Shown one piece after another: positions 1 to 64,000 of a stretch of 64,000 nucleotides of DNA (position 1 is its first letter; every line of letters starts with the position of its first letter). The position numbers and the translations under genes were made by a program. The stretch lies in assembly GCA_032718475.1 (NCBI GenBank), contig JAUCBJ010002723.1, positions 58,974 through 122,973 of the forward strand, read 5' to 3'. This DNA comes from Nemertoderma westbladi. Lineage: Eukaryota; Animalia; Xenacoelomorpha. Under the pieces are notes generated by a model. It had not been told where the DNA came from. It saw only the letters and a list, made by a program, of their open reading frames with translations, and made no database searches.

Positions 1-1
1 T

Positions 2-520
2 CTTCTTGGGGCCCCTCAGGCACCTATCATGTTCCATTATCATCCATTCAGACCCTTCTTTAGGGAAATCCCTGGTGCACAAATTGGATTTGTGTATATG
101 CTCATCAGCATTCGGTTGCCTAATATGAATTACACTGGTGAAACTCAGAACCTGAAGGTTAGACTGCAGAGTCATCAAAATAAAACAGGTTCGGAGTTTA
201 CAAAGAATCCTGTTTTACATCCATGCTCTCTGTATGCTTTCGTATACGGGTTTCCTGGTGACGCCAAGAGTAAGCTCAATACAGATAACCGTCAGAGATT
301 TGAGACTAGATGGCATGACATGGCTGAGACAGGTCCTGCAGGTGGGGATATGACTAAAGGACGAGATCAGGTATACGCTATGGGTATTGAGATTGAGCGT
401 CAATATAATGCCGATGTCTATATTGATGCAGATGGAAATGCAAAGCATTTTGAACTCACCATGGTTCAATGCCAGGAGTTCATTCAAGATGATTTGCAGG
501 CCGAGATCCCAATGTCCCAA
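2..520 (+). CDS. GIY-YIG (SLX1/UPF0213-like) endonuclease domain, C-terminal part of a protein starting left of the window
   Basis: GFVYMLIS...NYTGETQNLKVRLQSHQ...GSEFTK...LYAFVYGF...RFETRW matches the GIY-YIG pattern. Frame is open from base 2. The annotated ORF tail after ~520 runs into T-rich low-complexity sequence. Confidence 0.8.
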
Positions 521-1420
521 TATATTACTGTTTCTTCTTCTTCTACTTCTATGTCAATGTGCAATGTACCTAAGCTTATGCAGCTATGTCAAACTTGCAA
601 CCTTCAAAACTTACCCTACCCATCTTGTTCAGACTTAAAATTAAGAGTTCTGCCTTATAAATGCAAGCTTTATCAAGGAGGTTATTATATTTTTTTATTC
701 TTCATCTTTTTTTTGTCTTTTTATTTTAAATTTTTTTTTTACTTTTGTCTTTTGACTTTTGTCTTTTGACTTTTATCTTTTGACTTTTGTTTATTTACTT
801 TTTTAAAAAAACATAGTTAACATTTTTTTGTAAATATTATCTCGACCCTTTTTATTAACCTCGTTGAAGCTCGGTAAATATAATGCCTCGAGAATATCAG
901 TGACTTTTTTTTATTAAATTTTTTTATTCGATTTCTGAGAATAGTGAGAAAAGTTCTTCTTTTTTTCTTCTATGAATTCAATTATATTTCCTTGAATAGT
1001 GAAAAGAAGGTCGATCGATGGTCGATCGATGGTCGATGTCTCATAAATAACAATACATTAACTGATATCAATTCTCACAGCACAGATATATAATCTGTCA
1101 TCCTGCATAGTGAATACTTTTACAGTAAGAAGTCCTAAAGATCTTCTAATAATTAAATAACATTATCCCTGCTGATAAATGAATATAACATTGACGGTTT
1201 ATCCTGAGTCAATTATTCTTTCTTCCAATCATTTTCAATAAATTTTTTACATTTTTGTTTTAAAATGGTTATTTGCCAGAACCCGAATATGCGTCGCAGT
1301 ATTGTAAATCGTCATTGATAAATAGCCTCTAATATACTATTAAGCAATATTATTTTACTAATAATATTATTAATAAATAATATTAATTTTACTATAATAT
1401 TATTTTTTTACTATTTTCAG

Positions 1421-2044
1421 CATGGAATGATATTAATGCTGCTTCGCAATATAAGCCCTGCGGATGGCTTATTGAATGGGACTAGGTTGATCCTTGAGCG
1501 TTGGTCACCCGTATTGCTACGCTGCATCATCGCTACAGGTTAGAATTTTAAACGTTTATCAAACATATTTAGGGGCTGTTCATAAATGATGTCACGCTTT
1601 TTGACCACTTTTGGTCAACACCCCCTCTGCCCCTCCCCTTTTGTCACAAATCATTACGAAATCTCTCCCCCCCCCCCCCCCCCTCATGCCACAGTCACAC
1701 CTCATGCCACCATGCCATTACATTATTGTTTAATTATAGGTCCCGATGCAGGTGAGGTTGCTCTTTTACCACGAATCGAACTTACCTCCAATGACCACGA
1801 CTTCCCAATAAAATGGAGGAGAAGGCAATTCCCTGTTCGTCCTGCATACGCCATGACTATCAATAAGAGTCAAGGACAATCCCTTAAAATAGTCGGCGTA
1901 TGGCTGCAGCTGCCGTGTTTTGCTCACGGCCAGCTGTACGTCGCAGCTTCACGGGTTGGCGATCCGACCGGCTTGCTATTTGCAATATCGGAAGTTGATC
2001 AGGGAATCACACGGAATGTTGTATACAAAGAGGCACTCCTCTAA
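1421..2044 (+). CDS. Last two exons (1421-1538, 1740-2044) of a PIF1-type Helitron helicase
   Basis: Exon 1 HGMILMLLRNISPADGLLNGTRL; GT..AG intron 1539-1739 (phase 1) joins in frame to GPDAG...LPRIEL...RRQFPVRPAYAMTINKSQGQSL...FAHGQLYVAASRV...TRNVVYKEALL*. Confidence 0.9.
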
Positions 2045-2839
2045 TTGACATTACCAATGTTAGTAAATGATTGTTAGTAAATGAATTTTGTAAATGATTA
2101 TATTTTAATTATTTAGATACATAATAATTATATTTTTTATGTTTATTTTTTAATAATCACATTTTGCTAAATAAATGAATGTTCAAACTTTGCAAAAAAA
2201 TTACGGATTCGTTTATTATTCGTATCAGCATTGTGTATTTTTTTATGTAAAATGGTGGATTTTTGACAGAATGAACATTCATTCATCTTCAGGGTAAAAT
2301 CGACGCAAATAACAGCTGATTTTTTCCAAAAATAAAACTATAACCTGTACTATTAACTTTTGTTTATTGTTTTGGTTAGAATAATAGAAGAATGTGAGAA
2401 TAGAATATATTTGCGGATACACCCACAGTTTACCTACAACCCATAGGACCTACAACATGTGGTATAGTAGAAACGTGTGCTAAATATAATGATATTCAGG
2501 ACACTAGTGTAGGTTTTTCTTTTTACTGCAAATGCCGTGTTTTCTGCCATACTTTCATTTATTTCATTTGCAGTCATCCCAGGCCCCGACCGGAAGTGGC
2601 TATACTGATTTGATTTTTATTTTACTTGTGTATTATTGACTGGACCCTTATTACCACAATTAAGTAACCTGTATAATCTGTGTTACATAACATACGCTAA
2701 CTTTCGATTATTGTTTTGGTTCACCCAACACGCCTCTGTAACCTGCTCCTTTACTAACCTGCTCCTTTAAATGACAATTGGTCCGGTCAATGGGTCCTGT
2801 CAATTGAACAATGGGTCCGGTCAGTAGCCTTTGCCGCCC

Positions 2840-3375
2840 TACTACTTCGATCGGCATGCTACATTGCAGCTGCATTATATATATTTTACATATATATTAA
2901 GAATGCTGTGCCGGCTTGTCGACAAAATTGCACCGCCACAACTCCCTATCACCCATGACATTTGCTAGATCATCCGCATCTTCAAGGCCAGTGTCCTTTA
3001 AGATGCGTCTCAAGAAAGTCATGGGCTGTCCACCATGCTTATTCACTCCATAAGGCTGCCAAAGTACAATATTATGCACTGGTTGGTCCTCACGGCGAAA
3101 GCAATGTCCTGCAAAGCGGAGGCGGTTCCATTCAAGTGTCAAGCTAGGGGAGACACCACCAATGTTGCATAGAGTCAGATGAGATGTGTTCATTGTACTT
3201 AACACAATGAACCCGGCGTAGCATTCTTGTGAATGTGCCATCCAGAGATTTGGTATCCTCTGCAGTTAGAGCCCAGCATGGACTTCTATAGAGTACTGGA
3301 ACTACTGCTGCCATAAATAATCGATCCTTAAGGTTCCGTTTTATTCTATGGGACATATAAATCCTGGACAGACTA
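2840..3375 (-). mobile_element. 5'-truncated, decayed RTE-like LINE fragment (copy 1)
   Basis: RLFMAAVVPVLY...WAL...LDGTFTRMLRR and RLRFAGHCFRR; near-identical to 13935-14923; short TAC tail near 2840. Confidence 0.9.
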
Positions 3376-3683
3376 TTTAATGCTGCCCATGCATTCCCCT
3401 TACGTATAGTAAGGGGCCCAGTAAGTTTGCCGCCCAGATTACAACCGATAGTGCAGTATAGGAATACAGATTAAAGACCATACATATTAGCTGGGCCAAG
3501 TCACCAGAGCATATAGGCAATATGTTAATTTTCTTATTGATTATGTCGAATTCAATGAAAATAATATTACGTTTTAAACACGTTTTTCTTTCATTATACA
3601 ATGATTATAAATTTTGTATATTTTTTATTGCCTCTCTATTATCCATTTAACTTACTTACCTATATACTGTAATTAATGGTAAC

Positions 3684-3973
3684 GTCAAACGACCTTGACT
3701 TCCCGATAAAATGGAAGCGAAGGCAATTCTAATTCCCTGTTCGTCCAGCATATAGTACAGCATACTATTTTAAAGGATTGCCATTGACCCTTATTGATAT
3801 ATCAATAAGCAATCCCTTCGGCGTATGGCTGCAGGTGCCGTGTTTTTTTTGCTCACGGCCAGCTGTACGTCGCAGCTCCACGGGTTGGCAATCCGACTGG
3901 CTTCCTATTTGCCATTCCTGAAAATTATGCCGGCCTGACACGCAATGTAGTCTACAGAGAAGCCTTCGTCTAA
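3684..3973 (+). pseudogene. Second, diverged copy of the Helitron helicase last exon
   Basis: DLDFPIKWKRRQF...AHGQLYVAAPRVG...TRNVVYREAFV*, with frameshifts and a short insertion; homologous to 1790-2044. Confidence 0.85.
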
Positions 3974-4876
3974 TTGTGTTAAGTAATCATTGTAAATTAT
4001 GTAATATTGATTCACATTAATTCTCATTTTGTTCAATTAAATATCCTATAAATATTATTCCCCTTCTTTTTTTTTCCATAAACAAATGTTGTTGCTGTGT
4101 ATTGAAATTCTCTGATACCTTGCATACCACGTTGTGGTATCATATGGTAGATATAAATGAATGAATAAAAAATATAATCAGCTGTTATTTGCGTCCAATT
4201 TCCCTTGGAGATGGATTAATTTTTATTGCGTCCTGCCCCCCCCCCCCTCCCCCCCCCCCCTATCTGCTAAAATTATACATTAATTATAATGTATCACCGA
4301 GACCGGATCTTCCACTACCCATCATTGTTGATTATTTTGCAATCAAATAATAGCAATAGCCTAATACAATGTAATGTAGTATTAAAAGTAGGCTTAGTTT
4401 GATTTAAGTGTAGTTAGTCTAGGCATATTATGGCTTGAGATTGCTGTGTTGTTGATATAGCAACATTTAATCCAATGTTTACACAGCTCTGAATGCTTGT
4501 GACCTGCCTAAGTCCCTGTCCAGGGCCAGGGCAGCAGAGAGCTATGAAGTTATATGAAAGTCAATGAAACCCATTACAGACCTGTATAGGGCAGCTTAAT
4601 AACAAGCATGGAGATTGGTCACGTGCTGTTTAGTATTTACCTGCAGTCTAGGAAAGATGCCAAGGCTTAGAACTGGTTTTAATTGGAACATAACTATGAA
4701 CCAGTCATAACTGGTTTATAGGCCTATTGAATATTATTAGTAGTTAGTACCGCATAGTCCAATTTTGCAGCAGACCTTTCTTAATGTTCCAAGTTTAGTA
4801 TTGTTTTATTATTAGTCCTGTAGTCCATAATCGTCTTTAATTCACAATTACAAACGTATTATTTGTCGATTAAATT

Positions 4877-5649
4877 ATGGTTGTCTTGGAAGAAATCGCG
4901 ACATTGCCTGACGGATCTACCATTACAGGTACTGGACTCATTCAATTCTGCTTGTTATTAAAATGCTGAAATGTAAATATAGGCCGTATAAAATGAAAAA
5001 TAATCGTGAATTACGGTACTGCAATAAATTAATTTACAAAACTAACCGCGCTTTACATTTTCCTGGGAATAAGACAGATAAAACTATCCTTTGATAGCCT
5101 ATTTATACCATTTCAATTTATTGAAGTTGCACATTTAGAAATACAGTGAATAAAATGTACAGTAACGGCGTTTTTAAATAAAATAGGCCTGCATATGATT
5201 CACACTACTGACTGCTTCCACTCTACTTCTCATCATACAAATATATTTATTCAGTATATAATTTATTGTTTTAATTTGCCTATTATTCCAAAAATTTTTT
5301 GGAATCTGATACATTTAAATTACCGGTCATATGATTTTTTGTTGTTGCAGATTGCAGTGTTCGAATAATATCCATTACCGACACGGAAGGCGGAGGGGGA
5401 ACCAGCGGAAAGAAAGTGTACAAATTGCGACGTGTGAAGGTATCGGATAAGTCCGGATACGTTACCGTGTCGATGTTCAACACACGAATCGATAAGTTTA
5501 ACTTCAATGAGGGTGATTCTGTGGTTCTTGCCAACATGAAAGTTGGAAGTTTCCACGAAGTCAAACAGTTGGAGGCTATGGATGATTCAACATATAAACA
5601 TAAGTTCTTATCAAATATGTGCAGTGCTAAAATACTACTATATAGATAA
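4877..5649 (+). CDS. Spliced single OB-fold ssDNA-binding protein (SSB/RPA-like); exons 4877-4928 and 5351-~5600
   Basis: ATG 4877 MVVLEEIATLPDGSTIT, GT at 4929, AG at 5349-5350, then in-frame DCSVRIISI...YKLRRVKVSDKSGYVTVSMFN...NEGDSVVLANMKVGSFHEVKQL, an OB-fold pattern. 3' end uncertain. Confidence 0.7.
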
Positions 5650-6342
5650 TACTAACTAAACAATACTACTACTTCTAAATAACTACTAAAATATCTCTAA
5701 TGTAAATAAATGGTCATGGTGTTATTACAGTGTCGAGTGTGGAGACAGGGGCAGGAAACTGGATGCAAATCCCATCTTGGCGAATTAATATCCCGCCTCA
5801 ATGTTAAAATCTCAATTTATGGAAAGGAACAGGTTACAATGGCACGTTATTTTAACCAAAACAATAAACTAAACACACAGGTTACAGTTTTATTTTTTAG
5901 AGTAATCAACTGTTTGCGTCCAATTTCCCCTGGAGAGGGGTTAATTTTTATTGCGTCGAAAGTCCCCCCCCCCCCCCTCTCTCCCTCTCATCTGCCAGTA
6001 TGTCAACTCCTCTGTGTGTCAATACAAAATGCAAATCTCCGATGAAGGATGGACTCCATTGTGAATGGTACACATAAATTTTAGTTTATTTGATTCCTTT
6101 TTATTTGTTTATTAATTATCACTGAAGACGTGTGCTAATATACGAAATGGTCATATAATATAGAAATTTGTTTTATTTAGTTTTTCGATCATTTTTTAAA
6201 TTTGTACGCGAAGTTGTCGCGCCTCACGTTGCTAAAAGAGCTGGATTTAGGCTCCACTCTCAATTTTGGAATGATAACCGTTCGCTGGCAATTCGACTTA
6301 CTTCGCATCACCACAACCAAAAATCTGTTATTTATTTTATAG

Positions 6343-6644
6343 AATCCCCAATAGAAATACAGGGAAACCTTAAGGTGGAAATATAGAAGAGAGATACGGC
6401 TACATTAAAGAGGCAGGAGAGCTCATCGTCGTTCCCGTGGTACAGCATGCCACCGTCAGCTGCTGCTGCTACGGAGAGCAACAACGATACCCCAATAAAA
6501 AAGAGGATAAAGAAAGAGTTCTTAGGTTGGGCCGACGACGTGGCAAGGTTGGGCAGGGCAGAGCGGAGGAAATTTATGCTGGCAGTCGGAAAAATGGTCC
6601 TCGACCTAAAAAACGAGGCCGAGAATTATTATGACTCGGAGTAA
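6343..6644 (+). pseudogene. Possible terminal exon with a BESS-like motif
   Basis: Acceptor ttttatag at 6342. KEFLGWADDVARLGRAERRKFMLAVGKMVLDL resembles the BESS helix pattern. In-frame TAG at 6384. Confidence 0.35.
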
Positions 6645-7125
6645 ATCGGAATTTAATATAGGTTATTGTTTTTATTTGTCAAATTGGTTATTACGCATGT
6701 TATGTACGAATGTAATGTAATTATGTAAGGTTGTAACAGTTTGCAGTCCATTATGCGATGTTAGATAGTAGAAAATGATAACCGAATGCGGTTTATCAAA
6801 TGAAGTTATTTTGCCATTGATATACGGTTCTTTTATATACGATTTTATTGAAATTTATACGTATGACCCAAATTGGTATTATACCCATAAGAACCCCAAC
6901 AAATTAGACATGGAAAATTTTCAAAAAATGTCGCGATCCTCAATTTTATATTGATATTAATTAAATAAAATAACTATAGATATATATCATCCAGTTGGTA
7001 TTCCTTAGGTCATTCCAACATTAGAGACCGTGCTTGACGGTATATTTTCATTATCTTCCGTCCATAAATAAAATATTACAAATTCTATAATACCTTTGTA
7101 TTCGATTTTGTAGGCCTATAATATT

Positions 7126-10100
7126 ATTGATGTTAACGACATACTGACTAACAGGGGGTTGGTATGTATATATTAAATTAAATTAAAGGAAGAACAGGAG
7201 TCTACACCCCCAATAAAAAATATAGAATCAGGACATTTAGCCCAAAATATTTCTCGACCCCTAGGGTCATCGAAAGAACAACAAACACACAAACACAAAC
7301 AAATATAAATACATGCTAAACATACAGGTATGTGTCGCAACCCTAACCCTAAGCCTACCCGCCATACACTAAATGATACCGTTAATAAACTGCACAATAG
7401 CTAAGCCTATATTCTATAAGAAAATATATGACAATTTTGTCGCCGTGAAAGGGGTATGACTGAGGCAAAAATAATTAATTTGTGAAAAATATGGTTGCGT
7501 TTCGGTGTCTTGGACCAGTACGCGCTAATCCTCGACACCTCGTCAGCTGGACAGGGAATTAGCCAAGCCTATCTATAATGCACCAATGACCTAAAATAAT
7601 CGCACCATCAACTCTGTTACCACCTAGCCCAAAACAGAAGTCAGTCCCCTCAGACCACAGAACACAGGAACCCTATAGGCCTATGGTAAGTAAATATGTT
7701 ACCAATGGGAAACTGGTGGAATGCTAGGGCACACACACAGTACAAAATTTAAATAAGATTTTATGATTTGCAGTAATGTCGGAATTCTGCTCCACTTTCA
7801 TAAGATGATAATTGATGTTAACGACATACTGACTAACAGGGGGTTGGTATGTATATATTAAATTAAATTAAAGGAAGAACAGGAGTCTTACACCCCCAAT
7901 AAAAAATATCGAATCAGGACATTTAGCCCAAAATATTTCTCGACCCCTAGGGTCATCGAAAGAACAACAAACACACAAACACAAACAAATATAAATACAT
8001 GCTAAACATACAGGTATGTGTCGCAACCCTAACCCTAAGCCTACCCGCCATACACTAAATGATACCAATAATAAACTGCACAATAGCTAAGCCTATATTC
8101 TATAAGAAAATATATGACAATTTTGTCGCCGTGAAAGGGGTATGACTGAGGCAAAAATAATTAATTTGTGAAAAATATGGTTGCGTTTCGGTGTCTTGGA
8201 CCAGTACGCGCTAATCCTCGACACCTCGTCAGCTGGACAGGGAATTAGCCAAGCCTATCTATAATGCACCAATGACCTAAAATAATCGCACCATCAACTC
8301 TGTTACCACCTAGCCCAAAACAGAAGTCAGTCCCCTCAGACCACAGAACACAGGAACCCTATAGGCCTATGGTAAGTAAATATGTTACCAATGGGAAACT
8401 GGTGGAATGCTAGGGCACACACACAGTACAAAATTTAAATAAGATTTTATGATTTGCAGTAATGTCGGAATTCTGCTCCACTTTCATAAGATGATAATTG
8501 ATGTTAACGACATACTGACTAACAGGGGGTTGGTATGTATATATTAAATTAAATTAAAGGAAGAACAGGAGTCTTACACCCCCAATAAAAAATATAGAAT
8601 CAGGACATTTAGCCCAAAATATTTCTCGACCCCTAGGGTCATCGAAAGAACAACAAACACACAAACACAAACAAATATAAATACATGCTAAACATACAGG
8701 TATGTGTCGCAACCCTAACCCTAAGCCTACCCGCCATACACTAAATGATACCGTTAATAAACTGCACAATAGCTAAGCCTATATTCTATAAGAAAATATA
8801 TGACAATTTTGTCGCCGTGAAAGGGGTATGACTGAGGCAAAAATAATTAATTTGTGAAAAATATGGTTGCGTTTCGGTGTCTTGGACCAGTACGCGCTAA
8901 TCCTCGACACCTCGTCAGCTGGACAGGGAATTAGCCAAGCCTATCTATAATGCACCAATGACCTAAAATAATCGCACCATCAACTCTGTTACCACCTAGC
9001 CCAAAACAGAAGTCAGTCCCCTCAGACCACAGAACACAGGAACCCTATAGGCCTATGGTAAGTAAATATGTTACCAATGGGAAACTGGTGGAATGCTAGG
9101 GCACACACACAGTACAAAATTTAAATAAGATTTTATGATTTGCAGTAATGTCGGAATTCTGCTCCACTTTCATAAGATGATAATTGATGTTAACGACATA
9201 CTGACTAACAGGGGGTTGGTATGTATATATTAAATTAAATTAAAGGAAGAACAGGAGTCTTACACCCCCAATAAAAAATATAGAATCAGGACATTTAGCC
9301 CAAAATATTTCTCGACCCCTAGGGTCATCGAAAGAACAACAAACACACAAACACAAACAAATATAAATACATGCTAAACATACAGGTATGTGTCGCAACC
9401 CTAACCCTAAGCCTACCCGCCATACACTAAATGATACCGTTAATAAACTGCACAATAGCTAAGCCTATATTCTATAAGAAAATATATGACAATTTTGTCG
9501 CCATGAAAGGGGTATGACTGAGGCAAAAATAATTAATTTGTGAAAAATATGGTTGCGTTTCGGTGTCTTGGACCAGTACGCGCTAATCCTCGACACCTCG
9601 TCAGCTGGACAGGGAATTAGCCAAGCCTATCTATAATGCACCAATGACCTAAAATAATCGCACCATCAACTCTGTTACCACCTAGCCCAAAACAGAAGTC
9701 AGTCCCCTCAGACCACAGAACACAGGAACCCTATAGGCCTATGGTAAGTAAATATGTTACCAATGGGAAACTGGTGGAATGCTAGGGCACACACACAGTA
9801 CAAAATTTAAATAAGATTTTATGATTTGCAGTAATGTCGGAATTCTGCTCCACTTTCATAAGATGATAATTGATGTTAACGACATACTGACTAACAGGGG
9901 GTTGGTATGTATATATTAAATTAAATTAAAGGAAGAACAGGAGTCTTACACCCCCAATAAAAAATATAGAATCAGGACATTTAGCCCAAAATATTTCTCG
10001 ACCCCTAGGGTCATCGAAAGAACAACAAACACACAAACACAAACAAATATAAATACATGCTAAACATACAGGTATGTGTCGCAACCCTAACCCTAAGCCT

Positions 10101-10497
10101 ACCCGCCATACACTAAATGATACCGTTAATAAACTGCACAATAGCTAAGCCTATATTCTATAAGAAAATATATGACAATTTTGTCGCCGTGAAAGGGGTA
10201 TGACTGAGGCAAAAATAATTAATTTGTGAAAAATATGGTTGCGTTTCGGTGTCTTGGACCAGTACGCGCTAATCCTCGACACCTCGTCAGCTGGACAGGG
10301 AATTAGCCAAGCCTATCTATAATGCACCAATGACCTAAAATAATCGCACCATCAACTCTGTTACCACCTAGCCCAAAACAGAAGTCAGTCCCCTCAGACC
10401 ACAGAACACAGGAACCCTATAGGCCTATGGTAAGTAAATATGTTACCAATGGGAAACTGGTGGAATGCTAGGGCACACACACAGTACCAAATTTAAA
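7126..10497. repeat. Tandem array of a 686-bp unit, ~4.9 near-identical copies
   Basis: Unit start ATTGATGTTAACGACATACTG at 7126, 7811, 8497, 9183, 9869; only scattered differences. Confidence 0.97.
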
Positions 10498-10506
10498 TTA
10501 ATTATT

Positions 10507-10795
10507 ATACCCCTTTCACGGCGACAAAATTGTCATATATTTTCTTATAGAATATAGGCTTAGCTATTGTGCAGTTTATTAACGGTATCATTTAGTGTAT
10601 GGCGGGTAGGCTTAGGGTTAGGGTTGCAACACATACCTGTATGTTTAGCATGTATTTATATTTGTTTGTGTTTGTGTGTTTGTTGTTCTTTCGATGACCC
10701 TAGGGGTCGAGAAATATTTTGGGCTAAATGTCCTGATTCTATATTTTTTATTGGGGGTGTAAGACTCCTGTTCTTCCTTTAATTTAATTTAATAT
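10507..10795 (-). repeat. Inverted ~290-bp partial copy of the tandem unit
   Basis: Reverse complement of ~9911-10200; the same spurious 71-aa ORF appears on the opposite strand. Confidence 0.95.
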
Positions 10796-12091
10796 AATAT
10801 TATTATAATTTAGTTGTTGTAGTTTGTCAATTATATTTGATTAATTATTATAATGTCATTATGGAAACCAATTTAACAAAAATACATTCACCATAAGGGG
10901 GGGGGGGGGGGGGGGGGGGATGGTCTACGACATGTACTGTTAGTACGCTTACACGTTTAGCCCCATCTACATAAGACTGGCTGACAATACTATAGTCACC
11001 ATATCCATCCATACCATATCGTATTAGCTCAATTTCAAATTTAATAAATAGTAGAATCCCTAACCATATCGAACATCGTGATCGCGGTAGCTGAGGATAG
11101 CTTCAGAATTGCACCCCGGAGTGCACCACTGTGTCACCAGTTATCACTTTATGACGAAACCATACTCAATGACAAATTATAGTGAATCTGAAACTTGCAG
11201 ATGTGCTACATCACGATAGGCTGTAACTTTCTGATGCAGGTTTCTAATTAAGCAACCGTATATATTTAAATAAGGTGAGAGAGCGAGTGTTTTTTCATGA
11301 AATTTTTACGGTGCGAGCTACTGCGAAGGAGTGAGACATGCATAGTTTTACCATTTCATTTAGTAAACTGTCTTGGTGTCGTCGCCAAAAACGTTTGAAA
11401 GCTACTAACTCAGTCAATCATTTATGAAATGAAACCATATTTCTATAAGAATTTACAATTTATAGTAAGTTATATTGAGTGCAGCCTCTGCTCCGAAATT
11501 ATGAAAGAAGAGGGTTGCTGAGAAGAGACAGCACGGATCCCCAGCATCCAAGCTTGTAGATTGTAATTGATATGTTTCATGAATTGGGACTACAAATTCT
11601 CTAACTGGCGACACTGGAGATTGATTCGTGAGTCTGAGCCCAGATAAATTATCTACAAGGGGGTCACGTGTTATCCGAGCTCGGAAGGGAAGAATCGTAA
11701 TTGAAAAATTTGAGCCACGTCGATTTTTTGGCCGGATTTCATCTGGAATCAATTTTCTTATTTGTTATTCCATTGCATAATTGTGTAGTTTACAACTTTT
11801 ATTGGTTGAAATTAATTATTTTGTTCAGAATGATTTGGTAATCAATTAAATTTTATATTTTTTTTATTTTCGTAATTTAGTAACTTTTATTTTATTTATC
11901 ATCTTATTACTAAAATACTGTATAAATATAAAAACAATTAAATTTGTTTAATTATAAATAATTATAATATCTTATTATTATTGTCACCGGGGAAACTCAT
12001 TAAGCAGAAATACATTCTCAAAGGCATTTCAGTTCATGTGACTTTTTTTCTACTACACTTATTTTCTCACTTTGTGCCAGTTTGCGTTGTA

Positions 12092-12129
12092 ACTAGTAAG
12101 TCCGTGGCCGAAGGCCACGGGCTTTCTAG
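12092..12129 (+). other. Helitron 3' terminus (hairpin + CTAG)
   Basis: CCGTGGCC-GAA-GGCCACGG (12102-12120), extendable with ACTAGTAAGT/GCTTTCTAGT, then CTAG followed by T. Confidence 0.8.
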
Positions 12130-12317
12130 TATGATATAAACATGCATTGACATTGATTAAGTGATCTATGCTCTGCTAGATATAATATTGATAAAAAATA
12201 ATAATTGATTAAACATTGAAATATGGATTATCTACAAATATAATTGTGATAATAATTAATTAGTTTTAGTAGTATGTTGGTGCATGGAAATAGAACAGGG
12301 TGGCTCTGCTTAGCTGT

Positions 12318-12530
12318 CAAAAAAAACAAAAAAAACATAAAAAAACAAAAAAAAAACAAAAAAAAACAAAAAAAAAAACAAAAAAAAAACAAAAAAAAAA
12401 ACAAAAAAAAACTAAAAAAACTAAAAAAAACAAAAAAAAAAACAAAAAAACAAAAAAAAAACAAAAAAAAACAAAAAAACAAAAAAAACAAAAAAAAACT
12501 AAAATAAAACAAAAAAAAAACAAAGAAAAC
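12318..12530. repeat. A-rich low-complexity repeat (CA7-11)n
   Basis: Direct inspection. Confidence 0.95.
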
Positions 12531-12879
12531 ACATAAAAAAACAGCTGTTCTGGGGCTCTGTTCCTGTATATTAGAGTATTTCAACGTACCTTAGATATCT
12601 GGTGTATCTCTATTATACATCATTTTATAATTTATAATTCCATTTTCAAGGCTATAAGCCAATATTGTACCAGTGGATCTAGCCGTGTTCAAAACAGTTA
12701 GTGTCTATTTTTCGAACCATATTAACTGATCTAGCGACGATGTCCAACAAATTTGTTATCTATAGTCTACTTACCTTTTAATCTGTATGTATTATTATCC
12801 ATTATCCAGTATCCATTATTGTGGCCTATTTTTATACTTTATTTCAATCAATTTTGGAACCCTTGTTTAAATTTAGATT

Positions 12880-13934
12880 AATTAAATTCGAAGACGAACA
12901 TCTCGGTAATGTATTGTGGGTCTGCAGCTGGAACAATGCTCCCTCCTATGGTGGTATACAAGGCTGCCAATCTGTATGAAGGCTGGACTGAAGGTGGGCC
13001 TCCTGGGACTGCTTTTGTGACATCAGAAAGTGGGTGGTTCAACTCGCGAATGTTCGAGATGTTGTTTGAAAAGGTTTTCCTGCCACACGTAACAACATTA
13101 TCTGGTCCTAAATTGCTCCTGGGTGACAATTTTTCCTCACATTTTAATCCTCGGGTGGTCAAGTTGGCAGAGGATAATGATATAAAGTTCGTAATGCTGC
13201 CACCAAATGCCACAAATCTGATCCAGCCTCTCGATGTGGCAGTATTTGGTCCGATGAAGAGGGCATGGAGAGAGACTTTGCGATCCTGGAGGAGAGAGAG
13301 TAGGAAGCGTGGACCCTTTCCCAAGGAGCACTTTCCAACCATGCGTGGGCGACTTTGTGGTGCGACAGTGGGTAACATGAGCAAAAACCTCAGATCAGGC
13401 TTCAAGGCCTGTGGCATTCACCCACTGGATGAGAATGAGGTCCAGAAGAAGCTTCCACAAACGAAACTGAGGCTGTGACTTCGACAGCAGAAAGTTCAAC
13501 TGGTATACTCAATGACACCCTTATTGGGCTGCTCAGGGAGAATTGCGGAACTGACAGTCAAACATGCAAGAGGGGCAAGAAGATGCCTCGAGTGGTTGTA
13601 GGCAGAGCCCTTACACAGGAAGCCTTGACTAAAGAGCCACCAGTGAAGAAGAACAAGAAGTCAAGTAGAACATCAACTGCTGCGGTTCTCATAGACACGT
13701 TAGCTGCCTCCTCATCAACGTCTGTGATGTCTGCCTTGGCATCAACTTATGTGGCGTCTGCCTCGACATCAACGTCTGTCTCAACATCAACTTCTGTGAC
13801 AACCTCTGACGCGACATCTATTGTTGTGGACACCGCTGCAGCTTTAACAACAATCGCAAGGTCATTTAGAAAGGCACCAGTATCCTCGGAGATTGTGGAG
13901 GTCAACATGAATTTATGTGCATCATGTCTTCAGA
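12880..13934 (+). pseudogene. pogo/Tigger-like DDE_1 transposase remnant
   Basis: CGSAAGTMLPPMVVYK, SGWFN, LLLGDNFSSH, LPPNATNLIQPLDVAVFGPMK, SGFKACGIHP; frameshift near 13475; truncated by the LINE. Confidence 0.9.
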
Positions 13935-14923
13935 TACTACTACTACTACTACGATCGGCATGCTGCATTGCAGCTGCATTTTTAAGAATGCTGTGCCGGC
14001 TTATCGACAAAATCGCACCACCACAACTCCCTATCACCCATGACATTTGCTAGATCATCCGCATCTTCAAGGCCAGTGTCCTTTAAGATGCGTCTCAAGA
14101 AAGTCATGGGTTGTCCACCATGCTTATTCACTCCATGAGGCTGCCAAAGTACAAGATTATGCACTGGCTGGTCCTCACGGCGAAAGCAATGTCCTGCAAA
14201 GCGGAGCCGATTTTGTTCTAGTGTCAAGCTTGGGGGAACCAATGAGACACCTCCAATGTTATATAGTGTCTGGTTGGAGATGTGTGCATTGAACTTGACA
14301 CAATGAACCCGGCGTAGCATTCTTGTGAATGTGCCATCCAGAGATTTGGTGTCCTCAGCAGTTAGAGCCCAGCATGGACTCCCATAGAGGAGTACTGGAA
14401 CTACTGCTGCTCTAAATAACCGGACCTTAAGTTTCCGATTAATTCTCGGTGACTTCCAAATCCTGGAAAGCCTATTCAAGGCTGCCCATGCCTTTCCCTT
14501 ACGTATTCGAAGGTCCTCACCTGACTTCCGGATCCATGATCCCAGGTAACAGAAGTCATCCACATGCTCAAGCATACCATCTTTTGAGCTTATGCTCATC
14601 CGATCAGAGACTTGCTGAGAACTTTCAAAGTCAACTGTCAAAATTTTGGTCTTTCTGGAGTTAATAAAAAGACCAACACTAGAAGCAGCATGTTCTAATG
14701 AGCTGAGGAGCTGTTGGGCTCCCTCTAGTGATTCTGAGAGTACTCCTACGTCATCAGCAAAGTCTAGATCAGTTAGGTACTTGGCAGGATTTCCTCGACT
14801 TCTGGAGCCAGTAGGTGAAGTTATCATCACCCCATCATCATTATGATGATCTAAGGACATGCGTAGAACATAGTCAACAACAATTATGAACAAGAATGGT
14901 GCAAGTGTGTCTCCCGGCACTAC
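13935..14923 (-). mobile_element. 5'-truncated RTE-like LINE (copy 2), RT C-terminal half
   Basis: GDTLAPFLFIIVVDYVLR, LDFADD, YLGS, RLRFAGHC; short 3'UTR and (GTA)n tail at 13935-13952. Confidence 0.93.
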
Positions 14924-14939
14924 TATGTCTTGTACACAC

Positions 14940-16231
14940 CCCCCCCCACTTTTGTTATAGAACATATTTATTGTTCTAGAACACATTTATTATGTTCTAG
15001 AACAAAATTTATTTTGATAAAAAAAAATATTATTGTTCTAGAACAAATTTTTTTTCTAGAATTTATTTTTATTTTTCCAGTTTCTATAGTAATTATATAT
15101 TTCGAGAATATTTATGGAGGGATACATTTTCTTAATATTTAAAAATGTTATAGAAATAGTTATACTGTTGTAGCTACATCATATTTAGTTTTAGTTATGA
15201 GTGAAATTAATAAAAAAAGACATGTCAGCAAAAGAGCATCGTTTGCCAACCCCAATATTGAGGAAATATCTTATCATCTGAGAACAGAACTGAGCGCAAT
15301 TGAGTTTGCTCAGGAACTAGGGTTGATGCCAGTAAACAATGAGAATGTATTAAAGATATGTCAAGTAGAAGGGTGTGAAAGTCCAATGAACCTCAGAATT
15401 ATGGCTCGTACGAATCAGCCAGAGAGACTAATCTGGAGATGCAAGGGGAAGGGGAAGCATTACGTTTCTGCACGCACCGGCACCTGGTTTAAGGGGCATT
15501 TGCTTGTAAAGCAAATAATATGGATAGAGTATCTTTTTACAGCAGACATTACCTTCGCAAATACCCATCGCCTTATGGGAGGAATAATAGGTACCTGCGA
15601 CGAAGTGGTTGCCTATTGGCACAACTATACTAGGGAGTTGTTCTATGAAGACATGATGACGTCACCACTAATGGGAGGACCAGGAGAATCAGTCCAGATT
15701 GGTGAATCTCTATTTCGTGGGAGGAGAAAGTATAATAGGGGAAGAAAGCTTGAAGGGGACTACGGTTTGTCAAAAGGTTCCCAAGCGAACTATGGCAAGC
15801 GCATCGATGGGCCATGGATCTTTGGCATTGCATGGCAACGCAACGATAAAGTTGTAGACACTCGTCTATTCGTAGTAAAGAGACGGGACATGAGGACCTT
15901 ACGTCCCATTGTGGAGAGTAATGTGAAAGGAGGGTCAGTCATATATAGTGACGAGTGGGGGCATACTGCGGGAAAACTATAGGCATTCGTGGGAGTAGAG
16001 GTCCGTGGAGAGCAGTAGATGGAAGCGGTCAGTACAAACACAAAACGATTAACCATAGCAAGAGGGGAGCAGGGAGGTTTTACGATAAGAAAACAGGAGC
16101 AAACACCCAAAGGATAGAGAGTATCTGGAAACAGGCAAAGCAATTAATTATACGCAAACGAAGAGGTACAAAGATGCTGGCACACCACTTGGCAGAATAC
16201 AGATGGCGTTTACTACATAAAGAATCACCAT
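14940..16231 (+). mobile_element. Merlin (IS1016/ISXO2-like) DNA transposon, left part with transposase pseudogene 15197-16231
   Basis: CQVEGC..WRC..H..S.RTGTWF, GGPGESVQIGES (D>G), WIFG, IYSDEW, INHS, NTQRIESIW; frameshift ~15960; repeated palindrome TGTTCTAGAACA at the left end. Confidence 0.9.
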
Positions 16232-18133
16232 TATAGAATTATATTCTCATAAATACCGTGGATTTTCAAAATTTTATTTTGTTCGAATTAACTTTCTATA
16301 AAGATTACATTAAGTCCTCATTTGCATTTACTATATCTATTTGTATAACATTGGAAATTCGTTAGCGTTGGAAATTCGTGTAGTAGGTATCGAGTTCGAA
16401 TCCTAGTAAGTGTGAATTATTTTTTGTGCTGAGTTTCAACTCATTTAAATTAACCGCTACGAATTAAATTGCATTTGCTCAAGTTGATTAACCAATAAGA
16501 TTGCAGTTATTAGATAATAACCAATGTCGTGCAAGATACGTGTTCGCTGGACCAATGATTATCTTTAAAAACCTAGTAGAACCCATAGAACAATCTAGAT
16601 TTATCTCGATTGATTGCAGCACAAATTTGCTATAAAAGGTGCGATTTTGTTCATTAGTTATCTATCTTATCTTAGCATTATTCACTTCTATATCACATTA
16701 TACATTAGTATTATATTAGTATTAGTATTAGATAGTGACGTTATTTCACTCTTGTTACGTTTATTGTATATTAGTTTTGTAATAAAAGTTAGAAATACTT
16801 GTTACATCTGTTTTACTATGCTTCACCACGGTGAACCCAACTGAGGGACAGATGGCTGGCTAGACAGCGGACCGCGGCAATAGACGGGAACATCGGAGGA
16901 ATGTAGGAAGGAGACAACCCGCAATATCCATTCTTAGTTATTCGCCCATCGCCTGAAAGGTTAGACAGCGTTCGATGCCTTGCTACCTAAGTGTAAGACC
17001 TAAGATCGAAGGTAGAGGTAGTGACACGCTGTGTGCTAAAAAATTCCATCTAGGGACTGTACTGTCTTAATTCAGAGAAAAACCCGCAGTAGACCTTCAC
17101 ATTCCTACGGGGGGAGGAGGAGATCAGGCAGAACGATACTAGTACACAGATAGGACGCAGGCACACCAGTACAAGGCATACACATTGGTAGGGTGCAGCA
17201 AACTGTACGCCTAACTCTTGCTAAGTATAGGTGCGTCGGTGGCTGTTTGTAGTACAACGGTGTCCATTTGCGTTAGAACTTGTAGGCCAGGAAGGGTTAC
17301 TGTGTTTTACCTGAATTAGGATTGTACCGTTCAGGCGGTAGGGCAGTTTATTACTAGGCGCAAAATAAATTGAGGCTATTAGGGATACTAACATCTACCG
17401 TGTCCCCACCGACATTCTGTTAGGAAGTTGCCGTGCCCACCTAGGCAACCAAAATTCTAGATAGGACGCCAGGCTAGCTATTTGTAACTGTACGCCTACT
17501 GTAGTAAACTAACACATTTCTTCTTAGTATTAGGGACCTGGTAAATTAAATTGCCGAATTCTGGGCGTAGTATTAACCTTATGCCTGAATTTGAGTCCTG
17601 GAAATACACAAAAGGGGAAGGAGCCTTATCATTCGTGAGTATTGGACCTACAAGCTACAAAATTAGAATATTTGTAAAATGTACACCGGACCCAGTAATT
17701 ATATATGTGAAGGATCTAAAACCGATTTTGACCGTTAGAATCAAGACACACGCGCGTTAGAAATTATTTACACCTCAAAATATATAAAATAATTTTTGTC
17801 CGTACTGCGCTTTGCCCGCTAGTTAGACATTTCTGCACCTAGCTAGCGTCTCTCTATCCCAACCATATAAATCACACCGCGGCAAAGTATACGAGCGCCT
17901 TAGTCCGTCAGTGAGTCAGCCTGATTTTAGGATTCGCTGCGCGGGATTTTGTTTTATCGAAGTTTGTCCGTTCGTAGACTGTTTTCTGCCTCACCGGTTA
18001 TAAGAGACCGATACTGCAATATATATTCGCTTACTTAGAGTTTACTGTTTTGGTGAGAAGGTCGGATTATGTTTTGATTCACAAACTTTACAGTAGGATA
18101 TTGCAGGGTATTTTGTTACTGTCTCTTCAAATA
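16232..18133 (+). repeat. 5' LTR (1902 bp), TAT...ATA termini
   Basis: Direct repeat of 33074-34607; TATAAAA at 16631, AATAAA at 16781. Confidence 0.95.
16631..16786 (+). promoter_or_regulatory. LTR TATA box, initiator-like site and polyadenylation signal
   Basis: TATAAAA at 16631, TCATTAGTT about 20-30 nt downstream, AATAAA at 16781; same arrangement in the 3' LTR (AATAAA 33642). Confidence 0.55.
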
Positions 18134-18942
18134 GTAGGAATGTGTTTTACTGAACTACGGTTCAGTAGGACTAAAGTTATTTGAAAATTTTGTATTTTGA
18201 GGTAAAAAATTTGTATTTGATTGGCTAAGTGCTAATTTTTGAAATAAAAATTTTGATGAACCGCGTGTAAAATATTTGGAATTGAATACCGGTGTTTAAA
18301 AGGGTTTAAATACCATATTGTACCAGTACAAAATTTTCGTAAAAGTAAAACCTAACTCTTTTGTTTTTCAGGATTCAGAGCTCATTTCTAGACTGTAACG
18401 AGAGCAAGACCGTGTTTAGCAAGTTTGGGAGATAGATAACTCAACAACTTTGGTTGGGAAAATCGCACTTCGTCCGCAACGCTGGAAACGGAAAGGTTCA
18501 CATCCGGTTTGTATCTGGGAATCTGTTTTTCTGGAGAATCATTGGAGGGGGTGAGTTCAAAAGGTTGCATAAATCAGTTAGGCATTACCGTATATTAGTT
18601 AAAATTATTGTGGGTTCCACTGTCTCAAGTATTTATGCATTCCGTACGATTTCTTTGTTTATTGCTGAATTAGTCCGTTAATTATTTGTATAATCTACTT
18701 TTGATAACGTATATCGTTATCCGATTTATTTGTTGTAAAATTGGCCGCTAGGCTAATTTTATTATATACTTACTCCATGACATTTATTTGCTGTAAAATT
18801 GGCCGCTAGGCTAATTTTATCCATCTGCTATAAAATCGGCCGGTAGGCTAATTTTATATGACTGTAATTAATACCGTTTAGATATAAAATACGGTAAGTT
18901 TGATACATTGACACTCACTTTACTTGACTTACAACTGCCGAA

Positions 18943-21900
18943 ATGAGTGACAAACAGGATCATACGAAGAATACACCTACCGACTATGACTCATGTGACG
19001 CGGATAAGTCAGAAGCGGAAGAACCACAGGGGAAGACTCGCGAGCCTACTGAACCTACACCGTGCGCGTCACCAGTACATCCAACGGGAGTACCGGATGC
19101 CGTAGTACGAGGCGACGGCAGGACTGAGGATTTTCTAACAGTCCCGCAACCTAGACATAGAGAAACGGACATGGTAAGTTCAGTAGGAAGCCAGGAGAGC
19201 GTGGTTAGAAGCGTCGGAGGATACATGGCGCATATTACCAGGAGTATTGGAGAAGGCCAACGCATATTAGACGAGTTGACCGCTCCGATGTCTCGGTTCG
19301 AGTTCTACACCCTACAGGTTAGAGTACAGAGTAAAGTACATAAGTCCGTAGATAATCTAATTGGTCTACAAGATCTAGCTAGACAGAGACAGGATATGGA
19401 CACACAGTTTAGAATCCTCGAGAAATTAATGATCGCTAGGGAGAAACTGATTCAGTTTAAGACGACCGTTAGACAGATACAACAGGAACAAGCAGACCAG
19501 TTATTAGGTGAGTTGGTTTCTGACGAGTTATTGCAGCCCGAGGAAGAACAGGAACTGTACAGACTGGATGGACAATTGAAACATCTGACAGATCACTTAC
19601 GGCGGCGATGACGTCGGCGATTAGGAAACTGTGCCGGAATATACGAAGGAAACTTCACCCGTATAAATCGAACCGGCACCGGGAATACTGGATCAATCAT
19701 TGGTGAGTATTCGTAGCGAAATTGGCGAGGTAAGTATAGTGACGTCAGAGATTTCTCGACAGCAACAACAGTACTACAGACAACAACGAGAAATTGAGGA
19801 ACAAACTCAATTATTAACTGTACAAGCAGCTGTAGAGGAAGAGAAACTACGCGTCGCAAATGTCGCGAGGATTTCTCATTTACAAGAAGCAGCCGAACTG
19901 GAAGCGGCTGAGATGGAAAGGTTAGAGTTAGAAATAGCACGGCGAACAGCGGCAGCTGAGTTAGCGCAACGAGCGGCAGCAGCTGAGTTGGAACGACAAG
20001 CGGCAGCAGCTGAGTTGGAACGACGAGCAGCAGCAGCTGAGTTGGAGCGATGATCAGCAGAGTGGGAAGAACTCAAGCGAGTTTCGGAAGCGAGAGCTGA
20101 GTTGAAAAAACAACAGATAAAGGATCAATCAGCTATACGAGTAGTGGAGTTCGAGGCGCAACAACAACATACGGAACAACGCGAGAAGGAAGTTAAACTT
20201 CATTTCGAACTCGAAAAGAAGGCGAGGGAATTAGCCAACGCTAAGGAAGATCTGGATCTACAAGCCCGCGATCGATCGATGAGATCTCGAGACGGACACG
20301 ATCTAGACCGGATAGAGGTAAGACATCGTCAAATTCAGGAACGAATGAAGGAAGGAAGCGTAGGAGCACCTGAGCGAGAACGGGAATTGGTTAAAGACTT
20401 ATGTCAACGATTTCCTCAAGTAACTCCGATGTTCGCACCAATTACGAATAAAGGACCTGTTTTGATTGCTGGTAGTAGCAGTATATCTCCTATACACGAT
20501 GCAACGGAACACAGGTATGTTATTCCGGACAAGTTTGTACCGCCAAGAGCAACGTCATCGCCTATTCCGAGAGTCAAGGTAAGTAATCCGCCAATAACGG
20601 ATCGTAGTAGTTTGTTAGTCGGACCTACATTAATGACGACTAAACAGGTGAGTCAACCTTCGACACCTAAACCTGTGACACACTACGCAAACCCAATCGT
20701 ATTCAGGCCTTCAAGGCCGTTAGACTCAAACGCCATACGACCACAAATTCAGTTTACATCACAATCTACGACTTCGAGGAAGACCTGCGAGCCTACCGAA
20801 CAACGGAGACCAGTGGATACGCGACCGCTTAATCAGTTTACATCGCAATCTATGACTTCGAGGAAGACCTGCGAGCCCACCGAGCAACGGAGACCAGTGG
20901 ATACGCGACCGCTTAATCAGTTTACATCGCAATCTACGACTTCGAGGAAGACCTGTGAGCCTACCGAACAACGGAAACCAGTAGACGATGTTTCTAAACG
21001 GAATGTTAGAATTCGGACAACCCAACGGACGCGAGCACGTCGGCCACCGTATCCAGGTGATAGTAGTACTTCAAGCGAATCGGATTACCCGGAACGCGAG
21101 GTGTTTAGAACAGGAGCGGCCGATGAATGCAAACGCGAGCATTCAACTAATTCCTTTATAGACAATCCTCCACAAAATACACCAACACAGAAAGCGTTAC
21201 AACCAACGGACGCGATCAGTACACAACAATTCGCCGACATTTTGCGACCAGTTGTTAACAAGTTGGCCCAGATCGAGGAACGCTTAGAGGAAGTTCAAAC
21301 CGATAGTTCGAGAAATACCGAATTCGAACACAATAGAAACCCGAAGGATCCGCAAAGAGCGATACCTTCAAGAAACACCTCGTATCAAAGAAAAGCGCCA
21401 AGACGGGAGAACATCAACTCGATTGCCACCCAAGGACGCGAAACTTTGAACGTAGCCGAGGAGATAGCTAAATTTGCAGCCAGACAAGGACTACAGGTGC
21501 AACAACCACCTAAGTTTTCCGGTAACTCCAAACATTGGCACACATTCGTAGACTACATCGAATCTCAAATTGCTGCATGCGCTTTTACATCAAGGGAAAA
21601 GTTTAACTACCTGCTTCAAACATTGATGGGAGAACCCAAACGTTTAGCAGAGACTTTCGTTGGTGTACCAGATGCGTTCGAGTTAGCATACGATCGCTTA
21701 ACTTCAATCTACGGAGGTACAGTCAGCATGGCCAAGTCAGTGATAGAGGAACTCTGTAAGGGGGGGGGGGGGCTATTACTAAACCCGTCGACTTACTAAA
21801 ACTAGCTGACGAAATTAAGAACGCTATCACTACATTACGATCCATTGGACAACTCGATTACGGGAACACCCCTACAGTCCTATTAAAAATCATAGGGAGA

Positions 21901-24900
21901 CTACACCATCGACTTCGTCGGGAGTGGAGGAAGATCGAATATCAGCGAGAAGAAAGGGGTGGATTTTTGAAACTGGAGGATGTGTACCTATTAATATCTA
22001 GGGAAGCAGTGGTGGAGACTCGATCTAACTACACTGACCAACACATTGTAGCAGAAGGAATCACCTTACCATCATACAACCGACAAAAACCACCGACGAC
22101 ATCCACCAAGACGGCCACTTACGCCACACCGACAGAAACCCGACAATTTTCGGACGGTAGTAAAGTATCCGCACCTATTGGGATCAAACAGACCAGACAG
22201 CAACTGAGTGCAGACTTTAGCGGTTGCCAATACTGCGAGCAGTTAGGCAAGCGGCATACCAGTCACAAGTTAAGATGTTGTCGGCTATTTCGTGAGTTAA
22301 ACTCGGAAGAACGACGGCTACAGATCCGGCCATTGGATTCTTGTTGGCGGTGTACGCAACACGGACACGTTCGCAAAGATTGCCCAAATACGGACACCTG
22401 TCCATCCTGTGGACGCAACCATGACGGTTTGTTCCATACCGATAGTCATACGCCAACAAAACGCTTCACTAGGGAACACCCAGAAGCAGCAGCGAAATGC
22501 AATACCGCATATAAGAATCGAGAATCGAGAACAACACCAACTTTCGTGACGCATATTCGGGATTGTTTCCCAGAACAATCCGGGTCTTCTGATGAGGAAT
22601 TCGAGGACGACGACATGTGCTCAGATGGGGACGAGCAGCCGTCGATTGCGCTTCTGACGCCTGACCAACTCAAGGGATTTAGCGTAATTCCTGTCAAGAT
22701 TACTGGCACAAAAGGGAGCAAACGGATTTACGCTAATATAGATTCAGCCTCATCTCACAGCTATGTGGACGAGAAGGTAGCTGATGTCGTGACGGATCTC
22801 CGATAAGGTAAGAACGTCAAATACACTGTAAGTAGTATGCATGGACAACGTGCAATACCAGTGACACGAGTTAAGTTAAACTTAGACACTCTTCTTCCGA
22901 AATCGCAACATAGCGAAAGGGAGAGGTCTTTGTTACCCTTTAAGGATTTAACTTTTGCGGCCACTAAGGACTTTAGTAATCTACTGGGTCCAGTGCCAGA
23001 ACAATCCTTAGAGGACCGTAAGTATTTCAGACACCTTGGTGTACCTGAATGTCCTGTTAACTATAGATCAGTAGCAATGCTGATCGGGACAGATCAATTC
23101 AACTTACATTAAGTGTGGGAAACCAGACCATCGGTAGTCGTAGCAGGAAATGCATACGCCTGTCGAACTCCGATAGGTTGGTATACTCGAGCGCCTGTGC
23201 GCACACTAGATATAAGTGATGAGGAAGACGATGTACAAAGTACATGTAGTTTATTAACTACAACTTCAACTCATTCTTTTTCACACGACAAAGACTATAC
23301 TACACTACGTTCGACAAAACACAACAACGTTACAAGTACGATGTGTGTAGCGAGTACGATAAGTCACAAAGAGCAGCCAATCCACAAGGTTAGTGTAGTG
23401 ATTGAAAAGGAGCGGAGTCAGGCAGAGGATCCATCAACGATAGATTATAACGCCGGAAGGCTTGCGAGTCTACCTCAACCAATAACCTCAACAACGCCCG
23501 TCGATGAAGATGCGTTAAGAAATCATCAAGTGGAACAAGCCGCGCTAGACAAAGAATTAACAGAGAAAACTATCAGATGGTTGGAACAAGATACAGCCGA
23601 ACCTGGTAGTTACGAACCATGTATGTCGGAACAAGAGAAACAATCTTTAAAGATCATGGAAGATACTATCCGCCAGACGAAAGACGGACATTATGAGGTA
23701 GGGATGCTATGGCGTAACCAACGTCCTAAACTTATAAATAATTATCCGCTAGCCTTAAGATGTTTAAACTCAATACGACAACGGTTATTAAAGGATGAGA
23801 AAGCCCATCTGCAGTATAATACTCAGATGGAGACGTATTTTACAAAAGGATACGCTATCAAAATGACAAACCCAGAGATTGTAACAGACCAGACATACTA
23901 CTTGCCACATCACTACGTGAGACACCCCGACAAACCTGATAAAGTACGTGTGGTTAATGACTGCGCGGCTCTGTTTGAGGGAATGTCTCTCAATAGTGAG
24001 TTGATGGATGGACCAAACATGAATAATTATCTCATGGGGGTGATTATGCGCTTCCATCAGCGCCAAGTAGCATTTACTTGCGACGTCGAAGCCATGTTTC
24101 ACCAAGTGCGAGAGTTAGAGCGAGACAGAGACAGTTTGAGGTTCCTCTGGTACCCGGATGGAGACTTAAGTCAACCACCGGCGACTTACCAAATGCAAGT
24201 TCGTGTTTTCGGTGCCAGAGACAGCCCAAATTGTACTATGTACGCCCTAAAACAGACCGCTAGGGACCAGAAACATAAGTATGACCCAGAGGTAATCCAG
24301 ATCGTAGAACGAGATTTTTATGTGGACGATGGATTACAAAGTTGTGACACAGTAGAACGTGCTATAACAGTAGCACATCAATTACGGGACTGTTTAGCAG
24401 GCGGAGGTTTTAACCTCACCAAGTTTGCCTCAAACAGTGCCGAATTAGTAAATTCATTCGAAACGACTGAACGTGGGGGTGGTGACATTGACTTAGAGTT
24501 TGAACCACTACCAACGACCAAGGTGTTGGGACTATTTTGGGACCCGAACACAGACAACTTTCGAGTGAAAGTAAGACTGGACGCTCAAGGGGATTCTCTG
24601 ACAAAGAGGTCTTGCTTGTCGAAACTAAGTAGACTGTTCGATCCATTAGGTTTCATCAGCCCAATAATACTGCAAGCAAGAATATACATGCGCAGTATCT
24701 GGAAAGATGGACTGACATGGGACGAACCGATCTCATCAGAACAAGTGGACTTATGGAAGACTTGGGAGGCGCAATTATCTTCACTAGAGGATTATTCCAT
24801 ACCCCGGGTGTACTTTCCATTACAGACGACATTTCCTGACAACTTAGAATTACATTGTTTTTCCGACGCCAGTGACAACGGCTTTGGAGTGACAGCGTAT

Positions 24901-27684
24901 TTGTGCAGACAAGTAGACTCAGATGAGTTTGATGTTTCGCTCATTACTTCTAAGGCTAAAACCATGCCTACTAAGTATATGACGACACCACGCGCTGAAC
25001 TACAAGCGGCAACCCTGTAAACTACCATTGTGAACCTTATACAGATGGAATTACAATCAAGTTTACAGATATTTTATTGGACTGACGCGACGTTAGTTTT
25101 ATTTTATATAAACAACGACACACTTGAATTCAAGACATTTGTAGCTAACCATCGTGCAGAAATTCTAGACCGTTCAATAAAGGAAGATTGGCGACATTGT
25201 CCCGGACCACAAAATCCAGCTGATATTGCGTCGCGAGGAATGATGCCCGAGGAATTCTGTAAACCGGAAAACAAGGAATTTTGGCAACACGGACCGCAAT
25301 TCTTACAAAGAGCAACACAACATTGGCCGCCACTATACGATAACAAGTCTAATACTATTCCTAAGGACGCCGAAATTAAAAAACCAAAGAAAGGTAAAGC
25401 AAAGAAAAGGACAACGGCGAAACTTAAGAAGAAACCAAAGGCGAAATGGAAAAATATAACTTACAAAGTCAAGACAGGAATTCTTGCGAGCCTTTCTCAA
25501 CCAGACGTATCGCCAGACGGTCAACCAGACATGTTACCAGACGCTCAACCAGACGTATCGCCAGACGGTCAACCAGACATGTTACCAGATGCTCAACCAG
25601 ACGTATCGCCAGACGGTCAACCAGACATGTTACCAGACGCTCAACCAGACGTATCGCCAGACGCTAAACCAGACACGTTACCAGACAGTCAACCAGACAT
25701 TTTGCCAGACATGTCACTAGACGTTTCGCCGGATGTTCCGCGAAACATTTTACCAGACATTTCACAAGATGTTCTACCAGACATTAGTAACGTAGTGACA
25801 CATAGTAAAGCCGCAGTTTCCCTATTGGAGCGGCCTTCTATTGACAAACTACCAAACTTGACACCCCTGAGTAACCATAAGTACAGTGAAACCTCATGTA
25901 TTACAGATGTGGGTAGTACCTACGCAAATGTAAATACAGGTGTTACTTTACGCTCAAGAGACATACCAACCTTACAACCTACGGTGAAACCTGGGATCGA
26001 CACACAAAGTACCGACAATCAAGGTAAGAAGACAAAGAAGGACAAATTACTCGTAGACCCGGACGGATCAACAGCCAACAAGGGAATACTTACCGGCGGA
26101 CCCGTGGGTCCATCTAGTAAATCAAAACCTTCCAAATTCATCATTGACTTACCTGATGACGTCATAAATACTTACGTCGACCGTATTGTAAATCTGACCG
26201 ATTCTTGGACAAATGCGTGCCGAAAATTAGCGTGGATTGTACGTTTTGTACAATACGTTAAAGGCAAACGCGACTTTACACGTGGACTTACATTGACTGA
26301 GATTGACAGATGTGAAATTAAATTAATTCGCCATTACCAATTGCGATATTTCGCACGCGAATTCACATCCATAAGTCAAGGTCAACCAATCAAGTCGTCA
26401 CCAATATTGAGTTGGAGTCCGATAATTTATAATGGCTTAATTTGTCATAAATCTCTGCTTCAAAACATCGACTTTAATACTGATTTTAGGTACCCAATAA
26501 TAATACCGCAACATCACGAATTACAACGTGCAATGATACTGGACGCACATTTACATCTGAAACACGCTGGAAGACACCACTGTCTTTCCTACTTACGTAC
26601 TAGATTTGTATTAATTAGACCCAGTAAAGCGCTAAGTTCAGTGACACGTATGTGTATTATTTGTAAGAAGGTACATTCTAGAATAAGTACCCAAGAAATG
26701 AGTGAACTTCCACAAGCACGACTACAGGCATTCAGACCACCTTTCACAGAGACTGGAATTGACTGCTTTGGTCCCATACATACGAAACGTGGACGTATAC
26801 TGTTAAAATGCTGGGGACTGATTTTCACATGCATGTCCAGTAGGGCAGTTCATATTGAACGTGTGATGGATCTTTCCACCAACGCCTTTATACTAGCATT
26901 GCGGCGATTTATCGCTAGACGCGGATTAGTAAAATGCTTGTACTCAGACCAAGGTACAAACTTTGTTGGTGCTCGAAATGAAATTGCTAGAGCCTTTAAG
27001 AAATTAGATCATGATCAAATCTCAAACGAACTACGTCCTTACAAAATTGTTTGGAAGTTTAATCCTCCAGATAGTCCATGGAGAGGCGGAGTCTGGGAGA
27101 GATTGATTAGATCTATAAAAACAGCCATGGCAAAAGTAATTCCAGTAAACCACATCTTGACAGACGACCAACTGACAACATTGTTTGTTGAAATCGAGGC
27201 AATACTAAATACTAGACCAATACTATTAGTACCCGATGACAAACAATCCCAGTTTGCTTTAACACCTGCACACCTGCTAATGCAGGCACCGACTTCATTG
27301 TTGCCTATTTCTATTCCAATAGAAGGCGATAGCTACGGTAGAAAAGCGTGGAAAATCACGTAACTACTGGCTAACAAATTCTGGGAAATATGGCAAAATC
27401 ATTATTTGCCCTCTATTTCTGCCAGAACTACTTGGTACAATAATACTCACGCTTTAAAGCCGGGAGATCATGTACTGTTAGCAGAAGTGAATCTAAAAAG
27501 ACGCTTCTGGATAACAGGTGTTATTTTAGACACACATCCATCTATGGATGGAGTGACAAGAACTGTGACGGTACGGACAATTGACGGTCGTACAGTAGAC
27601 AGACCGACTCAACGTCTCGTACTTCTTGAAGAGACGCGAAACAAGTCTGGAGATTACAAGTCTCCAACAAATGTTAGTAAATAG
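18943..27684 (+). pseudogene. BEL/Pao gag-pol polyprotein, disrupted
   Basis: DUF1759-like PPKFSGNSKHW; three knuckles (CQYC..H, CWRCTQHGHVRKDC, CPSCGRNHDGLFH); protease IDSAS; RT YVDD; RNase H LHCFSDAS; integrase H..H..C..C, GIDCFGP, SDQGTNF, GGVWERLIRSIK; DUF5641-like tail. Stops at 20051, 22804, 23110, 25018, 27361; frameshifts ~19610 and in the G-run ~21760. Confidence 0.96.
25498..25785 (+). repeat. Coding minisatellite (QPDVSPDG/QPDMLPDA; 12-nt subunit, 48-nt period) in the RNase H-integrase linker
   Basis: CAACCAGACGTATCGCCAGACGG.. repeated in frame. Confidence 0.9.
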
Positions 27685-28334
27685 TAAGGAGTTTACAAAT
27701 AGATTTCCACGTACCTGTACACTGTAGTAAAGACAGCGGTAGAATTCCATTGTCTTTATATGTGAACATTGAGGGTAGTACCTTTATGTGTCACATAGGA
27801 GCGGGATTTGTAGGTATAAGAAATGGAATTCTACTTGGAACTCACAATATTGAGACATTTTCGAAATTTTAGACAATCCATTTGGATTTGAAAAATTTTA
27901 AAATTTTCTCCAGTGAATAGATTTCAGGGTACAGTCGGGTGGAACTTAAAATTAGAGAAACAAGAGAACGGAAGACTCGCGAGCCTTTCTAAATTTTAAT
28001 AAAATTTACACGGTCTTGTTTCAATAAGTTACGTCAAATAATAGACTTCCCTATATTTATTACTAACTCTTGATTGCTTATTTTCTGATAATAGTTTGGG
28101 ATCAAAAAGTGAGTATTTTAAGACTCACAGCCCAAATTCGTTTTTTATTTCGGCAAAATTTTAGATAAGAAACAGTGTGTCATTAAAGAAACCCTAGATC
28201 TTAGGCTATGGGTAGGAGGTTAGAGCGTTGTCGAGCCAAAGGGTAGACGAAAACTCTCACATCTCCTCACAACTAACAATAAACTCTGTTGTATTCCCTC
28301 TAGTAGCAATGATTATGTAACCATACTTCAAAAA

Positions 28335-31300
28335 ATGGCGAAGGGGATACATGGAGAGCCGAGATGGGGATATGATATCCAAGAGGAAGCAGCAGCGCCA
28401 TTTGAACGATTTGGAGCTAAAGACTACACCATATTCGGAATAAAGGATTTATCAGAGAGTACAGCGAAACTCGCAAAGACTAAATATGACTCAAACGTAT
28501 TAAAGAGAAGGCAAAACGCGTTAAATGAAAGAATCGAAAGTTTACGCAAAACCTTCAATGAACTTTACCCGTACGACGCTTTATGTGATACGGGAGATAT
28601 TAGCGAAGACCCCAATACCGAAATAAGTCGTTTGTATCATACCATGCAATACCTGAAGGCGCATGAACCTATGCCTGCGGTACGCGATGAATTCAATGGA
28701 ATGCATCTTTACAGACGAACTCGAGGGGACGATAGAGAAACGAAGGAAGCATTTTCAGTTTATAAACTTTATTATCAATGTGGTGCTTGTATGCGCGAAC
28801 AACGAAATGCGATTCCGATGCGTTTGAATAAGGAAAATCCCGAACCGATATTGGCGAGGTGTTCGAACCATCAACAACTACGCTACCAGGAAGTAGGGTA
28901 TCCTTTATCGAATCCATATCATTCATTCGCTATGTGTGGACCAAAGGCAGGAGAAATTGTCGTTTACCCACCTAAGGTTGTTGAACCCGATGCATTTGAA
29001 CTTACGCTGGGCAAGGCGACTCAGTCAACCCGCGAAAAGAAAGAAGCTCTTAGCCTATACAGAGCCTACAAGGCTTTCGAGAAAGGTGAGATGGAAGAAT
29101 GGGGTGGAAGACTCGCGAGCCTACCTTACCATTGGACGTCACACGATCAAACCTCAGCTAAGGAGATGACACCGGAAGTTTTCGAAAGTATAAACTATGC
29201 TCAAAACGTTATTCAGAGACTACAGATTGCATCCCCGGAAAGGACAAGAGAAATGCAACCGTATAGTACTTCGACTACGAAACCATTGAGTACGACACTC
29301 AATTTCCCTATTAGTGTACCAGTTCGACAAGATACGACGTATGAAATACCTATGGTGGATCATCCGGAAATCATTTCGAACTTAGAGTTTCTTCCTGCAG
29401 TCGTTCTAAGCGATATGGTTAAGATATATGATTTACGTAGACATATTACGCAAAAGGTCGTGCATAATGTTCCGCCTCATATTCAAGACTTTAGGGAACT
29501 GGATAGAGCTGGCGCTGATATAGCTCCGAGTAACCTAAAAGGATATTTAACCAGAACAATTCGCTTATGGATTGGAACAGGAACCTTTGAGTCGGATACA
29601 GATATCGCTGCGGACTGGCAAGGTAAAGTCATTCGTTTCGAGGACGAGAAAGACATCGAGAAGATTTGGCAACCTTTGGAAGAATTACTGGACGAATGGA
29701 ATAGGACGTTTAGATCGTTTCAGGAAAATGGTTACATGTCTTATGACAACGAGGGCGGCAGCCATCAGCAGAGTCTGACCTCCAAGACTATACAAATTAG
29801 AGCGGCAGACGGAGTTTTGCACGTTTTCAGTAGACAAAGGAGCGACAAGCGAATTCCGATACCTCCAGGAACTACCAAGCGGCACCATCTCATCACTAAT
29901 ATAGTAAAGAAGATGGACCAGGCTTGCAATATTGATGCTAGAATGTTACCAAAGATGGTAAGAAATATGATTTTAGATAAAACCGTTGTAAAGATTGGAT
30001 CAGGAGTGAGAGAGGACTTAATTAGCGACTTCGCCGGCATGTCGGACAGTGACGACCGATTACCGACACCTTACGTCGACACTCGACCTCTTATACTGTG
30101 GTCTATAGAACAAGGATATTTCCGTGAGTACGATACTCAGAAGACTGGAACTGGATACATTTCCTACCTGATGTTTAATTGGGAAAGAACAAAGTATATT
30201 GAAACATATGGAGAAGGTGATACTCCGGATATAAATGAGTTTGAATCACAGCTTAAATGGAGAAATTGCTTAAATTGGGCTATTACTTCGCCTCCAAGAG
30301 CAGTATTACAATATTATTTAGCGATAGAGTCATCAGTGAATGTTTGCTTAGTCGCCGACATTGTGTCTCGGACTCTTAAAAGACATCCACTTTGTCTCGG
30401 AGAAGATCATACGTTCTACGTGGAAGGGAGAATTCATACCGATGTGTTTAGACGGTTTCTCGAACCCTTCTACAATTCCGACGCTCAGTGTAATGCCTTC
30501 ACTCGAGCAGGATTTAGTATATTTCGAGACGTGTATCTTCGCTGTGCGGGATCTCTTATCGAAAGACCATCTATGTTTACATTGTTACCCTATGAAGGAG
30601 AACGTATCGTGGAGCTTACGGACGAATCACGGCAGACGCGCGCGCCTATCGGTCACTTAGGTGATGATTTCGAAGTAACAACGATCATTGACGATCCTTT
30701 AGAGGAACTTCTTGAGATTGAAAGGAACCTCCCGAAGAAATCTCAGACGGAGATTCGACAACTAGAAGCAACAGATGCTGTAGTTTGCATACAACCTTCT
30801 GAAACATACCAACCTATCGATCCAGACGATTATGACTATAGTGTGGGAGGAAGCGCTCGACCCATTGGAGATCTTATATATGAGCGAGTGTGGTACCCTG
30901 CTAATATGATGTGTGGTAAATGTGGCGTCGCTGGACATCATTCGACAAAGTGCAGTGGAAAGCACATTACTACGACTCAACTAATCTGTGGATGGTGTGG
31001 AGATCAAGGGTCCCATACATTTTATACTTGCTGGAGATTTATGGCTCAATGCACATACTGCAATATAAAGGGACATCGAGCATCTGAATGCCAATTGCGA
31101 GACATACCTTACGAACACGAATCTGTAAAACTCGTGAGAAAACTATTCGACGATTGGGAAGATTTAGCTGACGAACATGTATCGGCACAAAGAAGATGAT
31201 TCCCGATGAGAGCGCATCTTGGATTTTGGGCGGTAAATCCCCAAACTATGATGTCGGAAGGATATATCTCCGCTATGCCACAATATGACGAACTTATCGA

Positions 31301-32042
31301 GGTAGTTGATATTTTGCCTCAAGATAGTTGATTTCAAGTTGTGCGCGAATACTTGTTACAGATTCACCCCGACAATAAGAATACATGGAATTTCCAGAAA
31401 GTCGTTAATCGTATCACATATGGTGAATTTGATCGTTTCCGAACGGAAAAGCGGAACAAGGGAGCTTGGTTAACCGTCGCATGGGCGTACTGAGCCGCGT
31501 TCTACCATAAACGTATACGAGCGAGCGTATTCGAGGAAGAGGAGGTCCTAGAGGCGACCAACATACCAGCTACTCCGGTCGCGCCGTCTGCACGTCACCC
31601 TCGGGAGGACGGACAGCATAGGATCATAAGGGTTCAGAAAGTGGGCCAACAACTAAAGAAAACTATCAATGTTGAAGAACGAAGGGGATACGAACCGACT
31701 ATTCGAATTACTCGAGATACGGTGTCGCTTCCCAGAGAACCGCAAGGAGGATCGGGATATATACCAGCTGATCAAAAGGGGGCGCAAGTTTCTCTTGGGT
31801 CTGCGTCGTCCGCTTCCCACGCGTTCCCAGACGTTTTACCAGCGGTAGACACAACCGATCGGTCACGAGGAATCGGACGAGGATTTGGGATAACTAAGAG
31901 ACGAATATGTGAGGAAATGGTCGTACCATCTCCCAACATCCAAAGTAAACCGGTGACTCGCCCCATAAGTCCTATATCACGAGCTAAATTACCGATACGC
32001 AGTTTTCGAGGACGCGGCAGGGCTCGATCCGCTAAGCGATAA
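28335..32042 (+). pseudogene. Extra ORF (~1235 codons): DEDDy 3'-5' exonuclease (WRN/EXD/mut-7-like) plus 3 CCHC zinc knuckles; three in-frame TGA stops after codon 954
   Basis: ExoI MSYDNEG, IQI, ExoII LPKMVRNMILDKTVVKIGSGVRED, YVDT, ExoIII NW...LQYYLAIE; CGKCGVAGHHSTKC, CGWCGDQGSHTFYTC, CTYCNIKGHRASEC. ORF 31641-32042 is in the same frame. Confidence 0.8.
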
Positions 32043-32140
32043 ATAAAGTGTTATATTTAAAAGGACTAATTATTCCGAACTCGCAAGAACTCATATAAAG
32101 CAGGAAGGAAAGAGTGGACAGAAGACTCGTGAGCCTTTCT

Positions 32141-32266
32141 TATGTATTGTTTATCTTATGTATTGTTTATCTTATGTATTGTTTATCTTATGTATTGTTT
32201 ATCTTATGTATTGTTTATCTTATGTATTGTTTATCTTATGTATTGTTTATCTTATGTATTGTTTAT
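32141..32266. repeat. 17-bp tandem repeat (TTATGTATTGTTTATCT)n in the element 3'UTR
   Basis: About 7 copies. Confidence 0.95.
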
Positions 32267-32410
32267 GTAATTTGTATTGTTTATGCAATTTATTATTGCC
32301 CCAAGTTTATGTATTTGTATTGTTCCGATTTTATGAAATTCAGAAAGTTTTATATTTAGAAGGAATTTATATTTGAAAGATTTATATTTTATATTTGAGA
32401 TGCCTAAAGA

Positions 32411-32563
32411 GTTTATATTGTTCTAAACTTATGCAGTTTATATTGTTCTAAACTTATGCAGTTTATATTGTTCTAAACTTATGCAGTTTATATTGTTCTA
32501 AACTTATGCAGTTTATATTGTTCTAAACTTATGCAGTTTATATTGTTCTAAACTTATGCAGTT
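32411..32563. repeat. 25-bp tandem repeat (GTTTATATTGTTCTAAACTTATGCA)n
   Basis: Six copies, with degenerate copies downstream. Confidence 0.95.
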
Positions 32564-33073
32564 CATATTTATATTTAGTAAGATTTATATTTAGAAAGTG
32601 CTATATTTGTAGTCATTCCAAACTTACGCAATTTATTGTTTCGAATATTATGCAATTTATATTTTATAAAGAAGCAGTACTTGTATTCGCAGTAAATAGA
32701 AGGCAAGAGCAGACGGAAGACTTGTGAGCCTTTCTTGTGACTTATTTGAAATTATTCCGAACTTATGCAATTTGTTTTATATTTAAGTAGTATTAGTATT
32801 TGTGATTGTTTGAATTTATGCAATATTTGAGATGCAATAGATTTATTTTGGTGAATTTAATTTAGATTTATATTGTACTTACTTAATAAAGCCTTAAATA
32901 CGTAAAGTTTGAATCTGTAATTATTTGTATCGAATCATTATGTAAAGGTATTATTGTTGAGATTTAATTTGTAAATATGTATGTAAGTACGTCCCAAGTA
33001 TTCCATAATTTGATTTAGTATTGGTGAAAACCGTATATTTTATGCACGATAATATCCTGTTTTCATGGAGCGG

Positions 33074-34607
33074 TATAGAATTATATTCTCATAAATGCCG
33101 TGGATTTTCAAAATTTTATTTTGTTCGAATTAACTTTCTATAAAGATTACATTAAGTCCTCATTTGCATTTACTATATCTATTTGTATAACATTGTTCAA
33201 GTGGTTCAGTAGCTCAGTCGGTTAAGTGTTGGAAATTCGTGTAGTAGGTATCGAGTTCGAATCCTAGTAAGAATAGAATTATTTTTTGTGGAGTTTCAAC
33301 TCATTTAAATTAACCGCTATGAATTAAATTGCATTTGCTCAAGGTAGATTAACCAATAAGATTGCAGTTATTAGATAATAACCAATGTCGTGCAAGATAC
33401 GTGTTCGCTGGACCAATGATTATCTTTAAAAACCTAGTAGAACCCATAGAACAATCTAGATTTATCTCGATTGATTGCAGCACAAATTTGCTATAAAAGG
33501 TGCGATTTTGTTCATTAGTTATCTATCTTATCTTAGCATTATTCACTTCTATATCACATTATACATTAGTATTATATTAGTATTAGTATTAGATAGTGAC
33601 GTTATTTCACTCTTGTTACGTTTATTGTATATTAGTTTTGTAATAAAAGTTAGAAATACTTGTTACATTTGTTTTACTATGCTTCACCACGGTGAACCCA
33701 ACTGAGGGACAGATGGCTGGCTAGACAGCAGACCGCGGCAATAGACGGGAACATCGGAGGAATGTAGGAAGGAGACAACCCGCAATATCCATTCTTAGTT
33801 ATTCGCCCTACGGGGGGAGGAGGAGATCAGGCAGAACGATACTAGTACACAGATAGGACGCAGGCACACCAGTACAAGGCATACACATTGGTAGGGTGCA
33901 GCAAACTGTACGCCTAACTCTTGCTAAGTATAGGTGCGTCGGTGGCTGTTTGTAGTACAACGGTGTCCATTTGCGTTAGAACTTGTAGGCCAGGAAGGGT
34001 TACTGTGTTTTACCTGAATTAGGATTGTACCGTTCAGTTTATTACTAGGTGCAAAATAAATTGAGGCTATTAGGGATACTAACATCTACCGTGTCCCCGC
34101 CGACATTCTGTTAGGAAGTTGCCGTGCCCACCTAGGCAACCAAAATTCTAGATAGGACGCCAGGCTAGCTATTTGTAACTGTACGCCTACTGTAGTAAAC
34201 TAACACATTTCTTCTTAGTATTAGGGACCTGGTAAATTAAATTGCCGAATTCTGGGCGTAGTATTAACCTTATGCCTGAATTTGAGTCCTGGAAATACAC
34301 AAAAGGGGAAGGAGCCTTATCATTCGTGAGTATTGGACCTACAAGCTACAAAATTAGAATATTTGTAAAATGTACACCGGACCCAGTAATTATATATGTG
34401 AAGGATCTAAAACCGATTTTGACCGTTTTATCGAAGTTTGTCCGTTCGTAGACTGTTTTCTGCCTCACCGGTTATAAGAGACCGATACTGCAATATATAT
34501 TCGCTTACTTAGAGTTTACTGTTTTGGTGAGAAGGTCGGATTATGTTTTGATTCACAAACTTTACAGTAGGATATTGCAGGGTATTTTGTTACTGTCTCT
34601 TCAAATA
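33074..34607 (+). repeat. 3' LTR (1534 bp), preceded by PPT-like GGAGCGG
   Basis: Matches the 5' LTR except deletions (5'-LTR equivalents ~16948-17104, ~17335-17346, ~17737-17953) and a few transitions. Confidence 0.95.
33203..33287 (+). promoter_or_regulatory. tRNA-derived Pol III type-2 promoter unit inside U3
   Basis: A box TAGCTCAGTCGG (33210), B box GAGTTCGAATCC (33253), T6 terminator 33282-33287. Stems do not fold as a tRNA. The A box is replaced in the 5' LTR. Confidence 0.6.
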
Positions 34608-34720
34608 ACCATTCCTCGACTTGATTAAACTAATAAGACAAAAGTACAAATAGGTATAAATAATAGCTATAACTAATAAAATAAAATATTTGTTCTAGAA
34701 CAAAAAATATTTTTTAAATA
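34608..34720 (+). mobile_element. Merlin transposon right part (transposase C-terminus and TGTTCTAGAACA motif)
   Basis: FLDLIKLIRQKYK* continues the frame from 16231; palindromic motif at 34691. Confidence 0.85.
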
Positions 34721-35866
34721 AATCTACAGCCTTAAGCAGTAAAGGCCCGTTTCCGACATCCGCGCAGTTTTCTGGCTTTTTGAGCTTTATCTCAAGCTTT
34801 TTTTTAGTTAAAACAATTTCTAGAAATTAATTGCTTTAAGATGAATCTGAGAATTTTCTAATGCTAAAACCTAAAATATAGAATAAAGCTAAAAAAAAGG
34901 CTTGAATAAGCTCATTAAAAAGCTTGAAAAAAAAGCTCAAAAGAAGCTGGGTCGAATATCACCATAATTATCTAATACATAATTCTAATAAAATCTAATA
35001 CATAAAAATTATTTAATAGGTATATAATTATTATCTAATACATAATTCTAATAAAATCTAATACATAGTTAGTACATAATAAGTACCGGTACCGGCGGTA
35101 CCGGTACTAACCACTAACTGTACTCTGGTACTACAGTACTAGACAGCTAGAATATTACAACATTTCATATCTTCATTTTAACAGAACGTTAGACAGTTAG
35201 AAAAGGCATAGGCCTAACAAGCTTGAAAAAATGCTCAAAAAAGCTTAAAAAAAGCTCAAAAAGAAGCTAGAAATGTCATTATTACAGTCAGACAGTCTGA
35301 CAGTATTACATATTAGATTATTCAGTTATTATTTACCTGTCAGCTTGCAGATCCAAGATCTGAGTGTTTACAGGTTTACCGGTGACCGGCAGACTGGCAA
35401 CTGCTGAAGTGCTGAACTGGTATTACTGTATTAGCTTGCAAACTATGGCAGTACAGTATGGACTTCCAAGAATTGGTACCGGTAATCAAATCAAATCAAC
35501 CCGCCTAAATGTCAAACGTTTGAGCTGCTTGCTGGTTCAGTGGTTTCGGTTTGCGACTACCAGACTACCGGTCAGCGGCGGTCAGCTGGTACCGGTACCG
35601 TGTCACCGTCAATCGTAGGCTGGTAGGCGCGAAGCGAACTTGCAGACATCAGTAGGCCAGGTGCTGATACTTCAGTACTTTCTTGATTCTTGAATGTTGA
35701 AGTTTGGTAACTGCAGTGCTGCAGTACTGCCTAGTTCAGTAGTTGCCTACTACAGTACTACTACCGGTACTGGTACAGCATGCAGGCATGGTACTATCTG
35801 ATTGTCAGACTCGAAACTTAAACAACTTAACTGTAGGTTTCTCCTACACTTTACAGGTACACATCA

Positions 35867-36803
35867 CTGGTTCCCCGGCTTTAGATCCTAGAGTACCTTA
35901 GATCCTGAACGAACTTAGATCTTGGGTGAAATAGATCCTACCCATACGAACTTAGATCCTTCCCATACGAACTTAGATCCTTTCCATACGAACTTAGATC
36001 CTTTCCATACGAACTTAGATCCTTGCCATACGAACTTAGATCCTTCCTATATGAAATTAGATCCTTCCCATACGAACTTAGATCCTTGCCATTCGAACTT
36101 AGATCCTCAACATACGAACTTAGATCCCACTTTGCATATATTCTGTACCGTAGCTGTGTTAATGTGAAATTTCATTCCCATAGGCCAGCAGACCTTACTG
36201 TAAATATTATCACGATTGAAGGGAAGCGAACTTAGATCCCACTACCAATACATTGTAATAAATTAGCTATTAATTGGCAAATTATAGTTTGTTGGCGTGT
36301 CACTGATCGCAACTACTTTGAGTGTATGACAGTATGACTTATTTGCATTAGATCATTATAAGTAGTTTTATATGCTTAATGAAACACATTACAATATACT
36401 ATAGTATCGATAGAACGCGGCCAACAACGCACAGTAGACCCTACACGTGGGATCTGATCTAAGTTCGCTTCTCCTTTCTTGCGTGTGTCAAGGTAATTTG
36501 TATTAATTTGTATAAATTGGGATCTAAGTCCACCTAAGATCTATAAGTTCGCTTTGATTTCAACGTGGGATCTAAGTTCGCTTCGCGACTAGCATGATGA
36601 TTTACCAAAGGCTTTTAATAGCATAAATTGTGATCTAAGTTCACCTAGTCAGGATCTAATTTCACCCAGATAGGATCTAAGTTCACCTAGTTAGGATCTA
36701 AGTTCACCTAGTTAGGATCTATGTTCACCCAGATAGGACCTAAGTTCGGAAAGATTTAAGTTCATCAAAGACAGGCCTTGCAGGATCTAAGTTCGTTTTA
36801 CCC
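35867..36803. mobile_element. Foldback/MITE-like element with inverted arrays of GAACTTAGATCC (21-bp period)
   Basis: Direct copies at 35880-36240; reverse-complement GGATCTAAGTTC copies at 36450-36795. Confidence 0.7.
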
Positions 36804-39800
36804 ACATTCACAGGTGAGGCGTTAAAACATCCTAATTACAAGCAGTCACTGATTGGTCAGACAAATGGTCTACCAATCATATAGCGCTTGAATTCGGTGC
36901 ATTTAATGACAATAATTATGCATTTAAGACTGCTAATTTCAAATTTAGGAGTTGTTGATGTTGTTGGCGGGCGGTTTAAAAAATAAAATAATTGGCAAGA
37001 CATAAAACCTGTTATGTAAACATGGAAGTAAATTTATTATACCTGAAAAGAAAGTCACTTTCACAAGACTCTCTCATAATAAAGGGGCAGGCAGGTTCGC
37101 AACAGGGGCAGCTGCCGGGAGCCGGAAGTTGGAAGGGGCCCTCAAGTTGGGAGAAATCATGGCCTACTTAAATAATTTACGTAGGCCATGGAGAAATTTA
37201 CCGAACATTATCTGTCTGATGACTGACAACAACTAATTTATTCATTTATTTCTGGCTGTTCAATAAATATTTATATATCAGCTCACACAAATATCACCAT
37301 TCATAAAGACTTTCTGGTTAGAATATGCCATTGAAATGGAATAAAATGGCCCTTAATGGTAGGCTACGGATAGCAGAAGCCAATGCTGTAAATATTTATT
37401 CCAGAACATGTAATTATTTAACATGATGTGAACAAGTAGTGGGATAGGCAAGGAGTTACATTCACTATGGTACCTGCTGGACGATGCTGATGCTAGGCTA
37501 CTACAGTATGCAGCTAGCCAGACAACCACAAGGCTTGATATTAGTTATTGTTTGTCTGGCTAGTAGCATATGTAGCTGTCTGTGGTAGCCAAGTTGGGGT
37601 CAATGTGCTGAGTGAAAGGGCTTTCCATTCAATTCTAACAATTATAGTAGCATTGGTTTGGTGCGTAACTTGAGTTTAATAACTACTCATAATCGTATTG
37701 TACATAAGCCTACTACTGTAAACATTGTATATAATATTGTTAATAATATTTTAATTATTTCATTTTATTAACTTATGTTAATCACTTACGACAGTATTTT
37801 TTTGTTACTTTCTTTTTGTAGAATATAATTACATATCTGTAATGTACATAATGCCCCATAGAATGTTTAATAATTCTTAAAGTGTAAGTTTCCTTCTTTT
37901 GAAAGTTATTTTGAAATATATCTCTTATTTACGTTTAAACTGTTTACACAGTAACCTAGAGACCTGTTCATTCGGTGTAACCACATTTACATTTCTTTTC
38001 AATTAGATTTATCTGAAATCACCGTAGTCACAAGGCTAGGAAAATGCTCTTTTGTTTGGAGTAGGCCTAATAATTGATGTCTTAATTGATTTTCCAATAT
38101 ATTTCTCAACTTTATAGCACATTCCCACTTTATTTCCCAGTATGTCACTACGCAACGCGTGAACGTTCGTAAAAAATAATTAATAATTACGTAATAAATA
38201 TTACTTTTTACAGGGCACTTTTTAGCAATAGAGCTTCAAACAGGGGGGGGGGGGGGGGGGGGTTAGGGGCCCGTAAGTTGGGACTGCCAGGGGGCCGAGA
38301 TTCCACAATCCGTCACTGGGTGCACTGCAAACTCTGCTGGAAGATTCTATGAACTCGAGAACTCATGGAAGTTGTGAGATCTGAGATAAAGGGGGAGCCC
38401 CAGAACCCACGGCAAAGGTTTAACACTTCTAACTATCTTGGAAATGCGGCAACGTTGGGTGTCTATAAACCTGAATTTCTTAAATAACTGGCTGATTGGA
38501 TTCATAACTGGTTGGATTCTGCTTCACACTGGCGTGGAAACACACTAACCCCTCTCAAGCCAGCAAAGTTCTTTCACAAACTAGTAGATGTGTTGCAGAC
38601 CTATTAGATGGATTCTTTCCAATGGTGGCTACGACTATGTTTTAGACAAATGAGTGGTGGCTGCTTTCTTGTTTCTTTGAGAGAAGTTAAAAATTCGGAA
38701 CGGATTATTACATCGCTTACTTTATTACATTCTGGCGTCGAATTCTGGAAAGAGGACAGTCTGCGACCGGATGAAGTTGATTTTTTACCATTTCTGAGCA
38801 CCTTGGATGCCGATCTCTGCTAAACTAATAATGGCTGCTGAATTTAGTTCGGATTCTGTTGAGGTGGGAAAGAATATTTCTGGTTTCATTATTAAGAAAA
38901 TTAATGAAAAAAAATAAAAAAAATATCATAAATTCCTTGTGTTCTGATTGTATTAAATTGTCTGCTCCCGCTGTTGACGAGTCACCTTCCCATCCATCCT
39001 ATGTTAACATTTTAACGATTTTAGACAGCATCCTTGTGATGTTTTTCTGAACGGTGTTGGAAACTGTTTTGCCCGACTGGCGACTGGAATCGGTAGAAGG
39101 ACTTGCAGTCAACTCTGGCGTTCCCGTACGCACTGCTGCAACACGGTTCCTAAGTTTATATTGACTCAGTGGTATTTTTGCGACAAACACGAATGCCTTA
39201 AATAACTTTGCACAGCGCATTGTTATCAATTTTTGTTTTAATAATGCTCAGAAAGAGTATACAGACCTCCGACCTCCGACAGTCGTGAGGATAGCCTTGA
39301 AACTATAAAAAAAGGCAGCGTTTTAAATAAACTACTGGTATTTAAATATAATAATAATACAATTAATAATGATTCAATAATTAATATTAGGCCTTAGTTT
39401 GCAAGTTATTTAAGATAACAAAGGCAAGTTTGGAAAATTCCACCGGGATATTTTAGATTTTGTTTAACTACTGAAAAGTTATCTGCATGTCTTCAAAACC
39501 ATCATCAATCGATTAAGCATATCCTAAAACAGTCTAAAACATTGCTTTATATAATAAAATTAATATAACCGTGTCATTAGACTATTGAGAAAACTGGCTT
39601 ACATTTTGTAGTCTGCCAGTGGCAACATATTATACCGTATCTTTTAATAGGCCATGAGTTTACTGCATAATAATGTACAAGAATGAGTCACCCTGACAAT
39701 CGAAACTGAAAGTTTCGTAATATACCACTGTACCAGCTTACTGCCACACCGTCATAACTCTTATAATACAATTATCCCAAACAATCCGCCAGCCCCGACC

Positions 39801-40511
39801 TACCTTCAAAATAGACTTCTGTTATATAGATAATATGTGAAAGGGGGCGCTGCACAACTTCCATAAAGAATATCGAATCGAAAATGAAACAGTTTTCCAA
39901 TAAAACTCAACAACTACTGTAACATGATTATTAAGTAATGCATTTGTTGTCACTTTTATTATCACAGAATGTAACCAGTATGTAACCGGACAGAAAATTT
40001 AATCATTTCTTAATGGTTATTTTACGATTTGTTAGCGTTTTTGCCGCGTTAATTTTATGCGATGGTACGGAATCGTAGGTATAATAACAATACAAGAGAG
40101 GCAAAAAAAGTCGCGGATATAAAAAGCGACTAAAAAACCCTGAAAAATACGTAAACTAATATCTCTAATTACGAATTCGATAAAACGTTTGCGTTGTAAA
40201 TATTATTATGATGAGTGCATAAAGTAGGCCTAACATTTTATAATAAAACTTCAATGAATAATCATGTTTACTTTAAAATGCGTAAACCAAATAGAATTAA
40301 TTCATAAACGTCTCTTATCTCAGCATTAATCTAGGCATAAGTTCAGAACAAATACAAGGCTATCCGTTTCTGTATCCAATTATAATATAACCGTATTGTT
40401 AATAATAATAATAGTCAATAAAGACCGAGTGGCAGTAGTAGAATGTATAGGCATACGGGGCTCGGGGGAGGGGTGCGGGCTGCAGCCTTCACCTCCACCC
40501 CCAGAAAGCAC

Positions 40512-41066
40512 TACTACTACTGTACTACTATCGGCATGCTGCATTATATATATTACATATATATTAATAATTCTGTGCCGGCAAAATTGTCGACAAAATT
40601 GCGCCGCCATAACTCACTATCACCCATGACATTTCATCCACATCTTCAAGGTCAAATGTCCTTTTAAGAGGCGTCTCAAGAAAGTCATGGGCTATCCACC
40701 ATGCTTATTCACTCCATGAGGCCGCCAAAGCACAACACTGGCAACTCAACACCGCCAAAACACTGGCTTGTCCTCACGGCGAAGGTAATGTCCTTCAAAG
40801 CGGTGGCGGCTTCATTCATGTGCGTCAATATAGGGGAGATTATTAAAACACACCCAATGTTATATAGTGTCTGGTTCTTCTTCTTAGAGTTTACAAAAGG
40901 ACCTACACTAGAAGCAACCTGCTTCAATTATCAGAGGAGCCTTTTGGGCTCCCTCTAGTGAATCTGACAGTACCACTAAGTTATCAGTCTAGATCAGTAA
41001 GGTACTTACTTACTGTAGCTGGATTTCCTCAACATCTTGTGCCAGTGGGGGGTGTTATCATCACCA
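40512..41066 (-). mobile_element. Old, internally deleted RTE-like LINE (copy 3)
   Basis: TAC tail, ATCGGCATGCTGCATT 3'UTR and CACCATGCTTATTCACTCCATGAGG shared with copies 2 and 4. Confidence 0.85.
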
Positions 41067-41714
41067 GACCACATTCGAGTAGGTAGAAAGGGGCGAAAAA
41101 ATAAATCAGGGAAAATTAGTGGCATCCAGCGAGAGCGAGCGAGGGAAGGAGTTAATTAAAATCCAAAGTAAGAAATAACAATTCAAAACATTTCTACGTA
41201 GTAAAACTGTTTTCAAAATTAATAGTCTACTTTTTAAATTAAAACATAAAGTGCTAACTCTGTCAAAAATATTGTTAAGAAAAGTTGACTACAATTCCGA
41301 GTTCTGATAGGCCAATTTTGAAGTGTTAGCACTTTGACCACTTAGCAAGAACAAATTAAAAACATATAATACAATAGCAACAAACTTTAATGACTGCCTT
41401 CTAGCGACCGGAATAAGAATCATTGCAAAACTTAGTGCTACTGTTACTGTAGAACATACCGTGGTAAAAATATGAGTTAATTTAAGTAAACAATATTGCT
41501 ACACCACCTCCCCCACCCCCCCCCCCCCCCCACACCCCCCTCCCCCCTCCCCCTAAATGCGACCGTAAGCCTACGGTCGCATTCGTATATCACGTGACCG
41601 GAATACAATGTTACTTTCATTGACGACTGATCAGTGCATTGGTTAATTATTATTGATTAAGGGGGCGAGTGAGTTGTTGAGCTACTGTATAGTCTAAGCC
41701 TATCAGTTTTTTTA

Positions 41715-41905
41715 TATTATTATAACTAATTAATTATATAATTAATATAATTAATTTATTAATAATTATTAATTATTTATATATATATTATATATATATA
41801 TATTATATATTATATTTATATATATTATTAATTATATATTATTAATTATTAATTAATTATTAATAATTTATTAATAATTCATTAATAATTAATATATTAT
41901 TATAA
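41715..41905. repeat. AT-only low-complexity tract
   Basis: Direct inspection. Confidence 0.9.
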
Positions 41906-43547
41906 TTTAGACTGAGTAGTTTTTGTCTAAAGCTGAGGCCGGCAAAAATACGATGAATGTATGTCTGTATGTATGTTTGTTTGTTTGTTTAATTTTTGTA
42001 TGTTTAATGTATAACCATCAAATGGCTTCAAACCACTTGCATGTAATGGAAAATTGTAAACGAAAGTATTTATCAATTATTATCTAAGTTGTTGAATAAA
42101 AAAAAGTTGGGAACGATTCGATGTGATATTGCGAAATATTAGCATATTATCAACATTATGGAACGCGAAATTAAATACCCACAACTACACTTTGACAGCT
42201 GAACAACATTTCACTAATTATTGTCAATGGAGTTACGTACATAAAATAATTATATATCGTTAATTATTGTTCTATCTCTATTCAGTCAGGTAATGTAATG
42301 CCAAGCAGTACAGTCATTTATATCGCATCGTATCCATCGGGGACCTATTGTCATTTATACGTCATTATAATACTGTCCTCAACTCAGGCTATGCTCTTTT
42401 ATAATGTTAAGGGCTTAGTAGGTTTTGTATATCTGGGACGTTTACAACATCAATTAAACTAACAAAACCAGAAAACTGAACCAAGATGCCAGCCGGGTAC
42501 CAACAGCTGTTGGGTAGACTGAATGGAACATTTCACAAATTTTCATACAGTAGGAGGCTTGTACGTAGGTTAACTGATAATTTATTAGGTAGAAATAATT
42601 AGTGTTCTTTATTTTAGTAATCTAATAGAGCAAGACCGCATAGCAGAGCAACTGCACTTTGGGGCCGTTTCGCAGTTTGCGGATATGGATAACATTTCAC
42701 ACATCGCACTAATTGTGATTAGTTTGGTTGATGCAAGTTATTATTGGTTTGCATCCTCCTATCCCATCTGTTTTTTGAAGTCGTGTAAGACAGGTTCTTT
42801 TGAAGCCGTTCTAGTTATTAATCGACAACAAGCATACGTATATGTTATTGTTGAATTGCACATTAACTATAATCTAGCTAGCAATCGCTCCCTGATTGCA
42901 AATTCTTTACTCAAATACGAAGTATTACTGTATTGCGGTCTTACACAGTTTTTGTGGCATTTTCGAACAGTCCGAAACATTTTTATATTTAGTTTATCTC
43001 CCTGTGATGAAAATAATTTAAATGAGATTAGGTTCTTCAGACACATGAATTAGAGGCCACAACTGCAGCACAATTAGCATCCTACTAAACAAAGCGGATG
43101 TTTAATATGAGCCAATCCAGGGGGGCAAATAACGAATCCTTCTGATTGGTTAACCGATAGACATACTGAATAACTACCCTTAAGACATTATAATAAATCA
43201 CTTGGCAGATTGTACATATTTTGCAAAATCAAAACAATGTTGGATTGAGACCGGATATCGTAATCAGTGTTTCATCCGGAAAGTCATGGCTACTTCTAGG
43301 ATGGGATGAGTCACATGTAACATAATAGCTTTGCGTTGCTACTCAACCGTATAATTAAGTAATTACAACGTCCCATATTTACTGTATAATATTATAATTA
43401 CTTTGGAAGGGTTTACTGTGGAAGATCACCCATGGTGGTGAACACGCATTCCTTGGCTTAACGAGCCTAAAAGATTCTCCCATTCATTAGAATTACCTTA
43501 CTGTATTTCATATTGTATAAAGATTTAAACATGTTAAAAAATGTATT

Positions 43548-44888
43548 ATGGATTTCACAGCAATATTTCCGGTTGAGATTCAGAGTTTTATATTGGCACT
43601 GTTACCTGGGAGTAGCTTAGCGAGATGTGAATGTGTATGCAGTCTATGGAGTTCAATATCCATGGAAACTCCTAGCATATGGAAGCAAATATGTCATCAC
43701 GAAATCTCGCAAACCTCTTTATCTGAGTTTAAGGATATTCAGCATTCCCGAAATCAACATTTACGACATCACGAACAAAACAAACTTTGGAAGACGGTTT
43801 ATATTCGGTGGTGGGGGTGTAGGAGTCGCGTTGCTAAGGACAACCCGCACGCGATCACAACTTTGGATTGTGGAATAGTGGCACCTATTACAGTTGCGCG
43901 ATTAGCTAATGACTCAGTTGTCACGGGCAACGAGGGAGGTTTTGTCATGCAATGGTGCTCCTATACAGGGGCCTATATAAACACGATACACGTACATACT
44001 GCTGCAGTTACAGATATTTGCCTTTACCACACATCCAATAGCGAATCACTAAGCAACAAGGATCTACCTGTACACGTGAAAAGTGAAAATTTAATTATCC
44101 CTAAAGCTGTAATTAGCGTGTCCAAAGACCGGTTTATAATGCTAACCAGTCCTTTAACACAAGACGAGCCTCATATATCATCCCTGCTATACGACGCCCA
44201 CCCAGAAAACTTCTGCAATGTAATCTCAATTTGTCGGAACCACTTCCTGGTGGGATGCGCGAACGGCCATGTAAGTTTGTACCGAATCACCGCGGAAGAC
44301 GTAAACAGCGACGTCATCCATCACGAGAGATTGCTGGTGTACCCGCACCTACACCGGGGTTGTGTGACGTCATTGAGTGTGTACGAGGATAGGGCGGTAT
44401 CCGGGGCAACCGACGGACTGGTCCGACTGTTTGCAACACACACCGGCGCCATTTACATCACACTAAACCTACGCAACTGCGTAGCAGTGAACTGTTCGCT
44501 AAAGGGTCGGGCCGCCCTCTTGTTATCCTCTACCAGCATTGTCTACAGATCGAACTACACGGATAAAACATCCGTAGCCATGGTAACGCCTAACTTGATG
44601 TACGGTGTAACGAACCTATCTGTGAGTGGCCAACTTGTTGCCATGACGACTAATGATAACTTACTCCTCTACAGTTTCCAATTCGACAAGGAAGACAAGA
44701 CCGTGATCCCTGCCCTACTGAGGAGCATTGTTTTACCAGATTCTCATGGAGAAATTCGAGGTCTAGATATTCGCAACACAGTAAAGGAATGTTTGATTAC
44801 TGTTGCTACTAGTAACCAAGTTTATGTTTACCGATGGTTGGGTCCAAATCTTTCTCTAGATTTTCCGGTGCTTTACTTATGGGATTGA
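43548..44888 (+). CDS. F-box/WD40-repeat protein, intronless, 446 aa
   Basis: F-box DFTAIFPVEIQSFILALLPGSSLARCECVCSLW...IWKQIC; WD-like repeats VVTGNEGGFVMQW, HTAAVTDIC, HRGCVTSL...AVSGATDGLVRLF; uninterrupted ORF; CCAAT boxes at 43112 and 43144. Confidence 0.88.
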   Translation: MDFTAIFPVEIQSFILALLPGSSLARCECVCSLWSSISMETPSIWKQICHHEISQTSLSEFKDIQHSRNQHLRHHEQNKLWKTVYIRWWGCRSRVAKDNPHAITTLDCGIVAPITVARLANDSVVTGNEGGFVMQWCSYTGAYINTIHVHTAAVTDICLYHTSNSESLSNKDLPVHVKSENLIIPKAVISVSKDRFIMLTSPLTQDEPHISSLLYDAHPENFCNVISICRNHFLVGCANGHVSLYRITAEDVNSDVIHHERLLVYPHLHRGCVTSLSVYEDRAVSGATDGLVRLFATHTGAIYITLNLRNCVAVNCSLKGRAALLLSSTSIVYRSNYTDKTSVAMVTPNLMYGVTNLSVSGQLVAMTTNDNLLLYSFQFDKEDKTVIPALLRSIVLPDSHGEIRGLDIRNTVKECLITVATSNQVYVYRWLGPNLSLDFPVLYLWD

Positions 44889-46179
44889 AAGCTCTAGGGC
44901 TTTTGCAGCTCTACAGCAAAAATGTTTTAAATTTAAAAAGTCAATTTTAACTTAATTAGAGTCTAAAAAAAAGGAGAGAAATTATTTTATTTATTTTATT
45001 TGGTATTTATTTATTTATTTTCATCCAATTTTTTCGAATGAAAAAATGACTGAGAGTGCATTTTTCAGATTAAACATTTGATTTTTTTCAACATGTTTGT
45101 GCAAGTACAGTACTGGTGAGCTCACTTTTACATATTACTGTAGGTCTACGTCTAATGTAGGTAATATTGTCCCACACAGGTACAGAACAATGAAACCGGC
45201 AAACTTATTTAATATTGTGTAATATTGTTTAATCATTTGGCATGTAGTAGATTGCTTGGTGACTAATAATATTATATTATCGAGAATTGCAGTAGGGTAG
45301 ACCTTTGGTGCAGTGAGTGTGCTATTATGGATGGGCAAATTTGGCTGAAGTGCAATACAATTAATGAGTTGTCTGGCAGTGGATTGTTTATTAAATTACT
45401 TGTTTATTATATTACTATTATATACTGTAATACAGTATGTAATGGCGGAATAGAGCTTGTTTTGAGCGTGGGTGCAATGAGTTGGGCGGGGTCTTTTATT
45501 TGGACGAAAGGTCCAATTGGATGATTTTGTTTTGTAATGCAATGGGTAGGTCTAAGTTGTTTTAGATGTGCTATGAGTTGTTTTAGAATAATTGATTGTT
45601 GTGGTATGTGTTGTGTGGGTCATATTTAGTATTACAGTAGTATTAGTATTACTTAGTACTTACAGTATTCTTAAATATATATGGCACATTGTTTAAGTAC
45701 TGGACTATAAGCACAGAGTTCTTCTTTAAATCTTATGATACTTTTAATTTATATTTTTATTAAATAGTAATGTTATAAATTTTGATCATATTTTTAGAAC
45801 CCTGGGTGATTAATGTGGTGGCGCTACAGTAGTATTGGGCCCATCTGCAAGTATGCCAGACTATATGATGTATATTTCACTTTGCAGTTTAACCCATGTG
45901 AAAAATACCAGGTTTTCACTAAATCAACGTTACACAAGGGTTAAATCTAACCAAAACATTAAACGAATTAGTATCTGTACATGTTATACTGTAAGGTAGA
46001 AATGAGCGCTTTAAAACACATAATAAGGAAAAATGAAAAAAAAAATACAAATTCTTCATTTACAGTACTGTATATAACATTCCAATATTCTTCACATATG
46101 GATGGGGATATTATTTCGCCATAGATTGTAGTGTATACCAGGCAGATATCCCAGCGGTTGATAAAGTACCCCACCGGCA

Positions 46180-47090
46180 TTGAAAACCGGGGCAGTTATT
46201 CACAGTGTTCGTTGCGTGCGATGTTCCTCGAGGTTCAGTACTCGGCTCAATCTTGTTCCTCATATACATCAATGACCTGCCTAACTGTAATTCTCTTATG
46301 ACGACCCTTTTTGCCGCTGATACGACTCCTCAACATAGTTCCCCCCAAATTTATCCCCTAATTTAGGTTATTCCCCATTACAAACTGTTTAAAATAACAA
46401 TACAATGGTGGGCTATGTAAAAAAATATCTGAATTCGCCCTAGGGAAAATAACCAGTTATTAATCCTATCCCGCTTTTGGTACAGTAGCTTAGTTACGGC
46501 CAATCTCTTAGAATATAATAATAAATTATAAAATATTTGCATATTAATAGGTTCCATGCACTAGCTACCATGGTTACTGTTCACAACCGCTTTGTTTAAT
46601 GTTCCCATAATATATTCGCCATAATGTATTAATAATATATAATGTATAATAATGTATAATGTACAGCTTATGTGTACTCTATTCTTTTCTCTAATTTGTC
46701 CTTATATTACTTATGGGTTGGCTGTTCGGGGTGGCACTTACACTACTATAACAAAAAAATTGCTAACCAAAATTTAAAAGGTTATGCGTTGCAAGACCTT
46801 TACCCACAGTCGAGCCTCTGCATTTCCGATCTACCAAAATTTGAATATCTTACCTCTTAACTTTACTTTATGAATACCAGGTAGCTGGTAAGATGTTCGA
46901 TGTTTGTAAAAATCCAAATCACCCCCAGTCCTACCTATTCACAAAGTATGCTTCTGTACAGATGTATAACACTCGCTCTGCCGCCTCTGGTACAGTATGT
47001 TCCACCATCCTTCTGTCCGCCTTGAGGTTGCGGGGCGCTTGCTCTCTTTTCAAGGTCATAAGATCTAGAAGTCCCTCTCAAGCGATCTTC
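46180..47090 (+). mobile_element. Decayed CR1/L2-group LINE remnant
   Basis: DVPRGSVLGSILFLIYINDLP...LFAADTT at ~46219-46327; YSILFSNLS..W and YNTRS C-terminal motifs further on. Confidence 0.75.
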
Positions 47091-47189
47091 GTGACATTAA
47101 AATTAAACGACTTTGGTAATAAAACTGAAAAACACCCTTTAAAGCTTAATTATCTAAATTGTACCCATATTACGGTTCGTACTAAAAGG

Positions 47190-48105
47190 TATACCGACCT
47201 ATACCGAGCTTTTCCGACATAATACCGAGTTATACAGTACCGACCTATAAAATAGCTACGAAAAGATATGTCGACCTATTCCGAGCTATAAAAATGCAAT
47301 ACCGCGCTAACACCGGCCTATACCGACCTATACCTGCGCCATTGACTCCACCAGGGGCGCTACTAAGCGTAAAACAATGCACTAGGCAACATTCAACAAT
47401 TTCGCTCAATTTTCTTTCGCTTGGCTGCGTACCTAGGATAGGCCTAATGGTCACTTACTAAACGCGAGACGAGCCTCCGATATAGTAAACAATTTATTAT
47501 TAAATATATTTATTATATATTAAATTATCAATCGGTGTAGCTCTGTAATGCATTGCTACACTGCAGCTTTGTATAGGTCGGTGTACTGTAGCTCTGAATT
47601 GCATTGCTATACTTTAGCTCTGAATTGCATTGTTATAATGTAGCTTTGTATAGGTCGGTTTATCTTTTGTATTGCATTGTTATAACTTTGTATAGGTCGG
47701 TGTAGCTTTGTATTGCATTGTTATAAGCTTTGTATAGGTCGGTGTAGCTTGTATTGCATTGTTATAGCTTTGTATAGGTCGGTGTAGCTTTGTATTGCAT
47801 TGTTATAGCTTTGTATAGGTCGGTGTAGCTCTGAATTGCATTGTTACAGCTTTGTATAGGTCGGTGTAGCTTTTTATTGCAGTGTTATAGCTTGGTATAG
47901 GTCGGTATAGGCCGGTGTTAGCTCGCTATAGCTCTGTATTGCATTGTTATAGCTATATATAGGTCGGCGTAACTCTGTAATGCATTGTTACAGCTTTGTA
48001 TAGGTCGGTGTAGCTTTGTGTTGCATTTGTTATAGCTTTGTATAGGTCGGTGTAGCTCTGAATTGCATTGTTACAGCTTTGTATAGGTCGATGTAGTTTT
48101 GTAAA
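47190..48105. repeat. ~41-bp minisatellite (TTGTATAGGTCGGTGTAGC...TGCATTGTTATAGC) with inverted TACCGACCTATA copies on the left; MITE-like
   Basis: About 11 direct copies at 47535-48105; reverse-complement cores at 47190-47335. Confidence 0.85.
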
Positions 48106-48601
48106 GGTTTGTGAAAAATAAGTGCCTCGAAGTAAAAATTTTACTGTAAACTGTGTTCCTAAATTTAGTTTATTGTTTTGGTTAGAAATGACTGCCATTA
48201 TAACATGCTACTTTCCTTTTAAAGGTACCTTAAACAGTGTCATGCAGTACTGCAGTAATACCGCTAACGACTACGGTACAGCAGTAACGAGTAACTGTCA
48301 GACTGTAGTAGGCCTATGGCCTAGGACTGCTGAGCTGTGTAGCTGTGTGTGTAGGTACTAGGTAGCCTACAGTAATGTAGTAGGCCGCCTATGTGGGGCG
48401 AGTAGCGAGACACGAAGTCGGCGACCTGTAGCGCTGTAGGTAGCCTACTTGCCTTCTGCCTACAGTAATGCAGTACCGGTAGGCCTATGTGCAGATGTGG
48501 GGCGCGTAGAAAGACACGAAGTCGGCGACCTTCAGACCTTGCCCTGTTAGCATAGCACTGTAGCATACGGTTCATACTGTCAGACTGTCATATAGCAGTA
48601 T

Positions 48602-49341
48602 CAGGGATGGCAAAAACCATGGTTTTTTGAAAAAAAATTTTTGGTTTTGGTTTTATTGTTTGGTTTTTTATGTTTTTTTTCGGTTTTTTATGGTTTTTTA
48701 TGATTTTTCTGTGGTTTAATTAAATCCAATACAGCAATCTGGCAATACATACAAATGTAGGGCCTACGTACAACAGTCTGACAGTACAACCCTTGCGCTT
48801 ACCCAATAGAACAAAATACTGGAATAACTGAATACCGGTAAGGCCACATACAGTATGCTGGTTTGATATTGATAATATGCCAGCAAAGCGAGCAAAACCT
48901 TTTCATTAACATTGCAAAATGAACAGATGAAAAAGAAACGCGAGCAAAACTCAAAGTGAGAGAAATTTGTTCATTCTAATCTAACAGCTTAACAGTGCAA
49001 AATGACTGAATGATAAGATAAAGAAACGCGAGCAAAACTCATAAGTGAGCGAAATTTTTTCCTTCTAACAGTGCAAAATAAAAAAAAGAAACGAGAGCAA
49101 AACTCAAAGTGAGCGAAATTTTCTCATTCTAACAGTCTGACAGTGCAAAATGAAAAAGAAACGCGACTACCAGTTTGCTTTATATTATTTACAGCGTTAC
49201 CGTAATTGTAAAATTTTATGAAAAACCATAAAAAACCATAAAAAAACAATTTTTTCGCCTTTTTTTAAAAGTTGGTTAAACCAAAAAACCATAAAAAACC
49301 AATCTGCCAATGGTGAGAAAAACCATTGGTTGCCAACCCTG
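48602..49341. mobile_element. hAT-type MITE
   Basis: TIRs CAGGGATGGCAA / TTGCCAACCCTG; perfect 8-bp TSD AGCAGTAT (48594-48601, 49342-49349); internal AAGAAACGCGAGCAAAACTC repeats. Confidence 0.9.
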
Positions 49342-50012
49342 AGCAGTATACAGGTATAGGCTCCAAACTGCCAAAGGGGCATGTCCGTCCCGACCGTCCG
49401 TCTGTCATCTGTGTCTGTCTGGCTGTCTGGTAAATTTTTGAACGCTAATTTCTCGGCATCGCTGGTGTCCAGGCTGCCAGGTGTCTGCTGGTTCGGCAGT
49501 TCAGAATTGAACCAAACTTAGCAGGTAGCCTTAGTCTGTTAGTACTGAAGTAGTGTGAGTAGAAGGAAAGTTTAGAATGCTTGTAAAGTTTGTTGAAAAA
49601 TCATGCAGTCTGACAGTCTGACGTCAGCTACGACAGATTACCGGTATGTGGTTTTTAGAAAATATTAAATTTCTCAGGAACGCCTCATTCAGTCATTTTC
49701 CTGTTTTCCAGAGCTGAAATTTTGGTTGCTTGTACAGTTGTAGAGAATCATGACAGCATGAAGTCTATTTTTTACGAAATTGAAAAGTTAGGACATTTAA
49801 TCTGTTAATTGGGGAGGGGATCCGGCTGCTAAAGACTCAGAAATAATTGCGTAGGCCTACCAGCTGGCGGCTGACCGGTACAGTTATTGCTGTAATGTTT
49901 CATCAGTCAGTCAGTGATTACGAAATTGCAGTATAAAACTGCAATATCTTCATACTGTCATAGGCCAGTAGGCCAGCTCGTTTGTCAGTTTGTCGTTACC
50001 TCGAGCGGAATT

Positions 50013-50118
50013 CAGGTGTTGGCTGAGTGGTTAAGGCTGTAACCGTGTAACAATGTAAGGCGTTGTACTAGCCATCCAATGTGGTCTTGTCGCGCAGGTT
50101 CGAATCCTATCATGTGTG
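50013..50118 (+). pseudogene. tRNA-Ser-derived pseudogene or SINE head with a ~24-nt insertion
   Basis: TGGCTGAGTGGTTAAGGC...GCGTTGTACTAGCCATCCAATGTGGTCTTGTCGCGCAGGTTCGAATCCT resembles eukaryotic tRNA-Ser(AGA); TAAGGC is duplicated around the insertion. Confidence 0.75.
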
Positions 50119-51944
50119 CTGTGCACTTCTTACAGACTTACTGGTCCGCAATGCAGCAATGTCTAATCCTGTAATCTCTAAAATAACATACGAATTATTC
50201 TCCATAGGAATCCATTACATACGCACATACGGAACGGATACGGCAAATGCATACGGACTGACGGATACGGATACGCGAAAAGTTATACCGGTCAGCCGGT
50301 ACCCACTTTGTTATTATGTATGCAGTCTGTTAAAAGTTTAGAAATAATCTGAGTTTTTGTCAAAATGAGATAGTCTGCCACTCGGTACCGATAGTTACAA
50401 ACTTTTGATAAAAAAAACCGAACTAAGTCGCTCAAACAAATGATGAATGAAACCAAACGGGTACGTTTGCAGTCTATTAAAAGTTTGGAAAGTAGTATCT
50501 AAAGTTTGGTAAAAAATAAGACAGTCTGTTAGTCGGTACCGGAGGTTTCGGACATTTTATGAAAACAGAAATAAGTCGGGGGGCAATTGTCTGATTGTAG
50601 ATGAAGGATGAACTTAAACCAAAAGTTGTACATATGCCCCCACGACCTGCCCTGCAGGCAGTACAATACAAAATTTAAATATGAAAAAAGATATATACAC
50701 CCCCGATATAGGCCTACGTAGTACGTACATTGTACAATTTCATCAAATTTCAAAATTGTTTAGGCCCTGTGGAAATATTAATAATTTTCACCCCTCTTTC
50801 TAGTTTCGATTCAGATTGGGTTCAGATTTTTTATAATTCTCGAGATTTGGGTCCAGATAGGTTCAGATATGACTTTATCCCTATAGGCCTATAATGATAA
50901 TCACATCTCTCTGGCATTTTATCACTGTGAACTTTACTTTACTTTTATTACTTATGGTGCTGTAACAACCTGGAGCAGCTGTGTCGACCACCATCAGTTC
51001 TATATATACGGGAAGGTAATGGTGGACCGACTACAACTAAAGTCTCCACCCCATGACCACAATTACTTCAGTACTTCAACCACCATCTCCAATAATGATG
51101 ACTTTTATTGGTCGTTTTTGAAATGCAATGAGGTACAACCAGTATGCAATACTGACCAAATACGCTCCACAGACTAAGCAAAATGCGCTCCAGCCAGAAC
51201 GAAAAATGCGCTCCAGCACAAGACCAAATGTAAAATTCTCTCCAACCCCAATCAGCCAATGCCCAATCCAGTAATTACTCAATAAATTTTGAACATTTTT
51301 GCCCTTTTGTCACAACTTTACAAATAATGATTTTAGTTAAGAGAAGGGCCTACCGGTACTTTAAAGCAGTAGGCCAACGCCATACAGTCATTCACCAGTC
51401 CAGTACATGCCTACTCAGGCTCCAAACTGACAAACCACAAATGAACCGCACTATCATACATAATCATCGAAAACATAATCGTTGAAATAAATTTCTATAT
51501 TTTCAGCACTAGGCCTATCAGCCTATAATGCAGTATTGGCAGTATTACTGCATTACGGTGAAACGGTAAACGTTCTATCATAAAAAAAGACACATTAACA
51601 TAACAATGTAAAATAAAAAAGAAACGCAAGCGAAGCGAGCATAATTTTTTCTGCTAATTTTTTTCTCACCTTGCACGAACTTTAACTGCCGATCTACTGT
51701 AAATGTGCCAATTGTGCTCCACAGATCTAGATGTGCCAAATGCACTCCACAACAGCGTGTGTAGGTGCTCCAGCAACGCTGGATCCTTAACCAAACCCAG
51801 TCAGTATTGCAACCTGGAGGTGCAACATAATGTGATTGCTATGCTCATTCTGGAATATGCTATTAGCCCTCACAATCTGTGCAGCAATATATAATGAACG
51901 CTCCTGTTTCGTGGTCTTTAGGCACATCCTACAATAAACTGAGA

Positions 51945-52230
51945 TGCGATGGCGGATGGCTCATATTTTATAGTCGCACTGGCAATGATGGTAACATGTC
52001 ATATGAAGGCGGTAACATCATCTACTATGGATTCTGAGATTCCAACAGATCTTACTTTCTAGGCGTGGAAAATATATATTGGCTGACAGTAAAAGAAGGA
52101 TTGTTTTGTAAAGATTAACTTAAGTAAGGAGACTCGAAGATAATCTACAGCTACTTTACTTCATGGGGTCTTATGCTTGCTTATAGGCAGATTCTTACAA
52201 GTTTTACCAATTTACGTACTGCTACCGGTG
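51945..52230 (+). pseudogene. Fibrinogen C-terminal (FReD) domain relic
   Basis: CDGGWLIFYSRTGNDG then, after a frameshift, GF*DSNRSYFLGVENIYWLT, matching GGW..QRR.DG...GFG....FWLG.E.I..LT. Confidence 0.55.
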
Positions 52231-53212
52231 AATTTGGTAAAGGAACATATGATCTGACTGTCCTGAATATCTATATGTTTGAGAAGGTGAAAGTGATAGA
52301 CTGGGTGGAACTCACCCAAGTGAATGGAAACCTACGAAAGATAAATTAGAGGTGAAACTTAAATGTCTGAAAAACCGAACTCCGAAACATTATATATAGA
52401 AGAAACTGAATGGTCTGAAAACCGAACTCTGAAACATTAGAGATGAAACTGAAATGCCAGTCGTAACAAGATAGAGAAACAAACTGTAGCCTACTGTAGT
52501 AGTAGGTTACTTATTCTGTTCGTGCTAGTGCTACAAACTAACATAATTTATAACATAATTTGAAGCAACAATAATAGAACCGGAATTGGTGCTCTGCTCC
52601 TGTTATGCACATATAAGAACTGCTATGTTAGGTCTGCTCTCCCTATATTTCTGGGATAGTACTCATATATACTCGCATTTGGGTCGTGTTGTGGCATATC
52701 ACATTTGGGTGAGGTTGTCTCCCGACTTCTGTGTGTATGACCCGATTACAATCAATCTATCAGGTGTGGTGCCCCCGTTTGTTTCCCATAGAATATGCCA
52801 GGGGATCTCTGACAGATCATGCGAAACAAACTTTTAGGTGGAATATGGTCCAACACCCTTGTTAGGTTGCCTTCCTATATTTTGCTATGCATTCTCTGGA
52901 CGCGTACCTGTTTATCTAAATGTACTGTACTAGTTTTTGCCACGTCCCCTTCTTACACGTATGATATCTTACTGTACCTACCGTTAGATTGCGCTACAGT
53001 TGGCATATATCCCTCCAACTGTACTGGTGACAACTATGCTACTATGTGTATCTTTATTTATTTGATTATTCCTACTGTTAATATTATTGCTTATAATAAT
53101 TATTTTGGTCTGGTATAGTGCGGTCATTAATATTCGTTGCCTTACCGTCACTATAAGCTTGAGTTCTAACTGGGTTATTAGTCATTTGTCCAGTTAATAT
53201 ATTGTCTCCACC

Positions 53213-53480
53213 CAGAACGGGATTAAGCAATAATGTATGGCCCTAGGCATATACAATTTTGAGGCCCCACCCCAAAATTTTAATAGGTGGTGGGATTTTT
53301 GTGCTTATTTCGCATAAAATATTTGCACTTAAATTGTTCTTCAGAAATGGAAGGTACTGTAGAGGAGGCCCCTAGTTTTTGGGCACAAATATTATCATTA
53401 TTATTTAAATTTACTTTTTGTAGCTACTGACTATTTTTGCCTAAACGTGTCTAGTTTGTCTATAGGTTAATCCGGCCCTG
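53213..53480. mobile_element. Small MITE (CAGGGCCGGATTAA-type TIR, GGCCC/GGGCC subterminal motifs)
   Basis: CAGAACGGGATTAAGC ... GGTTAATCCGGCCCTG; TSD imperfect. Confidence 0.55.
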
Positions 53481-54975
53481 TACTCCACCTACCTGTTTGG
53501 TAATTATTCCTAGGTAATATCTCACCCTCATTATGGACTATTAATACCCTGTGTGGTTACTACTTTTGGTGCCTTACTGGGTTTACTTACTGGGTCTTGT
53601 TAGGGTTACTGTAGTAATTACTTCCCTGCATGTTGGCTCCCCCCATTCTATATATCCAGCACCTGACAGCTGTTCCTCTAACAATCACAAAGTAATTCTT
53701 CCTGTTCCTTATCTCAGCTGCTTTAGTCTTCTTATTTTGTATTTTTATAGCTCTCTTGCCTCCTCCCTTTTTAATTCTACTTCCTCTTTCTCTCGAATTT
53801 CTCTCTCCTCTCTATCATTCTCCCTGTTTATTCTATCTTGCTGTTTCTGTTATTCATACTCCCATTCCTCTCGCTCACATTTATCACATTGTTCATGTTC
53901 CTCTCGCTCTCTCCTCCAATAACGCTTCTCTCTCTCTGTTCTTTCTGAACTTTCTCGCTTACGTCTGTCTCCTCACGTTTTAAACTTTACCCTGTTAACT
54001 TCTCTCTCTTACGCTTCAATCCTTTTGTCTCTCATTTTCTTCTTTCTATATTGCTTTATTATTTCTCTCTTTAACTGTTTCTACCCTTTTCTCTATTTTT
54101 TTCTACTGACCTATTTTTCGACCTATAACCGAGGATGTTATGGATTTCATACTCGCTTCACTCTCCCCACTAACATCCCCAGGATTCAATCGAAAATCAT
54201 TATTATGAAAATTATGGAAAATCAGCCTCAGATACGCTGATAGTGTTGGTTTTAGCTATTATACGGGTTTCAATTTGTCAAATCAGGAACTAACCGTTTT
54301 GTTGCGAGAGTGAGACACCCAAATCGATGAAACAAACAACCATCTTTTTGATAAAAATATCATTCAACTATCAGATGTTATGATTAAAACCAATAATTAA
54401 AAAATTATTATTACCAACACCGATAATTCTACTGAAGTAGGCGCAGGTGGAAATTCTATTGAGTTGAATTCATTCTATTAAGCATTCTATTGAATGATAA
54501 AACTCATATTAGTTTTCTCAAAGAGGCAATGGATGGTGTTTCTCTTACTGATGCTAATGTAGATGGTTTTGCCATTTTGGATAAACCTAAAGCATTCGTT
54601 GAGATCCCATCACCCAAATCGGATGTTGAAGAGAGTTGCTCTCAACCGCAACAGGTCTTTCCTGAAATATTACCTCGGAAGCCAAGATCGAGTAAATTAA
54701 CCAATGCATCACCTGCAAAGAAACAGAAAGTTGCTGTTACCTCATTTCCGGTAGATGAGGCTAATAATTTTACTTCAAAAGCAGAGCTCATGCCAGGAAA
54801 CCGTTATTGGTGATTGTTTTAAAATTATTTCGCTCGGTAGCATATAAATGTTTAGATATAGTCAATAACATTTGATTTCATATTAATCTTTGGTGATATT
54901 TTATTATTATTATTATTATTATGGTTCCTATATAGATATAGATAGAACCCCGAGCATTTAAGTATAAATGAATCA

Positions 54976-56136
54976 ATGCTTTCACCTTATATGAGGGAAC
55001 AATTTAATAACTTATCGGCACAAAGAGGCACCTCCGGTAAATATAAGATGTCTACTCCAAAACTCGTGCTGACGCAATTTGATAAAGAATTTTATCATTT
55101 ACATTTGAAACGGTTAAAATTTTATATAAAACAAGGATTAATTGTTACTAAACTATATAAATTATATTCTTTTCAACAAGAATTTGTATTTAAAAATTAT
55201 ATAGATTTTAATATTAATCAAAGACGACTAGCAAAAAGTTACATTGAAACGGCTGTCGCAAAGCTGCTTAATAACTCTTTATTTGGTAAGACAATAGAAA
55301 AGATATGGGAATGATGTAACTTTCGTATCGCAAATAGCAATGATAAATGTGACCAATTGGTGAAATATATTAATCATGAACAATTTATAATATACAATAA
55401 TACATTATCGGGTCATTTATTAGTGAAAGACTCTGTAACTCTCGATAAGCCTATATTTATTGGTAGCACTGTGTTGGACTTGGCTAAATTAGATATGTAT
55501 GATCTGTATTACAATAAATTGCTACCTATTGAGAAAGAATTAAACTGCCGTATTGAAATTGCTGCATCAGACACTAACTCTTTGATAGGTTGTTACTATA
55601 ATACATCGCAGAATAATTTTTTAAAAGCATTAATTAAAAATAATATTTTAGATACATCCAATTACCCTAAGGATCACCCACTCTACAGCGATAAAAATAA
55701 ATCCAGACTCTATTACTGTAAAGACGAACTAGCCTCACATGAAATTAAACAAGCAGTATTTTTAAGACCAAAATTATATTCAATTTTGGAATGGAATAAT
55801 AAAAATATTCGTAGAGCAAAAGGTATTACAAGAGCTGTTGTGGAAACGAATATTATTACACATGAAGAATATTTAAAAGCATATAACTCAAATGAAGAAA
55901 TAAAAAAAAACATACACAGATTTCAATCTAAATTACATCGTATTTATACCTTAAAGCAAAATAAATTTGCACTCAGTAGCTTTGATGATAAACTTTATTG
56001 GCTTAATAAAAATCAATCGCTTCCTTGGGGGCACTATAAAACAAACCTCAAAAAACCTATAAAAATATCAAATATACCAATTTATGAAGAACCAAAAGAC
56101 GACGGTGTTGATGATGAATTATCAAATAGTAAATAA
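54976..56136 (+). pseudogene. Protein-primed DNA polymerase B, C-terminal half
   Basis: KLLNNSLFGKTIE, LDKPIFIGSTVLDLAK, SDTNS (degenerate DTDS), DTSNYPKDHPLY, KDE, LRPKLYS, RAKGI, ALSSFDDK; frameshift ~55300. Confidence 0.93.
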
Positions 56137-57163
56137 AAATATAAGTTGTAAGCAGATTATTTATGGACTTAATTTTAAATCTATTAATTTGTGTACTTAT
56201 ATTTTTAGTATTGACACCGTAATCTATAGGTTACTTATAAACAATATCGGGTTTTATGTTATATTTGATAATGTCAAACTAGAAATTTCATACGAGTCAG
56301 AAATATTCAATAACTGTAAAGTCAGAATAAATAATATTGTTGTTGTTTGCTGTTTCTATACCTGTAAATGTACATGAATGTGTTCACCATTTAAATTTCA
56401 TATATATTATCCTATATTCAACAAACTGGTTAATAATTTATTGTTGTTTGGTCATGGGTTTTTAGCTGTAAAATATAATTAGAGAGAGTGAAATTTATTG
56501 TTGTTTGGTGATGGGGGGTTTTTACTGTAAAGTATATATTAATTTGAGGGAGAAGAAATTTATGAATATTTTTTAAATCAACAACTAGTTGGGGAAACTA
56601 ACTAACTTCAGCAGAGCGACTGCATGTAACTGCCTAGTATGCTTAGTATACCCAGAGACAGTAGCTAGCTAAGCATTGCAGCTTGCGAGTGAGCTATGGT
56701 TGCGCATCTGTTACTTATGACTGTGTGCAGAGAGTATCGCTATTGCTGGCTAAATTACACATCGCTAAGCCCAGTGAGAAAAGTTTAGGGCTATGTACTG
56801 GTCTTCATAGTCAAAGTCGAAGCCCTCCTATCTGTTACTAGCCCGTATACATATTATTAAAACTAAAACATCGGCTATGCATTTCACTACATTCAGAATA
56901 GAATAGAATAGAATAATGAACAGAGCATATATCGCTAATCCGCATGGGAAAAGTTTATGTTGAATGTTTTATTAACTATGTGAATTTTGTAATGTGAACA
57001 TCTGCGATAGTCTACAAAAATATATATAAACTTAATTTTTCTAACAGTGAACTATAATTTTGTTAACCAAAATAAGAAAAAAAAAATACCGGTATACCGT
57101 ATCTACCCTGCCTGTTACCCTTAGACTATATATATATATATAAGCCTAAACTAACCTGAGAAG

Positions 57164-57566
57164 ATGACTTTTGCTTTTATTAACAACCGTTCGATGAAAA
57201 GCACCATAAAGTTTGATTTCGAGAGCGAAGATACTTTTGTATCATCAGCAAACGTTACTGATTTGGAAATCAGTTATAACAATAGAAAATTTGAAATCGG
57301 ATTCATTAACATCATAAATCACGAACAAGGAGTAACTATGTTAGAAACAACAAAAAAACTTTTCATTGAATATAAGAATAAATCCAGGATCAGAAGAAGA
57401 AGTTACTGGTAATCAAAACGAATTAATACAAGCCAAGACACTAGGCAACTCAAGAAGAGAATTGGGAAACAGATACAGCACAACTATACCAGCAGAGGCT
57501 ACTTGGAAAGAAATTCAACTTGCTATACCTACCGGTAATAATAATCATTATCATCATTTTTCATAG
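57164..57566 (+). pseudogene. Small Polinton accessory ORF, copy A (frameshift in A-run ~57355)
   Basis: Homologous to 60011-60376 (KFD, NVT.L, KNF.LN.R..PG); TATA-like sequence upstream. Confidence 0.65.
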
Positions 57567-58274
57567 AAGCATATCTAACTTGTACCTAACTAGTACACCT
57601 ATACACTCATTTATAAAGTAGGCCTAAATGTTACCGGTATTAAATGTTATCAGTCGTTTTGTCTATTTTATATGTAATTTAATTTAAAAAAGCGAACACA
57701 TAAATAAACTAACTATGTTTAAACCAAATTGGCCCTACATTCGAGAAAGGCCCACATAAAGTTAACTATAGCCGTATAGGCTTACCTATGCGACAGTAGT
57801 AGCCCAGTAATATTCTAAATTAGACCAATTAAAGTTGTAAACAGAAAATTGGAAGCATTCAAGTGTAATAATCCTTAAATCGAAGGAACCAGCATGCCCT
57901 ATCCGACTATACTGTTACAAGGGCGCTACAGTACCGGTAGGCCTATTGATAGGTGGGCTACTCTAATGCTGCATTCGCAAACCACATGCCAAGTTAATTT
58001 AATTTTATTATTAGTAACGCTAAAGCAAGCCTACGGTACTTTGTCAGTCTAGAAGGGGAGCCATTCTGCAGTTTAGCGCTGTTATATGTCAGTGTGTAAT
58101 GTCAGCTACCGGTAGTTAAACTCAGATGCAACAGCTAGCTAGCCGGCTAGCTACCGGTAGGTGTGTTTGAGGGTGTAAACCTAAACCTGAGAATACCTGA
58201 GATATAAAAAATTAGATTTTAATGTTTTTATTATTTTTATTGACATTAAAACAATTATATTATCCCATCATATT

Positions 58275-58895
58275 ACATGCTTAGAGTAAACCTATTGTAC
58301 ATCTTCCACCGCAGTTATTTCTTTCTGTTTATCATCAGTCTCAGTTAAATTGCTTTCTCACGAAAAATTGTTTCATTTCATACCCTCCGACCCGTTTTGC
58401 AGAGCAGTACCGCAGGCAGTTGTCCTTTCTGTTTAAGTAGTAAGCTCATTTATCTTCTACAGTATAAAATTTGTCGTGAAAAGGACACGGGGTTAAATAA
58501 TTATAATATAGTTGATATATTCCCAATTTCTCCATCGATTTTGGAGCAAGAACTTCAAGTTCGGTAATTAATATTGCCAGGTTCATCAACCCGAATACAT
58601 ATATATTTTTTTTATATTTTAAATGTCTCTTCATGTACTTTTTGAAGTCATCTTGTTCAATGTCCCCGTAATTCCACGGCAAATGCGAAGTCATGTCATG
58701 TAAATTGTTTACATGGGCTTTATCTAATGCCGATAAGTTAATATCAGGGGGTCCTTTAATTAAAAACGTCTTTATATTAGTTTTAGTGTAATTAGAATCG
58801 AATATAGCAAATTCTTTAAATACTATCGGATATTCATTATTGTCTATCTTATAATATTGAAAATCAACAAAAATAACATTATCCATTTTATCCAT
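58275..58895 (-). pseudogene. Polinton accessory ORF (VDFQ..F.KEFA, DEDD-like), copy A
   Basis: Close paralog of 62386-62985, disrupted after 58446. Confidence 0.75.
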
Positions 58896-60010
58896 TTTAT
58901 CAGATAATATATTTATATAAACAAAAGTTAAATGATTAATTACAGCGCTTGTTGGTTTATTTTATAATAATTAACAAGCCATTTATATAATATTATTTCA
59001 TTTATTTCCACATTATTTGTAAACGCCCTCATTTGATAGTTTGTGTGAATTCGATTTACCAAGTAAAGGTTACTTATAAATAATATCGGGTTTTATGTTA
59101 TATTTGATAATGTTAAACTAGAAATTTCATACGACCCTGAAATATTCAATAACTGTAAAGTCAGAATAAATAATATTGTTGTTGTTTGCTGTTTCTACAC
59201 TGGTAAATGTACATTAATGTGTTCCCCGTTTAAATTTCATATATATTATCCTATTTTCAACAAGCTGGTTAATAATTTATTATTGTTTGGTGTGGGGGTT
59301 TTTGATGTAAAATATAATTAGTACCGGTATGAGTGAAATTTATTGTTGTTGTTGCTGTTTGGTGGTGGAGATTTTTACTGTAAAATATATATATTAAATT
59401 GAAGGGAGAAGAAATTTATGAATATTTTTTTAAAATCAACAACTAGTTTGAGGGGGAAATTAACTTCAGTAGAGCGATTGTTTCTTGTAACACTCAAGTA
59501 GACATAGTATACTCAGCAGCCGCGGCTAGCTAGCTAGCTAACTTGGCATTGTTGCTCACGAGTGAGCCACAATAGCGCATCTGTTACTTATGAGTGTGCG
59601 TGAGTGCGGTGGGCAACGCTAAGCTTGGTGAGAAAAGATTAGGGGTATGTGCTGGTATTCATAGTCAAAGACGATGCCATCCTATCTGTTACTAGTCTGT
59701 ATACCGGTACATATCATTAAAACATCCGCTATGCATCTCCCTACATTCAGAATAGAACAATGAACAGAGCATATATCGCTAATCCTCATGGGAAAGGTTT
59801 ATGTTGTGCATTTTGTTAACTATGTGAATTTTGTAATGTACACATCTGCGACCCTCTACAAAAATATATATAAACTCAATTTTTCTAACAGTGAACTATA
59901 ATTTTGTTTCCCTACTGTAAAATAAATACCGGTATAGACTAGGCTTAAGTTATCTTCATATTTGAAAAACTAACCTTAACAAACTTCAGTTCCGACAACC
60001 AACATCCAAG

Positions 60011-60376
60011 ATGGCATTTTCTTTCATTGAAAATAGCAGCAGCGACTGTTTATTAAAATTTGATGTTGATGGAGACGACCTTTACTTTACATCCTTAAAT
60101 GTAACCGAATTACATTTAAAAAACAACAACGGAGAAATAACAATAATGGTTAAAAATAAAACCATGGGCAGCCAAGATCACCAAACCAGATTGACGACCA
60201 ATAAAAACTTCAATTTAAACGTTAGAGTACAACCTGGAGCGACGCATCAGATATGCCTAGATAATTATAGTAGGGGAGAAAACTGGGATGAACATGAACA
60301 TGAAGATATAGCCGCGGCAGCTCAAGTTCCAACACCAAATCTACTACTTCCCACCAATCCGAGAATACGTCAGTAG
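60011..60376 (+). CDS. Small Polinton accessory ORF, copy B (121 aa, unknown function)
   Basis: Intact ORF; homology to copy A is visible at protein level; AATAAA near 60530. Confidence 0.65.
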   Translation: MAFSFIENSSSDCLLKFDVDGDDLYFTSLNVTELHLKNNNGEITIMVKNKTMGSQDHQTRLTTNKNFNLNVRVQPGATHQICLDNYSRGENWDEHEHEDIAAAAQVPTPNLLLPTNPRIRQ

Positions 60377-60796
60377 ACTCGTCTGCTCGTACAGCAAGTA
60401 GACTCATAGGTCTATATAATTAGTCACGTCTGTTACGTAGAGGGCTAATGTGTGTTGCCGGTATCAGTAGGTTTTTGTATTGTATTGTATTGTATATTTT
60501 ATATCTAATTAAAAAAAAGCGAATACATAAATAAACTAACTATGTTTTATATAGTCTCGTCAACATAGAGTGAATGTTAGTAACAGTGAATGTGGTGGAT
60601 TTTATATAGGCTTAGTTAGGTATACCGCGAGCCACACCTATTGTATCCGCATGGAGCCATTATATGACTGGTTGAATGATGGGGTTCCTGACTAAAGGTT
60701 AACGGTATAGCATACAACATAAAGTGAATGTTGAAAGTTAGTAACAGAGAGTGTGAGGGGATTTTATAGGTCCAATAGCGCTACCTAACCACACCT

Positions 60797-60798
<2 letters not shown>

Positions 60799-60830
<32 letters not shown>
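60799..60830. repeat. (TG)n microsatellite
   Basis: Direct inspection. Confidence 0.95.
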
Positions 60831-60832
<2 letters not shown>

Positions 60833-60894
60833 CTAGTCATTAGGCCTATAGGCCTAACCGAATGAAAGTGCACCTTACCTATCCGCGAGTACTA

Positions 60895-61816
60895 CTACTA
60901 CTACTAGGATCGGCATGCTGCATTGCAGCTGCATTTTTAAGAATGCTGTGCCGGCTTGTCAACAAAATTGCACCGCCACAACTCCCTATCACCCATCACA
61001 TTTGCTAGATCATCCGCATCTTTAAGGCCAGTGTCCTTTAAGATGCGTCTCAAGAAAGTCATGGGCTGTCCACCATGCTTATTTACTCCATGAGGCTGCC
61101 AAAGTACAAGATTATGCACTGGCTAGTCCTCACGGCGAAAGCAATGTCCTGCAAAGCGGAGGCGATTTTGTTCTAGTGTCAAGCTTGGGGGAACCAATGA
61201 GACACCTCCAATGTTATATAGTGTCTGGTTGGAGATGTGTGCATTGTACTTGACACAATGTACCCGGCGTAGCATTCTTGTGAATGTGCCATCCAGAGAT
61301 TTGGTGTCCTCAGCAGTTAGAGCCCAGCATGGACTCCCGTAGAGGAGTACTGGAACTACTGCTGCTCTAAATAATCGGACCTTAAGTTTCCGATTAATTC
61401 TAGGTGACTTCCAAATCCTGGAAAGCCTATTCAAGGCTGCCCATGCCTTTCCCTTACGTATTCGAAGGTCCTCACCTGACTTCCGGATCCATGATCCCAG
61501 GTAACAGAAGTCGTCCACATGCTCAAGCATACCATCCTTTGAGCTTATGCTCATCCGATCAGAGACTTGCTGAGGACTTTCAAAGTTAACTGTCAGAATT
61601 TTGGTCTTTCTGGAGTTAATAAAAAGACCAACACTAGAAGCAGCATGTTCTAATGAGCTGAGGAGCCGCTGGGCTCCCTCTAATGATTCTGAGAGTACTC
61701 CTAAGTCATCAGCAAAGTCTAGATCAGTTAGGTACTTGGCAGGATTTCCTCGACTTCTGGAGCCAGTAGGTGGAGTTATCATCACCCCATCATCATTATG
61801 ATGGGGTATCAATTAC
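60895..61816 (-). mobile_element. 5'-truncated RTE-like LINE (copy 4) inserted in the Polinton
   Basis: LDFADD, YLGS; (GTA)n tail; 14-bp TSD ATCCGCGAGTACTA at 60881-60894 and 61817-61830. Confidence 0.93.
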
Positions 61817-62385
61817 ATCCGCGAGTACTAAAGGTTAACCATAAACCATATTGGGTCAACATGCGAAAAAGGGCCCCGCATAAAGTTAACTATAGCTGTA
61901 TTAGACCAATTAAAGTTGTAAACAGAAAATTGGAAGCATTCAAGTATAATAGCCTAATCCTTAAATCGAAGAAACCTGTATACTTGATACAGTTACAAGA
62001 GTGCTACAGTGCCGGTACCAGTAGGCCTATTGTTATGTGGGTCTCTCTAATGCTGCATTCACGAACCCCCATGTCGAGTTAATTTAATTTTATTATTAGT
62101 AAGTACGGTAACGCTAAAGCGCTGTGGTTGCTGACGGTGCCATTCTGCCGTTCTACAGTTTAGCGTTGTTGGTATCTGTCGGTATGTGTGTAAAGTCAGC
62201 TACTGGTAGTTAAACTCTGATACAACAGCCGGCTACCGGTAGGTACGGTGTGTTTGTGAGTGTAAACTTAAGCCCTACACCTTTAGTCAAACTGAGATAT
62301 AAAAAATAGATTTTAATGTTTTTATTATTTTTATTGACATTAAAACAATTATATTATCCCATCACATTACATGCTTAGAGTAAAC

Positions 62386-62985
62386 CTACAGTACATCTTC
62401 CACCGCAGTTATTTCTTTCTGTTTATCATCATCATCAGTCGCAGTTAAACGCTTTCTCATGAAAAAGTGTAGCATCTCATACCCCCCAACGCGTTTTGCT
62501 GAGCAGTATCGCAGACAGTTATCCCTTATGTTTAAGTGGAACGCACATTTATTTTCTACTGTAGTAAATCGGTCGTGAAACCGACAAGGCGTTAAATAAT
62601 CGTGATATTGCTTATATATTCCCAATTTCTCCACCGAATTTGGCGCGAGAACATCGAGTTAGGAAACTAATATTGCCTGCTTCAGCAACCCAAATACATG
62701 AATATTTTTTTTATATTTTAAATGTCTCTTCATATATTTTTTAAAGTCATCTTGAGAAATGTCACCGTAGTCCCATGACAAATGAGAAGTCATATCCCGT
62801 AAATTGTTTACGTGAGCTACATCTAAAGCTGATAACTTAATATTAGACGGGCCTTTAATTAAAAACGTCTTTACATTAGTTTTGGTGTAATTAGAATCGA
62901 ATATAGCAAATTCTTTAAATACTACCGGATACTCTTTATTGTCTATCTTATAATATTGAAAATCAACAAAAATAATATTATCCAT
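62386..62985 (-). pseudogene. Polinton accessory ORF (DEDD-like), copy B, one in-frame stop at 62659
   Basis: IIFVDFQYY...VFKEFAIF...HLSWDYGDI...C..H..C..H...CSAK; the two ORF pieces are in the same frame. Confidence 0.75.
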
Positions 62986-63020
62986 TTTATCTGATAAACA
63001 AAAGCAAGCTAAATGATTAA

Positions 63021-63473
63021 TTACAACACATGTTGGTTTATTTTATAATAATTAACAAGCCATTTATATAATATTATTTCATTTATTTCCACATTATTTG
63101 TAAACGCTCTCATTGGATAGATTGTGTGAATTCGATTTACCAAATAATAAAGACAGTACAGACCGCATGTGGTCCGCCTAGGGTCTTGAAATTGTTTGCG
63201 AGTAGTACGCCACCTTGCGGAATTTTTCTCAAGCCATTTTTCGATGCATCTGTTTGGATATTTTGGTCCAAACGAGTCAAATACTTCGGCCTCATTATCT
63301 CGTATATATATTGCGATCCAATGAATCCCGGGCAGATGCTCTTTATCGGTATTTACTATCAAGCCATAATCTTTCCGCTTATTATTATCTAATTTAGGTA
63401 ATTTATTAGCTGGAAACGCACCCAAATAGTGACCACCCACTGGAAACATATCAAGGTCTTCTGTAGATAACAT
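63021..63473 (-). CDS. Adenain-like (adenoviral-type) cysteine protease
   Basis: IVNTDKEHLPGIHWIAIY, FDSFG, Q...TCGLYC catalytic H/D/Q/C motifs. Confidence 0.93.
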   Translation of the reverse strand: MLSTEDLDMFPVGGHYLGAFPANKLPKLDNNKRKDYGLIVNTDKEHLPGIHWIAIYIRDNEAEVFDSFGPKYPNRCIEKWLEKNSARWRTTRKQFQDPRRTTCGLYCLYYLVNRIHTIYPMRAFTNNVEINEIILYKWLVNYYKINQHVL

Positions 63474-63475
63474 AC

Positions 63476-64000
63476 TTAATCGATATGTATTTCTTTCCTG
63501 CTATTTAAACTTAATGATTGATCATAAATATTAAAAACGATTACATTTATGGTTTCAACCAACGGTTCGGCAAATCTTAATTTTAATTGGCCGTTAGTAT
63601 ATATCGACGGTTGTGGATCTCTAACATAGCCGTCGGCGGTTAGGTCCCAGGATAGGATGGGGCAATTACCTAAGTAGGTTTCATGGTCTATATTATTACC
63701 TCCATAACCGTTAATATATGTATTCATGTTCTTCATTAATTGAGTGTACTCAAAAATATATGTTCCATCTATAAAATTAGGCTCGTATATTACACCACCT
63801 ACTGGAAGACCGTCTACAATCAGTTCCGCGCGTCTAAGGTTAAAATGTTCAAATTTCAAGGGATTGCTAATTAATTCTCCCGAATAAGCGTTATTTGTTA
63901 TGAAGCCAATAATAACTAATTTGGGTTTTTTACCATCAAATATGTTTGTTTGGGTGTAATTTGTGGTTTGAGCGGGAATAGTAAATGTTGTCACTAGTGT
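63476..64000 (-). CDS. Polinton double-jelly-roll major capsid protein, C-terminal part
   Basis: FTIP...NIFDGKKPKLVIIGF...AYSG...NPLKFEHFNL...WDLTAD...LKLRFAEPLVETINVIVF; adjacent to the protease. Confidence 0.88.
   Translation of the reverse strand, partial: TLVTTFTIPAQTTNYTQTNIFDGKKPKLVIIGFITNNAYSGELISNPLKFEHFNLRRAELIVDGLPVGGVIYEPNFIDGTYIFEYTQLMKNMNTYINGYGGNNIDHETYLGNCPILSWDLTADGYVRDPQPSIYTNGQLKLRFAEPLVETINVIVFNIYDQSLSLNSRKEIHID

Follow-up and report, generated by a model that had tools for sequence, protein, structure and literature searches.

A BEL/Pao-lineage retrotransposon of Nemertoderma westbladi with a primer-binding site complementary to its own LTR

In Tf1, the first 11 nt of the transcript serve as primer for reverse transcription after being cut by RNase H, and Tj1 of S. 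japonicus has been proposed to self-prime likewise (available excerpts of PMC7175516 and PMC4600332). The initial annotation of the locus described here had cited Tf1 as using an 11-nt segment of its own from the transcript 5' end, in agreement with this account (PMC7175516, in the part available). For the plant elements Tcn1 (gypsy) and TAR/Houba/Osr-1 (copia), self-priming was predicted from complementarity between primer-binding site (PBS) and LTR in the accessible portion of PMC6317226, which does not cover BEL/Pao, and the accessible text of PMC3601003 mentions hairpin priming for chromoviruses only. According to the ICTV profile of the Belpaoviridae, BEL/Pao replication is primed by host tRNAs and little understood; the profile gives an 18-nt PBS for host tRNA-Arg or -Gly, a genome of 4.2-10 kb and LTRs of 0.2-1.2 kb (PMC8742986). 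In the literature searched we found no report of self-priming in BEL/Pao, although supplements or Repbase and GyDB entries might hold one, and neither "PBS" nor "tRNA" occurs in the main text of the Sinbad paper (PMC554778) or of a BEL/Pao survey (PMC3118150).

The N. westbladi element lies in a 64-kb window (the whole stretch of DNA that was analysed), spans 16232-34607 (18,376 bp or 18.4 kb), belongs to BEL/Pao by its proteins and, judging from its sequence and that of its relatives, very probably primes itself. It shares with Tf1/Tf2 of Schizosaccharomyces pombe, Tj1 and the Tf1/sushi group the lack of a tRNA site and a complement of about 11 nt in its own LTR (PMC7175516 and PMC4600332, as far as the excerpts go). 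However, the Pol of that group is of the Ty3/gypsy (chromovirus-related) type, whereas the N. westbladi element matches BEL/Pao families only; its candidate primer is situated 467 nt downstream of the TATA box, in a structured domain and a likely intron and about 1 kb from the PBS, and in 10 of 15 BEL/Pao relatives the primer is assembled across an LTR intron. From our point of view, the sequence thus describes an element that works like Tf1 and is not a member of the Tf1/sushi group. Tcn1 and TAR/Houba/Osr-1 differ from it in superfamily and host.

The element and its self-complementary primer-binding site

The features of the element, its proteins and its PBS are as follows:
16227-16231, no strand: left target-site duplication (TSD) ACCAT, repeated at 34608-34612
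16232-18133, plus strand: 5' LTR of 1902 nt, ends TA...TA, from self-comparison and TSD
16894-16912, plus strand: predicted further stretch that is partly complementary to the primer segment (-19.2 kcal/mol)
17098-17108, plus strand: candidate self-primer CACATTCCTAC, exact reverse complement of 18134-18144
18134-18144, plus strand: candidate PBS GTAGGAATGTG, flush with the LTR end, no TGG
18143-18170, plus strand: hairpin of 12 bp with a UACG loop, immediately behind the PBS (z -3.1)
18928-27684, plus strand: gag-pol region with DUF1759, zinc knuckle, RT, Peptidase_A17/RNase H region and integrase
28224-31199, plus strand: ORF3, 991 codons from stop to stop, open, two zinc knuckles
About 29676-30374, plus strand: WRN-like 3'-5' exonuclease-like domain of ORF3 (Atlas 0.93)
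33066-33073, plus strand: short purine-rich tract before the 3' LTR; the same 30 nt occur in one contig of run X5
33074-34607, plus strand: 3' LTR from self-comparison, without equivalents of 16946-17103, 17332-17343 and 17734-17950

Since the 5-bp ACCAT stands at both outer ends, the LTR limits, and with them the TA...TA ends, are firm. In the self-comparison the two LTRs show 10 mismatches in 1503 aligned nt, plus several large deletions. Pfam returned DUF1759 (2.5e-8), Peptidase_A17 (7.6e-38) and Integrase_H2C2 (4.5e-4), with the integrase behind RT/RNase H. A search with Pol gave 394 matches at E<=1e-20; all of the 120 listed contain PF05380, and among these 120 the RT-RNase H region shows 37-45% identity to the Pol of BEL/Pao elements from corals, echinoderms, molluscs and fish. 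Common to the element and the Belpaoviridae profile are DUF1759, Peptidase_A17, the PR-RT-RH-IN layout and the 5-bp TSD. In contrast to that profile, the element exceeds the size range (18.4 kb, with a 5' LTR of 1.9 kb) and carries an 11-nt self-complementary PBS, TA...TA ends and an exonuclease-like ORF3; its protein sequences indicate that it is a BEL/Pao-lineage variant, apart from the tRNA-primed type of the profile. The purine tract is short and interrupted, like the degenerate tracts of the relatives, a BEL/Pao polypurine tract being about 10 nt long; the idea that a purine run after the primer replaces a missing polypurine tract was dropped because the relatives' tracts are similarly short.

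The gag-pol region of this copy holds stops ending at 19611, 20053, 21799, 22806, 23112, 25020 and 27363 as well as frame changes, and since the copy is broken, its signals could have drifted. As a separate observation, the frame continues past five of these seven stops, the LTRs differ by only 0.7%, ORF3 is free of stops, and the stop load of gag-pol exceeds what would be expected from LTR age. The family has many copies, as 3566 contig records of run X1 and 1431 of another run map to 16150-18500. The exact junction pattern gave 0 matches in metagenomes, and 0 relatives were found in viral contigs.

Several further observations concern the element's sequence and its surroundings. A bipartite motif, AGATAGGACGC ... 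CTGTACGCCTA, occurs in two copies in the LTR (17148-17213 and 17459-17498), both kept in the 3' LTR, which are candidates for repeated packaging or protein-binding hairpins, and between the RNase H region and the integrase a 24-nt tandem repeat in pol (25448-25806) encodes a Pro/Asp-rich spacer. Upstream, the element adjoins a fragment of an ISXO2-like (Merlin-type) transposase (15143-15982), and the minus strand carries a Penelope-like or LINE RT fragment with DUF6451 (13982-14986). Elsewhere in the window, 7123-10796 holds a tandem array of five nearly identical 686-bp units, behind which part of a unit is repeated in inverted orientation, and 43521-44888 an intronless F-box/WD40-like open frame of 455 codons.

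The annotation had proposed that the 11 nt behind the 5' LTR, in place of a TGG, are exactly complementary to the element's own LTR at 17098-17108, and both parts of this proposal hold: TGG is absent at the TSD-defined end, and the reverse complement of GTAGGAATGTG is contiguous and found once in the window, the next-best Watson-Crick partner anchored at 18134 reaching 8 nt anywhere in the 64 kb. Its chance estimate of about 5e-4 is matched by the measured background, in which 7 of 14,866 interior positions (this site included) have an anchored match of at least 11 nt in 16660-18133 (4.7e-4). The primer:PBS duplex stops exactly at the LTR boundary, where G17109 is opposite A18133. A spliced primer was also looked for in this element and none was found. 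As annotated, too, the segment is mostly deleted in the 3' LTR, where 158 nt (16946-17103) are gone and about the last 5 nt of the segment remain.

The proposed continuation of the duplex past a bulge (17087-17093 with 18145-18151) fared less well. It can form, and among all partners in 16232-18950 the PBS is the best for 17087-17110 (-23.5 kcal/mol versus -21.5 and -19.2), but the local 12-bp hairpin wins in two-strand folds. Since these folds keep the hairpin at 18143-18170, with 10 of the 11 primer:PBS pairs forming beside it, the bulged extension is doubtful.

Self-pairing among BEL/Pao relatives

An alignment of the RT fetched 79 metagenome loci (from the best 80 of at least 519) and 12 from genome bins, all 32-44% identical. 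Among these 91 loci, 34 have a direct repeat around the RT. We examined 17 of these and retained the 15 in which the 5' LTR end is resolved, with 36-44% RT identity to the N. westbladi element. Two loci, L019 and L061, whose best matches are 5 and 8 nt, did not enter the count, since their repeats extend to the contig end and leave the LTR end unresolved; in the other 17 repeat loci the repeat reaches the contig end or equals a short contig overlap. The LTR end of L091 was placed by analogy with its near twin L020, and a 5-bp TSD is present in five of the eight relatives having both outer ends. The 15 are partly dependent: L020/L091, L006/L015/L032 and L066/L079 form related groups, and several have a family or host in common.

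Each PBS was scored against the LTR with and without GT-AG introns. At the first pass, a match of at least 10 nt to the own LTR was found in 12 of 15 relatives, compared with 13 of 240 foreign pairs (same-family pairs included). After post hoc corrections, namely moving the LTR end of L045 by 10 nt, widening the donor set for L032 and allowing one G-U pair, the figures are 14 of 15 versus 5 of 230 other-family pairs, with L084 scoring 9; two of the 14 passed only after these changes. The match spans an LTR intron in ten relatives, eight of which were found at the first pass with GTAAG donors and pyrimidine-rich acceptors, and is contiguous in the other five, as in the N. westbladi element. It begins 2-4 nt after the LTR in 14 of 15 relatives and is flush in L085 and in N. 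westbladi. As an observation in its own right, the PBS of L006, L015, L016, L020, L030, L032, L045, L052, L085 and L091 pairs only across the exon-exon junction of the intron, over 11-15 nt.

The annotation had suggested looking for compensatory changes in aligned relatives, and had regarded a normal TGG site in them, or a complementarity that is not conserved, as speaking against self-priming. The letters behind the LTR are nearly all different among the 15 relatives and yet pair with the own LTR in 12 of them (14 post hoc); L085 alone has a TGG in the 7 nt that follow the LTR, one base behind it, and in none of the 15 foreign LTRs does the PBS of the N. westbladi element match more than 7 nt. 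Letters that change while self-pairing is kept fit a self-templated PBS and do not fit a host primer.

In a quick tree of 88 rows, which leaves out L088-L091 (short) and any tRNA-primed outgroup, the N. westbladi RT falls inside a set of seven rows together with the self-complementary L016 (SH-aLRT 99), as a long branch (1.44) with no close relative; spliced and contiguous primer types are not clustered. We also considered whether RNA downstream of the primer forms a conserved helix with the LTR end, and rejected this: such a helix is predicted in N. westbladi (-13.5 kcal/mol, 1 of 15 foreign sequences being as good) but is absent as a rule in the relatives (mean rank 7.6 of 15). Two further observations concern the loci themselves. 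In L001, L030, L045 and L079 the right LTR end is TA and the left end TG, the N. westbladi LTR being TA...TA and not TG...CA, and L080-L091 are BEL/Pao contigs from 11 bins of bacterial genomes, into which animal host DNA has probably been sorted along with that of symbionts.

Position of the primer in the transcript

The following features bear on transcription, folding and splicing:
16631-16637, plus strand: TATA box, with a predicted start near 16657-16661
16781-16786, plus strand: proximal AATAAA, upstream of the primer segment
16960-18371, plus strand: likely intron, GT...AG, holding primer segment, structured domain and PBS, from one contig of run X4
17087-17302, plus strand: predicted structured domain (z -4.3, 0 of 200 shuffles)
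17364-17369, plus strand: distal AATAAA, 256 nt downstream of the primer, a candidate genomic-RNA signal by the relatives' layout

The TATA box of N. westbladi at 16631 is 467 nt away from the candidate primer, none being found about 30 nt upstream of the segment, and among the 15 relatives only L016 has a TATA-like word at that distance. An internal primer also occurs outside N. westbladi, as it straddles a splice junction in 10 relatives. In all 13 relatives with a poly(A) signal in the LTR, AATAAA or ATTAAA lies 7-136 nt downstream of the primer (7-13 nt in four of them) and never upstream, which places the primer in R. The original placement of the segment in U5 is hence not supported, although signals stand on both sides of it here (16781 and 17364), and from the relatives' layout the N. 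westbladi segment is probably in R as well. An RNA that is cut after the primer and still jumps by R needs its primer upstream of the poly(A) signal. If the proximal AATAAA, which has a U-rich stretch behind it, were used, the segment would be in U5 and a cut in cis would be fatal to strand transfer. In retroviral poly(A) occlusion a splice site can suppress a poly(A) site, and one could speculate that the 5' splice site at 16960, which both LTRs carry when intact, suppresses the proximal signal in the same manner.

In the predicted fold of the domain, the primer segment pairs with 17280-17302 at the domain base and leaves 17099-17103 in an internal loop. Single-strand folds of 16657-18250 keep this pairing with a probability of about 0.98. 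When domain and PBS leader are folded as two strands, however, they switch to the primer:PBS duplex (-104.4 versus -82.9 and -14.5), a predicted gain of 7 kcal/mol. No known ribozyme was recognised in the LTR by Rfam.

The sequence 16960-18371 is likely an intron. The X4 contig skips 1412 nt, with 22 nt on the short side, and a branch-like CTAAC and a pyrimidine tract precede the acceptor; the join is not seen in X1, X3 or X5. Given so short a flank and the listing of X4 as 'DNA?', the intron is a good lead and not proof. Such splicing would delete primer and PBS from the mRNA, whereas in ten relatives splicing builds the primer.

Routes to the primer 3' end

A Tf1-like RNase H cut within R is, by analogy, the source of the primer 3'-OH towards which we lean slightly. 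Unspliced RNA would serve as genome, and splicing of 16960-18371 would yield mRNA free of primer and PBS. The PBS would invade the primer-holding stem through the open loop at 17099-17103, and 17098-17108 of the element's own LTR RNA would act as minus-strand primer at its exact complement after a cut between 17108 and 17109, made as in Tf1 by the element's own RT/RNase H. The RNA downstream of 17109 would then be copied into about 1025 nt of strong-stop DNA, which would jump to a 3' R reaching past 17109; since R must extend that far, the genomic RNA would end after the distal poly(A) signal (17364) or after one further downstream. Copied into the plus strand, the primer would re-template the PBS in each cycle and could keep both in step. 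ORF3 would be an accessory gene that is not needed for priming.

The annotation had also suggested trimming of the primer by the element's own exonuclease. Atlas groups ORF3 residues 485-717 with WRN-like 3'-5' exonucleases (0.93, 175 shared features, recognition 2678; 0.92 for a longer piece), with 30 of 30 named matches in the PF01612 set. Acidic stretches at residues 506, 590, 617 and 696, read by eye, are what we take to be DEDDy-like motifs. ORF3 has neither a Pfam nor a PDB match and 0 sequence homologues among 7400 candidates and 1.84 billion representatives, and its single-sequence structure model reaches a pLDDT of 30; from the Atlas comparison, the putative exonuclease-like domain looks real. 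Juno and Vesta, LTR retrotransposons of bdelloid rotifers, likewise have a DEDDy 3'-5' exonuclease-like ORF3 after pol, but they are not BEL/Pao and share 0 sequence matches with the N. westbladi ORF3; in the part available, their description contains neither 'PBS' nor 'self-prim' (PMC5408684). In the ten measurable relatives, only 83-372 nt separate the integrase from the 3' LTR, and none of the 91 loci has an ORF3 match. Since these relatives pair with themselves and lack ORF3, it is not needed for priming in the lineage, and trimming by the element's exonuclease is not supported for it; from the sequences, self-pairing predates ORF3 or is independent of it. Trimming by ORF3 is possible for the N. 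westbladi family only.

Among the alternatives to a cut in R, one leaves the 5' end uncut and lets the R-borne segment of the 3' copy pair with the PBS, to be trimmed by the ORF3 exonuclease or a host enzyme. It would suit the finding that the poly(A) signal follows the primer in 13 of 13 relatives (at 7-13 nt in four), the duplex that halts exactly at the LTR end, and an ORF3 that is open and exonuclease-like, with acidic residues presumably at the expected motif positions. However, the relatives self-pair without ORF3, trimming here would have to take away about 275 nt, with a stable domain among them, as well as the poly(A) tail, and the DEDDy ORFs of rotifer LTR elements have no stated link to priming in the available portion of PMC5408684; we consider this alternative unlikely. 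Its fuller version seems to us more unlikely again: the genomic RNA would fold its 3' end back onto its own PBS, a captured WRN-like exonuclease would trim the primer, and one splice would remove primer and PBS and so sort mRNA from genome. This would amount to a third mode of initiating reverse transcription in LTR elements, requiring neither a tRNA nor cleavage of the 5' end. A shade less probable than even this version is priming in trans. Polyadenylation would then occur at the proximal site, the segment would be genuine U5, and cutting or trimming at 17108 would yield the primer from a separate RNA, either the dimer partner, the spliced-out intron or a transcript of a solo LTR. The textbook-looking TATA (16631) and AATAAA (16781) with its U-rich stretch, the likely intron that holds the segment and the many family copies (3566 records in X1) are in keeping with such an arrangement; it requires an extra RNA species, and a poly(A) signal upstream of the primer is found in 0 of 13 relatives.

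Priming by a host RNA (a tRNA half, an internal tRNA fragment or another small RNA), with an LTR match that is incidental, is very improbable: the N. westbladi element has no TGG, and the varied post-LTR sequences of the 15 relatives pair with their own LTR and not with others', even though host-tRNA priming is described for the family (PMC8742986), half-tRNA primers exist in copia lineages (accessible part of PMC6317226) and L085 has a TGG one base after its LTR. Least credible of all is a chance match or local decay, by which a broken copy would have lost an ordinary PBS. This copy does have several stops and LTRs that differ by large deletions, and the reads listed cover 40 of 185 substitutions, 12 of 85 indels and 23 of 291 loose ends, so that other junction forms are possible, but the probability of the match is about 5e-4 and the same layout recurs in the relatives; weakly in the same direction, 0 of 11 joints and 0 of the 40 listed substitutions (185 in total) touch 17098-17108 or 18134-18144.

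The idea of an element-encoded tRNA primer comes from the nematode Cer elements. It was rejected here, ARAGORN predicting 0 genes in the window and Rfam giving no credible match in 16100-19000 or 33074-33500, and a tRNA-like U3 segment was discarded as primer source since its pairing with the PBS yields no more than -5.8 and -8.3 kcal/mol. Independently of priming, this segment (33196-33270 and 16364-16430, the 5' LTR copy lacking about 29 nt) is followed by a T run and holds words that we take to be A-box- and B-box-like; it may be a Pol III promoter of SINE origin within the LTR.

Overall, the N. westbladi layout appears extreme: primer and PBS are 1 kb apart, a likely intron encloses the primer, and an exonuclease-like gene accompanies it. 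The competing routes to the primer 3'-OH in this element predict different RNA ends that can be mapped. The tRNA-PBS filters of LTR annotation tools would miss or mislabel such elements. The covariation between PBS and LTR points to a widespread animal BEL/Pao lineage that is self-primed from an internal piece of R, contiguous or spliced. With such a lineage, self-priming would be confined neither to gypsy and copia groups nor to the first nucleotides of the transcript.
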